Below, one piece after another: positions 1 through 64,000 of a stretch of 64,000 bases of DNA. Numbering within the stretch: the first letter of the stretch is position 1; every line of letters starts with the position of its first letter. The notes under the pieces are model-generated. The model ran no database searches and had not been told where the DNA came from. It saw only the letters and a list, made by a program, of their open reading frames with translations. Origin of the DNA: Thermodesulfobacteriota bacterium (GTDB taxonomy: Bacteria > Desulfobacterota > Desulfomonilia > UBA1062); contig DAITOA010000013.1 in assembly GCA_036834365.1 (NCBI GenBank), positions 141 through 64,140 of the forward strand, written 5' to 3'. Made by a program: the position numbers and the translations under genes.

Positions 1-18
1 CAACTGAGCTACTCCCGC
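1..18 (-). tRNA. 5' end of a tRNA (Gly-like), truncated by the window edge
   Basis: Reverse complement GCGGGAGTAGCTCAGTTG matches the canonical 5' acceptor/D-arm start of bacterial tRNA-Gly. Its position after tRNA-Tyr mirrors the thrU-tyrU-glyT order. Confidence 0.5.
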
Positions 19-82
19 ATCGTCTCATTGAGGATTGTGCAGTCAAAAGCGACTCACGTCTCCTGCAATCCCTCGTTGCTCA

Positions 83-167
83 TGGTGGAGGGGGGAGGAT
101 TCGAACCTCCGTAGGCTTCGCCGGCAGATTTACAGTCTGCTCCCTTTGGCCGCTCGGGAACCCCTCC
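83..167 (-). tRNA. tRNA-Tyr (anticodon GTA), 85 nt with long variable arm and encoded CCA
   Basis: Reverse complement reads GGAGGGG...CAGACUGUAAAUCUG...GGUUCGAAUCC...CCCCUCCACCA. The 7-bp acceptor stem pairs, the T-loop is GTTCGAATC and the anticodon loop is CUGUAAA. Confidence 0.85.
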
Positions 168-181
168 CGAAATATCTCTCA

Positions 182-257
182 TGGAGCTGGAGATGGGACT
201 CGAACCCGCAACCTGCTGATTACAAATCAGCTGCTCTACCGATTGAGCTACTCCAGC
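182..257 (-). tRNA. tRNA-Thr (anticodon TGT), 76 nt with encoded CCA
   Basis: Reverse complement reads GCUGGAGUAGCUCA...GCUGAUUUGUAAUCAGC...GGUUCGAGUCC...CUCCAGCUCCA. The acceptor stem GCUGGAG/CUCCAGC pairs and the anticodon loop is UUUGUAA. Confidence 0.85.
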
Positions 258-289
258 GCTCCAGGCGCACCCATAGCTTGCGCACCAGG

Positions 290-330
290 TGTCTGTATCC
301 CAAGGACAATGGAAAAGTCAAGGGGCAAAT
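290..330 (-). promoter_or_regulatory. Candidate sigma70-type promoter plus AT-rich UP-like element for the minus-strand tRNA operon
   Basis: On the minus strand, TTGACT (about 316-321) sits ~16 nt upstream of GATACA. Upstream of that, the only strongly AT-rich stretch in the region (340-400) resembles stable-RNA promoter UP elements. No TSS evidence. Confidence 0.3.
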
Positions 331-654
331 AGGGTCCCGGGAAAGATTTTTGCATGGGATAAAATGTCCTTTACATTCAAATAATAGACTCGTTTTCTGA
401 TAGGGTCAACCCCGGTCGATCCGGGGGGTGTCTTCGGGTTCTCACCGGGAGAATCCACTGGTCGAACAGACCACGACAGGGAGTCTTTTCCCCGGCGACC
501 ATTCGGCCCGCAGTCCGCCCGTTCCGGCAGGTCGGACGATGTCGTCGGCCGACCCCCGGGAACGGGCAGGGTCATGTCACAAACCCTGTGTTCCTTCTCC
601 GGCTACCCCCTTCCCCGTTGACCCCCTAGACCCCCTGTGTTAACACAATGTCCC

Positions 655-1371
655 ATGCAGAACCGGATCAACCACCTTGCCATCATCATGGACGGCAACG
701 GCAGGTGGGCGCAGAGACAGGGTCTCTCACGACTCAGGGGCCACGAGATGGGTGCCCGGGCAGCCAAGCGCGTCGTAGAACTGGCCAAGGCGCGTTCCAT
801 ACGATACCTCACCCTGTATGCCTTCTCATCCGAAAACTGGAACCGGCCCAAGGAAGAGGTCGAGGGCCTGTTCCGGCTGATGGAGCGTTTCATCGCCGAG
901 GAGGTCGATCGCCTCAAGTCCAGCGGCATCTGCATCCACGTCATCGGCGACCTGTCGCGCTTCTCGACCCACCTGCAGGACACCATCCGCCGCACCCTGG
1001 ATGAGACGAAGGACAACCGGGAACTGCACCTGGCCATCGCGCTCAACTACGGGGGCCGTGACGAGATCGTCCGTTCCACCCGGAAGCTCCTTACTGACGG
1101 CGTCCATCCGGAGGAGGTCACGGAAGAGACCTTTTCGAGCCTTCTCGACACGTCGTTCATGCCCGATCCGGACCTCCTGGTCCGCACCGGAGGCGAATGG
1201 CGGATAAGCAACTTCCTCCTGTGGCAGCTCGCCTACACCGAGATCTACTTCACGGACACCCTCTGGCCCGATTTCGACGAGAAGGAGCTCGATAAGGCCG
1301 TAGACTGGTACGGGGGCCGCCAGAGGCGCTTCGGCATGACCGGCGAACAGGTCGAAGGGGGTACTCAATGA
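655..1371 (+). CDS. uppS: Undecaprenyl-diphosphate synthase (cis-prenyltransferase)
   Basis: Contains the hallmark HLAIIMDGNGRWA and the DGGR / FLLWQ..YTE motifs. The ATG at 655 is preferred over the GTG at 637 listed in the ORF track. Confidence 0.9.
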   Translation: MQNRINHLAIIMDGNGRWAQRQGLSRLRGHEMGARAAKRVVELAKARSIRYLTLYAFSSENWNRPKEEVEGLFRLMERFIAEEVDRLKSSGICIHVIGDLSRFSTHLQDTIRRTLDETKDNRELHLAIALNYGGRDEIVRSTRKLLTDGVHPEEVTEETFSSLLDTSFMPDPDLLVRTGGEWRISNFLLWQLAYTEIYFTDTLWPDFDEKELDKAVDWYGGRQRRFGMTGEQVEGGTQ

Positions 1372-2195
1372 CCCGGATCTTCGGTGCGCTCATCCTCATC
1401 GTTATTTTCGCCGTCCCGGCCGTTTTAGGCCCTGCATGGGTCCTGGCGCTCCTCGCCATACTGGTGATCCCGGTGTGCATGTTCGAGCTGTTCCGGGTCG
1501 TCTTGAGCGGCAATGCCCGCATCCTGGGCTGGATATCGATGGTCTCGTCGCTGCCGTACCTTCTCCTCGCCTACCGATCGGACATGGCCGGATGCCTCCT
1601 CACCCTGGGGGTGACCAGCGTCGTCCTCATGATCGCCTCCCTCTTCCTCTACGAGATGAACAGGGGCGGGGCAAAGGACCTGGTCTATGCCATGGCCGGT
1701 CTCTTCTATCCCATGGCGCTCATCGGCTTCTGGGTTCTCCTGAGGGTGGGCGCCGACGGCAGGTTCTGGATGATCTTCGGCCTCGTGAGCGTCTTCGCCT
1801 CGGACGTGGGGGCCTACTATGTGGGCAAGAACCTGGGCAGGCACAGGCTCGCCCCCCGGCTCAGCCCCAAGAAGACCGTGGAAGGCTTCATCGGCGGGAT
1901 CTGCCTGGCCGTCGTCCTCGGATACGCGACATACCTTATCTATAATGCGGTCACGGCCCATTACCAGATCGATCCGCTGACAGGCACCTACCCTGCCTGG
2001 CTGCTGGCAGTCCTGTCAGCCTGCATCGCGGTGCTTGACCTGGCCGGCGACCTCACGGCCTCGCTGTTCAAACGGGACTTCCAGATCAAGGACATGGGCC
2101 ACCTCATCCCCGGCCACGGAGGCATGCTGGACCGCCTCGACGGCATCATCCCGGTGGGATGCCTCCTCTACTGCATCCTCAAGGTCGCCGCCTGA
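1368..2195 (+). CDS. cdsA: Phosphatidate cytidylyltransferase (CDP-diglyceride synthase)
   Basis: Polytopic membrane protein with the C-terminal CdsA signature region (KRD..IKD.G.LIPGHGG.LDR.D). Overlaps the uppS stop by 4 nt, the classic uppS-cdsA arrangement. Confidence 0.85.
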   Translation: MTRIFGALILIVIFAVPAVLGPAWVLALLAILVIPVCMFELFRVVLSGNARILGWISMVSSLPYLLLAYRSDMAGCLLTLGVTSVVLMIASLFLYEMNRGGAKDLVYAMAGLFYPMALIGFWVLLRVGADGRFWMIFGLVSVFASDVGAYYVGKNLGRHRLAPRLSPKKTVEGFIGGICLAVVLGYATYLIYNAVTAHYQIDPLTGTYPAWLLAVLSACIAVLDLAGDLTASLFKRDFQIKDMGHLIPGHGGMLDRLDGIIPVGCLLYCILKVAA

Positions 2196-3323
2196 ATGAA
2201 GCGGGTGACCCTTCTCGGATCAACGGGCTCCATCGGGGAGTCGACCCTCGACGTCATCCGCATGCGGCCCGATGACTACCTGCTCGCCGGGCTGGCCACC
2301 GGGAGCAACACCCATCGACTGAGGGAGCAGGCGGAAGAATTCGGGGTCGAGTTCATAGGCATCGCCTCGCCCGACTCCACCGCACACCCCGGCGGGATAT
2401 GCATCTCCGGCGAGCAGGCCGCCGTCGAGGTCATCCGCAGGTCAGAACCGGACATCGTGGTGAACGGCATATCCGGCGCCGCCGGGTTCCTGCCCTCCCT
2501 GGAGGCCGTCAGACAGGGGGCCGCCCTGGCGCTGGCCAACAAGGAATCCCTGGTGATCGGCGGCCGTTTCCTCACGGAAGAAGCCGCCAGGAAAGGGGTC
2601 CCCATCCTCCCCGTGGACTCGGAGCACTCAGCCGTGTTCCAGTGCCTTGCCGGGGAAAGACCGGCGAACATCCGCCGCATCATCCTCACCGCATCCGGCG
2701 GCCCCTTCAGGGACCGCCCGAAGGAAACCTTCCCCTCCATCACCCCCGCCCAGGCCCTGAATCACCCGACCTGGTCCATGGGCAGGCGGATCACCGTGGA
2801 TTCGGCGACCCTCATGAACAAGGGGCTCGAGATGATCGAGGCATGCTGGCTCTTCGGTGTGGGCATGGACGCGATCACCGTGACCATCCACCCCCAGAGC
2901 ATCGTGCACTCCATGGTGGAGTTTATGGACAGGAGCATCAAGGCTCAGCTCAGCCTGCCCGACATGCGCATGGCCATCGGATATGCATTGTCCTGGCCGG
3001 AACGCATGGAGATCCCCCTGGCGCCGCTGCCTGTGGACTCCGTGCTGAGGCTGGAGTTCCTGCCGCCGGACGAAGACAAATTCCAGGCCCTGTCCGTGGC
3101 GCGCGACGCCATGGACAGGCCGGAGACGCTGCCCTGCGTCATGAATGCCGCAGACGAAGTGGCCGTCGGAGCCTTCCTGGCCGGCAGGATCAGATTCGAT
3201 GAGATCGTGGAGGTGGTGAAAAAGACCATGGACATGCTGGCAACATTCAGGGTAGAAACTCCCGAAGAGCTCATCGAACTCGACAAGAACGCAAGAAAGA
3301 CCGCAGGGGCATTGCTCTCATGA
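2196..3323 (+). CDS. dxr: 1-deoxy-D-xylulose-5-phosphate reductoisomerase
   Basis: N-terminal LGSTGSIG NADPH-binding motif, then the LANKESLV and DSEHSA motifs. 375 aa, typical length. Confidence 0.9.
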   Translation: MKRVTLLGSTGSIGESTLDVIRMRPDDYLLAGLATGSNTHRLREQAEEFGVEFIGIASPDSTAHPGGICISGEQAAVEVIRRSEPDIVVNGISGAAGFLPSLEAVRQGAALALANKESLVIGGRFLTEEAARKGVPILPVDSEHSAVFQCLAGERPANIRRIILTASGGPFRDRPKETFPSITPAQALNHPTWSMGRRITVDSATLMNKGLEMIEACWLFGVGMDAITVTIHPQSIVHSMVEFMDRSIKAQLSLPDMRMAIGYALSWPERMEIPLAPLPVDSVLRLEFLPPDEDKFQALSVARDAMDRPETLPCVMNAADEVAVGAFLAGRIRFDEIVEVVKKTMDMLATFRVETPEELIELDKNARKTAGALLS

Positions 3324-4393
3324 TAACGATTCTGGCTTTCATCATCGTACTCGGCGTGCTGATCTTCTTCCACGAGCTTGGCCACTTCATCGTGGCCAAG
3401 GCGAGCGGCGTGGGAGTCCTGAAGTTCTCCCTGGGCTTCGGCCCCGCCCTGCTGAGGAAGAGGATCGGCGAAACCCAGTACCAGGTGGCGGCATTCCCGC
3501 TGGGCGGCTACGTGAAGATGCTGGGCGAGGACCCTGACGACAAGGACCAGCTCACCCATATCGACCCCAAGCGGTCCTTTTCGCACAAGCCGCTTCCCAT
3601 CAAGGCGGCGATCGTCTTTGCCGGCCCCTTCTTCAACTTCATACTGGCGGTGGTCGTCTATACCGTCATCGCATGGGTGGGTGTTCCCTACCTCCTGCCC
3701 GTGGTCGGCGAGGTTCAGAAGGCCTCCCCGGCCGACAAGGCGGGGATGCTCGCCGGTGACATGATCCGGACCATCGGAAAGAAACCGGTTCAGGGCTGGG
3801 ACGATGTGGCGGCGGTGCTCCAGGAAACAGGGGCGGCCAAGGGGGTCGAGATCGAGGTCCTGCGCGAAGGCAAGGTCTTCGTCCTCCATGTGACACCGAC
3901 CATGAACAAGGCGAAGAACCTCTTCGGCGAGGAGATCAGCCGCCCCATGATCGGGATCGCGGTGGGAGACGTCACGGCGGTCAAGCGCTACGGCCCCATC
4001 AGCGGCATCGGATACGGGTTCTCCCAGTGCTACCACATCGTGGAGCTCACGGGTGTCGCCTTCGCCAAGATGATCAAAGGCTCCATCAGCGTCAAGGAGA
4101 GCCTGGGCGGCCCCATCCTCATCGCCCAGGTCTCGGGGCAGACCTTCAAGGCGGGACTGCTGCCCTTCGTCTCCCTGATCGCCTTCATCAGCATCAACCT
4201 GGCCATCATCAACCTGCTGCCCATCCCCGTCCTGGACGGCGGACACATCCTGCTCTTCCTCATCGAGGGCGTCACCGGCAAGCCGGTGGAGGGCAAGCCA
4301 CGCGAGATCGCCCAGCAGATCGGGCTCTTCATCCTCATCATGCTCATGCTCTTCGCCTTCTACAACGACATCGTGCGTATCTTCAAGGGATGA
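3320..4393 (+). CDS. rseP: RIP site-2 metalloprotease (RseP/YaeL family)
   Basis: HELGHF zinc motif near the N-terminus, a PDZ-like middle region and the C-terminal LLPIPVLDGGH(I) motif. 4-nt overlap with dxr. Confidence 0.85.
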   Translation: MITILAFIIVLGVLIFFHELGHFIVAKASGVGVLKFSLGFGPALLRKRIGETQYQVAAFPLGGYVKMLGEDPDDKDQLTHIDPKRSFSHKPLPIKAAIVFAGPFFNFILAVVVYTVIAWVGVPYLLPVVGEVQKASPADKAGMLAGDMIRTIGKKPVQGWDDVAAVLQETGAAKGVEIEVLREGKVFVLHVTPTMNKAKNLFGEEISRPMIGIAVGDVTAVKRYGPISGIGYGFSQCYHIVELTGVAFAKMIKGSISVKESLGGPILIAQVSGQTFKAGLLPFVSLIAFISINLAIINLLPIPVLDGGHILLFLIEGVTGKPVEGKPREIAQQIGLFILIMLMLFAFYNDIVRIFKG

Positions 4394-5082
4394 GCGCCGT
4401 GCAGGTCCTGGCACTGGATACCTCCACCGACTCCCTGTCCGTGGCCCTGGTCAGGGACAGACAAACGGCCTGCGAGATCGTCCTGAAGGTCAAGGCCGGC
4501 CATGCCGGCATCATCCTGCCGGTCATCGACGAGGTGCTTCGGAAGGCGGGAACCTCCCGCGACGCCATCGACCTCATCGCCGTGGGAACGGGCCCCGGCT
4601 CCTTCACGGGGCTCAGGATCGGCATCGCCACGGCCAAAGGGCTGGCCGTCTCTCTCGGCTGCCGGTTCGTCGGCGTCTCCACCCTCGATACCATGGCCCG
4701 GGCCGTTCTCCCGTCCCCCATGCCCGTCATGCCCGTCCTCGATGCCAAGAAGGGCGAGGTCTTCTGCGCCTCTTACGACCGGCACGGCTCACGCCTCATC
4801 GCCCCCATGAACCTGCGGCCCGAGGCGTTGGTGGCCCTGGTCAGGGAAGAGACCATGTTCGTGGGCAACGGGTGCGAGCTCTACCGGGATGCGTTCATCG
4901 GGGGGCTGGGGACCCGCTACCACGAGGCCGCCCCATACCTGTGGGCACCGAGGGCTTCGGTGCTGGCCGGCATCGCTCTTGATATGGCGCCCGGGGACGA
5001 ACCCGCGGATGTGCTCCCCGTCTATGTCCGGGAGTCGGATGCGGCTCTGCTGCTGGAGAGATCCGGCAGGGGGAATGCGTAG
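4390..5082 (+). CDS. tsaB: tRNA threonylcarbamoyladenosine biosynthesis protein TsaB (YeaZ)
   Basis: LALDTSTDSLSVAL start and the GTGPGSFTGLRIG motif of the inactive Kae1/YgjD paralog. The internal ATG at 4390 overlaps the rseP stop. The upstream part of ORF 4027-5082 lies inside rseP. Confidence 0.8.
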   Translation: MSAVQVLALDTSTDSLSVALVRDRQTACEIVLKVKAGHAGIILPVIDEVLRKAGTSRDAIDLIAVGTGPGSFTGLRIGIATAKGLAVSLGCRFVGVSTLDTMARAVLPSPMPVMPVLDAKKGEVFCASYDRHGSRLIAPMNLRPEALVALVREETMFVGNGCELYRDAFIGGLGTRYHEAAPYLWAPRASVLAGIALDMAPGDEPADVLPVYVRESDAALLLERSGRGNA

Positions 5083-5206
5083 GATCAGGTTCCGGCGGGG
5101 GAATCCGGCCCGGAGTTCTCACCTTGACCAACCCAACATTCTGATATCATTTTATTTGGCCTCAAGCCTTCCGATAAGTACAAGAAAACGGGTCCCTCCC
5201 GATACC

Positions 5207-6817
5207 ATGGGGAGCACTATGGGCAGATTCGATGCATTCACCTCCAAGGATTTTATAGAACAGGTCTCCATCCTCGGGTCTCTCGATCCTGCACGGGATC
5301 AAGATTCCATTCCCGATATCGTGGCGCTCCTGGGCAGGATACCGGAGCACGAGGCCATCATGCTGGTGATGAAGGACACCCTGAAGAAGCTGTTTTCGGG
5401 CAGCGAAGCCTCGACGGTGCGGTACCTCGCCGCCGGTGACCGGGAGATCCAGAAAATCTGCATCGAGGTGGCCGGCCGGGAAAGATTCGCTTCCGCAGCA
5501 GCGGCCCTGGAAGCCATCGAACGGCAGGCATCAGAAAAGAAGCACTACCGCATCGTCTTCGAGGTGATGAAGACGCTGGCCCAGATCCGACCGGAGGAAT
5601 CCATCGATCTGTTCAGAAAGCACGTGGATCACGAAGATTCCCTCATTGCATCTCTGTGCATCGAGACCCTCGGCGCACTGAACGACGCCCGGTCGTTCGA
5701 GCGCATGCACGGCATCATCATGGAAGCGGAGGATGACTCCCAAGGCGGCCTGTGCGACCTGCCGACAGCCAGCGCCATCAGGACCCTGGGCACATTCCAG
5801 GGCAGGGACGCCGTTGCCTTCTTCATCACCATGCTCCACCACAGGAACCCGGGGGTGCGCAGGGTGATCCACGAGGAGCTCTCCCGCAAGGGCATGGAGG
5901 CCGTGGACGCGCTCAGGGAAGTCTTCCGGGGAGACAGTTCCGACGCCAAGATATTCGCGGCAAACATCCTCGGTCTCATCGGGTCGAAGGAGGCGGCGGA
6001 CGTCCTCGTCCAGGCGCTGGATACGAACCGCAACGCCCATCCCAACATCCGGTATGCCATCTATGAGGCCCTCGGTTGCACCTCCGGCATGGCGGGCCTG
6101 GTCTGCCTGGCCGACGGGCTCGATGAGACGGACGGTATGGTCCTGCTGGCCGTGGTGACGGCCCTGGACATGCGGATGAACCAGTCGATCCTCGACCGGA
6201 TCTCCGAGACGATCAGGAAGGAAACCGGGCACGGCAGGAAGCTCGTGCAGGCGATCGTGGCATCCGGTGCCATGCATATCTTCGAGGGACTCCACCGTGG
6301 CGATGAGGCCATAGCGTCCATGCTGCTGGAAGAGATCAGGAATTCGGGCATCGGCGAGCACATCGCAGGGTACCGGACGATCCTGGAGGGGATGGACTCC
6401 GATCGCGCAAGGAACGACCTGCGGATTATCGATGGACTGCCCGCGAGAGAAGGTGAAAGGCGTATCCTGGCCGTGGACGACTCGAAGGCCATGCTCAACT
6501 TCTACAAGGGTGTGGCCGCTTCCCTGGGCATGGGCATCAGTACGGCCATGAACGGAAAGGAGGCCCTCGATGTCATTGCACTGGAGGAACGGTTCGACCT
6601 GATCATCACCGACATGAACATGCCGGTCATGGACGGGGTCGAGTTCACCGGTCATGTCAGGAGGGACCCGGCCCTTTCTGAGATCCCGATCATCATGATA
6701 ACCACCGAGTCCGAGCGTTCCCAGGAAGATCTGGCCCGCAAGGCCGGGGTGACCCACTTCATGCAGAAACCCTTCGACGCCGGGAAACTCATGGAGAGGA
6801 TCACCGGCTGCCTGTAG
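5207..6817 (+). CDS. HEAT/PBS-lyase-like repeat protein with a C-terminal response-regulator receiver (REC) domain
   Basis: Repeated helical units (DSLIASLCIETLGALND, PGVRRVIHEEL, AKIFAANILGLIGSKEAADVLVQAL, NIRYAIYEALG). The C-terminal ~120 aa is a REC domain (ILAVDDS...DLIITDMNMPVMDG...KPF). Start chosen at the internal ATG MGSTMGRF. Confidence 0.6.
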   Translation: MGSTMGRFDAFTSKDFIEQVSILGSLDPARDQDSIPDIVALLGRIPEHEAIMLVMKDTLKKLFSGSEASTVRYLAAGDREIQKICIEVAGRERFASAAAALEAIERQASEKKHYRIVFEVMKTLAQIRPEESIDLFRKHVDHEDSLIASLCIETLGALNDARSFERMHGIIMEAEDDSQGGLCDLPTASAIRTLGTFQGRDAVAFFITMLHHRNPGVRRVIHEELSRKGMEAVDALREVFRGDSSDAKIFAANILGLIGSKEAADVLVQALDTNRNAHPNIRYAIYEALGCTSGMAGLVCLADGLDETDGMVLLAVVTALDMRMNQSILDRISETIRKETGHGRKLVQAIVASGAMHIFEGLHRGDEAIASMLLEEIRNSGIGEHIAGYRTILEGMDSDRARNDLRIIDGLPAREGERRILAVDDSKAMLNFYKGVAASLGMGISTAMNGKEALDVIALEERFDLIITDMNMPVMDGVEFTGHVRRDPALSEIPIIMITTESERSQEDLARKAGVTHFMQKPFDAGKLMERITGCL

Positions 6818-7004
6818 GAGGGCGGGACCCCTCCGGAGATCCCGGCGGTCACCTCAGGGGCGTCATTGGAATTATTTTGGGCAAACATCAATCATTGCAT
6901 CATCCTATCCGGGAATGTGGTACATGTTTTGCTCAATATCGCCAAGAGGAGACGGACCGGCTCTCCAATAGTCAGGAATAGTACGCGAGGATACGAAGGA
7001 GACT

Positions 7005-7937
7005 ATGGGCACCAAACCAAAGAAGACAGGCAGGGCTTATATCTTCTATATCGCCTGTGTCGTGATGGCGCCGGTTCTGGTATGCGGGTGCAGTCGATTT
7101 CAGACCGGGTCAACCTTCAAGGAAGCGAATGAACTTTTCGGCCAGGGAGACTACGAGGCATCTCTGAAAACATATGAAGGAATCATTGAAAGGCATCCCT
7201 CGGCGGGAGACCGGGTTCTTTTCGAGATGGGGATCATTTACTCGTATCCCAGGAACGAGCAGAAAGACTACCGGAAATCTTTGGAGTGTTTTCAGGAACT
7301 CATAAAGAATTATCCCGAGAGCAGTTACAGATATGACAGTGAGAGGATGATCTTTCATATACAGAATGTCGTCCTGAAGGATCAGCGGATAGCCGAGCAG
7401 CAGACACTGATGGAGACTCTCCAACAGGAGCTTGAAAGCAAAGGGAATGAGATTGCTGCACTGCGGGAAGAAATTGAAGAGCTCCACCGGAAGGTCTCTT
7501 CACTGGAGCCGGGGCCGGCAGACAAGATCCTCATAGAGAAGAAAGAACGGAGATTGTCACTGATGGCAAAGGGCAGTGTCTTCAGGACCTACAAGATAGC
7601 CTTGGGGGGAAACCCGAATGGTCCGAAGGTAAGGCAGGGAGACAACAAAACCCCGGAAGGGACCTACATCATCGACTCAAGGAATATGGACAGCCGCTAC
7701 CACATCTCTCTTCACATTTCATATCCCAACGAGAGAGACAAACAACGGGCGAAAAAACTGGGCGTCCTGCCGGGCGGAGACATCATGATTCACGGCATCA
7801 AGAACGGATTTTCCATGGTCGGCGGACTGCATGCCGGGTCTGACTGGACGAAAGGGTGCATTGCCGTCACGGACGAAGAGATAGAAGAGATTGAAATGCT
7901 GGCCCCGAACGGTACGATTGTCGAGATAAGGCCATAG
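7005..7937 (+). CDS. Lipoprotein L,D-transpeptidase (YkuD/ErfK domain) with N-terminal TPR-like and coiled-coil regions
   Basis: AAGGAG RBS, signal peptide and lipobox (LVCGC). The YkuD catalytic domain has the conserved HG and active-site GCIA(V) motifs (YKIALGG...IMIHG...TKGCIAV). Lower GC than flanks. Confidence 0.75.
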   Translation: MGTKPKKTGRAYIFYIACVVMAPVLVCGCSRFQTGSTFKEANELFGQGDYEASLKTYEGIIERHPSAGDRVLFEMGIIYSYPRNEQKDYRKSLECFQELIKNYPESSYRYDSERMIFHIQNVVLKDQRIAEQQTLMETLQQELESKGNEIAALREEIEELHRKVSSLEPGPADKILIEKKERRLSLMAKGSVFRTYKIALGGNPNGPKVRQGDNKTPEGTYIIDSRNMDSRYHISLHISYPNERDKQRAKKLGVLPGGDIMIHGIKNGFSMVGGLHAGSDWTKGCIAVTDEEIEEIEMLAPNGTIVEIRP

Positions 7938-7957
7938 AGGACCCCATACGCGGAGCC

Positions 7958-9274
7958 ATGTGCAGAACGGTTGAACGCCCGATCCCATCCGGAAGGTTTC
8001 ATCTCATCGTCTTGTGCATACTCGTCTCATATCTCCAGGGATGTGCCGTAATGAACAGTATTCAGAAGATATCATCACCTTTCCCCGTCTATCCGGAAAA
8101 CCAGCTGGAACGGAACACGTTTTCGGTTGTGAAAGGAAGTGACGTCATCGGCCGGATGGCGATCATCAGGCTTGAAGAGGGCGATACCCTTCCGGACATC
8201 GCCCGGCACTTCAGCCTGGGAATCAATGCGGTCAATGCGGCCAATCCAGGGGTGGATGTGTGGGTACCTGATGCAGGAGGGCGTATCGTGCTGCCGCTGC
8301 GGTTCATTCTGCCGGATGCACCCAGAAAGGGTATCGTGATCAACCTGGCTGCCATGAGGCTCTTTCACTATAAAGGAGACAACGACGCACTCGTTGTGAC
8401 CACGTACCCGGTCGGCGTCGGCACCACGGAGCGACCCACCCCCACAGGCCAGATGCAGGTGGTGCGCAAGGTGACCCGGCCGACCTGGTATGTGCCCGCC
8501 TCCATTGCCGAGGATCATCGAAAAAAGGGAGATCCGCTTCCCGCTGCAGTTCTGCCGGGACCCCAGAATCCCCTGGGAGAATACGCGCTCTATCTGAGCA
8601 AGGCGAGTTATCTGATCCATGGCACCAATAAGCCGGCCAGCATCGGCCTGAATGCAACCAACGGCTGCCTGAGACTCTACCCGGAAGACGTGAAAAGGCT
8701 CTACGAGAATACGCCGGTTCACACACCCGTATGCATCGTCAACCAGCCATACCTCATAGGCCAGCGGAACGGGATCGTTTACATGGAGGTCCATGCGTCC
8801 CCGGAAGGCTCAGGGGCCGATGAGCTGGAAAAGATGTACAACAAGTTGAGAACCATTGAGAAGGTCTCCGGGCGTACGCTCGACTGGAAGAATATCGAGA
8901 GGACACTGTCGGAAGCCCGGGGGATTCCTGTGCCCATCCTGGAGATGGAACAGGGGAGATGGTTTGAGCCGACCATCGAAGTGATGCACCCGGGCACATT
9001 ATACGGGAGACCGGAAATTCCGGAATTGAACGCGGAGGCATGGTATGTCTGGGCTGCCGACCTGAACGATAGGACCGAAGCCTTGCGGATTGCCGCCATC
9101 ATTAGCCATCAGGGCCCGCCAATACCGGCACGTGTGATATCAAGGAGCAATGGCTACCGTGTCATCGCCGGCCCCTACAACGATATAAGCGAGGCCAAAG
9201 ATACGGTCAAACGACTGAAGATCGATCTGGAGATAGACGGTATCGTGATCGAACCCGCCGCGAAGCACCCCTGA
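7958..9274 (+). CDS. LysM + YkuD L,D-transpeptidase with C-terminal SPOR domain (lipoprotein signal)
   Basis: Lipobox YLQGC and a LysM-like segment (EEGDTLPDIARHFSLGINAVNAANPG). The YkuD domain carries LIHGTN...NGCLRL. The C-terminal ~75 aa is a SPOR-like fold (RVISRSNGYRVIAGPY...AKD). Confidence 0.75.
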   Translation: MCRTVERPIPSGRFHLIVLCILVSYLQGCAVMNSIQKISSPFPVYPENQLERNTFSVVKGSDVIGRMAIIRLEEGDTLPDIARHFSLGINAVNAANPGVDVWVPDAGGRIVLPLRFILPDAPRKGIVINLAAMRLFHYKGDNDALVVTTYPVGVGTTERPTPTGQMQVVRKVTRPTWYVPASIAEDHRKKGDPLPAAVLPGPQNPLGEYALYLSKASYLIHGTNKPASIGLNATNGCLRLYPEDVKRLYENTPVHTPVCIVNQPYLIGQRNGIVYMEVHASPEGSGADELEKMYNKLRTIEKVSGRTLDWKNIERTLSEARGIPVPILEMEQGRWFEPTIEVMHPGTLYGRPEIPELNAEAWYVWAADLNDRTEALRIAAIISHQGPPIPARVISRSNGYRVIAGPYNDISEAKDTVKRLKIDLEIDGIVIEPAAKHP

Positions 9275-9530
9275 TCAGGTTACAAAAAAGGTGCCGCTGT
9301 GTACGAACTTGTACATCTCTCAAAGGTCATGAATGGAAATTAACGTCCAATCGTGTAATATGTACGCGTCATACGTGTTGGCCTGCATATTGCTGTAAGA
9401 ATATCATGCAATTATTATATGAGAAGCCATGATAATGAAACCATTACCCCCGAAACAATCAATGACCCGGGGGGTAGACAGGCTCAGTTCGTTATCAAAC
9501 AATCCAAGCTGAATAGAACGGAGGTAAGGA

Positions 9531-9832
9531 TGAAAAAGATTCTATTGGGGATTTCCATGGTGATGGTACTCGCTCTCGGCATGTGGGGCTGCGCGACGAC
9601 CAGCGATATCGAGAGGGTCCAGGCGCAGGAAAAGGCGATCGATGCGAAAGCCGATCAGGCCATTCTGGATGCTCAGGCTGCCAAGGCGGCGGCTCAAGAG
9701 GCCCAGGCGAAGGCAGATGCCGCCACCGCCCGTGCCGAAGAAGCCGTGAGGAAGGCAGAGGAGAGGGAGCGGGCTGCGGAGGAGAAGCAGCAGCAGGCTG
9801 AAGCCCTTTTCCAGAAATCGATGAAGAAGTAA
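9531..9832 (+). CDS. Small Ala/Gln/Glu-rich coiled-coil (lipo)protein with C-terminal Lys-Lys; Braun-lipoprotein (Lpp)-like
   Basis: GGAGGT RBS 7 nt upstream. Signal peptide MKKILLGISMVMVLALGMWGC with a lipobox-like Cys, then ~75 aa of heptad-like Ala-rich helix, ending ...FQKSMKK. The longer ORF-track start (9419) lacks an RBS and signal logic. Confidence 0.6.
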
Positions 9833-9884
9833 GTCGGTATTTCAGATACACGCACCCATATCTTCATCTTCAAGGCTTCGACAG

Positions 9885-9917
9885 AGAAGTGGCCGGGTCT
9901 GAGACCCTGCCACTTCT
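9885..9917. terminator. Near-perfect 33-nt palindrome (nested hairpin) between convergent genes; likely bidirectional intrinsic terminator
   Basis: The sequence agaagtggccgggtctgagaccctgccacttct is self-complementary apart from a central loop and one mismatch. It is followed by a T-containing tract and lies between the 3' ends of the Lpp-like gene and the sulfatase gene. Confidence 0.45.
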
Positions 9918-9946
9918 TCCTTATAAACCCGACACGTACCCAGCCC

Positions 9947-11689
9947 TCAGTCCAGATCGAACCGATGGTTGAATGCCAGGAACCTCAGCCAGCTCCCCTG
10001 AACCTTGAGCTTGCCCGAGGCCAGGGCCGCCAGCGGGGTCGTCACCTTGGCCGCCATCTTCCGGTAGGTCAGGGCGTCCACGACGAGCGTGGCTACGGGC
10101 TCGGGCGTCCCGGGCAGCGGGTCCCCCTGAACCACCTCGGCGATACCGTTGCGCACTGTCACGATGAAGCGTCTCTGCTCGTCCGGGAACACGTAATACA
10201 CCGTCTCGTGCACGTCCATGGCCCTTTCCGGCACGAGCCTCGCAGCCATGATGGTGAAGATGGCATCCAGCGGGATATTGGCCACGACGTTCTCGTCCAG
10301 CCTTGCCTGGGCGGGCTTCTCGATGCCGTGCCGGATCTCGTAGGCAGATTCCAGGAGATAGCCCCGGCCGTTGAGGTTGTACAGGGTGGATGCCAGCCCC
10401 TCGTAGCCCCCGGCGAGCTTTTCGTCCAGTTTCCCCTTGAGGCTCCCGGTGGCCAGTCCGCTGTCCCTGAGCTTGGTGAGCAGGTGGATGGCCCAGCGGA
10501 AATCGCCGGTCGTCAGTGCTGCATCGGAGAGCTTCATGACCTGGTCGGCCCCGCCCATGAGCCTGACCTCCCTGCCCGCCGCATCACTGACCTTCATGGG
10601 GTAGAGCTTCTCCGGCCTCCCATCGAACCAGCCCAGGTTGTTGGTGTACACGGCCCGTGCGGACCAGTCCACCTGGCCGTAGAACTCGGTGGTGTAGGGG
10701 AGCCCGGCGAGGTGCGGCGGCAGCGTGACGGTCTCCGCTATGGCGTCCATGTCATACCCCATGTTCGCCAGCCTGACGGTCTCGTCCCTGACCCACTGGA
10801 TGGCGTCCCGGTAGTTGGTCAGGACCTCTGCAATATTCTGCGCACCGTGGACAGGCACGGTATGGCAGGGTACCAGGTGCTCGGGGTTCAGGGCACGCAT
10901 CTCGTCCAGGCTTTTGATCCATCCGTCGATGGGCCTCGGGCTGGCGCCGCGGATGGTGTAGAGGTTCGGGAAGGTCCAGTAGAAATTGTCGGCAGCGATC
11001 ACGGTCCGGTCCTGCGGTACCCAGATGACGAGCTGGTCGTGGGTCTCACCGGGCGCCTCGATGAGCCGGATCTCCAGCCCGCCGAAGACCAGGGTCTTTG
11101 TCCCGGAGAAGGTATTTGTGGGCAGGCGGATGCCCGCGCCCTCCTGGGCGGCCCTGATGTCGGTGCGCCTGCCGATGCCGTTACAGGGCAGGTCATCCAG
11201 GGAGACGTGATCCCCGAACTGACGCCTGCCGCGGATGGTCTCGATGGGCAGGAAGAGCTGGTACTGCTTGTAGAAATGGTCCGTAAAGGTGTCCGTGGCC
11301 CAGATCTGCGGCCTGTCCTCCATCCAGAGGGACGCACCCCCGATGTGGTCTATGTGACTGTGGGTGTAGATGACGGCTTTGACCGGTCCTGCCGGGACGT
11401 TCGCGAGGAGGTCCCGCTTAGCCGCCTCTCCCCTCTTCGGGCTCATGAGGGGGTCCACGATGACGGAGCCCTCGGGGGTATGGATGAGGATCTCGTTGGC
11501 CAGGTCATACCCGACGGCGGCCCACACGTGCTCGGAGATCCGCTCGATGCGTGGCTCTCCGATGAGTTCGCACTGCCTCCTGAGGAGGTCAGGACCTGGC
11601 AGGGCGTCCCTGATCTGCCGGGCCCCGGGTGAACAGCCGATACTCAGTGCAAGGGAAAGGATCAGGACGGTCAGGGAATGCCTTTTCAT
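9947..11689 (-). CDS. Alkyl/aryl-sulfatase of the metallo-beta-lactamase fold (SdsA1/BDS1-like), lipoprotein signal
   Basis: Signal peptide plus Cys (SIGCSP). MBL motif HSHIDHIGG, a long dimerisation region and a C-terminal SCP2-like domain. 580 aa. Confidence 0.75.
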   Translation of the reverse strand: MKRHSLTVLILSLALSIGCSPGARQIRDALPGPDLLRRQCELIGEPRIERISEHVWAAVGYDLANEILIHTPEGSVIVDPLMSPKRGEAAKRDLLANVPAGPVKAVIYTHSHIDHIGGASLWMEDRPQIWATDTFTDHFYKQYQLFLPIETIRGRRQFGDHVSLDDLPCNGIGRRTDIRAAQEGAGIRLPTNTFSGTKTLVFGGLEIRLIEAPGETHDQLVIWVPQDRTVIAADNFYWTFPNLYTIRGASPRPIDGWIKSLDEMRALNPEHLVPCHTVPVHGAQNIAEVLTNYRDAIQWVRDETVRLANMGYDMDAIAETVTLPPHLAGLPYTTEFYGQVDWSARAVYTNNLGWFDGRPEKLYPMKVSDAAGREVRLMGGADQVMKLSDAALTTGDFRWAIHLLTKLRDSGLATGSLKGKLDEKLAGGYEGLASTLYNLNGRGYLLESAYEIRHGIEKPAQARLDENVVANIPLDAIFTIMAARLVPERAMDVHETVYYVFPDEQRRFIVTVRNGIAEVVQGDPLPGTPEPVATLVVDALTYRKMAAKVTTPLAALASGKLKVQGSWLRFLAFNHRFDLD

Positions 11690-11768
11690 GGGACAGCCTC
11701 CTCTGTGATCAGGGACAGTATCATCATGTGTCCCCCCTCAAGAACTCTCGTATCGGGCGAAAGATCGG

Positions 11769-11839
11769 CCTGCCAGTTCCGTGCATCCCGCATGCTTCTT
11801 TAAGAACTCCGCATATGCGGGATGCACGGAACTGGCAGG
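11769..11839. repeat. 71-nt palindromic element: 25-bp perfect inverted repeat with a 21-nt loop; core GTGCATCCCG / CGGGATGCAC
   Basis: Arm 1 cctgccagttccgtgcatcccgcat (11769-11793) is the exact reverse complement of arm 2 atgcgggatgcacggaactggcagg (11815-11839). It is intergenic, downstream of the CorC-family gene and ~80 nt upstream of the sulfatase start. A related element is at 37065-37119. Confidence 0.8.
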
Positions 11840-11895
11840 TTCAATGTTCCTCATCTCAAGCTCGCGTCAGGGTGTCCTGCACCCGGCGAGCCCCC

Positions 11896-13146
11896 TCACT
11901 CCTTCATGGTCACCCGTACCCTCACGATGCGGTTGCCGCGCATGCGCTCGATGCGGAACTGCATGCCGTCGAAGGTCACGGTGTCGCCCTCCTCGGGTAT
12001 GCGGTCGAGCCGGTCGTAGAGGAGGCCGGAGAGCGAGTCGTAGTCGTCGGGGAACTCGTGGTCGATGTAGCGCTCCAGGTCCAGCATGCTCAAGCTGCCC
12101 GTGACCACGAAGCTCGTGCCGCTCACCGGCACGATGGGGGGTCGCACGATGTCGTGCTCGTCGGCGATGTCGCCCGTGATCTCTTCGATGATGTCCTCCA
12201 GCGTGATGCCGCCCTTCACCGTGCCGTACTCGTCCACCACGAAGGCCATGTGGAGGCGCATGTTCTGGAAGTCCACCAGCTGGGTGAAGATGGACTTGGT
12301 CTCGGGCACGAAGTGCGCCTCGCGCAGGCAGTCCTTCACGTGGAAGGCATCCCTCCTGTCGAGGTGGGCCCACACGTCCCGGATATGCAGGTACCCCACG
12401 ATGTTGTCCCGGTCGTCCTTGAAGACGGGATATCTGCTGTAGCTCTTGGTGGTGATCACCTGGACGATCTCGTCGAAGGTGCTGTCCATGGAGAGGAGGA
12501 CCATGTCTCCCAGGGGGAGCATGACCTTGCGAACGGGCACCTCGTCGAGGTCCATGATGGCGGCCATCATCTTGGCCTTGGACTCGGGGAGAAAGCCCTC
12601 CTTGTGCCCCATGGCGATGACCGAACCCACGTCCTCCTCGGAGAACTCGGGGTGCTTCCCGGGCTTCAGGCCGAAGAGCCTGAGCATCCCCTTGGCCATG
12701 AGGGTGAAGACCCTGACGAACGGGTTCAGCACCAGGATGATAATCCTCAGCGGCTGGGAGAAGAGCAGGGTGACCATGTCCGGCCGGTAGGCCGCAATGG
12801 TCTTGGGCGTGATCTCCCCGAAGATGAGCAGCAGCACGGTCATGGCAATGGTGGCATACAGGATGCCGCGCTCTCCGAAAAAGGAGATGAACAGCACCGT
12901 GGCAATGGCCGAGGCGAGCACGTTGACGAAGTTGTTGCCCAGGAGGATGGCGCTGATGAGCCGCTCGGGCTCCTTCAGAATATCCTCCACGAGTTTCGCC
13001 CGGGCGTTCCCCTTCTCCGCCAGGGTACGCAGGCGGAACCGGTTGGCCCTCATGTATGCGGTCTCGCTGCTTGAGAAGAAGGCGGATATCATGATGAGAA
13101 TGACGAGCACTGCGGTGTAGATGATCTCGTCTGCGCCGGTGATCAT
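11896..13146 (-). CDS. CNNM/CorC/HlyC-family transporter-associated protein (DUF21 membrane domain + CBS pair + CorC_HlyC domain)
   Basis: N-terminal four-helix DUF21 with the conserved SSSETA motif. Tandem CBS region and C-terminal transporter-associated domain. Confidence 0.75.
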   Translation of the reverse strand: MITGADEIIYTAVLVILIMISAFFSSSETAYMRANRFRLRTLAEKGNARAKLVEDILKEPERLISAILLGNNFVNVLASAIATVLFISFFGERGILYATIAMTVLLLIFGEITPKTIAAYRPDMVTLLFSQPLRIIILVLNPFVRVFTLMAKGMLRLFGLKPGKHPEFSEEDVGSVIAMGHKEGFLPESKAKMMAAIMDLDEVPVRKVMLPLGDMVLLSMDSTFDEIVQVITTKSYSRYPVFKDDRDNIVGYLHIRDVWAHLDRRDAFHVKDCLREAHFVPETKSIFTQLVDFQNMRLHMAFVVDEYGTVKGGITLEDIIEEITGDIADEHDIVRPPIVPVSGTSFVVTGSLSMLDLERYIDHEFPDDYDSLSGLLYDRLDRIPEEGDTVTFDGMQFRIERMRGNRIVRVRVTMKE

Positions 13147-13171
13147 ATCATTGTCCTACCCTTGAGAGGAT

Positions 13172-16045
13172 TCATTCGAACAGGACCATCTGGCCGGGCC
13201 GGGCCGCACGGTCGCGCTCCGTGGTCTCGCTGGCATACCCCGCAGGGATGCGTTGCACGAATTCAGATACCTCGCCCGCCGGACACACGAGATAGAGCGC
13301 GTCTTTCGTCCTGGTCATGGCTACATAGAAGAGGTTTTGCTCCTCCGTTATGTCCGCACCCGCCAGCGGGAAGATCCCCCTGGCGAGTCCCGTGACGAAC
13401 ACGCAGCCGAACTCCAGTCCCTTGGCGGCATGTGCGGTCAGGACGTGGACCCTCTCGGTTCCCAGGGCGCCCTGGTCGTTGCTCAGCCGGAGGAATTCGA
13501 CGAAGGCGCCCGTGTCGTCCCCGAAGAGACGGGCGTACGAGTAGAAGGGATGGCCGGCGTCGAGGCCGGGAAGCCGGAACATCCCCGAGGCATCGATCCT
13601 GGCTATCCTGTCCGTCAGCGGACCCGTACGGTCGTCGAGCAGCTCCCGGGCCTGCCCTTCCACACCCTTGACGAGCGTCTCCCAGCCCTCGCCGGTCAGG
13701 AGCGAGATACGTTCGCGGATGCCCTTCACCTCGGCCAGGGGCCGGGCATATGCGGTGTCACAGGGGATGCCCGCCCGTTCGAGGGCCTCCAGTACCTGGA
13801 TTGCCTGGCTCCGGGTACGTACGATGACGGCCATGTCGCTCAGGCCCATGTCGCCTTTCGCTGCATCCACGGACAGGTGGGAGAGCCCCCCGGCAAGGGC
13901 CTCGACCTCACGGGCGATGAAATCGTACGGCCTGCCCGTGCGCACGATCCGGACAGTCCCTCCGCCGGAGTCGGCCGTGACCGCTTCATGCCCGATGAAG
14001 GCGTTGGCCGCCCGTGCGATCCCTTTGCCGAAGCGGTATGAAGTCGCCAGGCGCATCCCGGCGCAGGCGGGATGATCCCGCAGGAAGTCGTCGAAGGAGG
14101 CCGGGCTGCTTCCCCGGAAGCCGTATATCGCCTGGTGCGGGTCGCCGATGACCATGACGCTGGAAGAGCCCCGGCTGAGCTTGGCGAGGAAGGCGTACTG
14201 GACCGGGTTGATGTCCTGGAACTCGTCCACCATGACATGGTCCCACCTCCCCTTCCATGCGCCGGCATCGACGAGCCGCATGGCCTCACCGATGAGCCCC
14301 TCGTAGGTATAGTACCCCTTCGCCTTCAGGACGGCAAGGAGCCCCTCCTGCTCCCGGTCGAGCGGAGCGGCCGTGCTCTGCCGGAACATGAGATCCGTCA
14401 CCCATGCCTTCACATCCTTGTCGACGGCCGGGGATGCAACTTTCTCCAGCGTCTCCTCGTCGGCCACCTCGAAGGCGATGCCCGCGTCCCGCATGATCCG
14501 CGCCGCCAGGGCATGGAAGGTACAGACCTCGACGGACGCGTCCCCGAGCCTCTCCGTAATCTCCCGCGCCGCGCGGGTGGTAAAGGTGACGGCCAGGATA
14601 TCCTTTTCTCCTCTGTCGAGGAGCATCCTGATGCGCTCGACCAGCACGCGGGTCTTGCCTGTGCCGGGCCCCGCGACGACCGCCAGCGGGCCTTCCCGCC
14701 AGGCAGCCGCCTGCTGCTGCTCCGGGTTCAATACCGTCTTCTTGCCGGTCGCCGCAGGCGGTTCTTCCACCTTCTTTCTCCTGCCTGAGCGCTTCCGCGC
14801 AGGCACCCCCTCGATGCCTTTGGTGAAGAGCATGTCCTGCTCGTTGTCCGCAAAGACCCGCACCCTGCCGAATGTGCCGTCGTACCCGGCTTCCTTGTGC
14901 ACCTCGCCCGCACGCATGCGCCTCACGGCCAGGGCCAGGGTCTCCCCTGCCACCGAGGCAATCTCGTCGAGGCCGGCATCGAGGAGCAGGGGCAGCTCTC
15001 CGCCGAGACGACCGGTGATCTTCTCATGGACCTCCATCACCCTCTTCGTGGGGGATGCGACCTGCATGATCTCGGCCATGATCTCGGCCAAGGGGATGAG
15101 CGGGAAGAACGGTTTCGCGCTTGAAGGCTTCTCCCCCTCGGAACGCTCCGCGAGCTCCTCCACCCGGTGCAGCACGCCCACGGTGAGCGCTCGTCCGCAC
15201 ACCGGGCACCTGCCCTTGACCTCCCTGGTCCGGTGGGGCTCCAGGACAACCCCGCAGTCCCGGTGCCCGTCCAGGTGGTACTTGCCCTCCTCGGGGAAGA
15301 ATTCCACGGTCCCCACCAGGCCGTCGCCCGTGGCCATGGCCCTGCGGATCGCGTGGTAGTCCAGCGGGGTGTCGAAGACCGTCGCCTCCCGTCCCAGCTT
15401 GTCCGCGGAATGGGCGTCCGAGCAGGAGACGAGGCGGTAGCGGTCCAGGCTCTTCACCATCCAGTTCATGGGCGGGTCCGAGGAGAGCCCCGTCTCCACG
15501 GCGAAGATGTAGGGCTCCAGGTCCTGATAACACTCGGCGATCGAGTCGAAGCCGCTCTTGGATCCCAGGGCAGAGAACCACGGGGTCCAGATGTGGGCCG
15601 GGATCAGGAAGGTTCCCTCGCCCGCCTCCAGCACGACTTCCAGGAGGTTGCGCGAGGTGATGCCCAGGATGGGCCTGCCGTCGGAGAGAATGTTGCCGAT
15701 GGCGGCGAGCGAGGCGGAGATTCTCTTGGCCGAGGCGATGTCCGGCGCCCCGATCACGTGGTGCACCTTGCGCACCTTGTCCCCCTGCTTGTAGATGGTG
15801 CTGATCTCGCCCGTGAGGATGAACCGGGTCGGGCAGTCGCTTTCCCTGAGCCGGTACAGGCCGGGTTCGGACTCGACGAGCTCCTCCTCGATCTCCTTCA
15901 TCCAGGCGGGATGGGTGAGGTCCCCGGTGCCCAGCACGCTGATGCCCTTGCGGACGGCACCCGCCGCAAGCGCCCGAATGGTGAGGCCGGAGCTCGTGGC
16001 ACGGGAGTGGCGGGAGTGTACGTGCAGGTCACAGTAGAATTTCAT
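13172..16045 (-). CDS. Fusion protein: N-terminal PHP-family phosphoesterase (EndoQ/COG1379-like) + Zn-ribbon + C-terminal UvrD/PcrA-family SF1 helicase
   Basis: Starts MKFYCDLHVHSRHS (PHP metal-binding His cluster), then a CPVCG zinc-ribbon-like segment. Residues ~430-957 carry the Walker A AGPGTGKT, DEFQD, a YRFG motif and the C-terminal LTAHAAKGLEF...FYVAMTRTK helicase motifs. 26-nt gap from the CorC-like gene on the same strand. Confidence 0.7.
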   Translation of the reverse strand: MKFYCDLHVHSRHSRATSSGLTIRALAAGAVRKGISVLGTGDLTHPAWMKEIEEELVESEPGLYRLRESDCPTRFILTGEISTIYKQGDKVRKVHHVIGAPDIASAKRISASLAAIGNILSDGRPILGITSRNLLEVVLEAGEGTFLIPAHIWTPWFSALGSKSGFDSIAECYQDLEPYIFAVETGLSSDPPMNWMVKSLDRYRLVSCSDAHSADKLGREATVFDTPLDYHAIRRAMATGDGLVGTVEFFPEEGKYHLDGHRDCGVVLEPHRTREVKGRCPVCGRALTVGVLHRVEELAERSEGEKPSSAKPFFPLIPLAEIMAEIMQVASPTKRVMEVHEKITGRLGGELPLLLDAGLDEIASVAGETLALAVRRMRAGEVHKEAGYDGTFGRVRVFADNEQDMLFTKGIEGVPARKRSGRRKKVEEPPAATGKKTVLNPEQQQAAAWREGPLAVVAGPGTGKTRVLVERIRMLLDRGEKDILAVTFTTRAAREITERLGDASVEVCTFHALAARIMRDAGIAFEVADEETLEKVASPAVDKDVKAWVTDLMFRQSTAAPLDREQEGLLAVLKAKGYYTYEGLIGEAMRLVDAGAWKGRWDHVMVDEFQDINPVQYAFLAKLSRGSSSVMVIGDPHQAIYGFRGSSPASFDDFLRDHPACAGMRLATSYRFGKGIARAANAFIGHEAVTADSGGGTVRIVRTGRPYDFIAREVEALAGGLSHLSVDAAKGDMGLSDMAVIVRTRSQAIQVLEALERAGIPCDTAYARPLAEVKGIRERISLLTGEGWETLVKGVEGQARELLDDRTGPLTDRIARIDASGMFRLPGLDAGHPFYSYARLFGDDTGAFVEFLRLSNDQGALGTERVHVLTAHAAKGLEFGCVFVTGLARGIFPLAGADITEEQNLFYVAMTRTKDALYLVCPAGEVSEFVQRIPAGYASETTERDRAARPGQMVLFE

Positions 16046-16127
16046 GGTGCATCCTTTGTAAGATTCTCGCCATCGAGCAATGTGTCGTCTTGCCGTGGGT
16101 GATCCGTTCTGCTATGAAGGCGGGTAT

Positions 16128-17783
16128 ATGAGCTCGTATCTAAAGTATATTGCATTGCTTTTGGTCTGTGCGTGGATAGTAGCATGCCAGCAGGAGAATC
16201 ACAAGGAGCTTGTCCCGGCCGCCCAGGGTCCGACAACCCCGGCCGTCGAGGAACCGGCCTTCGGCGACGTGCTCGTGCTCTCCTCCATCGGCGACGCCAG
16301 CAACCTCATCCCCATGCTCGCCAGCGACGCATCCTCCCATGCAGTGGCGGGCTTCATCTTCAACGGGCTGGTGAAGTACGATAAGGACTATAAGATCGTG
16401 GGCGACCTCGCCCGGTCGTGGGACATCGAGAACGGCGGCAGGCTTCTGCGCTTCCACCTGCGCAACGACGTGCTCTGGCACGACGGGGAGAAGTTCACGG
16501 CCGGCGACGTCATGTTCACCTACAAACTCATCATCGACCCGAAGACGCCCACCGCCTATGCCGAGAAGTACAAGCTCGTGAAGAATGCCCGCGTCATGGA
16601 CGAGTACACCTTCGAGGTCGAGTACGAGAAGCCCCTGGCTCCGGCGCTCATCAGCTGGGGGGCCCTGCAGATGCTCCCGGAGCACCTGCTCAAAGGCCAG
16701 GACATCGCCAAGACACCCTTCGCCCGGAACCCGGTGGGCACCGGACCCTTCCGGTTCGTGAGCTGGCAGACAGGCCAGAAGATCACGCTGAAGGCCAACG
16801 AGACCTACTTTGACGGCATGCCCTTCCTCACCGGCATCAACTACCGCATCATCCCGGACCAGAACACCGAGTTCCTGGAGCTCAAGGCGGGCAGCATCGA
16901 CATGATGGACCTCACCCCGCTGCAGTACCTCCGCCAGACGGACACGCCCGAGTTCAAAAAGATGTACGCCAAGTACAAGTACCTCTCCGACGGCTACACC
17001 TACCTGGGGTTCAACCTGAAGAGGAAGCCCTTCGACGACGCCCTGGTCCGTCGGGCCGTCGCGTACGCCGTGGACAAGGAGGAGATCATCAAGGGCGTGC
17101 TCCAGGGCCTGGGCGAGGTGGCCACCGGCCCGTACAAGCCGGGCACCTCATGGTACAACACCGGCGTGACCCGGTATCCCCACGACCCCGACAAGGCGAG
17201 GCAGCTCCTCATGGAAGCCGGATACCTGGACCGCAACGGCGACGGCATAGTGGAGAAGGACGGCAGCCCGCTCGTCCTGAACATCATCACCAACCAGGGC
17301 AACCCGCTCCGAGAGAAGACCGCCCAGATCATCCAGCAGCGCCTCAAGGCGGTGGGCATAGACGTGAAGATCCGCATCATCGAGTGGACCGTGTTCCTGA
17401 AGCAGTACGTGGACAAGGGCAACTTCGATGCCGTGATCCTGGGCTGGAACATCCTCCAGGACCCGGACCTGTTCAATGTCTGGCACTCGAGCCAGGCCGT
17501 CTCGGGCGGACTTAATTTCGTGGGCTACAAGGACGAGGAGGTGGACCGGCTCCTCGTGGACGGCAGAGAGACCTACGACAATGCGCGGCGCAAGCAGTGC
17601 TACGACCGCATCCAGGAGATCCTGGCCGAGCAGCAGCCCTACGTGTTCCTCTACGTGCCCTACAGCCTGCCCGCCGTGAGCTCGCGCATCAAAGGCATCG
17701 TCCCGGCGCCGGCAGGCATCACCTACAACCTGGAGAAGTGGTTCGTGCCCAAAGCCATGCAGAAGTATACGGCCCTGCAGTAG
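16128..17783 (+). CDS. ABC transporter substrate-binding protein, family 5 (oligopeptide/dipeptide/nickel type)
   Basis: Signal peptide plus Cys. ~550 aa with SBP_bac_5 features throughout. Start taken at the ATG giving MSSYLKY. Confidence 0.8.
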   Translation: MSSYLKYIALLLVCAWIVACQQENHKELVPAAQGPTTPAVEEPAFGDVLVLSSIGDASNLIPMLASDASSHAVAGFIFNGLVKYDKDYKIVGDLARSWDIENGGRLLRFHLRNDVLWHDGEKFTAGDVMFTYKLIIDPKTPTAYAEKYKLVKNARVMDEYTFEVEYEKPLAPALISWGALQMLPEHLLKGQDIAKTPFARNPVGTGPFRFVSWQTGQKITLKANETYFDGMPFLTGINYRIIPDQNTEFLELKAGSIDMMDLTPLQYLRQTDTPEFKKMYAKYKYLSDGYTYLGFNLKRKPFDDALVRRAVAYAVDKEEIIKGVLQGLGEVATGPYKPGTSWYNTGVTRYPHDPDKARQLLMEAGYLDRNGDGIVEKDGSPLVLNIITNQGNPLREKTAQIIQQRLKAVGIDVKIRIIEWTVFLKQYVDKGNFDAVILGWNILQDPDLFNVWHSSQAVSGGLNFVGYKDEEVDRLLVDGRETYDNARRKQCYDRIQEILAEQQPYVFLYVPYSLPAVSSRIKGIVPAPAGITYNLEKWFVPKAMQKYTALQ

Positions 17784-17795
17784 GGGGAGAGACCT

Positions 17796-18770
17796 GTGCT
17801 GCGCTACCTGATCAGGCGCCTGGCCATCCTTATCCCCACCTTCATCGGCATCACGCTCGTGTGCTTCGCGGTCATCCACCTGGCCCCGGGATCCCCCACG
17901 GACCTGCAGACCCAGATGAACCCGGACATCACGCCCCAGGCCATCGAGCAGCTCAACGCCCACTACGGCCTGGACAAGCCCCTGACGACCCAGTACCTCC
18001 TCTGGATGAAGAACCTCGCCGTGCTCGACTTCGGTACGTCCATCAGCTCGGACGCACGACCCGTGTGGGACAAGATCAAGGAACGGCTGCCCATCACCAT
18101 CTACATCAACATCTCCTCCATGGCCATCATCTTCCTGACCGCTATCCCCTTGGGAGTCGCCTCGGCGCTGAGACGGGGCAGCGTGACGGACCGGTCCATC
18201 ACGGTCTTCGTGTTCATCGGTTTTTCCATCCCCGGGTTCTGGCTGGCTCTCATCTGCATGGACCTTTTCGGGGTGAGGCTCGGCTGGCTGCCCATCTCGG
18301 GCATCCACTCGGCCGAGTATGCGAGCCTGACCCTGTGGGGCAAGGTCGCGGACACAACACGCCACCTGTTCCTGCCGGTGTTCATCTCGGCCTTCGGGTC
18401 GCTGGCGGGCATGAGCCGGTACATGCGCTCCAGCATGCTGGAGATCATCCGGCAGGACTACATCCTCACGGCCCGGGCCAAGGGCCTGTCAGAGCGCACC
18501 GTGATCTACAAGCACGCCATGCGCAACGCCCTGCTGCCGGTCATCACCATCCTGGGCCTGTCCATCCCCGGGCTCATCGGGGGCAGCGTTATCTTCGAGA
18601 GCATCTTCGCCATTCCCGGCCTGGGCAAACTCTTCTACGAGGCCATCATGATGCGCGACTACAACATGATCATGGGCAGCCTCACCATCGGCGCGGTGCT
18701 CACGCTGGCGGGCAACCTCATCGCGGACATCTGCTACAGCATCGCAGACCCGCGCATACGGGTATCGTGA
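17796..18770 (+). CDS. ABC transporter permease (DppB/OppB-like)
   Basis: Six TM helices and the BPD_transp_1 EAA-like motif region ([20 protein letters not shown]). GTG start per the ORF track. Confidence 0.8.
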
Positions 18771-18771
18771 C

Positions 18772-19599
18772 ATGGGGTTCTTCTCCCGGCTCTTCCGTGA
18801 CAGGCTGGCCGTGGCCGGGCTCGCCATCGTGCTGGGGTTCTTCGCGCTTTCCGTCCTGACCCCCGTGATCGCCCCGTACGACCCGGCCGCCATCGACGTG
18901 GACAACATCCTGGCCCCCCCGTCCCCGAAGCACCTCTTCGGCACCGACGACCTGGGCAGGGACGTGTTCACCCGCATGCTCTACGGCGCAGGGATCTCGC
19001 TGAAAGTCGGCTTCGTGGCCGTGGGCATCGCCGTGATCATCGGCACGCTGCTGGGAGCGGTCTCGGGCTACTACGGCGGGCTCGCGGACGTCGTGATCAT
19101 GCGCTTCGTGGACATCATGCTATGCTTCCCGTCCTTCTTCCTCATCCTGGCCGTCATCGCCTTCATGGAGCCGTCCATCTTCAACATCATGGCCGTCATC
19201 GGCTTCACCTCGTGGATGGGCATCACGCGCCTCGTGCGGGCGGAGTTCCTGAGCCTCAAGGAGCGGGACTTCGTCCTGGCGGTCAAGGCCATGGGCGCGA
19301 GCGCCCCGCGCATCATCTTCGGACACATCCTGCCGAATGCCATGGCCCCGGTGCTGGTGGCGGCCACGCTGGGCATTGCGGCGGCAGTGCTCACCGAGAG
19401 CGCCCTGTCCTTCCTGGGCATCGGGGTACAGCCGCCCACGCCGAGCTGGGGCAACATGCTCACCCAGGGCCAGAGCGTGCTGGGCATCGCCTGGTGGCTC
19501 TCCTTCTTCCCGGGCATGGCCATCCTCGTCACCGTGCTGGGGTACAACCTCCTGGGGGAGGGGATCCGCGACGCCATCGACCCGAGGCTGAGGCAGTGA
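18772..19599 (+). CDS. ABC transporter permease (DppC/OppC-like)
   Basis: N-terminal OppC_N-like segment and the permease EAA region (AVKAMGASAPRIIFGHILPNA). Starts 2 nt after the preceding stop. Confidence 0.8.
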   Translation: MGFFSRLFRDRLAVAGLAIVLGFFALSVLTPVIAPYDPAAIDVDNILAPPSPKHLFGTDDLGRDVFTRMLYGAGISLKVGFVAVGIAVIIGTLLGAVSGYYGGLADVVIMRFVDIMLCFPSFFLILAVIAFMEPSIFNIMAVIGFTSWMGITRLVRAEFLSLKERDFVLAVKAMGASAPRIIFGHILPNAMAPVLVAATLGIAAAVLTESALSFLGIGVQPPTPSWGNMLTQGQSVLGIAWWLSFFPGMAILVTVLGYNLLGEGIRDAIDPRLRQ

Positions 19600-19634
19600 T
19601 GAGGTTTATTTGCGATCACGAGGAGGAATGAGCA

Positions 19635-20402
19635 GTGTTCTTCCTGAAGAAACTTGTCAGCGCCATGCTCATGCCCGTGACGATCACCTTTTTCCTCCTG
19701 CTGGCAGGCTCCCTCATGGCCTGGAGCAGGCACCGTGCCCGCACGGGCAGGATCATCATCACCATAACCTCCGTCATCCTCATCCTGCTCGGCTATGGCG
19801 CCGGGACAGGGACGATCCTGGAGAAGCTCGAGTATGCCTATCCTGTGCTCGACCTGAAACAGGCACGCACCGACAGCGTGCAGTGGGTGATCGTGCTGGG
19901 AGGCGGTCATATCTCCGACAGCCGGCTCCCCGTGGGCAGCCAGCTGTCATGGGAGGCACAGATGAGGCTCGTCGAGGGCATCCGCATCCACCGGAACCTC
20001 CCCGGCTCGCGGCTGCTGTTCTCCGGGGGAAAGCTCGGCGAACCCGTTTCCAACGCCGAACTCATGTCACGGATGGCGCAGGGGCTCGGTGTGGATCCAA
20101 ATCACATAGTACTGGAGGATAGGTCCCGGGACACCAAGGACGAGGCGCGCATCATCAAGGGGATGATCGGATCGGCGCCCTGCATCCTGGTCACCTCGGC
20201 GTATCACATGCCGCGGTCCATGGCGCTCTTTGCCGGGCAGGGCATCCACCCCCTGCCCGCTCCCGTGGGGCACCTCACACACCGGCACGAACGATGGCGG
20301 ACAGACTCGTTCTTCCCCAACGCCAGGCACCTGGAGAAGGCCGAACTGGTCCTGCACGAGCTCCTGGGCATGGCGAGCGCGTGGATTATGCACCAGATCT
20401 GA
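19635..20402 (+). CDS. DUF218 (YdcF/ElyC/SanA-family) membrane-anchored protein
   Basis: N-terminal TM helix, then the VIVLGGGH..D...L...RL.EG core typical of DUF218. AGGAGG RBS 8 nt before the GTG start. Confidence 0.65.
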   Translation: MFFLKKLVSAMLMPVTITFFLLLAGSLMAWSRHRARTGRIIITITSVILILLGYGAGTGTILEKLEYAYPVLDLKQARTDSVQWVIVLGGGHISDSRLPVGSQLSWEAQMRLVEGIRIHRNLPGSRLLFSGGKLGEPVSNAELMSRMAQGLGVDPNHIVLEDRSRDTKDEARIIKGMIGSAPCILVTSAYHMPRSMALFAGQGIHPLPAPVGHLTHRHERWRTDSFFPNARHLEKAELVLHELLGMASAWIMHQI

Positions 20403-20421
20403 CCTGTCGGAGGAAGCAAGC

Positions 20422-20874
20422 ATGCTTGACGTTTTCAAGAAATTACTCAAGAACGGGAACAGTGCTCAGTCCCCAAAGGCATATGCCGGCCGGAACCGCA
20501 TCATGGTGGCCACCTGCGCCCTGCTCCTGGAGATGGCGGCCATCGACGGCGAGTTCAGCAGCGAAGAGCAGGATGTCATCCTCGCCGCACTGACGTCCAC
20601 CTACGGCATGAACGGCGAAGATGCGCAGTCCATCATGGAATCGGCCCGAGAAGAGCTCAAGGGCAGCATCGACCTGTGGAGCTTTGCCAGGATCATCAAC
20701 AGTGAATACTCCGAGGAAGAGAAGATCCGTGTGATCGAGACCGTCTGGAAGGTCATCTATGCGGACGGCAGGCTCGACGGGCACGAAGACCACCTTGTGC
20801 ACCGGCTCGCGGACCTGCTGCGCCTGTCCCACGGCCAGCTCATCGATGCCAAGCTGCGGGTGAAGAATAGTTAG
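20422..20874 (+). CDS. TerB-like (tellurite-resistance TerB / DjlA N-domain fold) small cytoplasmic protein
   Basis: 150 aa with paired helical D/E-containing motifs (AAIDGEFSSEEQDVI ... YADGRLDGHEDHLVHRLADLL) characteristic of the TerB-like metal-binding fold. Start at the internal ATG. Confidence 0.5.
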   Translation: MLDVFKKLLKNGNSAQSPKAYAGRNRIMVATCALLLEMAAIDGEFSSEEQDVILAALTSTYGMNGEDAQSIMESAREELKGSIDLWSFARIINSEYSEEEKIRVIETVWKVIYADGRLDGHEDHLVHRLADLLRLSHGQLIDAKLRVKNS

Positions 20875-21599
20875 CCTGGTTTCTTCCCCAAGATGGACCA
20901 GTACAGATTGACACCGCCGATGGTGAAGTACTCGATGTCCTCGATCTCGCACCCCGCACCCTTCACCAGGCCCGGGTAGTCCCACACCGGGTGGAACACC
21001 GCCTCGGTAGTGGTGCTGTAGAATGTTATGGCAAAATACCAGTTCAGCTTCTGCACGATCCCACGCCACCCCTGACCGGGCAGCACGAATTCACCCACCA
21101 CAAAATGGCCGCCAGGCTTCACCAGGGTGCCGAGATGGTTCGCCACCTCCCTGACCCGGGTCTCGGAAAAGACGTTGAGGAAGAAATTGGCGATGACCAT
21201 GTCGAATTGACCCGCCTCGCGGACATTGAAGATATCGTCGTGGACAACCCGGATTTCCACAGGAGGATTTTCCCGTTCTATGCGTCTGCGGAAATGCTTC
21301 AGCATGGTCTCCGACAGGTCCACGGCCGTCACCTCCACACCGCGCCCGCTCGCCTCGACGGCCTCGGTCCCGTGGCCGACGCCGGCAATGAGCACCCGGT
21401 CTCCTGGTTTGAGGTGCTTGAGCATGGCGGTCTTGCACCTCGGGATGCGCCCCAGGCTGTAGACATTTCCGGTGAACTCGTACTGAAACCCAACCAGCCA
21501 GTACCCGTCCTTCATTGCATGGTCCCTCCGTCGTGACAGCATTCCAGTATCCCGGGCAGCATAGGAGATAACGATCCTGCATGTCAAAGTGTAAATCAC
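20871..21599 (-). CDS. Class I SAM-dependent methyltransferase
   Basis: Rossmann motif I (VLIAGVGHGTE) and post-I acidic residue (VTAVDLSE). Start uncertain; a later Met at MKDGYW is possible. Confidence 0.6.
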   Translation of the reverse strand: MIYTLTCRIVISYAARDTGMLSRRRDHAMKDGYWLVGFQYEFTGNVYSLGRIPRCKTAMLKHLKPGDRVLIAGVGHGTEAVEASGRGVEVTAVDLSETMLKHFRRRIERENPPVEIRVVHDDIFNVREAGQFDMVIANFFLNVFSETRVREVANHLGTLVKPGGHFVVGEFVLPGQGWRGIVQKLNWYFAITFYSTTTEAVFHPVWDYPGLVKGAGCEIEDIEYFTIGGVNLYWSILGKKPG

Positions 21600-21668
21600 C
21601 GGTGCATGTCCTCATTGCATTGATAACCTCAGGTGATTATTCATTAAGGAAGATGGAGGCCATGATCC

Positions 21669-23513
21669 ATGAAGAACCGGGATGATCTTGAACGGGTCGA
21701 ACGGGATCTCAAAAAACGGAGACGGAAGATCGGGGATCCGGGAGCCCCCCGGAAGGCGGAGGAGCGCCTGCAGGAATCCGAGAAGAAGTACCGCACCATC
21801 TTCGAGAACACGGGCACAGCCACCATCCTCATCGATGAGAACACCACCATCGCCATGGCCAATACTGAATTCGCCAAGCTCACGGGTTATTCCCGCAGGG
21901 CACTGGAAGGAAAGATGAGCTGGGTCGAGTTCATCCATGAGGATGACCGCTCCCGCATGGTGGACTACCACTACCGGCGCCGCCTCGACGCAAAGGCCGC
22001 CCCGCGGAACTATGAGTGCCGCTTCATCAACCGGTACGGCAGGACCCTGGTGTGCTACCTTACTGTGGCCGTGCTTCCCGGAACCCCGCAGAGCGTGGCC
22101 TCGTTCATGGACTTGACCGACATGATGGAGACAAGGGAAGCCCTTAAGGCCAGTGAAGAGCGGTACCGCCAGCTCGTGGAGACCATGAGCGACGGGTTGG
22201 GGGTCCAGGACGAACACGGCATCATCACCTACGTGAACGAGCGGATCTGCGAGATGCTGGGCTATGGCCGCGACGAGCTCATCGGCAGGCCCGCATTCGA
22301 CCTGCTCGCCGAGGCGTCCAGAGGCGTCTGGATCGACGAGATGGTCAGGAGGAAGTCCCACCGCACCGAGCCCTACGAGGTGGCATGGCACAACCGCAGG
22401 GGCGAGATCATCCACACCCTGGTATCGCCCAGGGCCGTTCGCAACGCCCAGGGCCGCTTCGTCGGAAGCTTTGCCGTGTTCACCGACATCACGAGCAGGA
22501 AGAAGGCAGAGGAGGCATTGAAGCGCTCCGAGGAGATGTTCGCCAGGGCCTTCCGGTCGAGCCCGGACGCCATCACCATCACCATCCTCGAGAACGGCCT
22601 CTTCCTCGACGTGAACGACAGCTTCCTGAGGATCACCGGATACACCAGGGACGAGGCCATCGGCCACACCTCCATCGAGCTCGGCATCTGGCCTTCGCCG
22701 GAATTCCGCCGGGAGGTCATGGCGCAGCTCGCCGGGAAGGGCTCCATCAAGGACCTGGAGGTTGACTTCCGCACCAAATCGGGCGACCTGCGCAGGATCG
22801 TGTATGCCGCGGAGCCCATCGAGCTACAGGGCCGGCCCTGCCTCATCTCGGTCTTCGCCGACGTCACCGAGCAGCGGCACCTGGAACGCGAGATCCTGGA
22901 GATCGGCGAGCGCGAGCGGCAGAAGATCGGCCAGGACCTGCACGACGACCTCCAGCAGCACCTCATCGGCACCGAGGCCCTGGCCCTTTCCCTGGAGAAC
23001 CGCCTCGCCGCCGGGTCACGGGATGAGGCGGCCCAGGCACACGACATCACGGGCCTCATCCGCGAGGCCATCGCCAAGACCAGGGCCATAGCCAGAGGCC
23101 TGAGCCCCCTGTACATCGACGAAGAGGCCCTTATCACCGCCATACGCGACCTGGCAGGCCAGGTCGAAGCTATTTTCGGCGTCTCCTTCCGGCTCGATGT
23201 GGGCAGGGATGTCCATGTGAAGGACAACGCCACGGCCGTCCACATCTACCGCATCATCCAGGAGGCGGTGAACAACGCCGTCCGCCACGGCAGGGCCGGG
23301 CGCATCACCATCTCCCTCAAGACGAAACGGTGCAGGCTCGCTCTGACCATCACCGACAACGGCTCGGGGATTCCGGACGACGTCAGGAAGGGCACGGGCA
23401 TGGGTCTGAGCATCATGCGCCACCGCGCCAAGATGATCGGCGCACGGATCGATATACGGAAAAACCAGAAGGGAGGCACCTCGGTCATATGTCAGCTCGA
23501 TCAAGGATCATGA
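21669..23513 (+). CDS. Multi-PAS sensor histidine kinase (HisKA_3 + HATPase_c; NarL-partner type)
   Basis: Three PAS-like segments. Phospho-acceptor H-box HDDLQQHL of HisKA_3 type, with ATP-lid G-boxes (DNGSGIP, GTGMGLSIM). Confidence 0.8.
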   Translation: MKNRDDLERVERDLKKRRRKIGDPGAPRKAEERLQESEKKYRTIFENTGTATILIDENTTIAMANTEFAKLTGYSRRALEGKMSWVEFIHEDDRSRMVDYHYRRRLDAKAAPRNYECRFINRYGRTLVCYLTVAVLPGTPQSVASFMDLTDMMETREALKASEERYRQLVETMSDGLGVQDEHGIITYVNERICEMLGYGRDELIGRPAFDLLAEASRGVWIDEMVRRKSHRTEPYEVAWHNRRGEIIHTLVSPRAVRNAQGRFVGSFAVFTDITSRKKAEEALKRSEEMFARAFRSSPDAITITILENGLFLDVNDSFLRITGYTRDEAIGHTSIELGIWPSPEFRREVMAQLAGKGSIKDLEVDFRTKSGDLRRIVYAAEPIELQGRPCLISVFADVTEQRHLEREILEIGERERQKIGQDLHDDLQQHLIGTEALALSLENRLAAGSRDEAAQAHDITGLIREAIAKTRAIARGLSPLYIDEEALITAIRDLAGQVEAIFGVSFRLDVGRDVHVKDNATAVHIYRIIQEAVNNAVRHGRAGRITISLKTKRCRLALTITDNGSGIPDDVRKGTGMGLSIMRHRAKMIGARIDIRKNQKGGTSVICQLDQGS

Positions 23514-24145
23514 TCGTCGACGATCATCCAATCTTCCGCAAGGGGCTCGCCCAGCTCATCGGCGAGGAACCGGACATGGAGGTGTGCGGCGAGGCTGAAG
23601 ACGTGCCGGGCGCCAAGAGGCTCTTTTCCCAGCTCCGGCCCGACATGGCGGTGATCGACCTCGGCCTGAAGGGGGCGAGCGGTCTGGAGCTCATCCGGTA
23701 CATCCACGACCTCTCGCCGTCCTGCCCGGTGCTGGTGCTGTCCATGTACGACGAAACCGTGTACGCCGAGCGGGTCCTGAAGGCGGGGGCCAGGGGTTAC
23801 ATCATGAAGCAGGAGATGACCGCCAAGGTGACCACGGCCATCCGTCAGGTCCTCAAGGGCAGGATGTTCTTCAGCGAGGACATCGTGGAAGGCTTCCTCG
23901 GCAGGATGTCGCGGGACGGCGAGGCCGGCCCCCCGGACCCGGTGTCCCTGCTCTCCGACCGGGAGCTGGAGGTCTTCACCCTCATCGGGAAGGGCCTGGG
24001 AAGGGCGGAAATGGCCGGCATGCTCAACGTGAGCATCAAGACCATCGGCACCTACCGGGAGAAGATCAAGGAGAAGCTCCGCATCAGGACCTCGCCCGAG
24101 CTGGCCAGGCGCGCCGTGGAGTGGGTCAGGTCGCAGGAGGGGTAA
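23489..24145 (+). CDS. Response regulator, NarL/FixJ (LuxR-type HTH) family
   Basis: REC domain (IMIVDDHP...VIDL.LKG) plus a C-terminal LuxR HTH (LSDRELEVFTLIGKGL...IKTIGTYREKIKEKL). Overlaps the kinase stop. Confidence 0.85.
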   Translation: MSARSRIMIVDDHPIFRKGLAQLIGEEPDMEVCGEAEDVPGAKRLFSQLRPDMAVIDLGLKGASGLELIRYIHDLSPSCPVLVLSMYDETVYAERVLKAGARGYIMKQEMTAKVTTAIRQVLKGRMFFSEDIVEGFLGRMSRDGEAGPPDPVSLLSDRELEVFTLIGKGLGRAEMAGMLNVSIKTIGTYREKIKEKLRIRTSPELARRAVEWVRSQEG

Positions 24146-24242
24146 GATCCTGCCGAGCATTGATGTACGGCATATAAAACCTAACCTGCTCGAGAAGTGA
24201 AGTTCGGTGGGGCCAATGAAAAAACCCTGAATTTAATCCCGT

Positions 24243-24300
24243 GAGGTTGAGGAGACTGCCGATCCTCAGTCCGTTCAACCCTCCTCCCCCTAGGCGTTTT
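24243..24300. terminator. Compound hairpin followed by a T tract downstream of the response regulator
   Basis: tgagga(N9)tcctca is nested in gaggttga...tcaaccctc and followed by ggcgtttta. Confidence 0.3.
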
Positions 24301-24411
24301 ACCTATCCTCCTTCGGGCATATCACCCTCCCCACTTCCGTCCTCATGCCGATTTTCGAAAAACCCGGCCTGCCGTAGAGGATAATCAAGAGATCCTATAC
24401 GGAGGTGGCTC

Positions 24412-25752
24412 ATGAAGTACAGAGAGGAGTATCAGAGGAAACTGGTCTCCGCCGAGACCGCTGCTGCGGTGGTGAAGTCCGGCGACTGGGTGGACTACGG
24501 TCACTTCGCCTGCGCGCCCACTTTCCTGGATGCGGCGCTGGCACAAAGGGTCCACGAACTCCATGACGTGAAAATCCGGGCTCTGACCTTCCCGGGCATG
24601 GCAGCCGTGGCCACGGCCGACCCCCTCCAGGAACACTTCGTCTACAACAACTGGCACTTCGGGGGCGGCGACCGCATGCTCCACGACAAGGGTCTGTGCA
24701 GCTACATTCCCCTGCTCTACCATGAGGGACCGACGCTCTACGGCCTCATCGACTCCGACGTGTTCATGGTGAAGACAGCCCCCATGGACGGGGGCGGTTA
24801 CTTCAACTTCGGACCCTCCAACTCCATCTCCAAGCACATCGCGGACCGTGCGAAGACCGTCATCGTGGAGGTGAACGCCAACGTCCCCTACTGCTACGGC
24901 GGACTCAACGAGGCCGTCCACATCTCGGAGGTTGACTACATCGTGGAGTCGGACAACAAGCCCCTGGTGCAGACCAAGGAACCCCTGGTCAGCGACGTGG
25001 ACAGGGATATCGCGCGCCTCATCGTGCAGGAGATCCCGGATGGAGCATGCCTTCAGCTGGGCATCGGGGCCATGCCCAACGCGGTGGGCAAGCTCATCGC
25101 GGAAAGCGACCTGAAGGACCTGGGCGTGCACACCGAGATGCTCGTGGACTCGTACGTGAACATGTACGAGGCGGGCAGGATCACAAACATGCGCAAGCAG
25201 CGGGACCGGGGCAGGATGGTGTACACCTTCGCACTCGGCACCCAGAGACTCTACGACTTCATCGACCACAACGCACGCTGCGCCTCCTACTCGGTGGACT
25301 ACACGAACAACCCCGAGCACATCAGGACCAACGACAACATGATCGCCATCAACAACGCCGTGGAGGTGGACCTGTACGGACAGGTCTCCTCCGAGTCGTC
25401 GGGTACCCGCCAGATCTCCGGAACGGGGGGTCAGTTCGACTACATCTTCGGCGCCTTCCATTCCAGGGGCGGCAAGTCCTTCATCTGCCTGTCCTCCACC
25501 AAGACCGACCGGAACGGTACGGTGAGGTCTCGCATCCGGCCCATGCTCGATCCCGGCTCCATCGTGACCGTGCCCAGGACCATCGTGCACTACGTGGTTA
25601 CCGAGTACGGCAAGGCCATGCTCAAGGGCAAGAGCACCTGGGAAAGGGCCGAGGCCCTCATCGGCATCTCCCACCCTGCGTTCAGGGACGAGCTCGTCGA
25701 AGAGGCGGAGCGCATGGGCATCTGGAGGAGGTCGCAGCGCCTGGCGGCTTAG
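24412..25752 (+). CDS. Acetyl-CoA hydrolase/transferase family protein (4-hydroxybutyrate / butyryl-CoA:acetate CoA-transferase-like)
   Basis: GGAGG RBS. Full-length AcetylCoA_hydro N and C domains, 446 aa. Confidence 0.8.
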   Translation: MKYREEYQRKLVSAETAAAVVKSGDWVDYGHFACAPTFLDAALAQRVHELHDVKIRALTFPGMAAVATADPLQEHFVYNNWHFGGGDRMLHDKGLCSYIPLLYHEGPTLYGLIDSDVFMVKTAPMDGGGYFNFGPSNSISKHIADRAKTVIVEVNANVPYCYGGLNEAVHISEVDYIVESDNKPLVQTKEPLVSDVDRDIARLIVQEIPDGACLQLGIGAMPNAVGKLIAESDLKDLGVHTEMLVDSYVNMYEAGRITNMRKQRDRGRMVYTFALGTQRLYDFIDHNARCASYSVDYTNNPEHIRTNDNMIAINNAVEVDLYGQVSSESSGTRQISGTGGQFDYIFGAFHSRGGKSFICLSSTKTDRNGTVRSRIRPMLDPGSIVTVPRTIVHYVVTEYGKAMLKGKSTWERAEALIGISHPAFRDELVEEAERMGIWRRSQRLAA

Positions 25753-25790
25753 AGGCGATCCGGGAGCATGCCGGGCGAGGTATCGTAGAC

Positions 25791-25827
25791 ATTCTGCATG
25801 GCCCCGTACCATCCGGCCATGCAGAAT
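25791..25827. terminator. Perfect 13-bp stem hairpin (attctgcatggcc / ggccatgcagaat, 11-nt loop) 40 nt after the CoA-transferase stop
   Basis: The inverted repeat is read directly. No clear U tract follows. Confidence 0.4.
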
Positions 25828-26006
25828 CCTCTCCGGACGAGCCGTCAGACTGATCCGAAGGTAAACAGTCTTCATACGCAACGCACGGTTTTCAAACGAA
25901 CTTCTCCCCACGGTTACGTTACCTTAAAAATCCACATTTTCACCACACTGTCACCACATTCCTCAGGTAATGATCATCCCAGATCAAGCGTAAAGGAGTA
26001 TTCTCG

Positions 26007-26498
26007 ATGAAAAACGCGAGCACCATGAGGAAATGGGCCACACCGTTCATAGTCGGAGCTTTCGCCCTGTCTGCCGTTACCGGCATCATGCTCTTTTTCA
26101 AAGTGAACGTCGGTATGATCAAACCAGTGCACGAATGGCTGAGCTGGCTGCTGGTGATCGGGACAATCTTTCACCTCGCGGCCAACTGGAAGTTCCTTAT
26201 CCAGTGCATCTCGAGCCCCCTCGGGAAGGGTATCATAGGGGTGTTTCTCCTGGTTCTCTGTGCCTCCTTCATCCCGCACAGCGACAAGCAGGGCGGCCCT
26301 CCATCCGCAAGGATATCGGATCTCATGGGCCGTACGTCTCTGTCCTCCATGGCGCAGGTCGCCGGTCACGAACCTGATGAAATGGTGGCCATGCTACGGG
26401 AGCAGGGCGTGAAGATAGACGGACAAGAACAGAGCATCGGAGACATAGCGCGGATGAACGGGAAGCCGACCGCCTCTATCCTGGACATGATATTCTGA
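26007..26498 (+). CDS. Small membrane protein (DUF4405-like: three TM helices with conserved His), soluble C-terminal tail
   Basis: AAAGGAG RBS and three hydrophobic helices with His residues (HEWLSW, FHLAANW). Confidence 0.45.
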   Translation: MKNASTMRKWATPFIVGAFALSAVTGIMLFFKVNVGMIKPVHEWLSWLLVIGTIFHLAANWKFLIQCISSPLGKGIIGVFLLVLCASFIPHSDKQGGPPSARISDLMGRTSLSSMAQVAGHEPDEMVAMLREQGVKIDGQEQSIGDIARMNGKPTASILDMIF

Positions 26499-26633
26499 CG
26501 GCAAATCGGAAGGCAGGGAAGGTCTGCCCGGCCTTCCCCGCCGGTCCGGGATATGGCATGCCGTCCGTCTTTACATGAAAGGTTGTACAAAGGCGGCACA
26601 TGCACTATATCTTCCTGATCACGGAGGATCAGG

Positions 26634-27638
26634 ATGAAGAAACGTGCGGACTTCGAGCACCTCACCCCCGAGGTGCTCCTCGATGTGGTGGAGGAGGCCC
26701 TGGGTGTCCGGATGACCGGGCTGACCATCCCTCTGCCGAGCTATATCAACCGGGTCTACGAGCTGCAGACCCGTGCGGGCGAACGCGTCATCGCCAAGTT
26801 CTACCGGCCGGGCCGCTGGTCGAAGGAGGCCATCGAGGACGAACACCGCTTCCTCGCCGACTGCGCCGAGGCGGAGATCCCGGTCGTCTCCCCCCTGAGG
26901 CTGCCGGACGGAGAGACCCTGGGCAATGCCGACGGCACCTTCTTCGCGCTTTTCCCCAAACGCTCCGGCCGCGTGTTCGAGCTGAACAGCGATGAAGACT
27001 GGACCCGCATGGGCAGCCTCCTCGGCCGCATCCACCTCGCGGGATCACACCGCAGGAGTCGGGACAGGATCACCCTCCACCCACAGCGCTCCACCCGGGC
27101 GGATCTCGATTTCATCATCAGGGGCGGCTTCGTCACCCCCGAACACCGATCCGCCTTCGAAGACCTCTCGTCGAAGATCGTGGAGAGGATATCCGGGCTT
27201 TTCGAGGGAACGGAGTTCATCCGCGTCCACGGAGACTTCCACCGGGGCAACCTCCTCGACCGTCCGGGCGAGGGTCTCATGGTCATTGACTTCGACGACA
27301 TGATGGAGGGCCCGCCGGTCCACGACCTGTGGCTGCTCCTGCCGGACCATGCAGGCAGATCGCGCCGCGAGATCGACCTCATCCTGTCCGGGTACGAGCA
27401 GTTCCGGGAATTCGACTACACCTCGCTGCGGCTCATCGAATGCCTGAGGTTCATGCGCATCGTGTATTACCTCGCCTGGTGCGCCCGGCAGGCAGAGGAC
27501 TACGACTTCAGGACCAACCACCCCGACTGGGGCGGCGATACCTTCTGGCAGAAGGAACTCCTGGACATGGGACACCAGTTCCAGGTCATCATGGAGCACA
27601 AGGTCGCCTGGGAGGAAGGCAGATTCTTCGGGCAATGA
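26634..27638 (+). CDS. srkA: Stress-response kinase A (RdoA/YihE, aminoglycoside-phosphotransferase-like Ser/Thr kinase)
   Basis: APH-fold motifs (RVHGDFHRGNLL, VIDFDD), ~330 aa, and the SrkA-type N-terminal region. Confidence 0.65.
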   Translation: MKKRADFEHLTPEVLLDVVEEALGVRMTGLTIPLPSYINRVYELQTRAGERVIAKFYRPGRWSKEAIEDEHRFLADCAEAEIPVVSPLRLPDGETLGNADGTFFALFPKRSGRVFELNSDEDWTRMGSLLGRIHLAGSHRRSRDRITLHPQRSTRADLDFIIRGGFVTPEHRSAFEDLSSKIVERISGLFEGTEFIRVHGDFHRGNLLDRPGEGLMVIDFDDMMEGPPVHDLWLLLPDHAGRSRREIDLILSGYEQFREFDYTSLRLIECLRFMRIVYYLAWCARQAEDYDFRTNHPDWGGDTFWQKELLDMGHQFQVIMEHKVAWEEGRFFGQ

Positions 27639-27681
27639 ACGCCTGTGACGCCTGCCCATGCGGTCAGACACCAAGATATGC

Positions 27682-27711
27682 GAAGGGACACCTGCGTTCA
27701 GGTGTCCCTTC
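27682..27711. terminator. Bidirectional terminator hairpin (12-13 bp perfect GC-rich stem, 5-nt loop) between convergent srkA and the RRM-protein gene
   Basis: The hairpin gaagggacacctg-cgttc-aggtgtcccttc is read directly. Confidence 0.55.
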
Positions 27712-27738
27712 GGTGAACTCGTCTTCTCAGGGCCGGGA

Positions 27739-28101
27739 CTAGTAGCGCCGTCCGCCTCCGCCACCACCGCCGGGACGCCGTCCACCGCCGCCACCACCGG
27801 GCCTCCGGTCTCCGCCGCCACCGCCGCCGAACCTCCTGCCGCCTCCGCCGCGGTTATCCTCACGGGGACGGGCTTCATTGACATTGATGGCCCTGCCCTT
27901 CAGATCCTTGCCGTTCAGACCGGAAATGGCGGCCTGACCGGCCTCTTTGGACGGCATCTCAACAAAGCCGAATCCGCGGGAATCCCCAGTGAATTTATCG
28001 CGGATCACATTTGCCGATGTCACTTCTCCGAATGCCTGGAACGCCTGCTGCAGATCCTCGTTGGTAACATCGCGTGACAGATTTCCTACAAAGATATTCA
28101 T
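27739..28101 (-). CDS. RRM-type RNA-binding protein with Gly/Arg-rich (RGG) C-terminal tail
   Basis: RNP2 (IFVGNL) and RNP1 (RGFGFVEM) motifs, then a GGGGRRPGGGG repeat tail. Confidence 0.85.
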   Translation of the reverse strand: MNIFVGNLSRDVTNEDLQQAFQAFGEVTSANVIRDKFTGDSRGFGFVEMPSKEAGQAAISGLNGKDLKGRAINVNEARPREDNRGGGGRRFGGGGGGDRRPGGGGGGRRPGGGGGGGRRY

Positions 28102-28267
28102 GTGCTACCTCCAAAATAGTGTGTAAAGCGTAGTGAGCTTCGCCGGGAGTCTACAGGGCGTTCCTGTGGTCGGAAAATTGTGAGGCTTCCTTCGAAGACA
28201 TCCTTGTACTCTTATACTCCTCAAAGTGCCGGGAAACAAGACCCTCCCTCCATCGGAACGAAAAAAA

Positions 28268-29476
28268 TCATCCGTGGCCGGCCCACAGGGGCAGCAATCC
28301 ACCCAGCCGTACCATGAGGGCCTCGGGAACGGCATCGTTGGCCGCCTCCAGGGTAATTTCGGGCACACCGCCGAAGACCTCGCAGGCGCGGAGGATGATC
28401 CGGTCGTCCCAGATGGTGTTCAGGTCGTCCTTGACGAGCGTCTCCGAGGCGAACGCAGATCCCAGGCCGCCGAGCCAGTTGGTTACCAGGTGGTTGGCCA
28501 ATCTGGGCACCACCCTGGAGGTGTCCAGGTAGGTATTCCTCCGGGACTCAGGGATGGAGCGTCTGCTCTCCAGGAGCCAGGCCAGCGAGACCATGTCATG
28601 GGCCACCACCGACTCCGATGCGATGACCAAGCCGGTCTCCGGTTCGTAGACATACCCCTCGTCGGGTCCGAAGGTGGTGAGCACTTTGTCCGCCGCAGAC
28701 AGGACGATACGCTGCTTGTCCCTCAGGGTTCCCACGGTGTTACCCTCTGCGGTCTTTTCCTGGAGGGTGGCGGCATCCCGGTGATATTCCAGTCGCGTAT
28801 CGTGGCGCCAGTACCCGACTGCGGCCTTCAGACCGAGCGTGCTGCCGGCGAGGAAATGGCGTCCGCACCGGGGTATGAGGACGATGTGCTGCACGTCCCT
28901 GAGGATGTTCGGCATCATGATGCCCCGCTTCCAGTGTGCCCCGGCCGTCGGCATGTCTTCATAGAAAGCTTCCCATCCCGCCTCCTCGAACGGGTGGATC
29001 TCGGCGCCCGCCGCCCGGACGGCATCCGCGAGGCCCGAAGCCTCCATCAGCTTACGGGTGCTTCCGGAGAGCGAATCCCGAGAGAACCGCACATGCATAA
29101 CCCCGGACATGTCCCCCACGATCACCCTTCCGGCACCCTTCTCCTTCAAGAGCCCGATCATGGCGGCAACAGCGGCGGGGCTGGTGGTCGCCGGGTAGGG
29201 ATTGCCCGAGTTGACCACCGGCTTGATGAATACGGCATCACCCCTTGCAAGCCAGGAGAAGTCCGTCGCAGCCTCGACCGCTTCCCTGACCGCCTGCCCG
29301 ATCTCCTGCCCGGAGGCCCCCCTGCCCTCACCGGCAAGCATAACCTTGACTCCGGGCCCCGGGGAGAGCTTCCTGCCTTCGACCGGGGGCTGGGACGCCC
29401 CGGCCTCGCTGTTCAATGGGAACGCTGATAGAGCAGCGGCAGCTGCCGCCATCTTCAGGAATCTCCTCCGGTCCAT
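28268..29476 (-). CDS. Tat-secreted DUF362-family protein
   Basis: GAGGAGG RBS 5 nt before the ATG. Twin-arginine signal MDRRRFLKMAAAAAALSAF. The remainder resembles the DUF362 alpha/beta domain. The ORF-track start at 29569 is probably too long. Confidence 0.5.
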   Translation of the reverse strand: MDRRRFLKMAAAAAALSAFPLNSEAGASQPPVEGRKLSPGPGVKVMLAGEGRGASGQEIGQAVREAVEAATDFSWLARGDAVFIKPVVNSGNPYPATTSPAAVAAMIGLLKEKGAGRVIVGDMSGVMHVRFSRDSLSGSTRKLMEASGLADAVRAAGAEIHPFEEAGWEAFYEDMPTAGAHWKRGIMMPNILRDVQHIVLIPRCGRHFLAGSTLGLKAAVGYWRHDTRLEYHRDAATLQEKTAEGNTVGTLRDKQRIVLSAADKVLTTFGPDEGYVYEPETGLVIASESVVAHDMVSLAWLLESRRSIPESRRNTYLDTSRVVPRLANHLVTNWLGGLGSAFASETLVKDDLNTIWDDRIILRACEVFGGVPEITLEAANDAVPEALMVRLGGLLPLWAGHG

Positions 29477-29774
29477 GGTCACCTCCTCGGCAGGTTCATT
29501 GTTCATGGAAGACTCGGTGTATCTTATACCACGGAGTGCACCCGAGAGACACCCGGGTGTTTTCGGCATCGAGCCGACTCATTCTTCCGACAGTTTTCTG
29601 TCCATGGATCTCCCCGTCGGATATAAGCATGAACCGCCATGAGTTGCCCGGTGGGATCCCAGAATTATATTATCAGTATACCCAAGGAATGGAGTGACCC
29701 TCTTGTTTGAAAGGATGGGGGAAAGCCCCCCTTTTGACTTTCCGATTACGGGTACCCCGAAAAAGAAGGAATCC

Positions 29775-32294
29775 ATGGTCCGACACGATACGATCATCAG
29801 GAGTATGTGTCTCGGCGTTATCCTTGTCACCCTTGTCTTCCCGGGACACCTGTCGGCATCGACAGATCCCGGTATTGCCCGTGGACAAAGGAACAAACCC
29901 CTCGTCGTGGGTGGAGACCGCGATTATCCCCCATATGAATATCTCGACGAGAGAGGGAGACCGTCAGGGTACAACGTCGATCTCATCCGTGCAGTGGCCC
30001 AGGTCATGGGTATGAACATAGAGATCAGGCTCGGCCCCTGGGCGCAGGTCCGGAATGCCCTGGAGACCGGAAAGATCGACATGATTGAAGGGATGTTCTC
30101 ATCGCCGGAACGAATGAACTATGTGGACTTTTCGGTACCCCATACGATCATCCACCATGCCGTGTTCATCCGCAAAGAGGGCATCCGGATTGAGGCGCTG
30201 GAAGACCTGAAGGGCAAGGAGATCATCGTCCAGAAAGGCGATATCATGCACGACTATGTCCTTGCAAAAGGCCTTTCCACGCGAGTCGTGCTGGTGGAGA
30301 GCCCGGTAGAGGCACTGAGGATACTCTCCTCGGGCAGACATGACTGCGCCCTTCTGCTGGAGTCGCAGGGCCTCTTCCTGGCACATAAATACCGGCTTTC
30401 GAATATCACGACCACCGGACCGCCTTTCGCCCCTGACGAATACTGTTTCGCCGTGAAGAAGGGAAACGATCGGCTCCTGGCCCAACTGAACCAGGGCATC
30501 GGCATCATCAAGGCAACGGGCCGGTACAACGAGATCCATGACAAATGGATGGGTACCCTGCAGACCGGGGGCATATCCGCCGACGAGGCTTTCCGGTGGG
30601 TCGCATTTGTCGTAGGTCCGCTGATTCTCCTCCTTGTGGCTGTTGTCCTGTGGTCCTGGTCGCTACGCTCACAGGTACGCCGGCGGACGGATCAATTATC
30701 AGAGGAGCTGGCCGAGAGGAAGCAGGCCGAGGAGGCACTCCGGCAGAGCGAGGCTAAGTTCCGTTTCCTGACGGAAAAGATGAATGACGTCATCTGGACC
30801 GCTGACATGGATTTCCGCGTAACCTATGTCAGCCCCTCCATCGAGAAGGCCCTCGGCTTCACCCCCGAAGAACGGCTGAACCAACAGGTCGCCGAGACCA
30901 TGACCCCCGAGTCGTACGCCCGGGCGCTGCAACTCCTCACAGCAGAGATCGAGAGGGAGCAGGACCCGACGGCGGACCCCGAGAGAACGGTCAAGCTGGA
31001 CATCGAGTACTACCACAAGAGCGGCTCCACCGTGTGGATGGAAAACGTCATCAGTGCCATCCGCGACGATGGGGGCACCATCATCGGGATACACGGCGTA
31101 TCCCGCGACATCACCGAACGGAAGCAGGCCGACCTGGAGAGGAAGAGGCTCGAGTCGCAGCTCTCGCAGGCCCAGAAGATGGAATCCATCGGCACCCTTG
31201 CCGGAGGTATCGCCCATGACTTCAACAACATCCTCTCGGCCATCATCGGTTATACAGAGCTTGCCCTGGATGATTCCTCCGATCCGGTCAAGGTTCAGCG
31301 CGGGCTCAAGGAGGTGCTCAAGGCGGGGGAACGGGCCAGGGGCCTGGTGAAGCAGATCCTTACCTTCAGCAGAAAGACCGATGCCGACTACTCACCGCTG
31401 GTGCTTCGCACCGTCATCAAGGAATCGCTCAGGATGCTGCGCTCGGTCATGCCCACCACCATCGAGATCCGCCAGAATCTCATCGATTCAGGATTGGTCA
31501 TGGCGGATCCTACCCAGATCCACCAGGTGATGATAAACCTCTGCACCAATGCCGTCCATGCCATGGATGAAACAGGGGGGGTGCTGATGGTCGAGCTGAA
31601 GCGGGAGTCCCTCGAGGAGGAGGCCTCGGGCGGTCTGGGCCTGCACCCTGGTTCCTACCTGAGGATCACGGTGCAGGATACGGGTCACGGCATGACTCCC
31701 GAGGTCATGGAGCGGATCTTCGATCCGTACTTCACCACCAAGGCTACCGGCCAAGGCACAGGCCTGGGCCTGGCGGTGGTCCATGGGATCGTGAAAAGTC
31801 ATGGGGGGGCCATCACCTGTTCCAGCGTACCCGGGTACGGAACCACCTTCCACCTATATCTTCCGGAGATCGAACCCGGTAGAAACGAGGAAAAAGTCCC
31901 GGATGGAAGATCCCTGCAGACAGGAACGGAACGCATCCTCATGGTGGATGATGAACCAACCCTGGCAGATCTGGTGGAGAAGATGCTCGGCGGACTGGGT
32001 TATTCGGTCACGTCGAGGACCAGCAGTGAGGAGGCACTGGAGCTTTTCCGGAAAGATCCGGATCGCTTCGACCTGGTGATCTCGGACATGACGATGCCGG
32101 GCCTGACGGGTGACCGTCTGGCCCAGAGGCTCCTGGAGATCAGGCGCGACATCCCGATCATCCTGTGTACGGGGTACAGCGAGCGTATCACGGAAGAGCG
32201 GGCGAAATCGATCGGCATCAGAAAGTTCATCCTCAAGCCGCTGACGAGGGACAGCCTGGCGGAAGCCGTCCGCAGCGTTCTCGACCGGAGGTGA
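29775..32294 (+). CDS. Hybrid sensor histidine kinase: periplasmic SBP_bac_3 sensor + TM + PAS + HisKA/HATPase_c + C-terminal REC
   Basis: Signal/TM, then an amino-acid-type SBP domain (VVGGDRDYPPYEY...), a second TM and PAS. H-box HDFNNILSAI, G-boxes, and a REC with ILMVDDE...DLVISDMTMPG. Confidence 0.85.
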   Translation: MVRHDTIIRSMCLGVILVTLVFPGHLSASTDPGIARGQRNKPLVVGGDRDYPPYEYLDERGRPSGYNVDLIRAVAQVMGMNIEIRLGPWAQVRNALETGKIDMIEGMFSSPERMNYVDFSVPHTIIHHAVFIRKEGIRIEALEDLKGKEIIVQKGDIMHDYVLAKGLSTRVVLVESPVEALRILSSGRHDCALLLESQGLFLAHKYRLSNITTTGPPFAPDEYCFAVKKGNDRLLAQLNQGIGIIKATGRYNEIHDKWMGTLQTGGISADEAFRWVAFVVGPLILLLVAVVLWSWSLRSQVRRRTDQLSEELAERKQAEEALRQSEAKFRFLTEKMNDVIWTADMDFRVTYVSPSIEKALGFTPEERLNQQVAETMTPESYARALQLLTAEIEREQDPTADPERTVKLDIEYYHKSGSTVWMENVISAIRDDGGTIIGIHGVSRDITERKQADLERKRLESQLSQAQKMESIGTLAGGIAHDFNNILSAIIGYTELALDDSSDPVKVQRGLKEVLKAGERARGLVKQILTFSRKTDADYSPLVLRTVIKESLRMLRSVMPTTIEIRQNLIDSGLVMADPTQIHQVMINLCTNAVHAMDETGGVLMVELKRESLEEEASGGLGLHPGSYLRITVQDTGHGMTPEVMERIFDPYFTTKATGQGTGLGLAVVHGIVKSHGGAITCSSVPGYGTTFHLYLPEIEPGRNEEKVPDGRSLQTGTERILMVDDEPTLADLVEKMLGGLGYSVTSRTSSEEALELFRKDPDRFDLVISDMTMPGLTGDRLAQRLLEIRRDIPIILCTGYSERITEERAKSIGIRKFILKPLTRDSLAEAVRSVLDRR

Positions 32295-32366
32295 TGCACC
32301 CCACCCCCTTGGATACCCTTCATCCCGGGGATTCAACGACACTGGATATCTCATGCATACCATGCT

Positions 32367-33473
32367 ATGTTTTATCTACCGGAAGATATGGACAGAACCA
32401 ACCTCAACCGAATCATCATCGTGCTGATCGTCGTCCTGATCACTGCCGTGTTCTTTGCCATGATCCGCCAGTTCGTCATGGCCATCGTGCTGGCGGGCAT
32501 CTTCTCGGCCATGGCCCAGCCCGTGTACAGGCGCATAGAACAGTGGCTCGGGGGCCGTTCGAACCTGGCGTCGCTGGCCACCATCGTCTTCATATTCCTC
32601 ATCTTCCTTGTTCCCCTGGTCGGGATCCTGGGGATCGTTGCAGGCCAGGCCATCAAGATCAGCCAGTCCGTGAGGCCCTTCATCGACCAGTGGATGAACA
32701 CGCCCTCGGCCTTCAGCGATCGTCTTCAGTCGCTGCCGTTCTACGGGAACCTTACCGCGTATCAGGGTCTCTTCCTGCAGAAAACGGGCGAGATGGTCTC
32801 CAGGGTAAGCACCTTTCTCTTCAACAGCGCGTCGTCCATCACCGTTTCCACCATCAACACCGTGTTCCTGTTCTTCGTATTCCTTTACACCATGTTCTTC
32901 TTTCTCAAGGAAGGCCGGGCGATCCTGGACAGATTCCTCTACTACATCCCGCTGCCCCGGAATGTGGAACAGCGCATCCTGGAGAGGTTCATCTCGGTCG
33001 CCAAGGCGGCCATCAAGGGGACCCTGGTCATCGGTATCATCCAGGGCAGCCTTGCCGGAGCCGCATTCTGGGTTGTAGGCATCGAGGGGGCGGCCTTCTG
33101 GGGGACCGTCATGACGGTCCTGTCCATCATCCCCGCAGTGGGATCCGCCATTATCTGGTTCCCGGCGGCGGTCATCCTGGCCTTCACCGGGAGCTACCTC
33201 AAGGCCGTCGGCCTGTTCGCATTCTGCAGCCTGCTGGTGGGGAGCGTGGACAACCTCGTGCGGCCGTGGCTCGTGGGCAGGGGCACTCAGCTGCACGAGC
33301 TCATGATCTTTTTCGGCACCCTGGGAGGGCTGAGCCTCTTCGGCCTTGTGGGATTCATCATAGGACCCATCGTGGCGGCCCTGTTCACCACCGTGTGGGA
33401 CATCTATGCGGAAAATTTCTCAGACCTCCTCCCGGACATGCAGCCGGAAGACCGGGATGAGAGACGATCCTGA
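32367..33473 (+). CDS. AI-2E family transporter (PerM/YhhT-like permease)
   Basis: 8 TM helices and typical AI-2E family organisation. 368 aa. Confidence 0.75.
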   Translation: MFYLPEDMDRTNLNRIIIVLIVVLITAVFFAMIRQFVMAIVLAGIFSAMAQPVYRRIEQWLGGRSNLASLATIVFIFLIFLVPLVGILGIVAGQAIKISQSVRPFIDQWMNTPSAFSDRLQSLPFYGNLTAYQGLFLQKTGEMVSRVSTFLFNSASSITVSTINTVFLFFVFLYTMFFFLKEGRAILDRFLYYIPLPRNVEQRILERFISVAKAAIKGTLVIGIIQGSLAGAAFWVVGIEGAAFWGTVMTVLSIIPAVGSAIIWFPAAVILAFTGSYLKAVGLFAFCSLLVGSVDNLVRPWLVGRGTQLHELMIFFGTLGGLSLFGLVGFIIGPIVAALFTTVWDIYAENFSDLLPDMQPEDRDERRS

Positions 33474-33506
33474 GGGCAACAAGGGGAACGTCTTTTTCCT
33501 GACCTG

Positions 33507-33567
33507 CCGATTCTGTCACGTTCACCTGAGATAAGAGGAAAGCACCAAGTGAACGTGACAGAACCGG
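33507..33567. terminator. 19-bp stem (1 mismatch) / 23-nt loop hairpin between convergent AI-2E transporter and GAF-kinase genes
   Basis: The arm ccgattctgtcacgttcac pairs with gtgaacgtgacagaaccgg. Read directly. Confidence 0.45.
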
Positions 33568-33611
33568 CAGGCTATACAACCATACCCTGTCCGGGGGAGA
33601 AAATCGAGGCT

Positions 33612-34835
33612 CTACCGCAAGCCGGGGATCGAGAAGACGAAGCGGCTCCCCCTCTTCCCGTCGCTCTCCACGCGGATGGTGCCCCGGTGAGCTTCTACCG
33701 CCATCCTGCAGAACGTCAGGCCGAGGCCCGTCGAGTATCTCCTCCCGTCCCTCTTCCTGGTGATCTGGAAGAATTTGTCGAAAACGGCCTTGTGGAATTC
33801 CGGGGAAATGCCGGGACCCTGGTCCTGCACATGAAACTCCACCCCGCCGCCTGAGCGCTCAAAACCGACCTCCACCCGGCCCCCGTGGGGTGAATGCTGA
33901 ACTGCATTGACCAGCAGGTTCTGCAGGATGCGCAGCAGGATGCCGCGGTCCCCGGTGAAAGGCTCGCCACCGCTTTCAGGGATGCACTCGGTGAGCTCGA
34001 CTCCCCTGGCTCCGGCCATGCCGTGCAGGCGGACGACCGACTCGTGGATGAGCGCTGCGGGGTCGACCTTCTCGTAAACGAGGCTGAGGCAGCCTTCCTC
34101 GAGCCTGGTGATGTCGAGCAGGTCGGATATCATGCGGAACAGCGTGTCGCAGCCGGACTGGGCCGTCTGGACGAACTCGAGGTTGTCGCCCGTGTTCGTG
34201 TATGAGAGGATGTCGAGGTTCGCCACGATTTCCGAGAGAGGCCCCTTCAGGTCGTGGATGATCATGTTGAAGAGTTCGTTGCGGATCCTTTCCAGGTTCC
34301 TGAGCTCCACGTTCTTCCTTTTGATGTCGGCCCTGCTGCGACGCAGGCGCTCCTCCATCTGCTGGTTCTCCACGGCGCTGATGACCTGGCCGGCAAGGGT
34401 CAGGAGGAACTCCTGTTCCTGGGCATTGAACGAGTCGTCATCCTTCCGGTCGGTGACGCTCAGTACGCCGATGACCCTGCTGCGGCTGATGATGGGGGCC
34501 AGGAGGAAGGCGTTCTTCTTGTAGTGGTCGTATCTCCGACGGAACCCGGTGTCTTCCGAACCCGGCCCCACGTAGAGTATCCTCCTGTTCCTGACCACCC
34601 ATGCCGAGGGGGTGTCCTCTTCGATGGACTGTCGGACACCCACCAGCGATGGGTTCGTCGACACGACGACCTCCAGGGTCCTCCTCCCGCGCAGCAGCAT
34701 GATGGAGCCGCACTCGGTATTCATGCAGGCAAGGACCTCACCGAGAATACGCTTTAGTTTGCCCTCGAAGGTAAGGGATCTCCGGTGCGATATCTCCATG
34801 ATCTTCAGGATGGTATGAGGAGTCTGCGGTGCCAT
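33612..34835 (-). CDS. GAF-domain sensor histidine kinase (HisKA + HATPase_c)
   Basis: GGAGG RBS. N-terminal GAF, H-box HDLKGPLSEI and G-boxes (QDQGPGI, GLGLTF). Confidence 0.85.
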   Translation of the reverse strand: MAPQTPHTILKIMEISHRRSLTFEGKLKRILGEVLACMNTECGSIMLLRGRRTLEVVVSTNPSLVGVRQSIEEDTPSAWVVRNRRILYVGPGSEDTGFRRRYDHYKKNAFLLAPIISRSRVIGVLSVTDRKDDDSFNAQEQEFLLTLAGQVISAVENQQMEERLRRSRADIKRKNVELRNLERIRNELFNMIIHDLKGPLSEIVANLDILSYTNTGDNLEFVQTAQSGCDTLFRMISDLLDITRLEEGCLSLVYEKVDPAALIHESVVRLHGMAGARGVELTECIPESGGEPFTGDRGILLRILQNLLVNAVQHSPHGGRVEVGFERSGGGVEFHVQDQGPGISPEFHKAVFDKFFQITRKRDGRRYSTGLGLTFCRMAVEAHRGTIRVESDGKRGSRFVFSIPGLR

Positions 34836-34846
34836 GTCGCCCTCCG

Positions 34847-36001
34847 TTAGAGACACTGCTTGATGAGCTCCCGGGCTTCCCTGTTCCCCGGCTCGATCTT
34901 CTCCACCTTCTGGAGCACAAGGTCGGCTCGCGCGGTCTGGTTGAGGGATATGTAGACCTTGGCCACCTTCAGGAGCAGCTGAACATTCCCCGACTCCTTC
35001 CGTTCGATCTCCATCAGGTAAGGCATGGCCTTCTTCGATTCGCCTGAACGCACATAGGCATCTACGAGGTTGGACATGATATCGAACCGGTTGGGTATCT
35101 GCTGGAGGATGACGGAGTAGAGCTGTACGGCAAAGCCGTATTCACCCTTGGCCATACAGATGGATGCAATGTCTTCCCGCAGGGACAGTGGATCGTCGGC
35201 CAGGTCGATGATCTTGTTGAACACCTTTACCGCCTTGTTCGCCATACCTTTTTCCAGGAGGATCTTGCCGAAGTTCATTCCCCTTTCCAGGTGGCGGGGA
35301 CTGATCTGCATGGCCCGCTCATAACACTTCGACGCATTGTCCATGTCCCCTTTCCCGAGGTAGAGATCCCCCAGGTAATGGAAGGCGAACACATCCATAT
35401 CGTTCATGCCGGCGGCCTTGAGAAACCACTTCTCCGCCTGATCCATATCGCCCTTCTTGAAGTGGAGGTACCCGAGTTCCCGCACGGGTCTCGACGAGGA
35501 CGGGCTGGCATCCATGGCCAGGATGGCCTCCTGTATGGCCTTGTCGAAATCTCCGTTCTCCTCGAGATCACGCGCACGCTTCAGGTGATACTGCATGGGC
35601 GGAGGATTGTTCGCCCGGTTGATGACCATGAGCACCCTCTCTTCCAGGGCCTTCACGGTAATGGGTTTCAGGATGTAGGCATCGATATCCGATTCGGCGG
35701 CCTCGGCCACGATCTCCCGGTTCGCCTCTGCCGTCACCATCACCACCGGAAGGTCACGAAGCTTCCGGTCGTCCCTGATACGGCCCAGGAGCTCGACCCC
35801 GGTCATGACCGGCATATTCCAGTCCACGATGGCCATATCGATGCGATCCTTTCCCTCGAGTATCTTCCACGCCTCCTGCCCGTCATGGGCATAGAAGAAC
35901 TGGTCGCCGATGTTGAGAACCTTGAACATGCTCCTGATGGACTTGCACATGTTCTCCATGTCGTCCACGATGAGGATGTTCATGTGTTGCATGTCTACCA
36001 T
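34847..36001 (-). CDS. Response regulator receiver fused to TPR-repeat domain
   Basis: REC motifs (ILIVDD, AIVDWNMPVMTG, KP). The C-terminal ~250 aa forms several TPR-like repeats. 10-nt overlap with the kinase. Confidence 0.8.
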   Translation of the reverse strand: MVDMQHMNILIVDDMENMCKSIRSMFKVLNIGDQFFYAHDGQEAWKILEGKDRIDMAIVDWNMPVMTGVELLGRIRDDRKLRDLPVVMVTAEANREIVAEAAESDIDAYILKPITVKALEERVLMVINRANNPPPMQYHLKRARDLEENGDFDKAIQEAILAMDASPSSSRPVRELGYLHFKKGDMDQAEKWFLKAAGMNDMDVFAFHYLGDLYLGKGDMDNASKCYERAMQISPRHLERGMNFGKILLEKGMANKAVKVFNKIIDLADDPLSLREDIASICMAKGEYGFAVQLYSVILQQIPNRFDIMSNLVDAYVRSGESKKAMPYLMEIERKESGNVQLLLKVAKVYISLNQTARADLVLQKVEKIEPGNREARELIKQCL

Positions 36002-36176
36002 ACGTACGACCTCTTACCGTCACGATGGAATGTGGGTTGACCTTCTATCTCTACGTCAGTTTTCCGGAAAACATTAATCCCGGACAGGAACCGAAAGCAG
36101 GCATGATATTAATGGCTTCTACTTGGTTTTGTGCATCACCGGCGACCCCCGGGAGAACACCCTGATCCGCTCATGT

Positions 36177-36614
36177 TCAGACGTTTTCATGGATCGGATT
36201 GATACCTCCCATGGCCTCGGTGAATCTGTTCATAAGTCTTTCGGTAATGATGAAGGGGATGTCCGGACACCTCGTGAACCGGAGCCGGTAACCTTTCATG
36301 ATCCTTCCATGAAACCGCTCGGCACGTATCTCCGACCAGGGGATCAAGAGAGGCGGGTGTGCAATCCTTAAGGGGAAGGCCACCGAGATATGGAGACCTC
36401 CCTGTCCCGGTCCGAAGGCAAGGCAGTTGTTGTAGCCCATCATCCACCTCAGTGAGGCGCTCTGGAACCGGAATGTGCGGCCCTGATAGGGTGTTGACTC
36501 GCGGTAATGGGCCGCCAGTGCGGACCACCCCCCGATACGCGAGATGGCATACATGACCGCGAACCAGAGGATGACGAAGAGAAACAGCAGGTAGTACTCA
36601 GGAATCCCGTTCAT
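36177..36614 (-). CDS. Hypothetical N-terminally anchored membrane protein
   Basis: GGAGG RBS upstream of the internal ATG (MNGIPEYYLLFLFVILWFAVMYAI). No recognisable domain. Confidence 0.4.
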   Translation of the reverse strand: MNGIPEYYLLFLFVILWFAVMYAISRIGGWSALAAHYRESTPYQGRTFRFQSASLRWMMGYNNCLAFGPGQGGLHISVAFPLRIAHPPLLIPWSEIRAERFHGRIMKGYRLRFTRCPDIPFIITERLMNRFTEAMGGINPIHENV

Positions 36615-36754
36615 GATCCGTCTCTCCTCCCCGAAGACATCCATACGCGATGGAGGCATGTCCATGCAAGCGCCTCCTCCGGACCGGTCAGGTTCCTTAT
36701 TTCCTCGCCGACCGAAAGGATGTACAAAGGTCTCCGGGTATGCATACCGGAATG

Positions 36755-36970
36755 AAGATCCTCATGGCAGTCCTTGTCCTGGCCGTGCTCGTGTCCACAG
36801 GGTATCTCGTCCTCTCGGCATTGGAGGCGAGCGGGGCGGGGCACGGCCTTGTCAGGTACTTCGCACGGCTGGGCATCGGAGTGGACCTGCGGGCGGTTAT
36901 CCTGGCCGTGGGCCTCATCCCCCTCGCCTGGCTCGTGGGGTTCATCATCAGGACATGGTCGGTGAAGTGA
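36755..36970 (+). CDS. Possible small two-TM membrane protein (71 aa)
   Basis: Two hydrophobic helices. Weak RBS and no homology signal. Confidence 0.25.
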   Translation, partial: KILMAVLVLAVLVSTGYLVLSALEASGAGHGLVRYFARLGIGVDLRAVILAVGLIPLAWLVGFIIRTWSVK

Positions 36971-37064
36971 AGTTGTCAATTTTCACGCTTATGTCCTGGT
37001 TGGTAGTGAGACATCATCCTGGGAAGAGTTGAGGATAAGGTTTCTGCAGCGCCTGCGGCGCTGG

Positions 37065-37119
37065 CCTCCCCATTGTGTGCATCCCGGGTGAAAAACACGG
37101 GATGCACACAATGGGGAGG
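37065..37119. repeat. 55-nt palindromic element: 22-bp perfect inverted repeat with 11-nt loop; same GTGCATCCCG / CGGGATGCAC core as the element at 11769
   Basis: cctccccattgtgtgcatcccg (37065-37086) is the exact reverse complement of cgggatgcacacaatggggagg (37098-37119). It is preceded by a small 7-bp hairpin (cagcgcc-tgc-ggcgctg) and lies between convergent gene ends. Confidence 0.8.
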
Positions 37120-37178
37120 TTCATATCTATCCGGGCACTGGATAATGATGAGGAGACTCGGTTCTGGCTCCGCACCTC

Positions 37179-38087
37179 TCACTGCTGCACCACGGTGAAC
37201 TTCCTCGCCCTGAGCTCTTCCAGCAGGCCATCCCCGCCCACCAGATGTCCTGCCCCCACCACGACGAACACGTCCCCCTCCTGGGTGAGGAGGGTGCCGA
37301 TCCGTTCGGCCCAGGCCTTGTTCCGCTCGGCAAAGAGCTTCTTCTCGATGCTGGGGAAACCCTCCAGGCTCTTCTTGAGCAGGGTCTCCATGCGCCGAGC
37401 GTCACCCAGCTCCCAGGCCCGCACCATGTCGTCGGAGTACTTCTCCACCATGTCCAGTTCATCGAGGGCCTGTCTGAGGATATCCTCATCCCTGCCTGAA
37501 GAGGCCTCGGAGAGCATCTCCATCTGGCGGACCGCGGTCTCGAGATAGATCATCCGCTTCCCGTCCGAGAGGGCCTTCCGGTAGAAATGGGTGTCGACGC
37601 CGTCCTGAGCGGAGAAGCCGAGCCTCTTGAGCTCGAGGGTGGCTATGGAGAATGCCGCGAGCCAGGGTCTGAATCGTTCGAAGCGGTCCATGTCGATTTT
37701 GCCGGCCTCGACCCTCTTCCTGAGCCGCGCATACGTGGCCGGGGAGACCGCCTTTTTCAGGGTCATGTCGTCTGGATACGTGCCCAGCCTGAGCATGGTC
37801 TCCCGGAGCTCGTCCTGGTCGACCACTGAGGGGTCCGCTTCGAGGAGCACCTGCGGGCAGGACCGGTATGCCTTCTCGATCCTGGCGTCCAGCGGGTAGG
37901 CGACTCTTTTCAACGCGTGCAGGGAGCCCAGGATGTAGGCCCGGGACGCGGGCCCCTGGACGGACCACATGAACACGGGGTGCTCTCGCGCGCCCCCGGT
38001 CTGTGCGGGGAGGACGTCACCGGGCACGGCCAGAAGGACGACAATCACGGCCATGGCCGGTATCGCCGCATGGCGGAAAAAGGTCAT
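37179..38087 (-). CDS. TraB/GumN-family periplasmic protein (signal peptide)
   Basis: GGAGG RBS before MTFFRHAAIPAMAVIVVLLAV. Signature HALK...LEADP, TraB family-like. Confidence 0.65.
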   Translation of the reverse strand: MTFFRHAAIPAMAVIVVLLAVPGDVLPAQTGGAREHPVFMWSVQGPASRAYILGSLHALKRVAYPLDARIEKAYRSCPQVLLEADPSVVDQDELRETMLRLGTYPDDMTLKKAVSPATYARLRKRVEAGKIDMDRFERFRPWLAAFSIATLELKRLGFSAQDGVDTHFYRKALSDGKRMIYLETAVRQMEMLSEASSGRDEDILRQALDELDMVEKYSDDMVRAWELGDARRMETLLKKSLEGFPSIEKKLFAERNKAWAERIGTLLTQEGDVFVVVGAGHLVGGDGLLEELRARKFTVVQQ

Positions 38088-38122
38088 GGTGTCCACCTCC
38101 GATGAGTGGGGGATCGCGTCCG

Positions 38123-39067
38123 TCAGTCCTTCCCGTTGGGGCACATGACGATGTTGCCGGCGCTCTCGGACTGGAGCACGGTCGTCCCGGGCTCCACATC
38201 GTGGTCGAGCCAGACGTTGCCTCCGATGACGGACCCCCTGCCGATGCGGACCCGGCCGAGGATCGTAGTCCCGGAATAAATGATCACGTCATCTTCCACG
38301 ATGGGGTGGCGGGGGATGCCCTTGACCAGCCTGCCGGCATCGTCCTTGGGGAAGCTCTTGGCGCCGAGCGTCACGCCCTGGTAGAGCCTCACGTTGCGGC
38401 CGATCTCGCAGGTCTCTCCAATGACCGTCCCGGTGCCGTGGTCGATGAAGAAGCGTTCGCCGATGGCGGCCCCGGGATGGATGTCGATGCCCGTGGCCGA
38501 GTGGGCCATCTCGGTGATGATCCTGGGGATGATCTCGACGCCGAGCAGGTAAAGCTCGTGGGCGATACGGAAGTTGGTCATGGTCTTGATGCTGGGGTAG
38601 CAGAAGATGGTCTCGCTGGTGCTCTTGGCCGCCGGGTCGCCCTCGAAGGCCGCCATGACGTCGGTGGCGAGCAGCCTCCTGATCTTCGGGACGGTGGCGA
38701 TGAACTTACGGGACAGGAGCTTTGACCTGTCCTCGCACTCGATGCAGGAGGCCCGGTCGGTCTTCTCGCACGAGAAGCCGAAACCCCGCTTGATCTGCTC
38801 GGCCAGGAGGCGCTCCACCCGCTCCAGGTGGCTCCCCACGATGTAGGGCATGGTGGCGGGCGCCATCTCGGAGTCGCTGAAGTAGGCCGGGAAAAGCACC
38901 ATGCGCAGGCGCTCCACGATCTCGGTGAGCACCTCCAGCGAGGGCATGACCCCCTCCAGGGTGGGGCGGTGGTACACCACCTCGTACGAATCAGGCCTGC
39001 AGAGCTCCTCCACCACGGCCTGTATGATCTTTTCCTCGGGTACCTCGACCTGTGCCTGCTGTTCCAT
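38123..39067 (-). CDS. cysE: Serine O-acetyltransferase
   Basis: SATase_N helical domain then left-handed beta-helix hexapeptide repeats (DIHPGAAIGERFFIDHGTGTVIGETCEIG). Confidence 0.85.
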   Translation of the reverse strand: MEQQAQVEVPEEKIIQAVVEELCRPDSYEVVYHRPTLEGVMPSLEVLTEIVERLRMVLFPAYFSDSEMAPATMPYIVGSHLERVERLLAEQIKRGFGFSCEKTDRASCIECEDRSKLLSRKFIATVPKIRRLLATDVMAAFEGDPAAKSTSETIFCYPSIKTMTNFRIAHELYLLGVEIIPRIITEMAHSATGIDIHPGAAIGERFFIDHGTGTVIGETCEIGRNVRLYQGVTLGAKSFPKDDAGRLVKGIPRHPIVEDDVIIYSGTTILGRVRIGRGSVIGGNVWLDHDVEPGTTVLQSESAGNIVMCPNGKD

Positions 39068-39154
39068 GGAGACGCCTCTCTTTTCGGTTACTCAATGATG
39101 ACTGCCCTTTACGATAGGGGATGATTCCGGCCTGCTCATCACTCACATCCCGCA

Positions 39155-40084
39155 TCAGACCTGCTCAGGGAAGAGCTCCGTGCTCAGGTAGCGCTCACCC
39201 GTGTCGCACACGATGAAAACCACGAGCTTCCCGGTGTTCTCGGGCCTCTTCGCCACCTCCACGGCGGCGTGGGCGATGGCCCCCGAAGAGATGCCGCACA
39301 GGATCCCTTCCTTGCGGATGAGCCTGCCCGCCATGGTGACGGCCTGGTCGTTGGTGACCGGGAAGACCTCGTCCACGAGGTCGCGCCGGAACACCTCGGG
39401 TACGAACCCGGCCCCGATGCCCTGGATCTTGTGGGACCCCGGTTTGCCTCCCGAGAGCACCGGCGAGTCCGCCGGCTCCACGGCCACCACCTTCACCGAC
39501 GGCCTGCGCTGTTTGATCACCGCGCTCACGCCCGTGATGGTCCCGCCCGTCCCCACCCCGGCGACGAAGACGTCAACCTGGCCGTCCGTGTCCCTCCAGA
39601 TCTCCTCGGCGGTGGTACGTTCGTGGACCAGCGGATTCGCCGGGTTGGCGAACTGCATGGGCATGAAGGAATTCCTGTTCTCGTCAACGATCTCCCGGGC
39701 CTTCTCGATGGCGCCGCGCATCCCCAGGGCTGCGGGGGTAAGCACCACCCGGGCGCCGAGACCCTTCAGAAGCTTCCTCCGTTCTATGCTCATGCTCTCG
39801 GGCATGGTAAGGACGACCTTGTATCCCTTCACCGCACAGACGAACGCGAGCCCGATCCCCGTGTTGCCGCTCGTGGGCTCCACGATGAGGGTGTCCTTGT
39901 CGATAAGCCCCGCCTTCTCCGCCGCCTCGATCATGCTCATGCCGATGCGGTCCTTCACCGAGGAGCACGGGTTGTAGAACTCCAGCTTCCCTGCGACCCT
40001 GGCCACACATCCCTCGGTCACCCTGTTGAGCATCACGAGCGGGGTGTTGCCCACCAGCGCAATCATGTCGGCTGCAATGTTCAT
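39155..40084 (-). CDS. cysK: Cysteine synthase A (O-acetylserine sulfhydrylase)
   Basis: PLP lysine motif SVKDRIG and glycine-rich GTGGT loop. 309 aa. Confidence 0.9.
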
Positions 40085-40168
40085 AAGACCGGTCCTCCCT
40101 CCATTGTACTGTCAACCCTTGCGGGGGAGATCCCCGCCTGGTTCGAGGCATCGCGGATCCGGCGTCCC

Positions 40169-40804
40169 TTACGTACCGGCGGGTGCGGTCGTCTCGGTAT
40201 TGCAGAAGTGCTTGTTCTTGTAGAATTCCAGAAGCCGCTCCACCTCGTCCTTGCACTCGCCGCAGACCGTCCCCACCTTTGTCTTCTCCTGGAGCTCGTA
40301 GTAGGTCCGGGCGCCCTCCAGCACGGCGTCCTCGATCTCGTGGTCGGTCACGTTCATGCAGTTGCACACGACCCGCGCCTCTTCCCTGACCACCTTGTCA
40401 TGGAGGCCGTTGCGTTCGTAGTAGTCGTTGATGGCCGCTCGCAGGGCCTTGTCACCGAGCACGCTGCAGTGGATCTTGTGCTCGGGCAGGCCGCCCAACT
40501 CCTTGTTGATGTCCTTGGGCGAGAGCCTGAACGCCTCTTCGATCTTCATGCCCTTGACCATCTCGGACATGATCGACGTGCTCGCGATGGCGCTGGCGCA
40601 CCCGAAGGTCTTCCACTTGCAGTCGGTGATGACGCCCTTGTCCCTGTCCACCTTGATGGCCACGATCATCTGGTCGCCGCACTTGATGTTGCCGGTCAAC
40701 CCGCGGCCGTCGGCCTGGAATGCCTCCTCGTCGGTGAGGATATTCTTGGGGTGCATGAAGTGTTCGAGCACCTTGTCCGTGTATACCCAGTTCAGCTTTT
40801 CCAT
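40169..40804 (-). CDS. nifU: NifU-type Fe-S scaffold: IscU-like N-domain + BFD-like [2Fe-2S] domain
   Basis: AAGGAG RBS. IscU-like cysteines (GCGD, GCASAIAS, HCSVLG) then the CNCMNVTDHEIE...VCGEC BFD-like module. Start overlaps the nifS stop. Confidence 0.8.
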   Translation of the reverse strand: MEKLNWVYTDKVLEHFMHPKNILTDEEAFQADGRGLTGNIKCGDQMIVAIKVDRDKGVITDCKWKTFGCASAIASTSIMSEMVKGMKIEEAFRLSPKDINKELGGLPEHKIHCSVLGDKALRAAINDYYERNGLHDKVVREEARVVCNCMNVTDHEIEDAVLEGARTYYELQEKTKVGTVCGECKDEVERLLEFYKNKHFCNTETTAPAGT

Positions 40805-41991
40805 CACTGTCTCCTTGCGTATGCGCTCGACATCTCCCTGATGCGGGCAATGACGTCGGGCAGCACCGTGAGCATCACATCCACGTCGTCGAAGGTGTTC
40901 TCGCGGCCCATGCTTATGCGGATGGAGCCGTGGGCGCACTCGGCGGGAAGGCCGGTGGCCAGGATCACGTGCGACGGGTCGAGTGATCCCGATGCACAGG
41001 CCGAGCCAGTGGACACCGCGATGCCCGCCAGGTCGAGGTAGAGAAGGATGGCTTCGCCCTCGGCCCCATCGAAGGACACATTCAGGGTCCCGGGCAGGGT
41101 GTCTACGGGGTGACCAATGAAATGTATGTCCGGGATCTTCTCGGCGATCCCTTTACGCAGGGCCTCCTTCATCCTCTTCAGGCGCTTCTCCTCCTCGTCC
41201 ATCTCATGTCCGCGCATCTCTATGGCCTTACCCAGGGCGACGATGCCGATGGTGTTCTCGGTCCCGGCCCGCCTGCCCCTCTCCTGGTGCCCACCCCTGA
41301 TGAGGGGGCAGAAGGGCGAGCCCTTTCTCACGTACACGGCCCCGACCCCCTTGGGACCGTATATCTTGTGCCCGGACAGGGTGAGAAAGTCCACGCCGAG
41401 GTCGTTCACATTCACCGGGACCTTTCCCACGGCCTGGACCGCATCGGTGTGGAGCAGCGTGCCCTTTTCGTGGCAGATCCGGGAGATCGCCCCGATGTCC
41501 TGGATGGTGCCGATCTCGTTGTTGGCCATCATCACGGAGACCAGTCCGGTCATGGGGGTGATGGACTGCTCCAGCTGACCCAGATCCACCTTGCCGTCAC
41601 TGTCCACGTCGAGGTAGGTGACCTTGACGCCCTTCTCCATGAGGCACCGGGATGTCTCCAGGATGCAGGGGTGTTCGATCTTCGTGGTAATGAGCTCCTT
41701 GCCCGTGCACTCGTCGAAATCGCAGCCCCGACACTGGCAGGTGAGGATGGAGAGCACGGTGTTGTTGCCCTCTGACCCGCTCCCCACGAACATGATCTCG
41801 TCGGGCTTGGCACCGATGAAGCCCGCGACCATCTGCCGAGCTTCCTCCACATAGGTCCGCGCGTGCCTTCCGAAGCCGTGGAGGCTCGAGGGGTTCCCAA
41901 AGACGTCCAGGACTTCGGTGATCGCCTTCTTCACCTCGGGATGGAGCGGGGTGGTGGCGTTGTTGTCGAAGTAGATCATGCGCTTCTCCAT
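40804..41991 (-). CDS. nifS: Cysteine desulfurase (NifS/IscS class I)
   Basis: Aminotransferase class V fold with the PLP-lysine region SGHKIYGPKG and catalytic loop SSGSACAS. Confidence 0.9.
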   Translation of the reverse strand: MEKRMIYFDNNATTPLHPEVKKAITEVLDVFGNPSSLHGFGRHARTYVEEARQMVAGFIGAKPDEIMFVGSGSEGNNTVLSILTCQCRGCDFDECTGKELITTKIEHPCILETSRCLMEKGVKVTYLDVDSDGKVDLGQLEQSITPMTGLVSVMMANNEIGTIQDIGAISRICHEKGTLLHTDAVQAVGKVPVNVNDLGVDFLTLSGHKIYGPKGVGAVYVRKGSPFCPLIRGGHQERGRRAGTENTIGIVALGKAIEMRGHEMDEEEKRLKRMKEALRKGIAEKIPDIHFIGHPVDTLPGTLNVSFDGAEGEAILLYLDLAGIAVSTGSACASGSLDPSHVILATGLPAECAHGSIRISMGRENTFDDVDVMLTVLPDVIARIREMSSAYARRQ

Positions 41992-42060
41992 GTGAGCCTC
42001 CGTGATCGTATCAGTACTGTAGGGTTATCTTTTGTTCTTTTCCAGGCTGCATGTCAATAC

Positions 42061-42101
42061 GAAGGGCCTCATGCGGTTGGGAGAATCGCATGAGGCCCTT
42101 C
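42061..42101. terminator. Perfect 15-bp stem hairpin (gaagggcctcatgcg / cgcatgaggcccttc, 11-nt loop) downstream of the Fn3 lipoprotein gene and upstream of nifS; a TTGACA hexamer lies just beyond it
   Basis: Read directly. It may act as a terminator and/or part of nifS 5' regulation. Confidence 0.45.
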
Positions 42102-42140
42102 TCGATGAAGAGGATAGGAGACGAAGGATAGGTGCTGCTC

Positions 42141-43572
42141 TTACTGACCGTCCCAGCCGGCAAGCCTGGCCCAGAGCCACCAGGCCGCGTAGGCCTTCAT
42201 GTTGGCGTTGAGCGGCTCGGAGTGGGCCGAGGAGCATTCGTACCAGTCGTCACCCTCGACGTGGGAGTCCTGCCACTCCTGGGCCCAGTTGGCATCGGGA
42301 TCGGTGTCACTGTAATAGTTGCATGCATCGTCCGCGTAGTGCGAGAGGAACTCGTTCCCGTCCGGGTCGTAGCTCTCGATGTCCGCGAAGTCATAGAGGA
42401 CCCTGCCGCCCTCCCGGCAATACTCCCTGATCTGCTCGTTGCGCTGGTGCAGGTTGCCCTCGATCCCGGTCCCGTTCAGGTGGCCGGTCATGTACACGAA
42501 ACGCACGTCCGGGTAGTCCGTCTCAAGGCCGTCCATGAGGGACAGGTAGGTCTCGATGTTCTCCTCGGTGGTGTCCGCCTGGCCGCACCAGGACCAGATG
42601 ATCACGTTCACCTCCGGGTTGGCGTCCAGGTAGGTCCGGGTGGCCTCTGCCCATGCCTCGCGGTCCGGGTTGCCGAGGTCAGAGGCGCCCGAGAAGGGCG
42701 AGTCCCTCAGGTCCAGGGCCCCGCCGGTGCCGCCGCCGGCGTAGGCATAGAGGTCGCCCTTCCAGTCGGCGAGCCCGGTCATGCCCGTGGTGAGCTGGCT
42801 GCCGTGGGAGGTGTGGCCGTAGGCGATGTGGAGGTCCTCCTTGGCCTGGGTGATCCATGCCTCAGGAATGGCCTCCAGGTCGATGCAGGTGTGGTCGATG
42901 ATCAGGGCATCGCTTTCGGTCTGCGACGAGGCCTCGGTCGTGGCGCTCACCTCGTCGGAGTTCGCGATGTCGCCGTCACCCACGAACGCGTACACGCGAT
43001 AGGTATAGCTTGTCCCGGCATCGAGGCCCGTGTCCGGGTACGAGTCCTCGCCCGCTTCGAGCTCGGCCACCTCGGCGAAGTCGGTGCTTGAGGTCTTCCG
43101 CTCCACGCGGAAACCCTCCTCTCCGCCGGCCGTGTAGTCCCAGCTGAGGTCGATCCCGCCCGATGACACCACCTGCGCCGTCAGGACGATGGCCTCCAGG
43201 GTGGAAACCTCCACCTCTGTCGAGCAGACAATGTCCCCGGACGCACCCACAGCCCAGACCCGGTAGGCGTACCCGGTGCCAGCAGTGAGGCCGGTGTCCG
43301 TGTACGACAGGACCGATGCGCCCACCGTGGCGACCTCTTCATAGTCGCCGCCGGATTCGGACCGCTCGATGCGGTACCCGGTGACGTTATCTGAAGTGCC
43401 CTCCCACTCGAGGGTCACCTCGGAGGACAAGGCGGACAGGGCCTGCAGGGTGACGGAGGATTTGTCGGAAGAGCCGTCGGAGCTGTTGCAGGCGGTGATG
43501 AAGATGGCGATAGCGACCAGGAGTACCGGGATGAGGAAAGCCCTGATATGTGCGGTACGGGATGATTGCATC
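42141..43572 (-). CDS. Lipoprotein with two fibronectin type III repeats and an uncharacterised Trp/Asp-rich C-terminal domain
   Basis: Signal peptide plus lipobox (AIFITAC). Two ~90-aa Fn3-like repeats (TLEWEG...GYRIERS...YAYRV ; LSWDY...GFRVERK...YTYRV). The ~280-aa C-terminus (HIAYGHTSHGSQ, VIIWSWCGQ, MTGHLNG) has no domain I can assign. Confidence 0.6.
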
Positions 43573-43909
43573 TCTTCTACCTCCTGTTTCAGGGAACTCG
43601 CGGGGTGTGCTTGGCATGCGGCCCTGAGGGTAATGAACAATATGTTACGTTAGACCTATCGGCCGGGGGAAGGCAAGAGTAAGGATTACATTTTTGATTT
43701 TGAGGGGATAGCGGTATGGTAATCGTGGGCGGGTGACCTCGAACCCTCATACAGGGGATGGGTCCCTGGATGTTTCATCCGGTAATCTCTCCGTATCTGA
43801 TCTTCAAGAGAGCTTGAGTCACCGGAGTCGTCTTCCATGCGTTCCGTTAAGAGGTTACGATCGATTCATCGTTGCAATTTACGGCAATCAGTTTTACAAT
43901 GATATTATA

Positions 43910-44734
43910 ATGTTATATAATGCATATCAATTTGTTATCCTCCTCATTATAGAAACATTTTTCTTAACCGTGCCCGGCCTGGCATTCGATGATAACGCAG
44001 CGCAACCTCGGTCCCACGATATCGTGAAAACAACGGGCACCATATTGCCGAGAGCGGAACGACCCGGTCTTGCCGTATTGAGGTTCACAAACACCACGCC
44101 CAAGGAACGGGCGATTAATTTCCAGCCCTGGGAATACGGTATTGCCGCCCTGCTCATTACCGACCTGGAAGAAACCGCCATGTTCAACATCGTAGACCGG
44201 GAGAGGATCAATGACATCCTTAAGGAGATCAGGTTACAGAAATCCGGTCTTGTAGATCCGAACTCCGCTGTGGCCATCGGGAAATTGGTCGCTGCAAAAT
44301 ATATTCTCACAGGGACCTTCATGGAGATGAAAGGTCAACTGAAAATTTCCGGACAGGTATATTCCGTGGAGAAAGGCATCCAGCTGGGAGCAACTTCAGT
44401 CACCGGGAAAACAGAGAATTTTTTCCTTTTGGAGAAGGACCTCTTCACAAAAGTCACCCACATCATGGGGGTCGTGCTGGATGACGAAAAACAAAACAAG
44501 ATACTGAACACCTTTGAGACGAAATCCGTATACGCATCACTGAAAAACTATGCCGGGGAAATTGCGTTGATGATGGCAGCCGAATTGAAGAAGGTGGGAA
44601 AGGCGGAGGAGTCGGACCGCCTTGAAAAGGATGCCAAACTGAAGTTCGAAGAGGCCTTGGAATACGATCCGGACTATGAACGGGCAAAGAGAAATCTCGT
44701 CAAGCTCGTGATGGCCATCCCCATGACGTTATGA
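43910..44734 (+). CDS. Periplasmic CsgG-family (CsgG/LpoB-like alpha/beta domain) protein
   Basis: Signal peptide without a lipobox. Core AVLRF.N.T...GIAALLITDLEE...FNIVDRERINDILKEIRLQKSGLVD...AIGKLVAAKYILTGT resembles Pfam CsgG-like domain proteins. Lower GC. Confidence 0.5.
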   Translation: MLYNAYQFVILLIIETFFLTVPGLAFDDNAAQPRSHDIVKTTGTILPRAERPGLAVLRFTNTTPKERAINFQPWEYGIAALLITDLEETAMFNIVDRERINDILKEIRLQKSGLVDPNSAVAIGKLVAAKYILTGTFMEMKGQLKISGQVYSVEKGIQLGATSVTGKTENFFLLEKDLFTKVTHIMGVVLDDEKQNKILNTFETKSVYASLKNYAGEIALMMAAELKKVGKAEESDRLEKDAKLKFEEALEYDPDYERAKRNLVKLVMAIPMTL

Positions 44735-44796
44735 TGCAGCACGAGAGCTGAAGCACTGATGGATGAGATGCAATAAGCACGACCAGGAGTTATGAA

Positions 44797-45633
44797 ATGA
44801 AAAAAACATACGGCATTATGTTTTTCCTTGTTATCTCCATGATTTTCCCCCTCGAGAAGGCGGAATCGGGAACGTTCTTCGTAGGGACAAAGTTCTGGTA
44901 TGCCAGCTGGGACTCAGGGATCCTGGACTGGATGGGCAAGGAAATTTCCGCCCAGATGAATGCGAACGGCTGGGATGTCACGTCCGATGCGGAAAACGGG
45001 TCCGGTTACCTGGCCGGGCCTCTCCTCGGGTATCAGAGCACGGATGGACTGTGGTCCGTGAGCCTTGCCCCCATGGTGCTCAGCGACTTCTCGCAGGAGT
45101 TGGATCTTATGGTCGACCAGATAGGATTCACCTTTGATACCAAGGTGGATGTAACTCGCTACGATTATGATCTGGCCTTTGCCTATTCCCTCTCTCCCTT
45201 GAGAAGATGGAGCCCTTTCTTCGAATACTGCAGGGTATTCGCGGGATACAAGTATCAGGTCGTCAACATGGACATCATCGTCCGATCGAGTGGAGGCATC
45301 CCGACGGATGCACAGAAGACAGAGAACGACTACACGGTCAATATGCCGACAATCGGTCTTGGTGTGACCTATCCCGTGACTCATAAGATTGCCCTGGGGC
45401 TGCAGGGGGGATTAGGACTTGCCTTCTTCGACACCCCTGCGGATACGGACAGCTCAACCACCCTGAATGCCGAAGCAAGCCTGAGCCTTGTGCCGATGGA
45501 TAAGATGATAATCCAGCTGGGGTACAGGTATCAGGAATGGAAATATAACCCTTCAGATCCTGAATATCCTGTGGATTCTTCATCCAAGGATGTCACCGCC
45601 GGACCGATACTGACAGCTGTCTATACCTTTTAG
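44797..45633 (+). CDS. Outer-membrane beta-barrel protein (OMP_b-brl-like, ~12 strands) ending in aromatic residue
   Basis: AGGAG RBS and signal peptide. Alternating hydrophobic/aromatic beta-strand pattern, Gly/Tyr-rich, with C-terminal ...AVYTF as an OMP targeting signature. Confidence 0.55.
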   Translation: MKKTYGIMFFLVISMIFPLEKAESGTFFVGTKFWYASWDSGILDWMGKEISAQMNANGWDVTSDAENGSGYLAGPLLGYQSTDGLWSVSLAPMVLSDFSQELDLMVDQIGFTFDTKVDVTRYDYDLAFAYSLSPLRRWSPFFEYCRVFAGYKYQVVNMDIIVRSSGGIPTDAQKTENDYTVNMPTIGLGVTYPVTHKIALGLQGGLGLAFFDTPADTDSSTTLNAEASLSLVPMDKMIIQLGYRYQEWKYNPSDPEYPVDSSSKDVTAGPILTAVYTF

Positions 45634-45703
45634 GACCCCCGGTACGCGTTTTCATTGTCATCACGGTAAACAGCGTTTATACTCCGATATGAAAGGATCT
45701 CCC

Positions 45704-46816
45704 ATGAACGGCATCCTTGAAACACTGTCAGGGATGAAGACCGGCGGCAGACGACTCATCGGCTGCTTCCCCCTCTACCCGCCCCTCGAGCTCCTCCACT
45801 CCTTCGGGCTCACCCCCATCACCCTCTGGGGCATGAGGGATGCCGTCAGGGACTACGGCACCGGCGACCGCCACGTCCAGAACTATGCATGCCAGGTGGC
45901 CAGGGCGCTCACCGGGTTCGTCATAGACAACGGCCCGAGCCTCTTCGACGCCCTGTTCATGTACAACGCCTGCGACACGTTGCGGAACCTGCCCGAGATC
46001 GTCCATGCCGGCATCAGGGAGACCGGGGCCGACCTCCCCATTTTCCGCCTCCACGTGCCCGCGCTGAGCCCGGACCGCACCGGGGCGAAGGACTACCTGA
46101 GAGACCGTCTCCGCCTCCTCATGGCGGACCTTGAGCGCTTCACGGGCAGGCCTTTTTCTGCAAAGGCGTTTGCCGAGAGCGCAGCGCTTTACGCCAAACA
46201 ACGCTCGTTCTGCCGGGAGATCGAGGCGCTGTGCACCGGGGGCAAGATGCCCTTCGCAGCGGCCGCACCCCTCCTGGAACGCGCCCACTTCATGGACGTC
46301 CGGGAGCACATCGCCCTGCTGGAGGAGGCGGTCACACACCACGCCGGCCTGCCCGAAAACGGCTCGGGCGTGCGGGTCTTGGTGAGCGGCATCCAGGCCC
46401 CGCCCGTTGACCTGCTCAGGGTAATGGACGCCTCCGGGCTCACGGTGGCGGCCAACGACATCGCCACCATGGCTCGATCGTACGGAACCAGCCCCACGGG
46501 CAGCGACCCCCTGGACTACTACGCCGCATTCTACTTCGACCACCACCCCTGCACCACCATCCTGCCTGCAGGGGACAGAAGGATCAAGCTCCTCGGGCAA
46601 CGCGTGCAGGAAGACGGCATCCGGGGTGTCGTCTTCTTCGGCGAGAAGTTCTGCGAGTACGAATACTTCGAGATCCCCTACCTCCAGGAGACACTCAACA
46701 CCCGGGGCGTGGCCACCCTCTTCCTGGAGCTCGGCGCCGACGACCTGGCGAACCTCATGCCGCTGAGGACCCGCATCGAGGCCTTTGCCGAGATCGTCAG
46801 GGGCGACAGTGTCTGA
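45704..46816 (+). CDS. 2-hydroxyacyl-CoA dehydratase / benzoyl-CoA-reductase B/C-family subunit (HgdB/BcrB-like)
   Basis: HGD-D family pattern with conserved Cys (NACDTLRNL, EKFCEYEY). 370 aa. Confidence 0.65.
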   Translation: MNGILETLSGMKTGGRRLIGCFPLYPPLELLHSFGLTPITLWGMRDAVRDYGTGDRHVQNYACQVARALTGFVIDNGPSLFDALFMYNACDTLRNLPEIVHAGIRETGADLPIFRLHVPALSPDRTGAKDYLRDRLRLLMADLERFTGRPFSAKAFAESAALYAKQRSFCREIEALCTGGKMPFAAAAPLLERAHFMDVREHIALLEEAVTHHAGLPENGSGVRVLVSGIQAPPVDLLRVMDASGLTVAANDIATMARSYGTSPTGSDPLDYYAAFYFDHHPCTTILPAGDRRIKLLGQRVQEDGIRGVVFFGEKFCEYEYFEIPYLQETLNTRGVATLFLELGADDLANLMPLRTRIEAFAEIVRGDSV

Positions 46817-46829
46817 CCGGGAGGACGGC

Positions 46830-48122
46830 ATGCCACATGAAACACCCACAGGCGGATTCAAAAAGACATCTTCGGGCAAGAGGCTCACCGGGATCATCAT
46901 GAACGACTACCTGCAGCTCCACCAGCGGGCAGCCGAGGGGGCCTTCGTGGTGTGGATCGCCATCGTGGTCCCGGCCGAGCTCTTTGCGGGCTTCGACAAT
47001 GTGGTCTATGCCGTTCCCGAGAGCCATGCGGCCATGAGCGCCGGCAAGGGGGTCGGGGCCGTTCAGTGCGGTAAGGCCGAGAAAGCGGGCTACTCGTCCG
47101 ACCTGTGCTCGTACGCCCGCATCGACCTGGGCACAGCCATGGACGGGGGGAAGGACTCGCCCTCCTTCGGCATGCCCAGGCCGCACCTGCTCGTGAGCAA
47201 CAACAACAACTGCTCGCTGCTGGCCAAGTGGTTCGACGTGTACCATAGGGTGTGGGGCATTCCGCACTTCATCCTGGACATCCCGTTCTGCTACGAGGAA
47301 CAGACACCGCAGGACTTCGCCTACATCCGGGGTCAGTTCGCCGACCTCGTCCGCACCATCGAAGGGCTCTCGGGACAGAGGTTCGACGAGGCCAAGGCCC
47401 GTGAGGCGGTGTGCCTGTCCGGCGAGGCGCTCAGGGAGTGGAAGCGCTTCACCTCCCTGGCGCAGCACAGGCCCTCGCCCATCACGGCCTTCGACTCCTT
47501 CGTGCAGATGGCCCCCATCCTGACCTCCCGCGGCACGCAGCAGCTGGCGGACCACTACCGGGCCCTGGCCGACGAGACCGAGGAGCAGATGAGGCAGGGC
47601 GTCTACCCGGTGCCCGACGAACGCTACCGGCTCCTGTGGGACAACATTGCGCCCTGGCACCAGCTCAGGAAGATGTCCGGCAGGCTCGCCTCGCTGGGGG
47701 CCAACATCACTACGGCCAGCTACACCTACTGCATCGGCTCCCTGGAAGGGACCTTCGACATGTACGCCTACGACGGGGGAGACCCCTTCGCCTGGCTGGC
47801 CAGGCTGCAGAACTTCTCGGTCTGCCCCCACGGCATGGCGCTGAGGGCCCGGGCCATGAGGCAGGCGGTCGAGCGCAATGGCATCGACGGCGTGGTCTTC
47901 GCCAGCAACCGCAGCTGCAAGGTATACTCTCTCATGCAGATGGATCAGATGCGCTTCGTCCGGGACGAGCTCGGAATTCCCGCGGTGATGATCGACGTAG
48001 ACCACGCCGACGAACGCAAGTACAGCGAGGAGGCGTCCTTCGTGAGGCTCGAGGCCCTGCTCGAGACCATCGATGCCGGCCGGAGAGGTAACGGAATGAA
48101 TTCAGGCAACCCTTCAATTTGA
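46830..48122 (+). CDS. 2-hydroxyacyl-CoA dehydratase-family subunit (HgdA/BcrC-like)
   Basis: Partner HGD-D family protein (SDLCSYARI, NNCSLL, SNRSCKVYS). 13-nt gap from the preceding gene. Confidence 0.65.
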   Translation: MPHETPTGGFKKTSSGKRLTGIIMNDYLQLHQRAAEGAFVVWIAIVVPAELFAGFDNVVYAVPESHAAMSAGKGVGAVQCGKAEKAGYSSDLCSYARIDLGTAMDGGKDSPSFGMPRPHLLVSNNNNCSLLAKWFDVYHRVWGIPHFILDIPFCYEEQTPQDFAYIRGQFADLVRTIEGLSGQRFDEAKAREAVCLSGEALREWKRFTSLAQHRPSPITAFDSFVQMAPILTSRGTQQLADHYRALADETEEQMRQGVYPVPDERYRLLWDNIAPWHQLRKMSGRLASLGANITTASYTYCIGSLEGTFDMYAYDGGDPFAWLARLQNFSVCPHGMALRARAMRQAVERNGIDGVVFASNRSCKVYSLMQMDQMRFVRDELGIPAVMIDVDHADERKYSEEASFVRLEALLETIDAGRRGNGMNSGNPSI

Positions 48123-48289
48123 TTGGGATATTCTAATTTATAAGGATATTCATTAGTTACCTTTTGTACATTCATTTTCTTCGGATTCCCTTCAGAAAAT
48201 GCTCATATTGTCTATTCATGTTGCCGATGGTGTGGTTACCTCAGTAGTTCCATTGCTATAGCCAGGTGGCTTTGAAAAGGGTTGCCTGG

Positions 48290-48988
48290 CTACTTTCGTC
48301 TCGAGGCCCAGTAAGCCAGGTCGCTCAGCGCAGTGGATTCAAGGAGATAGCGCACTCCGTGTCGGAATGACCTCTGTTGGATCTCCGTCATGAACTCTGC
48401 CGGTGTACCCGGATGTCCGCTTCGATCCGGATCGAGATCCGACACGTACCCCCACATATGCTCCAGGGCGTTCATGAGCCTGCCCTGAGGAGGAGGGTCC
48501 CGGAGGGACTCCGCCAGGGTGCGGGCCAGGTCATGGAAGAATGCGCCGCCCCTGAGGCGGGCGGCCTGACGGCCGATGTCCCCGTATAGGCCGGGGTCCC
48601 GGGCGAGGACGGAGTACTTGTGCTGGGCCCAGAGCCGGTCGGCAGTGTGCGGCAGTGGGATGCGGCCTTGATCCGTTCCCTGATACTTACCTTCGAGGAT
48701 GGCGAACTGAGCACCGGGCGGGTCGATGTACACCCCGGGCCACGACGACCCCTGACCGTCCGGCACCGGGCTCAGGTGGCGATACCCCCTGAGCAGCATC
48801 TCTTCCGCGAGGAGGCCGTGCCTGACCGCCAGGGCGTCGAGACAGCCCCTCCACCGCATGGTCTCGGGATGACGGGCATAGCCCTTCCTGTTGTTGAGGA
48901 TGATCGATACGACCGCATGAAGCTCCCTGTGCTCGCCGAGCAGGCTTGCCCGGCTCAGGTATCCGGGGTGGATGTCCCATATGCGCAT
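48290..48988 (-). CDS. Pyrimidine-dimer DNA glycosylase / AP lyase (T4 endonuclease V, Pyr_excise family)
   Basis: N-terminus MRIWDIHPGYLSRASLLGEHRELH is the canonical Pyr_excise start. 232 aa. Confidence 0.65.
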   Translation of the reverse strand: MRIWDIHPGYLSRASLLGEHRELHAVVSIILNNRKGYARHPETMRWRGCLDALAVRHGLLAEEMLLRGYRHLSPVPDGQGSSWPGVYIDPPGAQFAILEGKYQGTDQGRIPLPHTADRLWAQHKYSVLARDPGLYGDIGRQAARLRGGAFFHDLARTLAESLRDPPPQGRLMNALEHMWGYVSDLDPDRSGHPGTPAEFMTEIQQRSFRHGVRYLLESTALSDLAYWASRRK

Positions 48989-49031
48989 GGTGCGTCAGAC
49001 CATGGGCCTTCGAGGCTCCCTCACCGGGAAC

Positions 49032-49526
49032 CTACCACTTCCTCTTGCCCTTCTTGTCGGGCCGCTGATCGGGCTGCTGCTGAGGCCACTCTTCATACCG
49101 CTGCCCGCGCCTCTGTCCCTGACTCTCCACGGCCTTGCCCTCCAGGGTCTTGAACCTCTGCGGTCCGAGGATCTTGCGCACCTCGATGAGATACCTCATG
49201 CGTTCGGAGGTGAGCCTCTGCTGCTTCTCTTCCACCTTCCTGAGCTGGGCCCTTGCCGCGGCCTCGTTAAAGGGCTCCCGGTCCATGATATCGGCGAGCC
49301 TGCTGCGCTCCTTCTCGAGGTCGGCCTTGATGTCGATGAGCGAGTCCCTGTTCCTGGCATACAGGCCGTCCAGCTCCCGCTGCTCCTGCCGGGTCAGCTT
49401 CAGGTCTCTGGAGACCTCGGAGTGCTTCCACCACTTGCCCGGGTTCACGTCCTGCCCATGGACAGTTCCCGACGCCATGAGCATGGCTGTGAGAACCAGC
49501 ATCCCGATTACCGTTCGGTTTTTCAT
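49032..49526 (-). CDS. Periplasmic Spy/CpxP/LTXXQ-family stress protein
   Basis: Signal peptide and LTXXQ motif (LKLTRQEQREL). Basic/Gln-rich C-terminal tail. Start at the internal ATG with GAGGA RBS. Confidence 0.6.
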   Translation of the reverse strand: MKNRTVIGMLVLTAMLMASGTVHGQDVNPGKWWKHSEVSRDLKLTRQEQRELDGLYARNRDSLIDIKADLEKERSRLADIMDREPFNEAAARAQLRKVEEKQQRLTSERMRYLIEVRKILGPQRFKTLEGKAVESQGQRRGQRYEEWPQQQPDQRPDKKGKRKW

Positions 49527-49548
49527 ATCGCATGTCCTCGCTCTGCGT

Positions 49549-50082
49549 TCATGTCTTCTGCGCCTCGTCCCCGTTGGCATCCAGGGGGATAAGGAAGTCG
49601 AAAAAATCGTCGTCCAGGCTCACCCCGGGATCCGGGATGATCTCCTTGTAGGCCTGCGGGAGAGGGTCGTTCTCCAGGGCCCTGACCTCGGCCAGGAGCG
49701 CTTCGTCACGGCTCGCCTCCCGGGCCAGGGTCGTCGTGTCCTCGATGAGCGGTCCGCCCGGGAACAGGCGCCCCAGCAGGAACACGGCCACGATGACCAC
49801 CGTGGCGACGGCGGCGGCCACGCCCATGGACCACCGCATGAACCAGGCCATGGGGTTGACGGGCTGCTCGGCCGGGAGCACGACCTTCATCGAGGATGGA
49901 GGAGTATGTCGCACCGCCTGTTCGGAGAGTCCCTCCAGATGCGATGCAAGGCTTTCCCTTGCGGCGGCGCAGGCTGGACACGACGAGAGGTGCTCCCGCT
50001 CGCCGGAGGCCAACTCGCGCTCGTCGACCAGAGAGGCGACGATGCGCTCATGCTTGAGATGGTCCTGCCTTTCGTTGTTCAC
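49549..50082 (-). CDS. Anti-sigma factor (zinc-finger ZAS-like N-domain + single TM + periplasmic tail)
   Basis: HxxxCxxC-type motif (EHLSSCPACAA), central TM (VAAAVATVVIVAVFLL). Overlaps the sigma gene by 4 nt. Confidence 0.65.
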   Translation of the reverse strand: MNNERQDHLKHERIVASLVDERELASGEREHLSSCPACAAARESLASHLEGLSEQAVRHTPPSSMKVVLPAEQPVNPMAWFMRWSMGVAAAVATVVIVAVFLLGRLFPGGPLIEDTTTLAREASRDEALLAEVRALENDPLPQAYKEIIPDPGVSLDDDFFDFLIPLDANGDEAQKT

Positions 50083-50693
50083 GATTCCTCCTGCACGGGA
50101 AGAATACCTTGAGGGCCGGCGGCCTTGAACTTCTCGATGGCCCGGTAGAGGTGCGTTTTCACCGTGCTCTCGTTCCTGCCCAGAGCCTCTGCGATCTCCT
50201 GGATGCCCAGGTGGTCCATGAACCGCAGCCGGAAGACCTCGCGCTGGAGCGCGGGCAGGGAGGAGAGGAAGTCGTTGACCCTTGCCCAGAACTGCCTGGC
50301 GGCGAGGTGGTCGAAGCCGTCCGGCCCGGCATCCGGATAGTCCTCCGGCACCTCGTTGTGGGCGAGCCCCAGGAAGGTCATGAGCCTGCGCTTCCTCATG
50401 AAGTCCCTGACCTTGTTGAGCGCGATGCGGTAGAGCCAGGCCCTGAACAGCCCGGGATCCCTCAGGGACGGCAGGTTTCGGTATGCGCTCAGGAACACGT
50501 CCTGAACCACGTCCTCCGCATCCGCCCTGCTCTGCATCCGTGCATACGCCATACGGTAGATTCCCTCCCGGTGGACGACGACGAGCCTCTCGAATGAACG
50601 CCGGTCTCCCCCCAGCGCGTCCCTGACGAGGGAGGTGTCCTCTCCTGCCTCACCGCCCTGGTCTCCCCTGGTCCCTTCTCCGAGCATCGCCAC
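50079..50693 (-). CDS. ECF (group 4) RNA polymerase sigma factor
   Basis: Sigma-70 region 2 (YRMAYARM...DVVQDVFLSAY) and region 4 (LREVFRLRFMDHLGIQEIAEALGRNESTVKTHLYRA). Confidence 0.85.
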   Translation of the reverse strand: MAMLGEGTRGDQGGEAGEDTSLVRDALGGDRRSFERLVVVHREGIYRMAYARMQSRADAEDVVQDVFLSAYRNLPSLRDPGLFRAWLYRIALNKVRDFMRKRRLMTFLGLAHNEVPEDYPDAGPDGFDHLAARQFWARVNDFLSSLPALQREVFRLRFMDHLGIQEIAEALGRNESTVKTHLYRAIEKFKAAGPQGILPVQEES

Positions 50694-50786
50694 AGCATTC
50701 TACCAGCACCGGGTATCCGCGTCTGTCCCTTTCAACCTGTGATACTCATTCAGACGTTCATATGCGGTGCTTTGTCTACATGCGGG

Positions 50787-51281
50787 TCACGACATGCCCC
50801 TTGCCGGCACCTTCACGATGAGCGGCACGTGGCCAGTCCCTGCCAGGAACCGTTCGATGCCCTCCCGGGAGATGACCAGGGTGCTCGTGTTCACCAGGGG
50901 GTGGCACTGCATGGCCCCGCATCGCCAGAGGTCCTCGTCCACCACGACCTCCACCATGCCCCGCGTGTCGTTCAGGGCTGCCAGGATGGTCACAGACCCG
51001 GGGGTCAGCCCGAGGTGTTCCATGAGGCGCTCGGGCGAGGCGAAGCTCAGCCCCCTGGCGCCGAGCACCTCCTCCAGGCCCTTGATATCCACATTCTTCT
51101 CCGCTCCCACGGTGACCAGGATGTGGCGCCTGGCCTTGCGGTCACGCAGGAAGAGGTTCTTGGTCTTGGCGGACCCTTCCGGTATGTCGAGGCAGTCCGC
51201 CTGCTCGCAGGTGTAGACCGCCTCGTGGTCGTAGCGTTCGTAAGCTATATTTTTGGCCTCGAGGAATTCGTAGATGTCCAT
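50787..51281 (-). CDS. YbaK/ProX-family aminoacyl-tRNA deacylase
   Basis: AGGGAGG RBS. YbaK-domain pattern (GSAKTKNLFL..RK....LVTV, PGSV, GMVEVVVD). Confidence 0.6.
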   Translation of the reverse strand: MDIYEFLEAKNIAYERYDHEAVYTCEQADCLDIPEGSAKTKNLFLRDRKARRHILVTVGAEKNVDIKGLEEVLGARGLSFASPERLMEHLGLTPGSVTILAALNDTRGMVEVVVDEDLWRCGAMQCHPLVNTSTLVISREGIERFLAGTGHVPLIVKVPARGMS

Positions 51282-51363
51282 GTCTGTTTCCTCCCTTTTT
51301 GGGCCTCCCTTCACGATCATTCGAACCCGCGCCGGCCCGGAGATCGATACAAACACCATCCCG

Positions 51364-51939
51364 TCAGAACCGCTCGATCACGATCTCGTCCAGCGGCCGC
51401 TTGGGCACGTGGTGCACGCCCTTTTCGTCCCGCCAGTACCTGATGTCGCCGTCGGGTCCCACGGGCTCGATCCTGACCTCCTCGGCCGGCATGCCCAGGG
51501 CGATGACCAGGAGGACCTCGTAGCGCCCGGGCATGCCCAGCGCGTCTGCGAGCTTCTTCTTGTTCACCGCGGCGATCATGCACCCGCCGAGGCCCTTTTC
51601 CACTGCCCCCAGGAGGATGGACTGGGCTGCGATGCCGTGGTTGCACCAGTAGTTCGTGGCAATCCGCGTGTCGCCCAGGATGACGATATAGGCGGAAGGT
51701 CGTTCCCCCTCGACGGGCCCCGGCCAGTCCTTGAGGTAGGCCGCCCAGGCGAGGCACGGGAAGATGCGGGCATTCGAGGCGGGATCCGACGAGATAAAGA
51801 ACTTGAGCGGCTGCATGTTGCCGCCGGTCGCGGACAGCCTTGCCAGATCCACGAGTCCCCTGAGCTCCTCCGCATTGATGCAGTGGTCTTCATGAAATCG
51901 ACGGTATGAACGGTTTTTCACGACGAGATCGCGCAGCAT
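51364..51939 (-). CDS. Nitroreductase-family flavoprotein
   Basis: RRSYRRF N-terminal motif and nitroreductase fold pattern (SATGGNMQP). Confidence 0.7.
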   Translation of the reverse strand: MLRDLVVKNRSYRRFHEDHCINAEELRGLVDLARLSATGGNMQPLKFFISSDPASNARIFPCLAWAAYLKDWPGPVEGERPSAYIVILGDTRIATNYWCNHGIAAQSILLGAVEKGLGGCMIAAVNKKKLADALGMPGRYEVLLVIALGMPAEEVRIEPVGPDGDIRYWRDEKGVHHVPKRPLDEIVIERF

Positions 51940-51991
51940 CCTGTCCCTCCTGTTTTTTTCATGTGCCGGTCCCGGAAAGCCCCTCACCACT

Positions 51992-52816
51992 TCATGCCCG
52001 GGGTCTGATGCACTCCCATTCCGTTCCCAGAGGGCATGCCTTCATGCATGCCATGCAGTTGTCCACATCCGTGATGAGGGTCTGTCCGAACTCCACGACG
52101 ACGTCCCGCCTGCGGGCATGGGCCAGGAGCATCTTCAGATACGGCGGCCAGTCCTTGAGCCTCTTCGGCGGGATCCTGTCGAAGCCCCACGACCAGTAGT
52201 GGAAACAGGGGTCCACGGTGTAGACTCCTGCACAGAGGGCACCCACCGGACAGGCCTGTTCGCACCTCCGGCACCCGGCAGGGCACGGGTCGAAAACCCT
52301 CGGCGTGTCCGTCTCCAGAGGGGCCTCGGTGATGACTGCGCAGAGCCTCACATGGGGTCCGAACCGTTCAGTGATGAGCAGGTTGGACCTCCCGATGCCG
52401 CCCAGGCCCGCACTGACGGCGGCATGCTTGAGGGAGAGCTGCCCGAGGGTCTTCGTATGATCGAGTTTCGCCCCGGATAGAGGGTCGTGCTTGTGGATCT
52501 CCACGGGCTTGTCAGCCGACACGGGCAGCGTCAGGAATCCCCGCCGCTCGAGAAACCTCCCCACCTTCTCCGCCGTCTGGTCCAGGAGCCGGGAGGTCTG
52601 CATCTTGTTGCGGGTCCAGAGCATGATGTCCGGGGCATAGACGGCGCCGAGACTCTGCGCGACGGCCATGACGATGACGCTCTCAGCCGTCGGCATGAGA
52701 CTGCGGGGCGGCCTGGCAGGCTTCGCCAGAAGCAGGTCTTCCGCCGAGGCGATGCCGACGAGGTCGATCCCTTCGGCGCGGATCAGGTCCTTGACTGTCC
52801 GCGCATCAACAGTCAT
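51992..52816 (-). CDS. QueG-like Fe-S protein (DUF1730-like N-domain + two 4Fe-4S ferredoxin motifs, no B12 domain)
   Basis: N-terminus DLIRAEGIDLVGIASAEDL resembles epoxyqueuosine-reductase starts. Two cysteine motifs (CPAGCRRCEQACP and CMACMKACP). Confidence 0.45.
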   Translation of the reverse strand: MTVDARTVKDLIRAEGIDLVGIASAEDLLLAKPARPPRSLMPTAESVIVMAVAQSLGAVYAPDIMLWTRNKMQTSRLLDQTAEKVGRFLERRGFLTLPVSADKPVEIHKHDPLSGAKLDHTKTLGQLSLKHAAVSAGLGGIGRSNLLITERFGPHVRLCAVITEAPLETDTPRVFDPCPAGCRRCEQACPVGALCAGVYTVDPCFHYWSWGFDRIPPKRLKDWPPYLKMLLAHARRRDVVVEFGQTLITDVDNCMACMKACPLGTEWECIRPRA

Positions 52817-52825
52817 GACGGGTCC

Positions 52826-53554
52826 TCACTTCACCTCCCCCTTTTCCCTCGCCTTGCGGAGATTCCTGAGGAAGGGCTTGTAGAGGAAGCTCCTCTCGTC
52901 GAGTCCGCAGAGCTGCTCGAACATGGGCACGGTCACCGTGAAGGCGAGGATGTCCGGCGGCAGGTACTGGCGCATGGCGATGTCCGTGGCGCCGATGACG
53001 GCCTGGGCCGCCAAGAGGTCCTCGAAGGGCGTGACGAGCTCCATGCAGCCCGATCCGAAGGGGGCCAGCACCGGCGCGGGTCCCTGAAGGTCATGGCAGT
53101 AGTGGGCACCGATGACCAGGGCGCTGAGCTGGTCCGGGTTCACGTAGAAGGTCACGCTCCTCAGGAACCGCTCCTTTCCGGCGTGCAGGGGACCGATGAG
53201 GATGTTCGGGTGCTCCTGGCGGTAGGTCCTCCTCCGGTCGATCCACCTCTCCATGACCTCATGGCTGCACTTGAGCCCCTCGGTGTCCGCCAGGAAAGTG
53301 ATGAAGTCCTCCCGGGACCTGGTGTCAACGCCGCACAGGGCGGAGCCCGCGCCGCCGCAGCCGAAGTTGTCCCGGGTGATGAGCAGTGTCCGGCCTTCCA
53401 GCCAGTCCTTGAAGAAGGCGAACACGCACACGTGCCGCCTCGGTTCCGGCACGGCCATCGGTTCGAACCCCTCCGTATCCGGGGCGTCGTAGAACCCGAT
53501 GAGCGGGACACTGATTCCCAGCCGTTCGATGAGCCGTGAAGGATCGAATGTCAT
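52826..53554 (-). CDS. DUF169-family protein
   Basis: AAGGAGG RBS at the internal ATG. Cys-containing DUF169-like pattern (FGCGGAGSALCG). The upstream part of ORF 52826-53593 overlaps the neighbouring gene. Confidence 0.45.
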   Translation of the reverse strand: MTFDPSRLIERLGISVPLIGFYDAPDTEGFEPMAVPEPRRHVCVFAFFKDWLEGRTLLITRDNFGCGGAGSALCGVDTRSREDFITFLADTEGLKCSHEVMERWIDRRRTYRQEHPNILIGPLHAGKERFLRSVTFYVNPDQLSALVIGAHYCHDLQGPAPVLAPFGSGCMELVTPFEDLLAAQAVIGATDIAMRQYLPPDILAFTVTVPMFEQLCGLDERSFLYKPFLRNLRKAREKGEVK

Positions 53555-53567
53555 GGTTCCTCCTTTC

Positions 53568-54644
53568 TTATGCCACGGGCAGATCCGGAACAACCAGCAT
53601 GGCCTCTTCGAAGCTGTCGGGGTCCCAGCGGGGCCTGTCGTCCTTGTCGATGAGACGGGCGCGTACGCCCTCGCGGAAGTCGTGCAGGGCGGTGAGGTAA
53701 CGGGCCGCTCCGAGATCAGTGTCGAACACCTCGGCCAGTTCCCTGCCCTCGTTGTGCCTCAGGAGCCTCAGCGTCGCCACCACCGCGGAGGGTGACCGTT
53801 CGGAGAGTCTCTCGAACACGCCCCCGCAGAGCCAGCTTTCGGTGCTGCATGCCCGCAGCGCCCTGAGGATGCCGAGCACGGATGACTTGCCAGCGAAGTA
53901 CTCCTCAACCCACCGGTCCATCTCCGGCCTTGCCGGGATATCCTTGTCCGCAAAGGGTTCCAGCAGGGTCAAGACCTCGTCTCCGGCCGGTTTCTTGAGC
54001 CCGGTAAGCGCCAAAGATCCTCCCATGAGCTTATCCAGGGCTTCCTCGGTCACGGCGGACGGTACAAGGCACGATGCAAATCCTATGCGCACGCATTCCC
54101 GGCCGGCCATCTCGTAACCGGTGAGCCCCAGGAACTCGGGGTACCCCGGCTTCCTGCACGTATTGAACATCCATCCCGTGGCCCCGATGTCCGGGAAGAA
54201 GCCGATGCGCGTTTCGGGCATGGCCATGCGCGTGGTCTCGGTGGCCACGACGACGTCGGCCCCTGCACAGAGGCCTAGGCCGCCGCCCATGGTAATGCCG
54301 TGGGCGAACACCACTACAGGCTTGGGGTACCGGTGGATGGCAAGGTCCAGCGCATACTCCTCGGCGAAGAATGCCATGGCCTGCTGCATGGATCGTGTGC
54401 GGGCAGCCTCCGCGACGGTCTTGATGTCGCCGCCCGCACAGAAGCCACGCTCCCCCATGCCGCTCATTACGACGAGGTTGACCGTGTCATCTGACCTCGC
54501 CTTCTCGAGGGTCCCGGCGATGGTGCGAATCATGTCCAGGGTGAGGCTGTTGATGGCATCGGGCCTGTTGAGGATGATGTGGACTGCACAGTCCTTCCGG
54601 CGTACGATGACCTGATCCTGTGGAGCCGCTTGAGTGGGGGCCAT
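53568..54644 (-). CDS. Enoyl-CoA hydratase/isomerase superfamily protein (3-hydroxyisobutyryl-CoA hydrolase-like)
   Basis: Crotonase fold with FCAGGD oxyanion motif and GITMGGG. The extended C-terminus is typical of HIBCH-like ECH_2. Confidence 0.75.
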   Translation of the reverse strand: MAPTQAAPQDQVIVRRKDCAVHIILNRPDAINSLTLDMIRTIAGTLEKARSDDTVNLVVMSGMGERGFCAGGDIKTVAEAARTRSMQQAMAFFAEEYALDLAIHRYPKPVVVFAHGITMGGGLGLCAGADVVVATETTRMAMPETRIGFFPDIGATGWMFNTCRKPGYPEFLGLTGYEMAGRECVRIGFASCLVPSAVTEEALDKLMGGSLALTGLKKPAGDEVLTLLEPFADKDIPARPEMDRWVEEYFAGKSSVLGILRALRACSTESWLCGGVFERLSERSPSAVVATLRLLRHNEGRELAEVFDTDLGAARYLTALHDFREGVRARLIDKDDRPRWDPDSFEEAMLVVPDLPVA

Positions 54645-54675
54645 GGGTTTTCCCCTTGCATCCGCTTCCGGCAGG

Positions 54676-55797
54676 TCAACCGCCGAAGAGTTCCTTGAAC
54701 TTCACGAGAATGGAAAGATCACCCTCGGCCTGATATTTCCCCTCCATGAAAAGCTTCTGCCCGTCGGCCTTGTTCGTGATGATGTCCATCCAGATCTCGA
54801 AGGGGGACGTGATGACGAGGTCCGCTTTCCCGTCGTGTCCCGCTGCTCCTTCGATGCCCTCGCCCGAGAAGGCGAGGGAACAGGACCCTGTCTGGCCCCC
54901 GGAAAAGTCAAACCGCACCGCGGTCTTCATGCCTGCGGCCTCCTCTGGTCTGAAGGCAAGCTTCATGAGGAGGAGAAACTCCTCGATGGTCTCCGGCCTG
55001 GGCACGATACCCTTTGCCCGCAGCTCCTCAGGGGTCGCCTTCTCGCGGATGCAGGTCGACCAGAAGATGTTCGCGGCACCGGCCATGACCTCCTTGTCGC
55101 CCAGCGGCTGGGTGATGCGCTCCAGGATCGCCCCGGGGATCTTCATGGTCTTCACGAGCGCCGCACCCGCCTCGGCGACGGCACTCAGGATGTCCTCCCT
55201 CACTTTTTTGTACGGTCCGAGGACCATGGCCTCGGCGGCGGGCCGGTAGATCTCCCCGATGAGCCCCCTGCCGTACATGAAGCGCAGGTGGCTCGAGAGA
55301 TGGTCGAACACCGACATCTCGGGAAAACCTGCCACCGAGAGCACGACCATGGCGGGGTGCTTCCCGCGCAGGGGGTGATGGGTGGTCTGGCCCTTGTGCC
55401 GGAGATATGGCTCCAGTACGGGCAGGGTCCGCTCGATGAAGGCCTTCATGGCTGCGTTCATGGTGAAATGGTAGAGAGGGGTGGCCAGCACTGCGATGTC
55501 CGCATCAAGAAACTTCGGGAAGAGCTCGTCGGCCATGTCATCCCGGTGGATGCACCTCCCGGGGGTCTTGGTCCAGCAGGTGTAGCATCCGATGCAGTTC
55601 TTTACGGTCTTGGTCCTGAGGTGAACGACCTCCACCTGCGCCCCGGCCTCCTCCATGCCGGCGACCAGACTGCTCAGCATGATCTCCGTCTTGCTCTGGC
55701 CCTTGATCCTGGGGCTGGAATTCAATGCAAGCACCTTCACGGCATCCTCCTGTCCACCGGCCGTCAAAACATGTCGGGAAATCTTCGGAAAAGTCAA
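54676..55797 (-). CDS. Iron-sulfur flavoprotein-like NADPH-dependent FMN reductase fused to a C-terminal SCP2 sterol-carrier domain
   Basis: Flavodoxin-like start (KVLALNSSPR), a compact CX2CX2CX7C motif (CIGCYTCWTKTPGRC) of Isf type, and a C-terminal SCP2-like ~100 aa (GKYQAEGDLSILVKFKELF). True start uncertain. Confidence 0.6.
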   Translation of the reverse strand: MTFPKISRHVLTAGGQEDAVKVLALNSSPRIKGQSKTEIMLSSLVAGMEEAGAQVEVVHLRTKTVKNCIGCYTCWTKTPGRCIHRDDMADELFPKFLDADIAVLATPLYHFTMNAAMKAFIERTLPVLEPYLRHKGQTTHHPLRGKHPAMVVLSVAGFPEMSVFDHLSSHLRFMYGRGLIGEIYRPAAEAMVLGPYKKVREDILSAVAEAGAALVKTMKIPGAILERITQPLGDKEVMAGAANIFWSTCIREKATPEELRAKGIVPRPETIEEFLLLMKLAFRPEEAAGMKTAVRFDFSGGQTGSCSLAFSGEGIEGAAGHDGKADLVITSPFEIWMDIITNKADGQKLFMEGKYQAEGDLSILVKFKELFGG

Positions 55798-55849
55798 TTC
55801 AAGGTATCGTTTTCCCGGATGATTGACAAGAGGGAAGAAGGGCGTGGTT

Positions 55850-57133
55850 CTATCGGAGATAATCCTTCAGCTCTTCCATCCGCGTCTTCACCTGTTCCTT
55901 GATCACGGATATCATGGAAGGCTCGATCCCCAGGGATGCCACTGCGCCCAGCGATTCGGGTTCGGTACCCGGGGGATTCGGGGTGCCGTACCCCATGGAC
56001 TTGACGATGACATTGGCGAGGTGCACCACGAGCAGCTCCCTGCTCGGCGTCAGGATGTTCTCCACCTGGTCGTGAAGCTCGGCTATCTGGACGAAGATTC
56101 CGGGGAAGAGCCACTTCTTCAGCAGCACCGACCCGGATTTGCCGTGGTGGGTATCCACCGTGCTCAAAAGGTCCTGGACGTCCGATTCCGTCTCGCTCTT
56201 GCCGTTCTTTTCGAGCTCGCCGATGACCCTGAGCAACATGAGCTTTCCGATGTCGTGGAGCAGACCGAGGGTGAAGGGGTCTTCCCCGAGCTTGAAGGCC
56301 TTGAGCTCCACGATGATCTGGCACGCATGGGCACAGGACAGGGAATGCTCCCAGAGCCTTTCCACGACCTCGGCGTATTTCTGATGGGCTCCATCGTAGA
56401 GCTCCCTTCCGGAAAGGGCATCCACGGTCTGTTTCGTGGTGACGAGCCCCAGGCGGTTGATGGCCTGCTCCACGGTGGTGTTCTCGGTGATACCCCGGTA
56501 ATAGGAGGAATTGGATATCCTGATGAGCTTCGACGAGATGGCCGGGTCCTGCTTCAGGAGGTCGCCGATCTGCTGTAGATTCGCGCCGGCCTTCATGAGC
56601 TCATGGTATTTCTGCTGGATGCGGGGAAGGGGCGGGAGCTCGATCTCCCCCCGGTTGAAGCGTGCGATCACGGGGATCAAGGGATTCTTCCCGTTGTCCC
56701 CCTGCCCGTTACTCCGACCCTGTGCCTGGGAAAAACCGCCTGAAACCAAGCCATTGTCCCTGAGCTTCTTGGTGAGCGTGTCAGAGCTGAACGGCTTCGT
56801 GATGTAATCGTTGCAGCCGGACCTGATGCACGTGATGATCGTATTCTTGTCTGAGGTCGCGGTGACCATGATGATCTTTACCTGGTCGTCCCTTGCCAGT
56901 CCGTTTCCTTTTTCCATCTCCCTGATGCGGTTCAGCACCTCGGTCCCGTCCATCTCCGGCATGGAGATGTCCAGGGTGATGAGGTCATACATGCTGCCTT
57001 CTTCTTTTGCCTTCAGGATCGCATCCAGCGCGGTCTGCCCGCTCGCCGCCTCGTCGCATTCACCGATGCCGTTCATGATGCGCTTCATCTTCTCCCTGCT
57101 GACGAGATCGTCGTCGACCACGAGGACTCTCAC
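55850..57133 (-). CDS. Response regulator receiver fused to HDOD domain
   Basis: REC (VLVVDDD, TLDISMPEMDG, KPF) followed by an HDOD-type helical region (PLPRIQQ...LLHDIGKLML). Confidence 0.8.
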   Translation of the reverse strand: MRVLVVDDDLVSREKMKRIMNGIGECDEAASGQTALDAILKAKEEGSMYDLITLDISMPEMDGTEVLNRIREMEKGNGLARDDQVKIIMVTATSDKNTIITCIRSGCNDYITKPFSSDTLTKKLRDNGLVSGGFSQAQGRSNGQGDNGKNPLIPVIARFNRGEIELPPLPRIQQKYHELMKAGANLQQIGDLLKQDPAISSKLIRISNSSYYRGITENTTVEQAINRLGLVTTKQTVDALSGRELYDGAHQKYAEVVERLWEHSLSCAHACQIIVELKAFKLGEDPFTLGLLHDIGKLMLLRVIGELEKNGKSETESDVQDLLSTVDTHHGKSGSVLLKKWLFPGIFVQIAELHDQVENILTPSRELLVVHLANVIVKSMGYGTPNPPGTEPESLGAVASLGIEPSMISVIKEQVKTRMEELKDYLR

Positions 57134-57190
57134 GACGACCCCCGTCCCGCAGAACGGTACGCCGCAGCATGGGCATTCACCGTTGCTCTG

Positions 57191-57622
57191 TCAGATGATC
57201 TTTGCATATTCCTCAAGCCTCGAGAGTTCTTCCTCGAGGAGTGCCAGGGTTTCCGAAGCCTTTTCAAGGGGCCCGGTTCCTGCGATGCCCTCCAGTTCGC
57301 TGGCATACCCGGATAAGACGTCCGCCGTCAGGTTGGCCGCACCTCCCTTGATGGAGTGAGCCGCTCTCCTGAGCACCTCGCTGTTCCCGTCCGAAACGGC
57401 CTCCCGCATGGCTGCAATCTGCAGAGACACGGTCTTCATGAAACCGTCCAGGAGTTCCTTGAGGAAGGGCAGATCGTTGTCGAATTCAAGGAGAGCACGT
57501 GAGATATCCAGGGGATTGTGTACCTCGGGACAAGGGCGTACACCTGCACCTGGACACCCTCCATGACTGCGGATGTCCTCACCGCCCGTTTCAGAATGAT
57601 GTGCCATAGACCCTTTCGGCAC
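57191..57622 (-). CDS. Hpt (histidine phosphotransfer) domain protein
   Basis: Hpt signature HSIKGGAANL within a four-helix pattern. Start ambiguous (MPKGSMAHH). Confidence 0.7.
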   Translation of the reverse strand: MPKGSMAHHSETGGEDIRSHGGCPGAGVRPCPEVHNPLDISRALLEFDNDLPFLKELLDGFMKTVSLQIAAMREAVSDGNSEVLRRAAHSIKGGAANLTADVLSGYASELEGIAGTGPLEKASETLALLEEELSRLEEYAKII

Positions 57623-57803
57623 ACCCTATCCTTCAAACGGGGTGTGTTCACCCTGAGGCTGCTCAGGTCTGTTCATACATTCCCCCATGTCTCACCCCGG
57701 ACATTGTCCGTTGTTTTCCCTATCGGAAAACGAGAGGCAAAGCTGAAGCGTCCCGTAGGTCAGGGAACCTGAGGCATGGTGGCCGGACATGGATCGATGG
57801 GGA

Positions 57804-59465
57804 TCAGTCCCTGTCTGCATCCGTCCAGAGCGGGGTGAATACGAACCACTCCGCATCGAAGAGGCCCCTGTCGCTCAGCTTGAGCCGAGGGATGACCAGC
57901 AGTGCCATGAAGGAGAGAGTGATGAAAGGCGCGGACAGGGGTGACCCGAGCTCACCGGTCAGTTTCTGCAGTCGGGCATAGCCCGCGGCCACCTGCGGTC
58001 CTTCGGCGTCCGACATGAGACCTGCTATGGGAAGACGCAAGGATTCCGTTAGGCTGCCTGATGCCACGGCAAGTCCTCCCCTGTTCCCGATGACCGTGTT
58101 CACGGCCCGGCAGATGTCCGCATCCTCGACACCCACGGCCACGATGTTGTGAGAGTCGTGGGCCACGGACGATGCGCAGGCGCCCCTTTTCAGGCCGAAC
58201 CCCCTGATGAAGGCCAGTGCGGGCGGACTCTCCCGATACCGGTTCACCACCGCAATCTTGAGGATGTCCCGTCCGGGGTCAGAAACGGCATATCCGCCCC
58301 GCACCAGGGGCTCTTCGACGGACCGCCCGGTGGTGAGGCTGCCGTCCCCGGCCTCCATGACGTTGACGGCACCTATTCGGGCCCTGACGGCAAAAGCCGC
58401 CTCCTCCATGGGTACGGCATGAAATGCGTTGACGGCCTGCTGAGTCACGCAGTGCAGGAGCGATGCCCCTCCCCGGGCCGCGAGACGGCCGCGGCAATAC
58501 GTCTCCTGCACCGTGAAGGCGTCGAGGTCGTCCACGACGAGGAAATCCGCAGGGTCTCCTTCCTGGAGCAGGCCCACGGACAACCCGTAGTGCCTCGCCG
58601 GGTTGAGGGAGGCGCACCGCAGCACCGTTATCGGATCGTGCCCGAGCCTGATGGCGTCCCTTACCAGGACGTCCATGTGCCCCCGGAGGAGTTCATCGGG
58701 GTGCATGTCATCGCTGCAGAACATGCACATGCCCCCCCGATGATCGATGATGCCGTGCAGTGCCGGGAAATCCCTGGCCGCGGACCCCTGGCGGATAAGG
58801 ACCTTCATGCCCAGCGACAGCTTCTCCATGGCCTCCTCCAGGTCGGAGGTCTCGTGGTCCGTGGCGATGCCGGCCGAAACATAGGCGGCGAGGGCATCGC
58901 CCCTCAGGCCGGGCGCATGGCCGTCCACAGGCTTGCCCGCGCGCTTCGCCGCATCGATCTTGGCCATCACGGCCGGATCCCGGGCGATGACCCCGGGATA
59001 GTTCATGACCTCGCCCAGGTGGCTGATCTCATCCATGGCGAGCAGGGCCTCTATCTCGGGAACCCCAATGGCGGCGCCCGAGGTCTCGAAGGTCGTGGCG
59101 GGCACGCACGAAGGGGCTCCGAACGAAAACCGGAAGGGGCTCGTGCGGGCGTTCTCGATCATGTAGCGTATCCCACCCATGCCCAGCACGTTGGCGATCT
59201 CGTGCGGGTCGCACACGGCTGCCACGGTTCCGTGGGTCAGGGCGACACGGGCGAACTCGGCAGGGGTGAGCATGCTGCTCTCGATATGCACATGGCTGTC
59301 CACCAGGCCGGGGATGATGTACCGGCGCTGCTTCCGGGATTTTGGTTCGATCCGGACGATCCTGCCGCCACGGACATGGAGCGTGGCCGGGAAGATCCTT
59401 CCGGCAACGACGTCTGCGAGGTTTCCCGATATGGTGAATGCTTCAGGGTGCTCCGTGCTCTTCAT
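57804..59465 (-). CDS. ade: Adenine deaminase
   Basis: Amidohydrolase metal-binding SHVHIESS motif near N-terminus; 553 aa; overall Ade-family organisation. Confidence 0.8.
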   Translation of the reverse strand: MKSTEHPEAFTISGNLADVVAGRIFPATLHVRGGRIVRIEPKSRKQRRYIIPGLVDSHVHIESSMLTPAEFARVALTHGTVAAVCDPHEIANVLGMGGIRYMIENARTSPFRFSFGAPSCVPATTFETSGAAIGVPEIEALLAMDEISHLGEVMNYPGVIARDPAVMAKIDAAKRAGKPVDGHAPGLRGDALAAYVSAGIATDHETSDLEEAMEKLSLGMKVLIRQGSAARDFPALHGIIDHRGGMCMFCSDDMHPDELLRGHMDVLVRDAIRLGHDPITVLRCASLNPARHYGLSVGLLQEGDPADFLVVDDLDAFTVQETYCRGRLAARGGASLLHCVTQQAVNAFHAVPMEEAAFAVRARIGAVNVMEAGDGSLTTGRSVEEPLVRGGYAVSDPGRDILKIAVVNRYRESPPALAFIRGFGLKRGACASSVAHDSHNIVAVGVEDADICRAVNTVIGNRGGLAVASGSLTESLRLPIAGLMSDAEGPQVAAGYARLQKLTGELGSPLSAPFITLSFMALLVIPRLKLSDRGLFDAEWFVFTPLWTDADRD

Positions 59466-59536
59466 GGCATATCATTATAGCCGTATCTTTCCGGAGCACA
59501 ACCACAGAGAGACGGGACGCCCTGGGCGGACCGGGA

Positions 59537-61033
59537 TCACCGGTACGTGACGATCTCGGCCCGCAGCCTGCCGATGAGCCCCACCAGGGGCATGAGATCC
59601 TCCGGCGAATCCCCCTCCACGATCTTGATGTGCGTGGCATCCGCCGCTTCCTGGGCAAAGGTCGGGTCGACGGCCGTCCAGGCACCCCCGATACAGCTCT
59701 CCGCCCAGGTGTGATAGAGGAACCCCTGGTGCTCTCCGGAATACACGATGCCGTTCACCACGCGGGTGGGTATACCCGCGGCGCGGGCCAGGGCGGCATA
59801 GAGCAGGGCATGTCCCTGGCACTCCGCCCTGCCCTTGTCCAGCACGTCCAGGGCGGAGAAGACATCCGCCGCCTCCTTCTCGATGTGCCCGTCGATCCAG
59901 GAGAGAATGGCCCGGATACGGGTCTGGGGGTCGTCCGTCGCCTGGGCGACGGCCGCCGCCAGTCCCCGGATCCGGTCACTAGCGGCAGGCACCGCGACGG
60001 ACGACCGGAGATACCTGTCCATGGTACCCGCAGCGCACCCACCCGGTTCCGGGACGCTAACCCCGGCGTCAACCCTGCATATGAGAGCCCCGTTTTTCCG
60101 TGAGCACCGCTGCCGTGCGTCCGAAGGCGGCTTCGTCCCCTCGTCCAGACCGGCGAGGACGACCTCCAGGTATTCCACCTGACGGGGCTTTTCGATCCTT
60201 GCCTCCGTCCTGATGAGGCTGAAGTCGAGCAGGGTCTCGCTCTTGTTCACCGATGAGCGTGCGAGGTAGGCCTTGGCCCGGGCCTCATCCTCGAGGCCCG
60301 AGATCATGACGCCGCCCATGGCCGTCTCCAGTAGGGGCCGGCCGGATGCGTCCAGCCAGGCGGTCGCCTCCTGCCCGTGCATCACGGTCATCACCTTGAA
60401 GCCCGTCCCCTCGAACAGGTCGCTCTCCTCACAGGCAAGGATTTCCTGGCGCACCGGGGAGATGCTCCTGGTCTCGCCGTCGTACACAAGGTACTCGTAA
60501 ATCCTGCCCGTCCGGAGCCCCTGCACGGAAGGATAGAGGTACAGGACACTGGAGGGGTACACCGGTCCGGTGACGGGATGGTCCTGCTCGACGACCTCCC
60601 CTGCCGCATCCACCGATGTCTTCAGGACAGTCCCTTCCATCTTTCCAACAACGGCAAGGACACTGTCGTCCATGTCATAGTCGTAGGAGAACCGGGCAAT
60701 GGTCAGGTCCGCATTCACCCGGTCATGCGCCTTAAGCGAGAACCGCTTCTCCACCATGAGGAACTTCAGGGAAAAGACCGCCTCTGAGACGATGTCGAAC
60801 TGCCCTGCCGTGTCCGGCGCCTTGGAGATCCTGAAGTGGGAGAAGCCGATCTTCTCCCCGTTGAACACGATGCCGCACCAGTATTCCTGCCCGTCGACAT
60901 CCGCCGGGTTAAACCTGACGGTATCGAGAGGCTGGTGTGCAGCGGCTTGGAAGTGGGTGCCCGCGCAGCCCGACATGGCAAGAACCACGAAAGACGCCCA
61001 ATACAGAGAAAGATGCAAGGACAGGGAACGCAT
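59537..61033 (-). CDS. Transglutaminase-like (Cys-His-Asp) domain lipoprotein
   Basis: Signal peptide plus lipobox (LAMSGC). C-terminal papain-like core (CQGHALLYAALARAAG...YHTWAE...DPT). Confidence 0.7.
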   Translation of the reverse strand: MRSLSLHLSLYWASFVVLAMSGCAGTHFQAAAHQPLDTVRFNPADVDGQEYWCGIVFNGEKIGFSHFRISKAPDTAGQFDIVSEAVFSLKFLMVEKRFSLKAHDRVNADLTIARFSYDYDMDDSVLAVVGKMEGTVLKTSVDAAGEVVEQDHPVTGPVYPSSVLYLYPSVQGLRTGRIYEYLVYDGETRSISPVRQEILACEESDLFEGTGFKVMTVMHGQEATAWLDASGRPLLETAMGGVMISGLEDEARAKAYLARSSVNKSETLLDFSLIRTEARIEKPRQVEYLEVVLAGLDEGTKPPSDARQRCSRKNGALICRVDAGVSVPEPGGCAAGTMDRYLRSSVAVPAASDRIRGLAAAVAQATDDPQTRIRAILSWIDGHIEKEAADVFSALDVLDKGRAECQGHALLYAALARAAGIPTRVVNGIVYSGEHQGFLYHTWAESCIGGAWTAVDPTFAQEAADATHIKIVEGDSPEDLMPLVGLIGRLRAEIVTYR

Positions 61034-61099
61034 AACGAAATGTATAATAACTTGCAGGATACAGAAGGGGAAGAATATTTATCGCTGATGTTCAGCCTG

Positions 61100-61810
61100 T
61101 CACGGCTGATACCCGCATGGTGCAGGAGCCTGGCCGCCCACCCCCTCCTCAGGGCTGCACAGCCCCCTGCTTAGGGCATGGATGAGATCCATGCGCGACC
61201 ATACAGGAACCAAGAACCTGGTGGCTGCGCATCCAAGCTCGTCCAGGGCATGGGCGTCGCTGCCTCCGCACCGGATGAGGGGATAGTGCTCCAGCAGGCC
61301 GTTCACCAGGGCATTCTCTTCAGGGGTATTCCTTCCGTTGACTGCCTCGATGACCCCTACAAGTCCCGAGGAGAAAAGGTGCCCGGCCGTGGATCGTCCG
61401 TTACGGAACGGGTGGGCCGCCACGGCTGCACCGTCTGTGCTCCTGACGTTCTCCAGGAGATTGCTGGCTGACATGCCCGGCCTGATGCCCTCCATGGGCC
61501 CAAAGACCAGAAAATCGCCCTCCGGGGTATCGTACTCCATACCGACGATGACCACGAGTCCGTCTTCCTGGACCCCTTCACGGATATGCCGACAAACTTC
61601 CATGGAGTTGTGGTCGGTAATGCAGACCCCGTCGAGCCCCCTGCTTCTCGCATGGGCGAGGATGTCCCCGATCAGCAGGGCGCTGCAGGGTGATATGGTC
61701 GTATGTATGTGGATATCGAAGCGCACCAGCCCTATATGGCAAAAATCGCTTTTCCATTCAAATTTCTTGTTTGAATAGATGCCCGATGGGGAATCAATTC
61801 TTTCATACAA
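61100..61810 (-). CDS. PHP-domain metal-dependent phosphoesterase
   Basis: FDIHIHT, ITDHN, HP and GGSDAH metal-ligand motifs of the PHP fold. Start codon uncertain. Confidence 0.65.
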   Translation of the reverse strand: MYERIDSPSGIYSNKKFEWKSDFCHIGLVRFDIHIHTTISPCSALLIGDILAHARSRGLDGVCITDHNSMEVCRHIREGVQEDGLVVIVGMEYDTPEGDFLVFGPMEGIRPGMSASNLLENVRSTDGAAVAAHPFRNGRSTAGHLFSSGLVGVIEAVNGRNTPEENALVNGLLEHYPLIRCGGSDAHALDELGCAATRFLVPVWSRMDLIHALSRGLCSPEEGVGGQAPAPCGYQP

Positions 61811-61883
61811 GGGGCAGAGAAAGGAATTTACATACCGGGGAATTGTGCATAGAGTTGTCTGAATTTCTTTTCAGGGATGCATC

Positions 61884-63221
61884 ATGTCGAAGAAATGTAT
61901 CCTGATCGTCCTAGACGGACTGGGCGATCGGGCATACGAGGAGCTCTCGGGGCTGACGCCGCTGCAGGCGGCCGATACCCCAACCCTCGACATGCTGGCG
62001 GCGCGCGGATCCAGCGGTCTCTACCATGCGGCCCGTCTCGGCCAGGCCCTGCCCAGTGAAAACGCCCACTTCTTCATGTTCGGCTACGATCCCGCCGACT
62101 TCCCCGGCCGTGGCGTCCTGGAAGCCCTTGGTGCAGGGATCTCCGTGGAACTATCCGAAGTGGCCGTACTTGCCCATCTGGTCAGCCTGCGCCGGGATGC
62201 CGACAGGCTTGTCCTGGTGCGGGACGTCCCCCGGGCATCCCCTGAAGAGGCAGGAGAACTGATCCGGGCGGTGGCCGCTTACGAGGACCATGGCATACGC
62301 CTCAGGTTTGCACAGACCAAGGGTGTCTTCGGGGTAATGGTTCTGTCGGGTGAGGTCTCACCTTTCATCACCGATACCAACACCATGGTGGAGGGCAGCC
62401 TCGTCCCGGCACTGAGACCGTGGGCCTCCCACGCACAGGATCCTGCCGCCCTCAGGACCGCCGGGGTTCTCAAAGGCTTCTTCCTCCATGCCCGGAAAAT
62501 CCTGGGCAATCACCCTGCCAACGACCTCAGGGAGAAGCGGGGTCTCGATCCTATCAACGGGGTCGTCACCCAGCGGCCCGGCCGCATCGGCCCGGTACTC
62601 CCCATGAGGAAACGATACGGTTTCAGATCGCTCTCCATCACCTCGGGCATCCTCTTCAAGGGCATCAGCTCCTATCTAGGGCTGGACTTCATGGAAGTGC
62701 CTGATACCGGCTCCCTGGGCGAGGATCTTGCAGCCCGTCTCCGGACAGCCATGCAGGCACTTCGTGAGTACGATTTCATCCACGTGCACACCAAGGGGCC
62801 CGACGAGGCGGCACATACCAAGAGCCCGAGGGCCAAGAAAGAGGTGATCGAAACACTGGACAGGGGCCTCGCCCGGGCCATAGGACCCGCCCTTCAAGAC
62901 CCGGATGTACTGCTGGTGGTCACATCGGATCATGCCACACCCTCGGCAGGTCCCCTTGTTCATTCGGGTGAGGCCGTTCCCCTGACCTTCGTCGGGCAGG
63001 GCATCCCCCGTGATGATGTTCAGCGATTCGACGAGGTGAGCGCGGCGGCAGGGGCGCTCGGCACCGTGAGAGGGAAAGAGCTGATGTACCTCATCCTCAA
63101 CCACACGGATCGGGCCAAGCTCATGGGCATCATGGACATGACCGTGGACCAGGACTACTGGCCCGGCGATTACGAACCCATGACCATCGAAGACGAAGAG
63201 GGAGGGTCTCATGGCCCCTGA
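61884..63221 (+). CDS. apgM: Cofactor-independent phosphoglycerate mutase, archaeal-type (ApgM / alkaline-phosphatase superfamily)
   Basis: N-terminus CILIVLDGLGDR and the metal-binding TSDHATP region. 445 aa. Confidence 0.7.
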   Translation: MSKKCILIVLDGLGDRAYEELSGLTPLQAADTPTLDMLAARGSSGLYHAARLGQALPSENAHFFMFGYDPADFPGRGVLEALGAGISVELSEVAVLAHLVSLRRDADRLVLVRDVPRASPEEAGELIRAVAAYEDHGIRLRFAQTKGVFGVMVLSGEVSPFITDTNTMVEGSLVPALRPWASHAQDPAALRTAGVLKGFFLHARKILGNHPANDLREKRGLDPINGVVTQRPGRIGPVLPMRKRYGFRSLSITSGILFKGISSYLGLDFMEVPDTGSLGEDLAARLRTAMQALREYDFIHVHTKGPDEAAHTKSPRAKKEVIETLDRGLARAIGPALQDPDVLLVVTSDHATPSAGPLVHSGEAVPLTFVGQGIPRDDVQRFDEVSAAAGALGTVRGKELMYLILNHTDRAKLMGIMDMTVDQDYWPGDYEPMTIEDEEGGSHGP

Positions 63222-63798
63222 TACGGTTTCTCCCACTCCGTACGAGATCGGTGTTATTCACGGCCGCTTCCAGATCCTCCACAACGACCATCTGCGCTAT
63301 CTCCTTGCCGGCATGAACCTGTGCAGGCATCTCGTGGTGGGCATCACCAACCCTGACCCGCATCTGAGCAGGGAGGACCAGGCAGACCCGCATCGGAGCA
63401 CGGCCATGGCGAATCCCCTCACCTATTACGAGAGGCTTCAGATGATACGACTCTGCCTGGAAGAAGAAGGTATCCCCCTAAGCGCCTTCACCATCGTACC
63501 CCTTCCCATCAACATGCCCGACCTGTTCCGTTACTACGTGCCCATGGATGCCGTGTTCTTCCTCACCATCTACGACGACTGGGGACGCAAGAAGCTCAGG
63601 GATTTCAAGTCCCTGGGGCTTTTGACCCACGTACTCTGGGATGTGAATCCTGAACAGAAGGGAATAAGCGCTGCGGACATCCGCAGACGGATTCTGGCTG
63701 GCGAGCCGTGGGAGCACCTCGTTCCTGCGAGGGTTTCAGCGTTCCTGAGATCCCTCGACATTCAGGAACGGCTGCGGCAAATCCAGCACAATCCCTGA
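63211..63798 (+). CDS. HxGH-motif nucleotidyltransferase (cytidylyltransferase-like; NMNAT-like)
   Basis: The IHGRFQILHNDHLRY (G-R-F-Q-x-x-H-x-x-H) motif is diagnostic of the nucleotidylyl-transferase superfamily. Overlaps apgM by 11 nt. Confidence 0.55.
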   Translation: MAPDTVSPTPYEIGVIHGRFQILHNDHLRYLLAGMNLCRHLVVGITNPDPHLSREDQADPHRSTAMANPLTYYERLQMIRLCLEEEGIPLSAFTIVPLPINMPDLFRYYVPMDAVFFLTIYDDWGRKKLRDFKSLGLLTHVLWDVNPEQKGISAADIRRRILAGEPWEHLVPARVSAFLRSLDIQERLRQIQHNP

Positions 63799-64000
63799 CA
63801 TCCAGCCTCAGGTTCTTGCTGCTCACGTGAGGTACAAGGCAGCCCGCGGCCCGCAGGTGAACATGAGATCGAACAGGGAGAGGTCGGGGATGAACCCGCC
63901 CCAGAGCTGGGGGTAGACGGGGGTCGAGGGCCTCATGAATTCGAGCCCTATTCCCGCCTCCTTGAAGAGGTCCGCATCGATCCATTTCCGGGCCGGGTCC

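Follow-up and report, generated by a model that had tools for sequence, protein, structure and literature searches.

Three neighbouring genes, here named geneA, geneB and geneC, probably constitute a system for reversible tethering of the outer membrane (OM) to peptidoglycan (PG), consisting of a tether, an enzyme that attaches it and an enzyme that detaches it. They lie on the + strand at 7005-9832 of the window, a 64,000-nucleotide stretch of DNA from a Thermodesulfobacteriota bacterium, within a block of lower GC closed by a strong hairpin. The core of an earlier, sequence-only reading of this DNA, that a YkuD enzyme (geneB) adjoins a lipoprotein ending in lysine that is its likely substrate, is borne out by family models, by the conservation of the lysine in 194/194 homologues and by synteny in 73/73 loci. 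That reading had seen two L,D-transpeptidases (LDTs) in the block. This holds for geneB, but not for geneA, which has a YkuD domain with the SxGChA hydrolase motif and with DpaA-type residues and loops. The component families are known, and we did not find the conserved trio or the length co-variation described below in the literature searched.

Layout and composition of the locus

The first two open reading frames are as previously read, 7005-7937 and 7958-9274 on the + strand, encoding 310 and 438 aa. The third, of 100 aa and ending in KSMKK, is also present, although it occupies 9530-9832 and not, as first given, a frame beginning one base later at 9531. The features of the locus are:

6818..7004, + strand: intergenic region of 187 nt (GC 0.53) upstream of geneA, carrying an AGGAG ribosome-binding site at 6996-7000
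7005..7937, + strand: geneA, 310 aa, with lipoprotein signal, TPR (aa 36-107), helix (aa 109-167) and YkuD domain (aa 174-308)
7089-7091 and 7857-7859: geneA codons of the lipoprotein signal Cys29 and of the catalytic Cys285 (motif T-K-G-C-I-A)
7329..7505, + strand: geneA helical spacer, aa 109-167, 59 residues, AlphaFold pLDDT ~82-93
7958..9274, + strand: geneB, 438 aa, with lipoprotein-like signal, LysM-like N-domain (aa ~59-115), YkuD domain (aa 124-260), C-terminal subdomain (to ~aa 329) and SPOR domain
8042-8044 and 8666-8668: geneB codons of the lipoprotein-like Cys29 and of the catalytic Cys237 (motif T-N-G-C-L-R)
9035-9250: geneB SPOR domain, aa 360-431
9275..9529, + strand: B-C intergenic region, 255 nt, with a palindrome, a promoter-like site and a GGAGG ribosome-binding site (9520-9524)
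9300-9315: palindrome TGTACGAACTTGTACA in the B-C intergenic region
9378-9407: promoter-like site TTGGCC-18-TATCAT in the B-C intergenic region, from a sequence scan
9530..9832, + strand: geneC, 100 aa, Lpp/OprI-family alanine-zipper lipoprotein with signal peptide, lipobox and an 80-residue mature part that is probably a coiled coil
9590-9592 and 9827-9829: geneC codons of the lipobox Cys21 and of the C-terminal Lys100
9885..9917, no strand assigned: GC-rich hairpin between geneC and a convergent alkyl-sulfatase-like gene (9947-11689, - strand)

As first noticed, the block is AT-richer than its flanks (GC 0.535 versus 0.62-0.63), and third codon positions give the same picture, with a GC3 of 0.63-0.71 in the trio and ~0.8 in most genes of the window. 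An envelope lipoprotein pair at 43733-45633 of the window has a GC content as low as that of the trio. The 250-nt AT-rich promoter region of that reading corresponds to the B-C intergenic region, with a GC of 0.42. Of the two palindromes reported for it, TGTAC-N6-GTACA occurs once (chance expectation 0), but TACGCGTA is absent, the letters at 9363-9370 being TACGCGTC. Two relatives (L023 and L012) retain the palindrome and the promoter-like stretch in part, and an Rfam search of the region gave no match. A consensus promoter scan of the upstream intergenic region found none. The 16-nt arms of the hairpin are 94% complementary, and a 114-nt fold around it reaches -33.5 kcal/mol (z = -3.9). The palindrome at the block end is real, but its designation as a strong terminator is not confirmed: it lacks a T-run, and the consensus terminator scan did not call it. 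It is probably a bidirectional terminator of a kind without a T-run.

The geneC lipoprotein belongs to the Lpp/OprI family

The small protein had been taken for an Lpp-like lipoprotein, and it passes the cut-offs of Pfam Alanine_zipper PF11839 (43.7 bits, cut-off 23.1, model positions 1-69/69, full length) and NCBIfam Lpp/OprI NF040598 (63 bits, cut-off 43, aa 6-100 aligned to model positions 3-90/90) and possesses the lipobox G-C. In NCBI, the identical protein carries the name Lpp/OprI family. The Pfam LPP model PF04728, which had been suggested as a check, has no match to geneC at E<0.1, the matching family being PF11839, and geneC falls below the enterobacterial LPP model NF011925 (19.5 bits, cut-off 108). 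Identity with E. coli Lpp is 30% over 66 aa. The lipobox G-C is invariant among homologues. A G-C-A-T lipobox is conserved in 116/120 metagenomic and 74/74 species-level homologues, and 70/120 and 68/74 homologues follow the strict PROSITE lipobox pattern; the window geneC departs from that pattern by a Trp at position -2.

The C-terminal lysine, whose conservation bears directly on the tether proposal, is invariant in 194/194 homologues (120/120 metagenomic, 74/74 species-level), within a C-terminal motif SM[KRM]K, and this invariance points to selection for an acceptor function. A single aberrant locus (L020) has a geneC without the C-terminal lysine. Mature lengths across homologues are 73, 80, 87, 94, 101 and 108 residues, exact heptad (7-residue) steps, which, like the full-length alanine-zipper match, would suit a continuous and possibly trimeric coiled coil. 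From these features, geneC would be a covalent OM-PG tether, bonded to mDAP through its C-terminal lysine.

geneB is the only transpeptidase-type enzyme of the trio

By its SxGChR motif, geneB is the only transpeptidase-type enzyme encoded in the trio. It matches Pfam YkuD PF03734 with 82 bits (cut-off 23.4), and the NCBIfam LdtA-E models (NF047955, NF007563 and NF007612) with 164-174 bits, for which the equivalog cut-offs are 480-583. The top model is LdtE, with 174 bits, and the other two LDT models reach 171 and 164; identity with E. coli LdtE is 35%. The LdtA-E lineage includes OprI- and Lpp-anchoring enzymes (PMC10434034). A match to PDB 9tyw at 1.6e-64 aligns aa 59-329 with 30-303 of the 322-aa chain, in the layout LysM-like domain, YkuD domain, C-subdomain. 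Both a LysM and a SPOR domain had been read in this protein. SPOR is confirmed (PF05036, 40.3-43.8 bits, cut-off 21), but LysM scores below threshold (13.4 bits versus 20.9), and the N-domain of E. coli LdtE, itself LysM-like, aligns with this sub-threshold region. A lipobox-like signal had been noted in the first protein; it is present there, and the second and third proteins have one too. The N-terminal L-x-G-C of geneB, judged by eye, is kept with few exceptions across 69 species, and this speaks for the long start at 7958.

geneA is probably a hydrolase-type, DpaA-like detacher

The Pfam YkuD model matches geneA with 58 bits (PF03734, cut-off 23.4), and TPR_6 is matched as well. Its best NCBIfam match is LdtF/DpaA/YafK (NF040599), at 44.4 bits far below the equivalog cut-off of 365, its best YkuD match in the PDB is DpaA (8ikr), and it shares 32% identity with E. 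coli DpaA. The criterion that distinguishes SxGChA enzymes, Ala and not Arg two residues past the cysteine, was taken from PMC10434034 and PMC10653827; the geneA motif T282-K-G-C285-I-A287 belongs to this class and is invariant in 30 homologues. In the DpaA cleft, K83 and Y109 are essential, a Y131 mutant retains 4% activity, and M133 replaces the carboxypeptidase Trp (PMC10653827). The geneA equivalents of DpaA K83, Q86, R108, Y109, M133 and H135 are K208, Q211, R231, Y232, M261 and H263, and DpaA C143 and A145 are also conserved, whereas K130 and Y131 are not (G258 and D259 instead) and 14 residues are inserted between the His and the catalytic Cys relative to DpaA. The indel pattern (L1, lid loop) is common to geneA and DpaA and absent from geneB and LdtE. 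Foldseek with the geneA model, in which the catalytic loops are of low confidence, placed generic transpeptidases and not DpaA on top; its hits to YkuD and LdtMt2 structures had a probability of 1.0. The protein is not a compact single domain, since a lipobox, TPR repeats and the 59-residue helix stand N-terminal to YkuD. The motif together with the DpaA-type residues and loops makes geneA a probable detacher, and the cassette one of attachment plus probable detachment.

In the mechanism that we infer, including its covalent bond, division of labour between enzymes and localisation, geneC, which has a promoter-like site of its own and the hairpin downstream, would be an abundant OM lipoprotein, lipid-anchored at its N-terminal Cys, with an 80-residue coil that spans the periplasm. 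With a PG tetrapeptide as donor, geneB would become an acyl-enzyme and then pass the tripeptide to the epsilon-amine of the geneC C-terminal lysine, its SPOR domain perhaps biasing it towards denuded, septal glycan. The TPR repeats and long helix of geneA would hold its DpaA-type YkuD hydrolase at the PG plane, where cleavage of the mDAP-Lys bond would free the tether. The same three functions are known experimentally in E. coli and P. aeruginosa, the role of LdtPae3 being a proposed one (PMC10434034).

The trio behaves as one evolutionary unit

Among 257 relatives detected in all, 73 species-level loci from Desulfobacterota and Nitrospirota had enough sequence to be informative, and the synteny check found the trio adjacent and on one strand in 73/73 of them. 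It occurs in two gene orders, its flanks are unrelated between loci, and the nearest relatives carry it in different genomic contexts. Comparison of Geobacterales with Nitrospirota gives trio identities as high as comparison within Geobacterales does, and trio GC is below host GC in 58/67 species. The trio behaves as one evolutionary unit, which appears to have moved between contexts and between Desulfobacterota and Nitrospirota.

The lengths of two of its products also change together. The geneA spacer and the geneC Lpp length are correlated across species (Spearman 0.82, n=77), with 36/77 exactly on one line, and the relationship persists in phylogenetic independent contrasts (r=0.61, p=3e-8). 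The spacer changes across species mostly in heptad steps; in several sister pairs one of the two lengths has changed alone. Tentatively, the trio could be viewed as a portable 'periplasmic ruler', spread between Desulfobacterota and Nitrospirota, in which a heptad-stepped tether of 73-108 residues fixes the OM-PG distance, matched by a geneA helix whose length co-evolves with it. The heptad-stepped helix of geneA, as an OM-anchored hydrolase, would then place the active site exactly at the tether C-terminus, and it may pack alongside the Lpp coiled coil.

Alternative explanations

Might geneB be mainly a septal 3-3 cross-linker like E. coli LdtE, its adjacency to an Lpp gene historical and the tether attached by an LDT encoded elsewhere or held non-covalently? 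LdtE is the best NCBIfam model for geneB, E. coli ldtE adjoins lpp yet its product cross-links, the SPOR domain suggests septal PG targeting, and LDT function is not readable from LDT phylogeny; anchoring and cross-linking by geneB-type LDTs are inseparable from sequence. We nevertheless regard this as unlikely, because geneB scores almost equally with LdtE and the two other LDT models, the trio is kept together at every informative locus despite rearrangement and cross-phylum spread, and the invariant terminal lysine argues against a geneB that only cross-links. It is equally unlikely that geneA, instead of releasing Lpp as an amidase, trims stem peptides as the L,D-carboxypeptidases Csd6, Pgp2 and Bd1075 do, or carries out the anchoring itself. 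The fold class and the L1 lysine are common to DpaA and LD-carboxypeptidases, the modest identity with DpaA, the missing Y131 and the extra loop would all permit it, a Rhizobium single-domain homologue that is 51% identical has no such Lpp neighbour at its locus, and length co-variation with geneC fits any enzyme acting at the Lpp C-terminus. However, Met261 stands where D-Ala-specific carboxypeptidases have Trp, Tyr232 is as in DpaA, the transpeptidase Arg is replaced by Ala, and the strict linkage and length co-variation with geneC are unexpected for a general stem-peptide trimmer.

The sequence-only reading had also taken the block for a horizontally acquired cassette. On the evolutionary scale this view is supported by the low GC of the trio in most species, the cross-phylum identity and the varied contexts, but as a recent island in the source genome it is improbable. 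The local dip in GC and GC3, the differing contexts of relatives and the high identity between Geobacterales and Nitrospirota would suit such an insertion. Against it, direct repeats in the flanks do not exceed chance, the called neighbours, with a HEAT-response-regulator gene and the alkyl-sulfatase-like gene next to the trio, include no mobile-element genes, and a plasmid search gave no plasmid with full-length geneA or geneC. The nearest tRNA genes (86-257) are ~6.6 kb away. Of 15 contigs from the source organism that carry the identical geneC, 10 were examined and all show the same arrangement, and the lipoprotein pair elsewhere in the window is equally low in GC. Since the GC deficit is shared by 58/67 species, the dip belongs to the module itself and dates no event, and a trio with GC mostly below that of its host suggests old, repeated transfer rather than recent insertion.

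Significance of an Lpp-type locus outside Gammaproteobacteria

An Lpp/OprI-family gene is linked to LDT and DpaA-like genes in at least 73 Desulfobacterota/Nitrospirota species. Two widely cited surveys confine Lpp to a subclade of Gammaproteobacteria and place DpaA-like enzymes in many bacteria 'lacking Lpp'. PF04728 was the sole search model of both, and the Desulfobacterota/Nitrospirota Lpp was missed because geneC does not match it. The locus would redraw the map of covalent OM-PG tethers and provide a substrate for many 'orphan' DpaA-like genes, and if the ruler cassette reading is true, Gammaproteobacteria did not invent covalent tethering of the Lpp type. The question of how periplasm width is set has so far been addressed mainly by engineered E. 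coli Lpp; a natural heptad length series with a co-varying enzyme spacer offers a ready test. Cultured carriers exist, among them Geomobilimonas luticola and Geobacter sp. OR-1, both identified in this analysis, and, going by the published Lpp, G. sulfurreducens; in Geobacter species envelope geometry matters for extracellular electron transfer.

Comparison with known systems

The closest parallel is in P. aeruginosa (PMC10434034), where OprI, like geneC, is a PF11839/NF040598-family protein with lipobox, alanine-zipper coil and C-terminal Lys, the anchoring LdtPae2, of the LdtA-E lineage to which geneB probably belongs too, shares SxGChR with geneB, and the YafK-like LdtPae3, with a proposed role in release, shares SxGChA with geneA. 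Here, by contrast, the three genes form one conserved cluster. The predicted tether reaches up to 108 mature residues and ends in SM(K/R)K, whereas OprI ends in SRK; geneB adds a lipobox and a C-terminal SPOR domain to the LdtPae2 plan, and geneA differs from LdtPae3 by its lipoprotein signal, TPR repeats and long helix. E. coli Lpp, LdtA/B/C and DpaA (LdtF/YafK) follow the same three-part attach/detach logic (PMC8263019, PMC10653827), and there too an LDT gene adjoins lpp. However, the E. coli genes are dispersed, the neighbour LdtE is a cross-linker encoded convergently with lpp, DpaA is soluble and consists of one compact domain, and geneC lies outside the enterobacterial LPP models (NF011925, PF04728).

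A covalent tether of this type had been called uncharacterised in deltaproteobacterium-like lineages. This is correct biochemically, but a long Geobacter 'Lpp' of at least 99 residues has been published, with covalent tethering assumed in the available text of the papers (PMC8824477, PMC13442872), and the NCBI name of geneC is already Lpp/OprI. On the present evidence, the Geobacter protein very probably belongs to the same orthologous group as geneC, whose Geobacteraceae orthologues (loci L046-L094) have 93 to 121 aa. The available text makes no mention of flanking LDT/DpaA-like genes, a heptad length series, Nitrospirota or muropeptide evidence. geneA is also reminiscent of OM-anchored regulators of PG enzymes that span the periplasm (LpoA/LpoB, CpoB/YbgF and TPR lipoproteins of the BamD type), its N-terminal half matching BamD/YfiO and YbgF/CpoB TPR models weakly, and like Lpo proteins geneA would need to reach from the OM to PG. 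In contrast to these proteins, geneA has its spanning module joined directly to a catalytic YkuD domain, and the length of this module follows that of the tether.

The three-gene module and its gene starts

Is the block formed by geneA, geneB and geneC a new kind of system? The trio is a real, well-delimited module built from known families, and its novelty is architectural and taxonomic, within the Lpp/OprI-LDT-DpaA system. As the sequence-only reading had proposed, the three genes are open reading frames on one strand:

7005-7937, + strand: geneA, hydrolase-type YkuD lipoprotein gene, ORF of 310 aa
7958-9274, + strand: geneB, transpeptidase-type YkuD gene, ORF of 438 aa
9530-9832, + strand: geneC, Lpp/OprI-type lipoprotein gene (candidate tether), ORF of 100 aa

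The geneC start originally placed at 9531 was one base off, and the frame from that position hits stop codons. Only 20 nt separate geneA and geneB, and a 255-nt spacer with a GC content of 0.42 lies between geneB and geneC. Start codons differ among public gene calls (7005-7064 and 7958-8050), geneA being 290 aa long at NCBI and geneB 407 aa in several pipelines. These shorter calls were dropped because the conserved N-terminal signal peptide and lipobox sit upstream of their starts, and cross-species conservation therefore supports the long starts at 7005 and 7958. The geneB N-terminus carries a hydrophobic stretch ending in L-x-G-C that is conserved, as judged by eye, in nearly all of 69 species, which favours a lipoprotein anchor and, again, the long start at 7958. 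Since MKK is where the geneC homologues start, a longer upstream reading from 9419 (137 aa) was discarded.

The proposed tether and the transpeptidase-type enzyme

The geneC protein passes the thresholds of PF11839 (43.7 bits, cut-off 23.1) and of the Lpp/OprI alanine-zipper model NF040598 (63 bits, cut-off 43), and an identical NCBI entry is named [quoted passage not shown]. It does not reach the cut-off of the enterobacterial Lpp model (19.5 bits against 108), it gives no match to PF04728, the LPP model against which the sequence-only reading had suggested checking it, and its identity to E. coli Lpp is 30% across 66 residues. Among geneC homologues the lipobox G-C-A-T is conserved, and the C-terminal Lys, whose conservation had been named as a check on the tethering idea, is the last residue in 120/120 homologues from metagenomes and in 74/74 at the species level, as part of the motif SM[K/R/M]K. 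One orthologue in a "delta proteobacterium" MAG (L020:5394-5667) ends in ...KAQTSTPFSGNQ, not ...SMKK, and the matches to its N-terminus and to its coil are split apart; a frameshift or an error in assembly is the probable cause, the alternative being a pseudogene that lacks the acceptor Lys.

In the geneB protein a YkuD domain is followed by a SPOR domain at the C-terminus. Its residues 59-329 align with LdtE-type enzymes, at 35% identity to E. coli LdtE, PDB entry 9tyw matches it with E = 1.6e-64, and its catalytic motif T-N-G-C-L-R is of the SxGChR form typical of transpeptidases. It had been described as an LDT with LysM and SPOR domains; the YkuD and SPOR assignments hold, and the LysM-like N-domain, at 13.4 bits, falls under the Pfam threshold of 20.9. 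Together, the Lpp/OprI model matches, the terminal Lys and the linked transpeptidase-type gene lend bioinformatic support to the proposed tethering role of the trio. A covalent link, and separate tasks for the geneA and geneB enzymes, are inferred.

The hydrolase-type enzyme

The sequence-only reading counted two transpeptidases, whereas the catalytic motif of geneA, its DpaA-like residues and its loops indicate one transpeptidase and one hydrolase-type enzyme. The geneA protein comprises a signal peptide with lipobox, TPR repeats and a YkuD domain, and the AlphaFold model predicts a continuous helix at residues 109-167 (pLDDT about 82-93). Its top NCBIfam model is LdtF/DpaA/YafK, the family of the E. 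coli enzyme that releases Lpp, with a score far under the DpaA equivalog cut-off; its best PDB YkuD match is the DpaA crystal structure 8ikr, and E. coli DpaA is 32% identical to it across 142 residues. Equivalents of DpaA K83, Q86, R108, Y109, M133, H135 and C143 are retained, as is A145, an Ala in place of the transpeptidase Arg, and these residues are features that separate hydrolases from transpeptidases (PMC10653827, PMC10434034). In the joint alignment, geneA and DpaA have the long GPKxRQGD loop in common, and the lid-loop insertion of geneB and LdtE is missing from geneA. The geneA residue Met261 occupies the position of the Trp found in D-Ala-specific L,D-carboxypeptidases. DpaA K130 and Y131 are not kept, and geneA has a 14-residue insertion ahead of the catalytic Cys. 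In a Foldseek search of the PDB the YkuD fold of the geneA model was confirmed, and hydrolase and transpeptidase types did not separate, with DpaA 8ikr outside the top 50 and the catalytic loops at low pLDDT.

The Rhizobium brockwellii plasmid pRltCC275eE (L099:2432-2971) encodes a single-domain protein of 179 aa, named "L,D-transpeptidase family protein", that is 51% identical to the geneA catalytic domain and has the GCIA motif as well as the 14-residue insertion. The combination suggests an uncharacterised hydrolase-type YkuD subfamily that would be nearer to geneA than DpaA is.

Co-variation of tether and spacer lengths

Mature geneC lengths of 73, 80, 87, 94, 101 and 108 residues follow exact heptad steps, with the exception of two species with 90. 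The geneA spacer, counted between two invariant alignment anchors (F96 to E178 in the window) with the long helix within, measures 82, 89, 96 or 110, with a few lengths off these steps. Spacer and geneC length are correlated (Spearman 0.82, n=77), and in 36 of the 77 species the pairs fall exactly on one line, namely (82,80), (89,87), (96,94) and (110,108), a count reached by none of 10,000 permutations. The correlation persists in independent contrasts on the geneB neighbour-joining tree (r=0.61, 68 contrasts, p=3e-8), a tree that requires at least 13 changes in the geneA spacer and at least 19 in Lpp length. The coupling is imperfect, some sister pairs having altered one partner only. The geneA protein would sit in the membrane that also anchors the tether, and its helix would place the active site at the tether C-terminus.

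Relation to known tethering systems

Work in E. coli has established all three activities (Lpp, LdtA/B/C, DpaA), and work in P. aeruginosa has largely done so (OprI, LdtPae2, and LdtPae3 as a proposed hydrolase; PMC10434034). In E. coli K-12, lpp (b1677) and ldtE (b1678) adjoin convergently (L097:4422-5726), so that the pairing of an LDT gene with lpp is not unique to the lineages of the trio, and by itself is no proof of anchoring. Two surveys confined Lpp to some Gammaproteobacteria and reported DpaA-like genes in bacteria without Lpp; both searched with PF04728 only, a model that the geneC family does not match. Published work on Geobacter already notes Lpp of 99 residues or more, and in a study from 2026 the Lpp of G. 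sulfurreducens is taken to be a covalent tether, in passages that carry no muropeptide evidence (PMC8824477, PMC13442872). A full-text literature search with partial journal coverage returned no account of the trio as a conserved arrangement, of a transpeptidase with a fused SPOR domain, of a hydrolase fused to TPR repeats and a helix, or of the co-varying lengths.

Intergenic elements

The palindrome TGTAC-N6-GTACA reported earlier occurs once, at 9300-9315, with 0 copies expected by chance; the second palindrome reported with it, TACGCGTA, is absent, the actual sequence there being TACGCGTC. Shuffled sequence contains promoter-like sites at least as often. One such site upstream of geneC (9378-9407) is overlapped by an imperfect inverted repeat, AATATGTACGC / GCCTGCATATT (9357-9391). 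The stretch TTGGCCTGCATATTGCT...GAATATCA is conserved in the related locus L023 and partly in L012, and may therefore be a regulatory site. Between geneC and the convergent alkyl-sulfatase-like gene lies a hairpin with 16-nt arms (9885-9917) that the consensus terminator scan did not call. Rfam at the gathering threshold identified two tRNAs and nothing else in the whole window, and an E-value search of 9250-9960 gave chance miRNA matches only, with no known leader RNA or riboswitch.

Distribution and origin of the trio

Scanning one genome per species with the geneA alignment gave 257 relatives, of which the best 80 were retained; these belong to Geobacteraceae, Desulfuromonadales, Syntrophales, Desulfobacterales, other Desulfobacterota and Nitrospirota (Thermodesulfovibrionia, Nitrospiraceae). 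In all 73 loci of this set with enough sequence, the three genes adjoin on one strand, in the window's order A-B-C in 8 and as B-C-A in 65, an arrangement that speaks for a functional unit. The window's flanking genes were not found beside the trio in any of the 73 loci. In one locus with an 80% identical geneC (L011:5398-13651), the elongasome genes rodA-mrdA(PBP2)-mreD-mreC-mreB directly adjoin the trio, a cell-wall-synthesis neighbourhood missing from the window. Three contigs of 2.5-3 kb with parts of the trio (L031, L063, L083) come from MAGs labelled Thermoplasmata archaeon, Peptostreptococcales and Phycisphaerae, labels that most likely reflect binning errors and not true hosts.

Was the block horizontally acquired, as its AT-richness had suggested? 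The composition dip is real (GC 0.535, against 0.62-0.63 in both flanks) and reaches synonymous sites, GC3 of the three genes being 0.63, 0.68 and 0.71 compared with about 0.8 in most window genes. The dip is a property of the module, since trio GC is below that of the flanks in 58/67 species (mean -4.2 points), mostly near 0.45-0.50 while host flanks span 0.41 to 0.62. Identity of the copies in Geobacterales to those in Nitrospirota (0.74-0.77) equals or exceeds that inside Geobacterales (0.73-0.75), and this, with the lower GC and varied contexts, speaks for exchange among lineages on an evolutionary time scale. No feature of the window marks a recent event: direct repeats flanking the block are short chance ones only, the nearest tRNA genes (two, 86-257, - strand, at the left edge) are about 6.6 kb away and unrelated, no mobile-element genes were called beside the block, a plasmid search found neither full-length geneA nor geneC, and the arrangement is the same in 10/10 contigs examined from the source organism. 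The claim of a horizontally acquired insertion thus stands for low GC and long-term transfer, not for recent insertion, and "mobile, conserved module" is the better description.

A defence-system reading of the block was dropped, PADLOC giving no meaningful match. Upstream of the block, the gene at 5219-6817 joins HEAT repeats to a response-regulator receiver domain at the C-terminus, an unusual architecture, and other genomes show no link between it and the trio. Low GC also marks a gene pair at 43733-45633 (GC 0.48 and 0.52, GC3 0.58 and 0.65), whose composition dip equals that of the block; its first gene matches CsgG and LpoB lipoprotein domains and its second has no Pfam match, and the pair is another envelope lipoprotein locus of atypical composition.

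Follow-up and report, generated by a model that had tools for sequence, protein, structure and literature searches.

Is the short open reading frame near 9.5 kb of this DNA a true relative of the E. coli lipoprotein Lpp, and if so, is it likely to be a tether between outer membrane and cell wall? We examined the window (the whole 64-kb stretch of DNA that was analyzed) together with homologs of this gene and their neighbors in other genomes. A preliminary description, made from the letters of the DNA, had proposed either a diverged analog of Lpp that was missed by annotation or an unrelated periplasmic coiled-coil protein. The gene, which we call lpp, has these features:

9520-9524, + strand: Shine-Dalgarno sequence GGAGG, 5 nt before the ATG (read from the sequence)
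9530-9832, + strand: lpp/oprI-family gene, encoding a precursor of 100 amino acids, with its stop codon at 9830-9832
9530-9589, + strand: signal peptide, residues 1-20
9584-9586 and 9590-9592, + strand: codons for Trp19 (position -2) and Cys21 in the lipobox M18-W19-G20-C21
9827-9829, + strand: codon for Lys100, the C-terminus of the mature chain of 80 amino acids

The open reading frame is real. Its product (MKKILLGISMVMVLALGMWGC-ATTSD...FQKSMKK) has 334 homologs at E ≤ 1e-3, which, together with the curated family thresholds that it passes, is more than chance would give. The gene had been placed at 9531-9832; the reading frame stands, but this start is one base late, as the ATG is at 9530 and the frame from 9531 runs into stop codons. 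Both of the peptide strings that were quoted for it are exact. A purine-rich GGAGG or GGGGG is conserved at equal spacing in 9 relatives. We considered a longer in-frame reading frame from 9419 and rejected it: the sequence upstream diverges among the relatives, while the Shine-Dalgarno sequence and the ATG are conserved.

We are nearly certain that the product (window Lpp) belongs to the Lpp/OprI family. It scores 63 bits against the NCBIfam model for Lpp/OprI alanine-zipper lipoproteins (NF040598; residues 6-100; cutoff 43 bits) and 43.7 bits against Pfam's model for an alanine-zipper major outer membrane lipoprotein (PF11839, Alanine_zipper; curated cutoff 23.1 bits). For calibration, OprI from Pseudomonas aeruginosa scores 44.8 bits on PF11839, while for E. 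coli Lpp the scores are 89.5 bits on PF04728 (Braun Lpp) but only 20.6 bits on PF11839. Window Lpp had no match to PF04728 at E ≤ 1, and it scored 19.5 bits against the model for Braun lipoprotein sensu stricto (NF011925), below the cutoff of 108. Because the PF11839 score is like that of OprI and PF04728 does not match, window Lpp is of the OprI type and not of the Braun-Lpp type, at the level of Pfam.

The gene was not missed by annotation: an identical protein, from a deltaproteobacterial MAG, is already in NCBI as "Lpp/OprI family alanine-zipper lipoprotein." JGI's name for relatives of window Lpp is "murein lipoprotein." The proposed likeness to Lpp is borne out by both family models and also by profile-profile alignment, as hhalign gave a probability of 93% for the match to E. 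coli Lpp, which extends across 60 columns and keeps its register from Met1 up to and including the lipidated Cys. With OprI, hhalign aligned just the 20-residue region of the signal peptide and lipobox. Starting at the lipidated Cys, a profile built from 20 homologs also aligned in register with Lpp chains in the PDB, where its best match was a variant of Lpp-56 (E = 0.007); searching the PDB with the single sequence (phmmer) gave only marginal matches to Lpp-56 (E = 0.14). We used the family models instead of pairwise profile alignment because a low-complexity helix of Ala, Glu, and Lys defeats the latter.

A single heptad register runs through the whole mature chain, from Ile27 to Lys100. 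The residues at the a and d positions are I V E I A A A A A A A A A A A R A K A L S K, and 17 of these 22 are core-type residues (Ala, Ile, Val, or Leu). Comparison with the sequence of E. coli Lpp shows that the architecture and, counting from the Cys, the register are identical (I7, L10, and so on in Lpp correspond to I27, V30, and so on in window Lpp). In the AlphaFold2 (AF2) model, one continuous helix covers residues 2-99, with pLDDT of 82-94 over residues 31-100. By analogy with the crystal structures of Lpp-56, window Lpp is probably a parallel homotrimer. Each residue of a coiled coil adds ~0.148 nm, so the ~76 helical residues correspond to a span of ~11 nm; Lpp-56 spans ~8 nm.

Window Lpp also differs from both E. 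coli Lpp and OprI. Its core is almost all Ala, whereas that of E. coli Lpp is Leu, Val, and Met; it is 22 residues longer than E. coli Lpp, which is roughly the length of the engineered Lpp+21; and it ends in Lys-Lys instead of Arg-Lys. OprI from P. aeruginosa is in the same Pfam and NCBIfam family and shares the Ala-rich heptad core and the C-terminal basic residue followed by Lys, but its mature chain has 64 amino acids instead of 80.

On its own, a gene of this kind is routine, and the interest lies in the genes around it. In the window, lpp follows two genes with YkuD domains, which we call LDT1 and LDT2, and it converges with a gene for an alkyl sulfatase:

7005-7937, + strand: LDT1 (Pfam matches to YkuD and TPR), with lipobox LVCG-C29, TPR-like helices at about residues 50-102, a stalk helix at about residues 109-167, and a DpaA/YafK-like YkuD domain
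7857-7859, + strand: codon for Cys285 of LDT1, which with His263 makes up the catalytic residues (motif TKGCIAV)
7958-9274, + strand: LDT2 (Pfam matches to YkuD and SPOR), with a lipobox-like LQG-C29, a YkuD domain of the ErfK/YbiS/LdtPae2 type, and a C-terminal SPOR domain
8666-8668, + strand: codon for Cys237 of LDT2, which with His221 makes up the catalytic residues (motif TNGCLRL)
9947-11689, - strand: gene for an alkyl sulfatase, the other neighbor of the cassette

We scanned one genome per GTDB species and found the Lpp/OprI lipoprotein in 217 species representatives of the Desulfobacterota and Nitrospirota. The carriers include Geobacter, Pelotalea, Oryzomonas, Syntrophus, Smithella, Syntrophorhabdus, Desulfobacterales, Desulfobulbus, and MAGs of Nitrospirota. 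We retained 80 loci and counted gene neighbors in the 63 whose flanks are complete. In every one of these 63 loci, which come from both phyla, lpp and the two YkuD genes are neighbors on the same strand. The order is LDT2-lpp-LDT1 in 45 loci, LDT1-LDT2-lpp (as in the window) in 17, and lpp-LDT1-LDT2 in 1, and the genes outside the trio differ between loci. Because the linkage survives rearrangement across two phyla, we argue that lpp, LDT1, and LDT2 form a functional unit.

A few loci are worth describing individually. In the genome that carries P0034, an abundant relative, the cassette (L005-L008, 6460-11651) is immediately next to the elongasome operon rodA-pbp2-mreD-mreC-mreB. A Syntrophus MAG has a second copy of the lpp/oprI family, in divergent orientation, (L041, 3889-4185, - strand) about 1.8 kb upstream of the copy in the cassette. 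At another locus (L093, 2026-3731), LDT2 and the lpp homolog are fragmented, with a shift of frame at the C-terminus. The damage most likely reflects an error in a long-read assembly rather than a pseudogene, and we excluded the locus from our statistics because frameshifts break its genes.

LDT2 resembles the enzymes that attach Lpp. Its motif TNGCLRL is of the transpeptidase type ([S/T]xGChR, with the Arg that is typical of transpeptidases), and [ST]xGC[ILMV]RL is found in about 75 of 77 LDT2 sequences. Its best NCBIfam matches are to models of the LdtE/YcfS/YbiS type, although its score is far below the equivalog cutoff (174 against 480). Within the ErfK type, members that anchor Lpp and members that form 3-3 cross-links cannot be separated by sequence (PMC10434034). 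The best match of LDT2 in the PDB is an L,D-transpeptidase from P. aeruginosa (9tyw, E = 1.6e-64; 41% identity over 276 amino acids), whose gene is convergent with oprI and lies 123 bp from it. P. aeruginosa has three L,D-transpeptidases, and LdtPae2 is the only ErfK-like one and anchors OprI to peptidoglycan (PMC10434034), so the 9tyw protein is very probably LdtPae2. LDT2 joins a SPOR domain to an L,D-transpeptidase of the ErfK type, a fusion that is absent from the E. coli and Pseudomonas enzymes. Public gene calls disagree about the start of LDT2 (438 or 407 amino acids), and of these the longer, 438-residue form alone has a signal peptide together with L-[QHSNPY]-G-C-A, which is lipobox-like and conserved.

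LDT1 resembles DpaA, which hydrolyzes the bond between Lpp and the wall. Its motif, TxGCIA, is of the hydrolase type as in DpaA, and TxGCIAV was found in 71 of the 74 LDT1 motifs that we recovered. Ala at the second position after the Cys distinguishes DpaA, a hydrolase, from transpeptidases (10.1101/2021.02.21.432140; PMC10653827). Of the YkuD-family entries in the PDB, E. coli DpaA (8ikr) matches best by sequence (E = 2.4e-8), and it is also the top Foldseek match (E = 1.8e-6, 30% identity), for which the catalytic domain of the AF2 model is of only moderate confidence. The equivalog model for LdtF/DpaA/YafK (NF040599, LdtF_DpaA_YafK) is the best NCBIfam match, but it covers the YkuD core only, and LDT1 reaches 44.4 bits on it where the cutoff is 365. 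In comparison to the residues described for DpaA (PMC10653827), LDT1 retains the equivalents of K83, Q86, R108, Y109, and M133 (in GPKVRQGD, DSRY, and IMIHG) and lacks those of K130 and Y131, and its loop between the His and the Cys is longer. Its stalk is a single long helix of 59 residues, and its lipobox is conserved across loci as L-x-[CSG]-G-C-S.

These similarities suggest how the cassette might work. The precursor of Lpp would be exported, lipidated on Cys21, and cut by signal peptidase II. The mature chain of 80 residues would form an uninterrupted parallel coiled coil with an Ala core, probably a trimer as in Lpp, that reaches across ~11 nm. We think that window Lpp is probably a covalent tether from the outer membrane to peptidoglycan that would set the spacing between them, with attachment, through a bond of its C-terminal Lys to mDAP, predicted from the conserved neighboring LDT genes. 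With a little less confidence, we favor LDT2 as the enzyme that would attach Lpp and LDT1 as the enzyme that would release it, with the directions of the two reactions read from motifs and best matches. LDT1 would be a DpaA-like enzyme, anchored in the outer membrane and raised on its helical stalk, that most likely hydrolyzes the bond between Lpp and the wall. Release by LDT1 would keep bound and free Lpp in balance.

Enzyme types for attaching and detaching are also present in E. coli (LdtA-C and DpaA), but those enzymes are soluble and their genes are not linked to lpp. In P. aeruginosa, as in the window, an ErfK-type L,D-transpeptidase gene adjoins the lipoprotein gene, and the genome encodes one anchoring L,D-transpeptidase with the Arg motif and one YafK-like enzyme with the Ala motif (LdtPae2 and LdtPae3; PMC10434034). 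In Pseudomonas, however, the L,D-transpeptidase gene is convergent with oprI and the YafK-like gene is elsewhere, while in the window the three genes are co-oriented neighbors. Also, the predicted anchoring enzyme of the window, LDT2, has both a SPOR domain and a lipobox, and its YafK-like counterpart, LDT1, has a lipobox, TPRs, and a long stalk. The phyla differ as well (Desulfobacterota and Nitrospirota).

The length of Lpp varies among species by whole heptads. Among the 80 species loci, the mature chain has 73 residues in 2 species, 80 in 43, 87 in 18, 94 in 10, and 101 in 2, which accounts for 75 loci. Only five species are off this series (69, 76, 76, 95, and 102 residues). Two loci outside of the 80 (L091 and L092) have mature chains of 122 residues; in L091, the lpp gene is at 3328-3759. 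The added heptads are repeats of the EEKAK or ERIAE type and are placed ahead of the conserved C-terminal FQKSMKK. The quantization of the mature length by heptads, from 73 to 122 residues, is apparently new. For several of the long variants (107-143 amino acids), the precomputed Pfam field is "-". When we scanned three of the long variants directly (115, 122, and 143 amino acids), all three passed both PF11839 and NF040598.

The stalk of LDT1 also varies, by insertion of coiled-coil repeats (loci L009-L099). We measured the stalk as the distance from the Cys of LDT1 to its YkuD domain. Across an unbiased set of 67 loci, this distance is correlated with the length of Lpp (Spearman correlation = 0.37). 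We added eight LDT1 proteins with long stalks, which were picked blind to their neighbors, and all eight turned out to be next to tethers of 87-122 residues. Stalks of 160-170 residues pair with tethers of 87-101 residues, and a stalk of 196 pairs with a tether of 122. Across all 75 loci, including the eight that were picked for their long stalks, the Pearson correlation is 0.79 and the slope is 0.93.

To control for relatedness, we paired nearest neighbors by the distance between their LDT2 domains, which gave 12 pairs that differ in the length of Lpp. The stalk changed in the same direction as Lpp in 9 pairs, in the opposite direction in 1, and not at all in 2 (P = 0.02). For example, L091 and L099 are 2.5% diverged, and their Lpp proteins differ by 35 residues and their LDT1 stalks by 34. 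As another control, the mature length of LDT2 stays near 411 amino acids and has a Spearman correlation with Lpp length of 0.04. These results, which fall short of a full comparative analysis, are suggestive of a roughly 1:1 co-variation of the LDT1 stalk with the tether, which would apparently be new. If the stalk does change almost residue for residue with the tether, then the active site of LDT1 would stay at the junction of Lpp and peptidoglycan.

Could Lpp and its neighbors do something else? One alternative is that the lipoprotein is a free spacer or surface protein of the outer membrane, without a covalent link, and that the two YkuD enzymes remodel peptidoglycan (by forming 3-3 cross-links and by trimming as L,D-carboxypeptidases), so that the linkage of the genes reflects a shared envelope regulon. 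The ErfK-type enzymes do include cross-linkers such as LdtE, and lineage does not tell function (PMC10434034); the SPOR domain of LDT2 points to binding of peptidoglycan. For LDT1, the missing Arg and the Ala motif are common to DpaA-like enzymes and L,D-carboxypeptidases (10.1101/2021.02.21.432140), and two residues of DpaA (K130 and Y131) are missing. We still consider this alternative unlikely. Across 200 homologs (120 metagenomic homologs and the 80 species loci), the last residue is Lys in every case (120/120 and 80/80), as part of the motif KSM[KR]K. All three genes are neighbors in two phyla and have stayed together through three gene orders. The stalk of LDT1 scales with the length of Lpp while LDT2 does not, a pattern that would be puzzling if LDT1 had no action on Lpp. 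And LDT1 keeps Met133 instead of the Trp that is found in the D-Ala pocket of carboxypeptidases (PMC10653827). The Lys-Lys terminus itself is a proven substrate for L,D-transpeptidases: Lpp from Dickeya dadantii, which also ends in Lys-Lys, is attached by them to mDAP (PMC12274547, PMC12729407), although that protein is of the enterobacterial type (PF04728) and of canonical length.

Another alternative keeps the tether but reverses or changes the roles of the enzymes. LDT1 might attach Lpp while LDT2 makes 3-3 cross-links at the septum, or LDT1 might trim tetrapeptides to tripeptides and so control the number of donor stems to which Lpp can be attached. SPOR domains usually target septal, denuded glycan, and LDT2 carries one. 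Both enzymes score far below the equivalog cutoffs, and assigning roles from motifs amounts to a correlation (PMC10434034, 10.1101/2021.02.21.432140). On the other side, LDT1 lacks the Arg that is present in all characterized transpeptidases and its best match by both structure and sequence is DpaA, while LDT2 has its close similarity to the P. aeruginosa enzyme that is encoded beside oprI. We judge that attachment by LDT1, or trimming by it, is a good deal less probable than attachment by LDT2 and release by LDT1, and is even less probable than a free spacer.

The preliminary description drew attention to the lipobox, as Trp at position -2 is non-canonical. This is factually right: at -2, the PROSITE lipobox pattern (PS51257) allows [LIVMFYSTAGCQ], and Trp is outside of it. 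The signal has an n-region with KK, a hydrophobic core, and then G20-C21. Among the 200 homologs, the Cys is invariant, position -1 is always Gly or Ser (Ser in 5), position +2 is Ala in all or nearly all, and the mature N-terminus is CAT[TSK]. In this comparison of orthologs, neither the Cys nor the C-terminal Lys varies. Two results that had been named beforehand as refuting kinship with Lpp, a lack of any Lpp-like profile match and a C-terminal residue that differs between orthologs, were not seen. The most variable position of the lipobox is -2, which can be W, G, I, V, M, T, A, or L. Trp is found there in 48 of the 120 close relatives and in 9 of the 80 species, including Nitrospirota loci (L046, L048, and L067). 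Unusual residues at -2 are also found in the other proteins of the cassette (Cys in LDT1 and Gln, His, Asn, Pro, or Tyr in LDT2).

Because -2 varies among the orthologs, and because LDT1 and LDT2 have unusual residues there too, we find no support for the idea that the Trp is significant. As judged from these alignments, it is a habit of the clade at a permissive position and does not argue against the predicted lipidation. A soluble periplasmic coiled coil that is unrelated to Lpp, and is cut by signal peptidase I because the Trp blocks Lgt and LspA, would fit with a residue outside of the PROSITE pattern, but it is very improbable given that Gly-Cys-Ala-Thr is invariant (aside from the five Ser) around a freely variable -2, that Trp recurs in separate lineages, that LDT1 and LDT2 tolerate odd residues at the same position, and that window Lpp passes the cutoffs of family models, which span the signal peptide and the Cys.

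The genes around lpp bear on two published generalizations. Two surveys, for which PF04728 was the sole model, confined Lpp and its covalent tethering to some Gammaproteobacteria and concluded that the DpaA-like proteins of deltaproteobacteria have no Lpp substrate (10.1101/2021.05.31.446380; 10.1101/2021.02.21.432140). Here, a putative tether of the OprI type travels with both types of enzyme in every complete locus, in two phyla. Mandela et al. 2022 (PMC8824477) noticed from InterPro that Lpp from Geobacter is unusually long (at least 99 residues), and saw it as an exception. Our Geobacter loci are of the same family, with precursors of 99-100 amino acids that are 59-65% identical to window Lpp. 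That study did not consider gene neighborhoods, while we found the family in 217 species, with mature chains of 69-122 residues and with the cassette of LDT genes conserved. When we searched the literature on Lpp in Geobacter or Desulfobacterota with transpeptidases, and on PF11839, no paper that we found described the cassette. That the protein exists was already known; its breadth, its dedicated enzymes, and its heptad-stepped lengths with a co-varying stalk appear to be new.

More speculatively, the cassette might be a self-contained system for covalent tethering with matched molecular rulers, older and more widespread than the view of Lpp as a "gammaproteobacterial invention" would have it. 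The distance between membrane and wall would then be encoded by the cassette and would differ widely among its carriers. We hold this idea only tentatively, as something short of an even bet. If it is true, then the tether changes by whole heptads as it evolves and covers lengths of 73 to 122 residues, or roughly 11 to 18 nm. The stepped lengths and the co-varying stalk offer a natural evolutionary test of the idea from E. coli Lpp+21 that the length of the tether sets the spacing of the envelope and that the parts that span the envelope must match it (PMC5736177, PMC8824477).

How is lpp expressed? Two features near the gene could be signals for transcription:

9379-9394, + strand: sigma54-type -24/-12 element (TGGCCTGCATATTGCT), 136 nt before the ATG, within the 255-nt leader
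9884-9918: GC-rich, terminator-like hairpin between the convergent genes for lpp and the alkyl sulfatase (RNA folding energy -30 kcal/mol, z = -3.5 relative to shuffled sequences)

The element at 9379-9394 is the only exact match to TGGC-N7-TTGCW on either strand of the 64-kb window, and it is on the correct strand for lpp. The same element is upstream of lpp in 9 of the 80 species loci, while about 0.2 would be expected (the background rate is 0.015 per kb). These species are mainly from the window's clade, with the gene order LDT1-LDT2-lpp. We propose a putative sigma54-type promoter for lpp in this clade, which is apparently new, and whose function we infer from its sequence and position. 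Scans around lpp for sigma70 promoters and for terminators gave results that were no better than for shuffled sequences, and the 255-nt leader had no match in Rfam. The hairpin at 9884-9918 was not listed by the scan for consensus terminators because its T-tract is weak (UUCCUUAU). Across the 64 kb, the only matches from Rfam and ARAGORN are tRNA-Tyr(GTA) and tRNA-Thr(TGT), which are at the left edge of the window (83-257, - strand).

Follow-up and report, generated by a model that had tools for sequence, protein, structure and literature searches.

Long extragenic palindromes near gene 3' ends in an uncultured Desulfomonilia-like bacterium: a small family of candidate transcript-boundary hairpins

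We analysed a 64,000-nucleotide stretch of DNA (hereafter, the window; GC content 61%) from an uncultured Desulfobacterota/Desulfomonilia-like bacterium of the sulfate-reducer type. Our analysis showed that the three longest hairpins in these 64 kb, each of which begins CCTSCCNNTTNNGT, are related to one another (Table 1). We interpret them as REP/REPIN-like hairpins of 3' untranslated regions (UTRs) that would set transcript boundaries and make up a small, lineage-restricted family, and our confidence in this reading is evenly balanced. A role at mRNA 3' ends, or the insulation of a downstream sulfatase gene, seems to be the most plausible function. Because strict membership in the REP, REPIN and MITE classes fails on the defining features that were tested, we file the elements under extragenic palindromic repeats at large; they belong to this broad known kind and are a fairly ordinary feature.

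Table 1. Palindromic elements and accompanying hairpins, in coordinates of the window.
Feature	Position	Strand	Description
Copy 1	11769..11839	.	Arms 25/25 perfect, 21-nt loop; spacer between the CorC and alkyl-sulfatase genes
Copy 2	37065..37119	.	22 perfect pairs, 11-nt loop; equivalently 25-nt arms at 96%, 5-nt loop
Copy 3, distant member	33503..33571	.	Arms 26-28 nt; 92% complementary over 26 nt; CCTGCCGATTCTGTCACGTTCAC...GTGAACGTGACAGAACCGGCAGG
Small hairpin	37047..37063	.	CAGCGCC-tgc-GGCGCTG; 1 nt from copy 2
GC-rich two-step hairpin	11860..11891	-	GCTCGC/GGGTG...CACCC/GCGAGC; 4 nt past the CorC stop, between CorC and copy 1; read from sequence

The palindrome of copy 1 is real, and its length is far beyond chance. 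Its arms (11769-11793 and 11815-11839, 25 nt each) are 100% complementary and stand 21 nt apart, in the order CCTGCCAGTTCCGTGCATCCCGCAT - 21-nt loop - ATGCGGGATGCACGGAACTGGCAGG, just as the initial annotation of this DNA had described. When we generated 20 first-order Markov resamplings, the longest perfect inverted repeat with a loop of <45 nt was 10-14 nt, versus 25 nt in the window. Folding of the RNA, which had been proposed as a check, gave -56.1 kcal/mol on the minus strand and -57.7 kcal/mol on the plus strand (z about -9.5 to -10), and 0 of 200 shuffles were equally stable. Folded as single-stranded DNA, the element reaches -36.3 kcal/mol (z = -11.9). The same locus is found, identical, in anaerobic-digester metagenomes and in the metagenome-assembled genome GCA_035593585.1, and the intergenic region is 100% identical in 5/5 contigs.

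Genes around copy 1 are read from the minus strand, in the order UvrD-type helicase, CNNM/CorC-type transporter (11896-13146), a 206-nt spacer that contains copy 1, and MBL-fold alkyl sulfatase (9947-11689). The palindrome lies 56 nt past the CorC stop codon and 79 nt ahead of the sulfatase start; these gene coordinates agree with its earlier placement downstream of the CorC gene and upstream of the sulfatase. The two-step hairpin between CorC and copy 1 (Table 1) may be the original 3' hairpin of CorC.

The initial annotation had proposed a family of two copies. Its second palindrome, copy 2, is real and pairs as given in Table 1, but the family has three members in the window, and copy 3 had been overlooked. 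Copies 1 and 2 do share an identical core, GTGCATCCCG, as had been claimed. They also begin CCT(G/C)CC and end GG(C/G)AGG, and the TTCA that was said to trail them is indeed present in the sequence, after copies 1 and 2 only and not after copy 3. The identity of their arms had been put at 16/22; the correct figure is 17/22, and all five differences (5/5) are compensated in the opposite arm. Copy 3 starts with CCTGCC, ends with GGCAGG, and shares with the family only the outer 14 nt (CCTGCCGATTCTGT).

The outer-stem pattern of the family can be written as CCTSCCNNTTNNGT...ACNNAANNGGSAGG: the outer 14 nt are conserved, in contrast to a variable inner stem and loop. Copies 1, 2 and 3 measure 71, 55 and 69 nt, with stems of 22-28 bp and an arm spacing of 5 to 23 nt, and their RNA folding energies range from -40 to -58 kcal/mol (z from -8 to -10). 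They are quite divergent from one another. A covariance model (R1) was built from copy 1, copy 2 and two orthologues from the relatives L085 and L083; copy 3, whose MAFFT alignment with the others failed, was left out and scored afterwards. It received 30 bits; an unrelated perfect palindrome of 28 bp received 18.6 bits, and the terminator-like hairpin at 42061 received 9 bits. Copy 3 is therefore a distant member, with only the outer stem in common with the rest of the family.

The motif CCTSCCNNTT was found 15 times in the window, versus 5.6 expected. Extra degenerate copies were sought with the covariance model (filters off) and by arm matching with up to six mismatches, and none was detected in the window or, apart from the ortholog, in about 94 kb of DNA from relatives. 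No long hairpin occurs in the 9 kb to the right of the window, and the copy number is thus three in about 73 kb (the 64-kb window and these 9 kb). We also scanned collections that do not contain this organism for CCTGCCNNTTNNGT N{15,45} ACNNAANNGGCAGG and obtained 23 genome-contig and 46 metagenome-contig matches, which are scattered over unrelated taxa and some of which are palindromic. When plasmids were searched by blastn with the element plus its flanks, nothing matched. Four viral-contig matches to GTGCATCCCG N{3,30} CGGGATGCAC were rejected as unrelated hairpins in which the CCTSCC outer stem is missing, and an occurrence of CCTGCCACTT at 9906 was set aside as part of an unrelated small hairpin.

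All three copies are extragenic and stand 29-94 nt beyond a stop codon; convergent genes flank two of them and tandem genes flank the third. This bears out the earlier suggestion of an intergenic repeat family, which here is also close to gene 3' ends. The intergenic share of the window is 8.7%, and it is notable that all three copies fall inside it, each in a spacer that contains a gene 3' end. None of the three is located in the divergent promoter spacers of the window, and the chance of such avoidance is about 0.36. With n = 3, a preference for any class of spacer is not statistically significant, and the placement statistics are weak. Copy 2 is flanked by a convergent pair, the TraB/GumN gene (minus strand, stop at 37179) and a 76-aa membrane ORF (plus strand, stop at 36970); copy 3 is likewise flanked by convergent genes, for an AI-2E transporter (plus strand) and a GAF histidine kinase (minus strand). 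Hairpins are also present at other convergent junctions, namely at 9886-9917, 27681-27712 and 42061-42101 of the window and at 4772-4860 of L088.

The last of these is unrelated to the family: its arms pair perfectly at 28/28 around a 33-nt loop, and it is situated between convergent RRM_1 and APH genes and followed by a partial third copy of the arm (AATACGTATACTGTCCCC). At the same RRM_1/APH junction, the window carries no more than a 14-bp hairpin (27681-27712). Within this clade, convergent junctions seem to be a recurrent place for long perfect palindromes. The RRM_1-type gene of the window encodes a glycine-rich RNA-binding protein (27739-28101, minus strand) and is masked by a same-length plus-strand ORF (27658-28077) that a naive longest-ORF call favours.

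The small hairpin beside copy 2 is near-invariant as CAGCGCC-GYA-GGCGCTG in the window, in L085 (about 2771-2787) and in L083 (about 6780-6795), and the spacer around it has diverged. This hairpin might be the true terminator of the 76-aa ORF, or else a site for a protein. This ORF (36740-36970, plus strand) encodes a conserved hydrophobic membrane protein (MHTGMKILMAVLVLAVL...GFIIRTWSVK), follows the AI-2E transporter gene in relatives, and is masked in the window by a longer, spurious 139-aa ORF (36613-37032, GC3 0.49). Between the AI-2E gene and the 76-aa ORF, the window carries response-regulator/TPR and GAF histidine kinase genes together with a 162-aa ORF (33612-36665). The segment with the two signalling genes is present in the window and in L085 and is missing in L083, L088 and L093, where the flanking genes adjoin. 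It looks like a cassette-like indel, with copy 3 at one of its edges in the window.

Comparison with relatives reveals one site at which the element is inherited vertically and covaries, two sites at which it was gained, others at which it was lost, and inversion of a loop. Absence at orthologous sites had been suggested as a check on the family; copies 1 and 3 are indeed absent there, and the TraB site is variably occupied. The spacer between CorC and the sulfatase is 53-74 nt long in L029, L030 and L031 (CorC 83-86% identical) and lacks the palindrome, versus 206 nt in the window. Because copy 1 is absent from these orthologous spacers, it is a gain specific to the lineage of the window. Its spacer contains about 135 nt besides the 71-nt element, so its arrival was not a clean insertion. 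In the relatives, CorC and the sulfatase are probably co-transcribed, and copy 1 separates the pair. Copy 3 is absent in L085, which has just 27 nt between the orthologous histidine kinase and AI-2E genes; it too is a lineage-specific gain, and the alignment of this spacer between the window and L085 is too divergent for insertion boundaries.

The TraB site gave a different history. In L085, L086 and L087 (TraB 67% identical) an element occupies the same place, with the form CCTCTTCGTTTTGTACATCTCGG-loop-CCGGGATGCACAAAACGAAGAGG, and in L083 (TraB 66% identical) the element is degenerate (GTGCATCCCG...CGGGAGGGCACGGAACGGAAAGG). It has thus been kept despite diverged flanks and a TraB identity of 66-67%. 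Between the window and L085, four positions of the stem are altered on both sides. When the four sequences were aligned, double changes were found in 7/22 pairs and 89.8% of the cells were paired, a value that 0 of 500 shuffles reached; sliding the register lowered the pairing to 33-52%. The site is empty in L093 (18-nt spacer), L094 and L095 (15 nt), L088 (63 nt) and L084, and these empty lineages are nested among the occupied ones in a neighbour-joining tree of TraB. The simplest history is that the copy at this site is ancestral and was lost at least three times; having been deleted so often, the element is dispensable.

The 11-nt loop of copy 2 and the loop of L085 share a 7-nt identity in inverted orientation and none in the same orientation (p about 0.003-0.009). 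The inverted loop reads GGTGAAAAACA at 37087-37097 of the window, on the TraB-antisense strand, and GTGAAAAGATC at 2736-2746 of L085, on the TraB-sense strand. This suggests a flip-flop, that is, recombination between the arms at the DNA level. Loop inversion is expected from arm recombination or template switching because the arms are palindromic, and the same arm-to-arm process would homogenise the arms. Such exchange could also yield compensatory changes, and covariation is therefore not a clean proof of selection for RNA structure. One hint of an RNA-level role comes from copy 3. Both of its mismatches become G.U pairs in RNA of the minus strand and A.C in RNA of the opposite strand. Its folding energy is -50.5 kcal/mol for the minus strand (sense for the histidine kinase) versus -40.4 kcal/mol for the plus strand.

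It has been shown that E. coli REPs such as REP325 are dual terminator and stabiliser elements in 3' UTRs (bioRxiv 10.64898/2026.03.23.713779), and that most REPs are found downstream of ORFs, in the spacers of unidirectional and convergent genes (PMC3733652). The present elements may act in a similar way. Because they are located within a few tens of nucleotides past stop codons, we infer that they are transcribed with the 3' UTRs of their neighbours, and copy 1 with the intercistronic RNA of CorC and the sulfatase. The folded RNA would be an extremely stable hairpin that marks a transcript boundary. It could make RNA polymerase pause or terminate in part, block 3'-to-5' exonucleases so that the upstream mRNA is stabilised, or, with a perfect stem of at least 22 bp, present a duplex of the size used by RNase III and so uncouple the sulfatase from CorC. 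At the DNA level, the arms would be held complementary by compensatory change and inter-arm exchange, and new copies would arise rarely at new gene ends, with slow spread of the family.

The main rival explanation, which is compatible with the boundary-hairpin reading, is that the palindromes are selfish, non-autonomous mobile elements of the REPIN or MITE type, copied by an enzyme encoded elsewhere (a RAYT or another transposase), and that any effect on transcripts is incidental. We regard this as possible but doubtful. The architecture is REPIN-like, with inverted conserved ends, a variable pairing middle and compensatory changes (PMC3116915), and conserved inverted ends around a variable spacer that forms a compensatory hairpin were found here. 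Copies 1 and 3 are present in the window and absent at the orthologous sites of relatives; copy 1 pairs perfectly at 25/25, as a young copy would; and in the GGAAC segment the arm of copy 1 is nearer to the right arm of the L083 TraB-site element (CGGGAGGGCACGGAACGGAAAGG) than to copy 2 of the window. Long persistence at orthologous sites fits as well, since REPINs are also reported to persist in this manner (PMC8049555). Against this rival, we scanned the window proteins against Pfam and inspected the annotated 9 kb beyond, and found no RAYT (Y1 HUH transposase), other transposase or integrase. No target-site duplication accompanies the copies, whose flanks are cgg/ttc, tgg/ttc and tga/cta, and the extra DNA in the copy-1 spacer argues against a clean insertion. 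Moreover, three copies per about 73 kb, with none but the ortholog in about 94 kb of relatives' DNA, are few for such an element, and they are rather divergent mutually.

All three copies (3/3) are extragenic and downstream of ORFs between tandem or convergent genes, as REPs are, but at 71, 55 and 69 nt they are not imperfect palindromes of 20-40 bp. When folded alone, the arms gave 0 to -1.5 kcal/mol, no better than shuffles, so that the ends are not each a REP, as those of a REPIN are. The ends CCTSCC/GGSAGG are fully paired, and GTAG/CTAC or CGTC/GACG are absent at or beside the ends of the three copies. The REP/BIME-like label of the initial annotation therefore stands for the REP/REPIN-like architecture and the extragenic, 3'-proximal position, and falls for strict REPs or BIMEs: the elements have no tag and no internal palindrome, are 55-71 nt long, and have no RAYT in the window. 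The alternative label, MITE-like, is not upheld. Inverted repeats are trivially there, but neither a target-site duplication nor a parent insertion sequence was found in the window.

A bolder version of the mobile-element idea, which we think rather unlikely, is that these palindromes represent an undescribed, untagged family of REPIN-like replicators in the Desulfobacterota/Desulfomonilia, mobilised by an enzyme not yet linked to such repeats. In this version, exchange between the arms would keep the arms perfect and flip the loops, and the family would have stayed in place at some gene ends from a time before the species split and would still be seeding copies.

The three hairpins might also be independent, ordinary intrinsic terminators, possibly bidirectional and long by chance, whose likeness reflects coincidence or a convergent preference. 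We consider this improbable. A canonical intrinsic terminator has a GC-rich stem of about 5-14 bp and a loop of 3-8 nt, directly followed by a U-tract. A location shortly after stop codons, with convergent neighbours in two cases, would suit such terminators, and the hairpins at other convergent junctions in the window and in relatives agree with this. However, stems of 22-28 bp and loops that reach 23 nt lie well beyond the usual range, and the terminator scan was silent on the full hairpins; the initial annotation had likewise judged copy 1 far stronger than an ordinary terminator. That consensus scan found 7 terminator-like sites in the region versus 7.4 expected, which is no excess. No U-tract follows the stems on either strand in any of the three copies; copy 1 has the tails CCGAUCUUUCG and UUCAAUGUUCC, copy 2 has CCAGCGCC and UUCAUAUCUAU, and copy 3 has UCAGGAAAAAG and CUAUACAACC. 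Canonical intrinsic termination is unlikely because of this. The shared 10-nt core and the 14-nt outer-stem pattern in the three longest hairpins are not due to chance, and the covariance model separates copy 3 (30 bits) from unrelated hairpins (18.6 and 9 bits).

Finally, an operator of a dimeric DNA-binding regulator, as suggested initially, or a recombination site (attC, dif) is very improbable: dyad symmetry and the position of copy 1 upstream of the sulfatase start would suit it, but the arms covary so that no recognition sequence is fixed, the conserved halves are 5 to 23 nt apart, two of the three copies have convergent neighbours and no promoter to control, the site is deleted outright in several lineages, the attC cores RYYYAAC/GTTRRRY are absent from the ends, and no integrase or recombinase was found in the window. 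An integron attC in particular was rejected; the ends misfit the R''/R' cores, there is no integrase, and the flanking genes are syntenic housekeeping genes.

A search against Rfam returned no family at the gathering threshold at the elements, where only generic miRNA-precursor hairpin models appear below threshold. In the whole window, only two tRNAs pass; tRNA-Tyr(GTA) and tRNA-Thr(TGT) stand side by side at its left edge (83-257, minus strand). Three long ORFs of the window (2945-4785, 24385-25911 and 39269-41775) match nothing in Pfam and have a third-position GC of 0.57-0.66, versus 0.8-0.9 in their neighbours. They may represent miscalled frames or DNA of foreign origin, and one of them contains a 13-bp perfect hairpin (25791-25827).

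If the boundary-hairpin reading is true, these elements would be another case of extragenic hairpin repeats that tune transcript boundaries and leave coding sequence untouched, in a poorly studied lineage of uncultured anaerobes, and one hairpin would split a CorC-sulfatase pair that is tightly linked in relatives. For annotation, it is useful that such hairpins escape terminator predictors that require a U-tract. The family further offers a modest case study of how palindromes evolve, with covariation, loop inversion, and gain and loss at orthologous sites. It opens no long-standing question.

Among known systems, intrinsic or bidirectional terminators of convergent genes are alike in being stable, GC-containing hairpins just past stop codons, symmetric and usable from both strands; the stems here are two to three times as long as usual, with long loops, and no U- or A-tract stands in the right places. 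The Correia elements of Neisseria are palindromic MITEs of 100-155 bp with terminal inverted repeats of about 25 bp, a TA target duplication, and internal IHF and promoter features; they occur in hundreds of copies, are transcribed, and are cut by RNase III. The present elements resemble them in having inverted repeats of about 25 bp that form a double-stranded RNA stem of RNase III length, in their intergenic position and, presumably, in being co-transcribed with neighbours. None of the TA duplication, the size of 100-155 bp, the IHF and promoter features or the hundreds of copies is seen here. The GTAG- and CGTC-tagged REPs and BIMEs of Proteobacteria, studied by Di Nocera et al. (2013; PMC3733652), are likewise located downstream of ORFs, between unidirectional or convergent genes. 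However, REPs are imperfect palindromes of 20-40 bp with an unpaired GTAG or CGTC, in tens to hundreds of copies, whereas the elements here are 55-71 nt long, untagged and near-perfect. Unlike the REPINs of Bertels and Rainey (2011; PMC3116915), they have no internal REP palindrome in each arm, no GTAG-type tag and no RAYT in view, and number three in about 73 kb. They are alike in being extragenic hairpins of about 55-110 nt with inverted conserved ends and a less conserved, pairing middle, in their presence or absence between relatives, and in their long persistence at a site. With E. coli REP325 (bioRxiv 10.64898/2026.03.23.713779), they would share the expected action as a transcribed 3'-UTR hairpin.

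Follow-up and report, generated by a model that had tools for sequence, protein, structure and literature searches.

Endonuclease Q (EndoQ; COG1379), which nicks DNA beside deaminated bases, is generally regarded as an essentially archaeal enzyme that occurs in only "some limited groups" of Bacteria, and the pathway downstream of its nick is considered unresolved. To our knowledge, only stand-alone EndoQ enzymes have been characterised so far. The archaeal enzymes (P. furiosus PF1551 and T. kodakarensis TK0887; PDB 5ZB8 and 7K30-7K33) consist of a PHP, a Zn-binding and a helical domain and carry a PIP box at the extreme C-terminus. Archaeal EndoQ binds PCNA with a KD of 55 nM, and the resulting stimulation is PIP-dependent (PMC4858679). 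The P. furiosus enzyme (PfuEndoQ) stays on its nicked product and has been suggested to attract downstream factors (PMC5961232), and one model of the pathway has the damaged segment removed "by helicase activity" (PMC4357722). A stand-alone bacterial enzyme from Bacillus pumilus has also been characterised (Shiraishi 2017, as cited in PMC6202378). Short bacterial forms of ~405-464 aa appear in Suppl. Fig. S1 of PMC4858679, the figure in which Shiraishi et al. in 2016 tabulated the clamp motif of long bacterial EndoQ homologs, with the helicase unmentioned.

MutH/MutL-UvrD in mismatch repair and UvrABC-UvrD in nucleotide excision repair are multi-protein systems with separate damage sensors. 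Their logic is incision followed by UvrD-type unwinding and removal of the damaged strand, and mismatch repair has links to the β clamp. In the RepD/RepC-PcrA systems, the nickase makes the entry site, loads a PcrA-type helicase at its own nick, stays with it and makes the motor processive (PMC3643603, PMC2847222, PMC7038956). These are separate proteins, however; their nickase, a sequence-specific HUH enzyme, becomes covalently attached at the 5' end, and the systems serve replication.

In the window (the whole 64,000-nucleotide stretch that was analysed), a single ORF joins an EndoQ module to an SF1A helicase and a clamp-motif tail. Its features, and those of the gene downstream, are as follows.

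13172..16045, minus strand: complete ORF with ATG start, 957 aa plus stop, comprising EndoQ, linker, SF1A helicase and clamp-motif tail
16052..16056, minus strand: AAGGA, Shine-Dalgarno-like, 6 nt ahead of the ATG at 16045 (read from the sequence)
15296..16045, minus strand: EndoQ PHP catalytic domain, ~residues 1-250 (PfuEndoQ residue map, alignment A1, Foldseek to 5zb8)
15095..15295, minus strand: EndoQ Zn-binding domain, ~residues 251-317 (PfuEndoQ alignment, alignment A1)
14849..15094, minus strand: EndoQ C-terminal helical domain, ~residues 318-399, ending in a conserved GYDGxFG..F β-hairpin (aligned to PfuEndoQ 304-382)
14825..14842, minus strand: internal motif E402-Q-D-M-L-F407 (family comparison)
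14735..14824, minus strand: disordered Lys/Arg-rich linker, residues 408-437 (AF2 model, family comparison)
13271..14734, minus strand: SF1A (UvrD/PcrA/Rep-type) helicase core, residues 438-925 (Pfam, NCBIfam, PDB, Foldseek)
13178..13192, minus strand: Q952-M-V-L-F956, β-sliding-clamp-binding-type pentapeptide, one residue from the C-terminus (read directly)
11896..13146, minus strand: co-oriented downstream gene with CNNM, CBS and CorC_HlyC domains (profile matches)

Our best explanation, which we hold to be somewhat more likely than not, is that this is a chromosomal, vertically inherited housekeeping gene for a repair enzyme with three functions in one chain. The protein would be tethered to the sliding clamp, nick 5' of dU, dI or AP sites, and then unwind the DNA from its own nick.

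The 957-aa ORF reported in the first-pass annotation is real, with its ATG start and ribosome-binding site, and the DLHVHSRHS and CPVCG motifs noted there are read in the translation at residues 6-14 and 280-284. The N-terminus, MKFYCDLHVHS, agrees with the family consensus MxFxADLHxHS. Full-length homologs number at least 120, with scores of 697-2158 bits and E-values of 1.7e-203 or lower, far beyond chance. One of 100% identity (P0001), for which a PF27218 match is precomputed, is labelled [quoted passage not shown] by NCBI. This automatic annotation conceals the EndoQ half.

Residues 6-397 align with residues 6-382 of the PfuEndoQ chain over its full length (E 1.6e-44; phmmer against PDB 5zb8/7k30). 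An AF2 model of the fusion (pLDDT 83.8, pTM 0.55) superposes on 5zb8 with a TM of 0.87-0.88, an rmsd of 2.5 Å and 30% identity, and on the EndoQ-dU DNA complex 7k30 with a TM of 0.87 (Foldseek). The metal and catalytic residues H8, H10, E80, H95, R124, H151, D210 and H212 correspond to H8, H10, E76, H84, R114, H139, D193 and H195 of PfuEndoQ, all of which mutagenesis found to be needed for activity (PMC5961232). Across alignment A1, which comprises 41 diverse fusion proteins of 42-79% identity, each of them is either invariant or conserved to 90% or more, and the base-pocket and wedge residues W156, G186, L187 and S188 (PfuEndoQ W144, G169, L170 and S171) are invariant. Although the catalytic, metal and base-pocket residues are all the same as in the archaeal enzymes, some contacts to the DNA backbone differ, with R251, K276 and Y377 of PfuEndoQ replaced by D263, T288 and F392.

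The Zn-binding domain keeps K255 and Y256 and has four zinc ligands (H261, C264, C280 and C283), an HCCC set versus the archaeal C4. Of the 208 family members with a matchable pattern, 207 have the His ligand, as do split and stand-alone bacterial forms; the Cys-to-His change at the first ligand is a trait of the bacterial clade, a variant ligand set and not a loss. In the AF2 model, the helical domain is formed by helices at 319-378 and strands at 383-396.

Alignment and superposition thus extend across all three EndoQ domains, and the mutagenesis-essential residues are kept, as the EndoQ-like assignment made at first reading implied. A generic PHP identity for the N-terminal domain is excluded by this three-domain alignment and by the conserved EndoQ catalytic and pocket residues. 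The NCBIfam equivalog model TIGR00375 is covered over positions 3-374 of 374, though at 163.9 bits its curated trusted cut-off of 326.6 bits is not reached. Since the score is below that cut-off, this half is filed, judging by sequence, as a diverged bacterial subfamily of the EndoQ family and not as a TIGR00375 equivalog, and its substrate range could differ from that of the archaeal enzymes. Cleavage 5' of dU, dI, dX or AP sites is predicted.

The C-terminal ~520 aa match UvrD-helicase, AAA_19 and UvrD_C with E-values of 2e-43 to 1e-22, and PF00580, PF13245 and PF13361 all exceed the Pfam cut-offs. The PDB matches are UvrD1, PcrA, UvrD and Rep (E 1e-38 to 7e-30), which are 3'-to-5' SF1A enzymes. 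SF1B models are far weaker (RecD2, 1.3e-07), and NCBIfam profiles for HelD/HelR give weak matches. The first-pass annotation described a UvrD/PcrA-type helicase with all motifs, and these can be placed: the Q-motif at Q443, Walker A at G459-T465, T487-T489, DEFQD at 607-611, motif III at G634-G645, YR at 670-671, and motifs V and VI within T870-R912. The Q-motif and motifs I, Ia, II, III, IV, V and VI are invariant or nearly so in alignment A1. The fold is that of UvrD, PcrA and Rep, with 1A, 1B, 2A and 2B domains (Foldseek TMt 0.58-0.65; 0.65 for UvrD 2is1).

However, the 1B and 2B regions are shortened to about half: the inter-block gaps measure 48 and 78 aa here and 81 and 167 aa in M. tuberculosis UvrD1. 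After motif VI, only 36 aa remain, versus ~120 in UvrD1, and the C-terminal partner domain is absent. That region of UvrD and PcrA contacts UvrB, MutL or RNA polymerase, whereas here the "partner" is fused in cis. The NCBIfam equivalog cut-offs are not reached for pcrA (190 of 911 bits), uvrD (169 of 1144) or rep (150 of 951), and the helicase represents a separate SF1A subfamily that is neither UvrD, PcrA nor Rep itself. Translocation and unwinding in the 3'-to-5' direction are predicted from SF1A membership alone. UvrD is able to start at nicks, and a nick is likewise the expected starting point here.

A UvrD-like motor and a nuclease also share one chain in AddA, AdnB and RecB, all of which are among the matches, and PHP domains elsewhere are 3'-5' exonucleases. 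The fusion might accordingly be a DNA-end-processing helicase-nuclease of the AddAB/AdnAB/RecBCD type, with the PHP domain acting as a non-specific exonuclease or phosphoesterase, in the manner of the PHP domains in Pol X or Pol III, and fed by the helicase. This seems hardly credible: the nuclease is not of the RecB family and is N-terminal instead of C-terminal, the Zn-binding and helical domains specific to EndoQ and the lesion pocket are invariant, and the EndoQ fit (TM 0.87) contrasts with motor-only fits to AddA and RecB (TMt 0.29-0.48). Pfam and NCBIfam searches detect no C-terminal RecB-family (PD-(D/E)xK) domain beyond the motor region, and no AddB- or RecC-like partner is encoded nearby. 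In Gabija GajAB and in AddAB/AdnAB/RecBCD, a UvrD-like motor works with a nuclease, as here, but the nuclease is of the RecB or TOPRIM type, domain order and partners differ, and the present protein lacks both a partner subunit and a setting among defence genes.

The earlier description of the nuclease continuing directly into the helicase is nearly right, except that ~30 disordered, basic residues lie between them. In the AF2 model, pLDDT is <50 at 414-436, and across the family the linker varies in length and sequence, with 52-169 aa between the anchor motif and Walker A. With a pTM of 0.55, the placement of the two halves relative to each other is unreliable, and thus a hand-off from the EndoQ site to the helicase draws no structural support from the model.

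The pentapeptide QMVLF is of the β-clamp-binding type, for which the consensus is QL[S/D]LF; Q952 is invariant and L955 and F956 are at least 90% conserved in alignment A1. Such a motif lies within the last 20 aa of 194 of the 241 family members (~80%), compared with 19 of 12332 control windows (0.15%). It occupies the position of the PIP box in archaeal EndoQ, but is of the bacterial β type and is separated from the EndoQ module by a helicase of ~490 aa. QMVLF is a sequence pattern and, as such, a candidate β-clamp-binding site.

We suggest the following sequence of events. The EndoQ module would flip the lesion (uracil, hypoxanthine, xanthine or an abasic site) into its pocket. It would then cut the phosphodiester bond directly 5' of the lesion, leaving a 3'-OH and a lesion-bearing 5'-phosphate. 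The minimal UvrD/PcrA-type helicase, tethered by the flexible basic linker, would then engage the fresh nick, track 3' to 5' on the intact strand, and peel the lesion strand away from its 5' end, probably also dislodging the product-bound EndoQ module. Because a nick 5' of the lesion followed by unwinding yields a 5' flap and no excised oligonucleotide, at least one further nuclease is needed; no such nuclease is encoded among the immediate neighbours of the loci. Pol I or a 5' nuclease would deal with the flap or gap, and ligase would follow. QMVLF would dock the enzyme on the β sliding clamp, as the bacterial counterpart of the PIP box and PCNA that stimulate archaeal EndoQ, and would couple it to replication and repair synthesis.

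Among described systems, RepD/RepC-PcrA offers the most plausible working model for the fusion, although the nickase of the fusion is predicted to be lesion-specific, non-covalent and metal-dependent and is joined to the motor in one chain. Compared with the MutH and UvrABC systems, recognition, incision, motor and clamp tether would reside in one chain that cuts only once, 5' of a base lesion.

The ATPase might instead serve as a translocase or turnover motor that slides along DNA scanning for lesions or only strips the tightly product-bound EndoQ module, and other proteins, from the nick, leaving Pol I to displace the strand. UvrD-family proteins are protein-displacement motors: UvrD removes RecA and backtracks RNA polymerase, and HelD recycles RNA polymerase. 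The half-size 1B and 2B regions and the missing C-terminal partner domain mean that unwinding cannot be read across from UvrD, and PfuEndoQ is effectively single-turnover (PMC5961232). Yet none of the helicase motifs varies, not even motif III or the motif V/VI block, and in the nickase-plus-PcrA precedent the motor does unwind. We consider a pure turnover motor rather unlikely. It differs from the nick-and-unwind enzyme only in motor output, and the two are mutually compatible.

At least 592 species-representative genomes, spread over at least 14 phyla, carry the fusion on their chromosomes, and the family forms ~1,000 clusters at 50% identity. Carriers include gut Clostridia, actinomycetes, sulfate reducers, Zymomonas and Rhodothermus. 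The fusion is therefore not rare. When the EndoQ half alone is used as query, most of its 150 nearest relatives are again fusions, and only 3 have stand-alone size. Two close stand-alone relatives (L074 and L075) share the HCCC site and a QxxLF-type tail and have no helicase; Bacillus-type stand-alone EndoQ is more distant.

In most related genomes the ORF is unbroken. At ~8 of the 80 loci compared, EndoQ and helicase are adjacent separate ORFs; a nonsense codon explains one of these, and four (L061, L062, L073 and L080) are clean gene pairs divided within the linker. Functional coupling of EndoQ and helicase is indicated by the retention of the fusion in so many species representatives and by the four clean adjacent gene pairs.

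Genomic context bears on another possibility, that the protein is an anti-phage or anti-foreign-DNA nuclease-helicase of Gabija/Nhi-like type, in which EndoQ would sense invading DNA that contains uracil or hypoxanthine or is abnormal in another way, and the helicase would drive its processive destruction. The helicase half matches many PADLOC GajB models and a DRT-associated helicase model, with E-values down to 1.8e-57, and a review states that bacterial EndoQ "may participate in antiviral defense" and is uninhibited by the phage protein Ugi (PMC8307549). However, the PADLOC matches span only the generic UvrD core, and the EndoQ half has no defence-model match. Neither a Gabija-type cognate effector (GajA ATPase-TOPRIM), another defence partner nor a defence island is present among the window neighbours or at the 80 loci. 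The 138 immediate neighbours fall into 137 different Pfam families, with no gene recurring at more than 10 of 81 loci, and, within families, different genera share conserved flanks, so the locus is not a variable island. None of 50,697 phage records contains the fusion. Among 72,556 plasmids, none carries the fusion; the single match, a Brevibacillus "endonuclease Q family protein" of 28% identity, is a stand-alone EndoQ and is encoded by a 733-kb replicon. A C-terminal β-clamp motif, moreover, is typical of replication and repair proteins. We therefore hold a defence role to be quite improbable and retain the clamp-tethered repair enzyme.

Within the window, the fusion is surrounded by genes for an alkyl-sulfatase, the CNNM/CorC protein and an Opp/Dpp transporter. 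Its stop codon is separated from the CNNM/CorC gene by 25 nt (13147-13171), a gap that had been given as 26 nt by counting from coordinate to coordinate. CorC had been called an odd partner, but this local synteny is shared only with the closest relative, and the neighbour is thus incidental.

Literature searches found no biochemical or genetic study of any member of the fusion family, in agreement with the first-pass description of such proteins as biochemically uncharacterised. The long homologs and their clamp motif had already been listed in the 2016 supplement. The fusion is a sound but not unique member of a widespread, catalogued, uncharacterised bacterial family. Because the family is already in databases and its motif was tabulated in 2016, the value here lies in the hypothesis and not in discovery.

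Tentatively, with the balance tipped slightly against it, we propose that the helicase-fused, β-clamp-tethered form is the main bacterial EndoQ, providing a self-contained, glycosylase-independent "nick-and-unwind" excision of deaminated bases coupled to the replisome clamp. Its spread over at least 14 bacterial phyla stands in contrast to the "some limited groups" of the literature. If the proposal is right, the fusion and its two-gene versions would tell, for bacteria, what acts after the EndoQ nick. Should the nick-and-unwind mechanism hold, many bacteria could clear uracil, hypoxanthine and abasic sites with one protein and independently of glycosylases, and the enzyme would be a natural case of a nickase that loads its own helicase. 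EndoQ is already a reagent for detecting deamination, and a processive variant could be useful.

In stand-alone and split EndoQ proteins, the site of the internal motif EQDMLF is taken by a terminal clamp-motif-like tail, such as ..QQMVLF, ..PQIALFA or ..GQARLF, each followed directly by the stop. The internal motif is kept as DNE.D[ML]LF in the closest ~45 relatives, and a hydrophobic residue followed by LF occurs at this position in about half of 234 members. Although non-canonical, the motif might bind the clamp as a degenerate second site, or it may be a relic.

The first-pass annotation read positions 13172-16045 as a 957-aa fusion of an endonuclease Q (EndoQ)-like nuclease with a UvrD/PcrA-type helicase, encoded next to a co-oriented CorC/HlyC gene. 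Both genes are present:

13172..16045, reverse strand: EndoQ-helicase fusion ORF of 957 codons, with an ATG start and AAGGA 6 nt before it
11896..13146, reverse strand: gene for a membrane protein with CNNM, CBS and CorC_HlyC domains, the downstream neighbour, 25 nt past the fusion stop

The fusion ORF reads unbroken in the window. Its N-terminus, MKFYCDLHVHS, fits the consensus MxFxADLHxHS of an alignment of 41 fusion proteins; DLHVHSRHS occupies residues 6-14 and CPVCG residues 280-284. The identification of the two domains as EndoQ and a UvrD-type helicase leaves very little room for doubt.

The top PDB sequence match to the protein is Pyrococcus furiosus endonuclease Q (PfuEndoQ; E 1.6e-44), which aligns through all three of its domains (query residues 6-397 against chain residues 6-382). 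The NCBIfam EndoQ-family model TIGR00375 is covered over its entire length (3-374 of 374), but the score of 163.9 bits falls short of the curated cut-off, which is 326.6. The EndoQ half thus belongs to a diverged subfamily and is not an equivalog, and the same low score explains why annotations leave this half unnamed; relatives that carry a name are called "UvrD-helicase domain-containing protein", "AAA family ATPase", "TIGR00375 family" or "PcrA". Precomputed annotation places PF27218 on all homologs among the best listed relatives, and the lack of a Pfam match on the N-terminal half in our local run is due to the absence of PF27218 from that Pfam copy. An AlphaFold2 model of the fusion, built with 41 family sequences, has a mean pLDDT of 83.8. 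Its EndoQ half superimposes on the P. furiosus structure 5ZB8 with a TM score of 0.87-0.88, an rmsd of 2.5 Å and 30% identity, and on the complex of EndoQ with dU-containing DNA (7K30) with a TM score of 0.87.

Key residues of PfuEndoQ were transferred to the fusion through the PDB sequence alignment, by using mutagenesis data from PMC5961232 and, for the pocket, also the review PMC8307549.

Residues of PfuEndoQ and their counterparts in the fusion
Metal ligands: H8 to H8, H10 to H10, E76 to E80, H84 to H95, H139 to H151, D193 to D210
Essential residues: R114 to R124, H195 to H212
Pocket residues: W144 to W156, G169 to G186, L170 to L187, S171 to S188
DNA-contact residues: K243 to K255, Y244 to Y256

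All of these positions are invariant or at least 90% conserved among the 41 fusion proteins, which share 42-79% identity. The possibility that the N-domain is instead a generic PHP domain of the Pol X or histidinol-phosphatase type, lacking EndoQ catalytic residues, is ruled out by the full-length EndoQ match and by the pocket residues. The zinc site of the fusion is H261/C264/C280/C283, not C4. Of the 208 long family members that could be matched, 207 have the His, and so do split and closely related stand-alone bacterial forms. It is a trait of the bacterial clade and not a defect.

Residues 438-925 match the UvrD-helicase, AAA_19 and UvrD_C families above Pfam cut-offs, and the nearest solved proteins are Mycobacterium tuberculosis UvrD1, PcrA, UvrD and Rep. 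The Q-motif, Walker A (GPGTGKT), DEFQD, motif III (GDPHQAIYGFRG), YR, and motifs V and VI are invariant in the family alignment. The earlier reading of a helicase with all motifs is borne out. The interpretation as a whole is supported at the level of domains and predicted catalytic competence. The equivalog models for UvrD, PcrA and Rep give only 150-190 bits against cut-offs of 911-1144; therefore, the helicase half is not an ortholog of any of the three.

In Rep and UvrD, the 2B domain exerts autoinhibition; the C-terminal region of UvrD and PcrA is a docking site for partners (UvrB, MutL or RNA polymerase). Compared with UvrD1, the stretches that carry 1B and 2B are about half as long in the fusion (48 versus 81 aa, and 78 versus 167 aa), and 36 residues follow motif VI, whereas UvrD1 has ~120. 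By analogy, it is plausible that the fusion contains a motor without 2B autoinhibition and without the partner region, joined instead to its own "partner". Between the two halves runs a linker rich in Lys and Arg, which the model shows as disordered (pLDDT below 50 at residues 414-436), and the pTM of 0.55 means that the model gives no reliable relative orientation or packing of the halves. A role for such a nuclease-helicase as an AddAB-like end processor seems highly improbable.

The bacterial β-sliding-clamp-binding motif is QL[S/D]LF. The alignment consensus of the fusion proteins ends in QLxLF, and the window protein ends in Q952-M-V-L-F956-E, so that the tail fits the pattern of a putative clamp-binding motif. 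Among the 241 family members of at least 900 aa, 194 carry Q[LM]x[LFMI][FL] within their last 20 residues, 172 of them in the strict form and 110 at the exact C-terminus. The control frequency is 19 of 12,332 internal windows (0.15%). Most members that lack the motif carry near variants (for example, QYSLF, QPELF or QLSLI), and the tails of stand-alone relatives end in GQARLF.

A second candidate lies within the protein, where E402-QDMLF407 (window 14825-14842, reverse strand) marks the exact site at which stand-alone EndoQ proteins end. The ~45 nearest relatives share the form DNE.D[ML]LF, and across the family only about half of the members have a hydrophobic-LF sequence at this position. 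EQDMLF resembles the internal QxxMF/QxxLF-type clamp motifs of other replication proteins; it may serve as an additional, weaker site for the clamp, or may be left over from the fusion event.

Clamp association has precedent in archaea, where EndoQ binds PCNA through a C-terminal PIP box with a KD of 55 nM and is stimulated in a PIP-dependent manner (PMC4858679). The same study (Shiraishi et al. 2016) shows putative β-clamp motifs in 44 "bacterial EndoQ homologs" in its Supplementary Figure S1. Ten of these are short, their motif ending at 405-464, and the other 34 are long (945-1244); among the long homologs are proteins from Desulfomonile tiedjei, Rhodothermus marinus, Inquilinus limosus, Zymomonas mobilis and Geobacter metallireducens. 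The clamp motif of the long homologs was therefore already tabulated in 2016, and what is new here is the motif counts, the tails of the two-gene and stand-alone forms, and the internal EQDMLF sequence. The words helicase, UvrD and fusion are absent from the text and supplement of that paper.

The EndoQ and helicase parts are encoded by separate adjacent ORFs in ~8 of the 80 best homologous loci from other genomes. Four of these are clean two-gene forms:

L062, 6-3149
L073, 2219-5007
L080, 6001-9284
L061, 6001-8929

In each, the EndoQ ORF stops in the linker just past GYDGxFG..F, with a separate start for the helicase ORF. Both ORFs have tails like the β-clamp motif in L062, L073 and L080, and only the helicase ORF does in L061, whose EndoQ ORF ends in KKKFRKPKT. 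The EndoQ tails are QQMVLF, PQIALFA and GQVGLGF, and the helicase tails are QLKLF, QLNLF, QASLF and QLTLF. These forms provide independent "Rosetta-stone" support for a functional partnership of EndoQ with the helicase.

Other split loci look damaged. A Ruminococcaceae metagenome-assembled genome (L025, ~6900-6940) has an in-frame CAG-to-TAG change at the conserved Gln of the helicase Q-motif (LNPEQ*AAV), and is a pseudogene or a sequencing error; two contigs of actinomycete metagenome-assembled genomes (L060 and L077) appear frameshifted. Such frameshifts in relatives had been named as evidence that would count against the fusion. They do not bear on the window gene, for which a frameshift or pseudogene is ruled out by the intact ORF.

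EndoQ cuts DNA immediately 5' of dU, dI, dX or an AP site to give 3'-OH and 5'-phosphate ends, and one of the original models for the steps after the cut invokes "removal by helicase activity" (PMC4357722). The enzyme remains on the nicked product, which suggests recruitment of downstream factors (PMC5961232). In the mechanism that we propose, the EndoQ module would nick 5' of a deaminated base or AP site. The SF1A motor would then start at the nick and move 3' to 5' on the intact strand past the lesion, displacing the lesion-bearing strand from its 5' end. UvrD uses the same geometry in mismatch and nucleotide excision repair. Nickase-loaded PcrA has it too during rolling-circle replication, in which the initiator renders monomeric PcrA processive (PMC3643603, PMC2847222, PMC7038956). 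The clamp tail would position the enzyme on clamps either at replication forks or behind them, and would hand the 3'-OH to clamp-bound polymerase and ligase. The 5' flap could be removed by the 5' nuclease of Pol I or by RecJ, neither of which is encoded near the fusion.

We assign this mechanism as a whole (nick, unwinding and clamp tether) a probability of roughly 0.6. An alternative, in which the motor serves translocation or turnover without real strand displacement, overlaps in part with the proposed mechanism and is unlikely.

Fusion genes of this kind are widespread, contrary to the rarity implied by the first-pass annotation. Full-length relatives of the protein number at least 120, with identities of 40-79%, and a scan of one genome per GTDB species confirmed at least 592 fusion loci. 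The best 80 loci come from Actinomycetota (Micromonospora, Actinoplanes, Streptomonospora), Bacteroidota, Planctomycetota, Chloroflexota, Acidobacteriota, Bacillota (Faecalicatena, Pseudoflavonifractor, Neomoorella, Propionispora), Spirochaetota, Melainabacteria, Fibrobacterota, Latescibacterota, Omnitrophota, Thermodesulfobacteriota, Myxococcota and Pseudomonadota; full-length relatives listed by protein search add Rhodothermus and Verrucomicrobiota. The EndoQ half alone has 1,008 matches at E ≤ 1e-30 among 1.84 billion representatives. Of the best 150 of these, ~126 are proteins of 850-1258 aa with an N-terminal EndoQ, and only three are of stand-alone size.

The neighbourhoods of these genes are not conserved widely: 138 immediate neighbours span 137 Pfam families, and the commonest non-focal cluster occurs at 10 of 81 loci. 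Flanks are conserved across genera within families: Micromonosporaceae loci have 4-6 clusters in common, and Caldilineaceae loci have 7. A phage search gave no match to the fusion, and the single match from a plasmid search is to a Brevibacillus replicon of 733 kb, which carries a stand-alone EndoQ. Taken together, these observations point to a housekeeping gene that resides on the chromosome and is passed on vertically, rather than to a mobile gene or one that belongs to a defence island. That it is an anti-phage nuclease-helicase is quite unlikely, given these search results and PADLOC matches to only generic GajB and helicase models.

Among the 138 neighbours are two proteins with matches to all three DnaN domains. 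In two Desulfobacterales loci (L026:1290-4816 and L050:4405-5523), a gene of ~372 aa lies upstream of the fusion, with a gene of ~800 aa beyond it in L026. Rather than a dedicated β-clamp paralog, this arrangement is probably an ordinary dnaN-gyrB origin region, as judged from the gene sizes, with protein size also assigning the DnaN matches to these loci.

The CorC gene is found next to the fusion only in the window and in the closest relative (L014:8962-10212, CorC 61.5% identical). Therefore, CorC/CNNM is ruled out as a functional partner, and the pairing to which attention had been drawn is incidental. Co-transcription of the two genes in the window is nevertheless plausible from the 25-nt gap, the separate AGGA of the CorC gene and the lack of a terminator-like site between them. 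A promoter and terminator scan of window 9800-16400 produced nothing informative.

The novelty of the architecture is partial. The long proteins were listed in 2016 as bacterial EndoQ homologs and have a Pfam family of their own. Within the library searched, no paper discusses or tests their fusion to a helicase, in agreement with the earlier statement that PHP-helicase fusions are biochemically uncharacterised. The window gene is thus a member of a catalogued, uncharacterised family. Its existence would not surprise a specialist, but for bacteria the fusion suggests a specific and readily testable answer to the question of what happens once EndoQ has nicked.

Upstream of the fusion, and divergent from it, lies a peptide/nickel-type ABC transporter (SBP_bac_5 and two permeases). 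For its SBP_bac_5 lipoprotein gene (16080-17783, forward strand), the start given by the longest ORF probably lies too far upstream. An internal Met (MSSYLKYIALLLVCAWIVAC...) resembles the start of a lipoprotein signal peptide, and would leave this gene and the EndoQ-helicase gene with a common divergent intergenic region of ~80 nt. Past the transporter genes, 20230-20874 (forward strand) encodes a TerB-domain protein (E 1.2e-29) unrelated to the finding, and beyond corC lies a gene for an alkyl-sulfatase-type metallo-β-lactamase. The GC content is lower in window 6001-10000 and 44001-46000 (0.55 and 0.53, versus ~0.62 elsewhere). The former region holds two YkuD L,D-transpeptidase genes (7005-7937 and 7958-9274) and a gene for an Lpp-like alanine-zipper lipoprotein (9419-9832). 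Tandem tRNA-Tyr (GTA) and tRNA-Thr (TGT) genes at 83-257 (reverse strand) are the sole Rfam and ARAGORN matches in the window.
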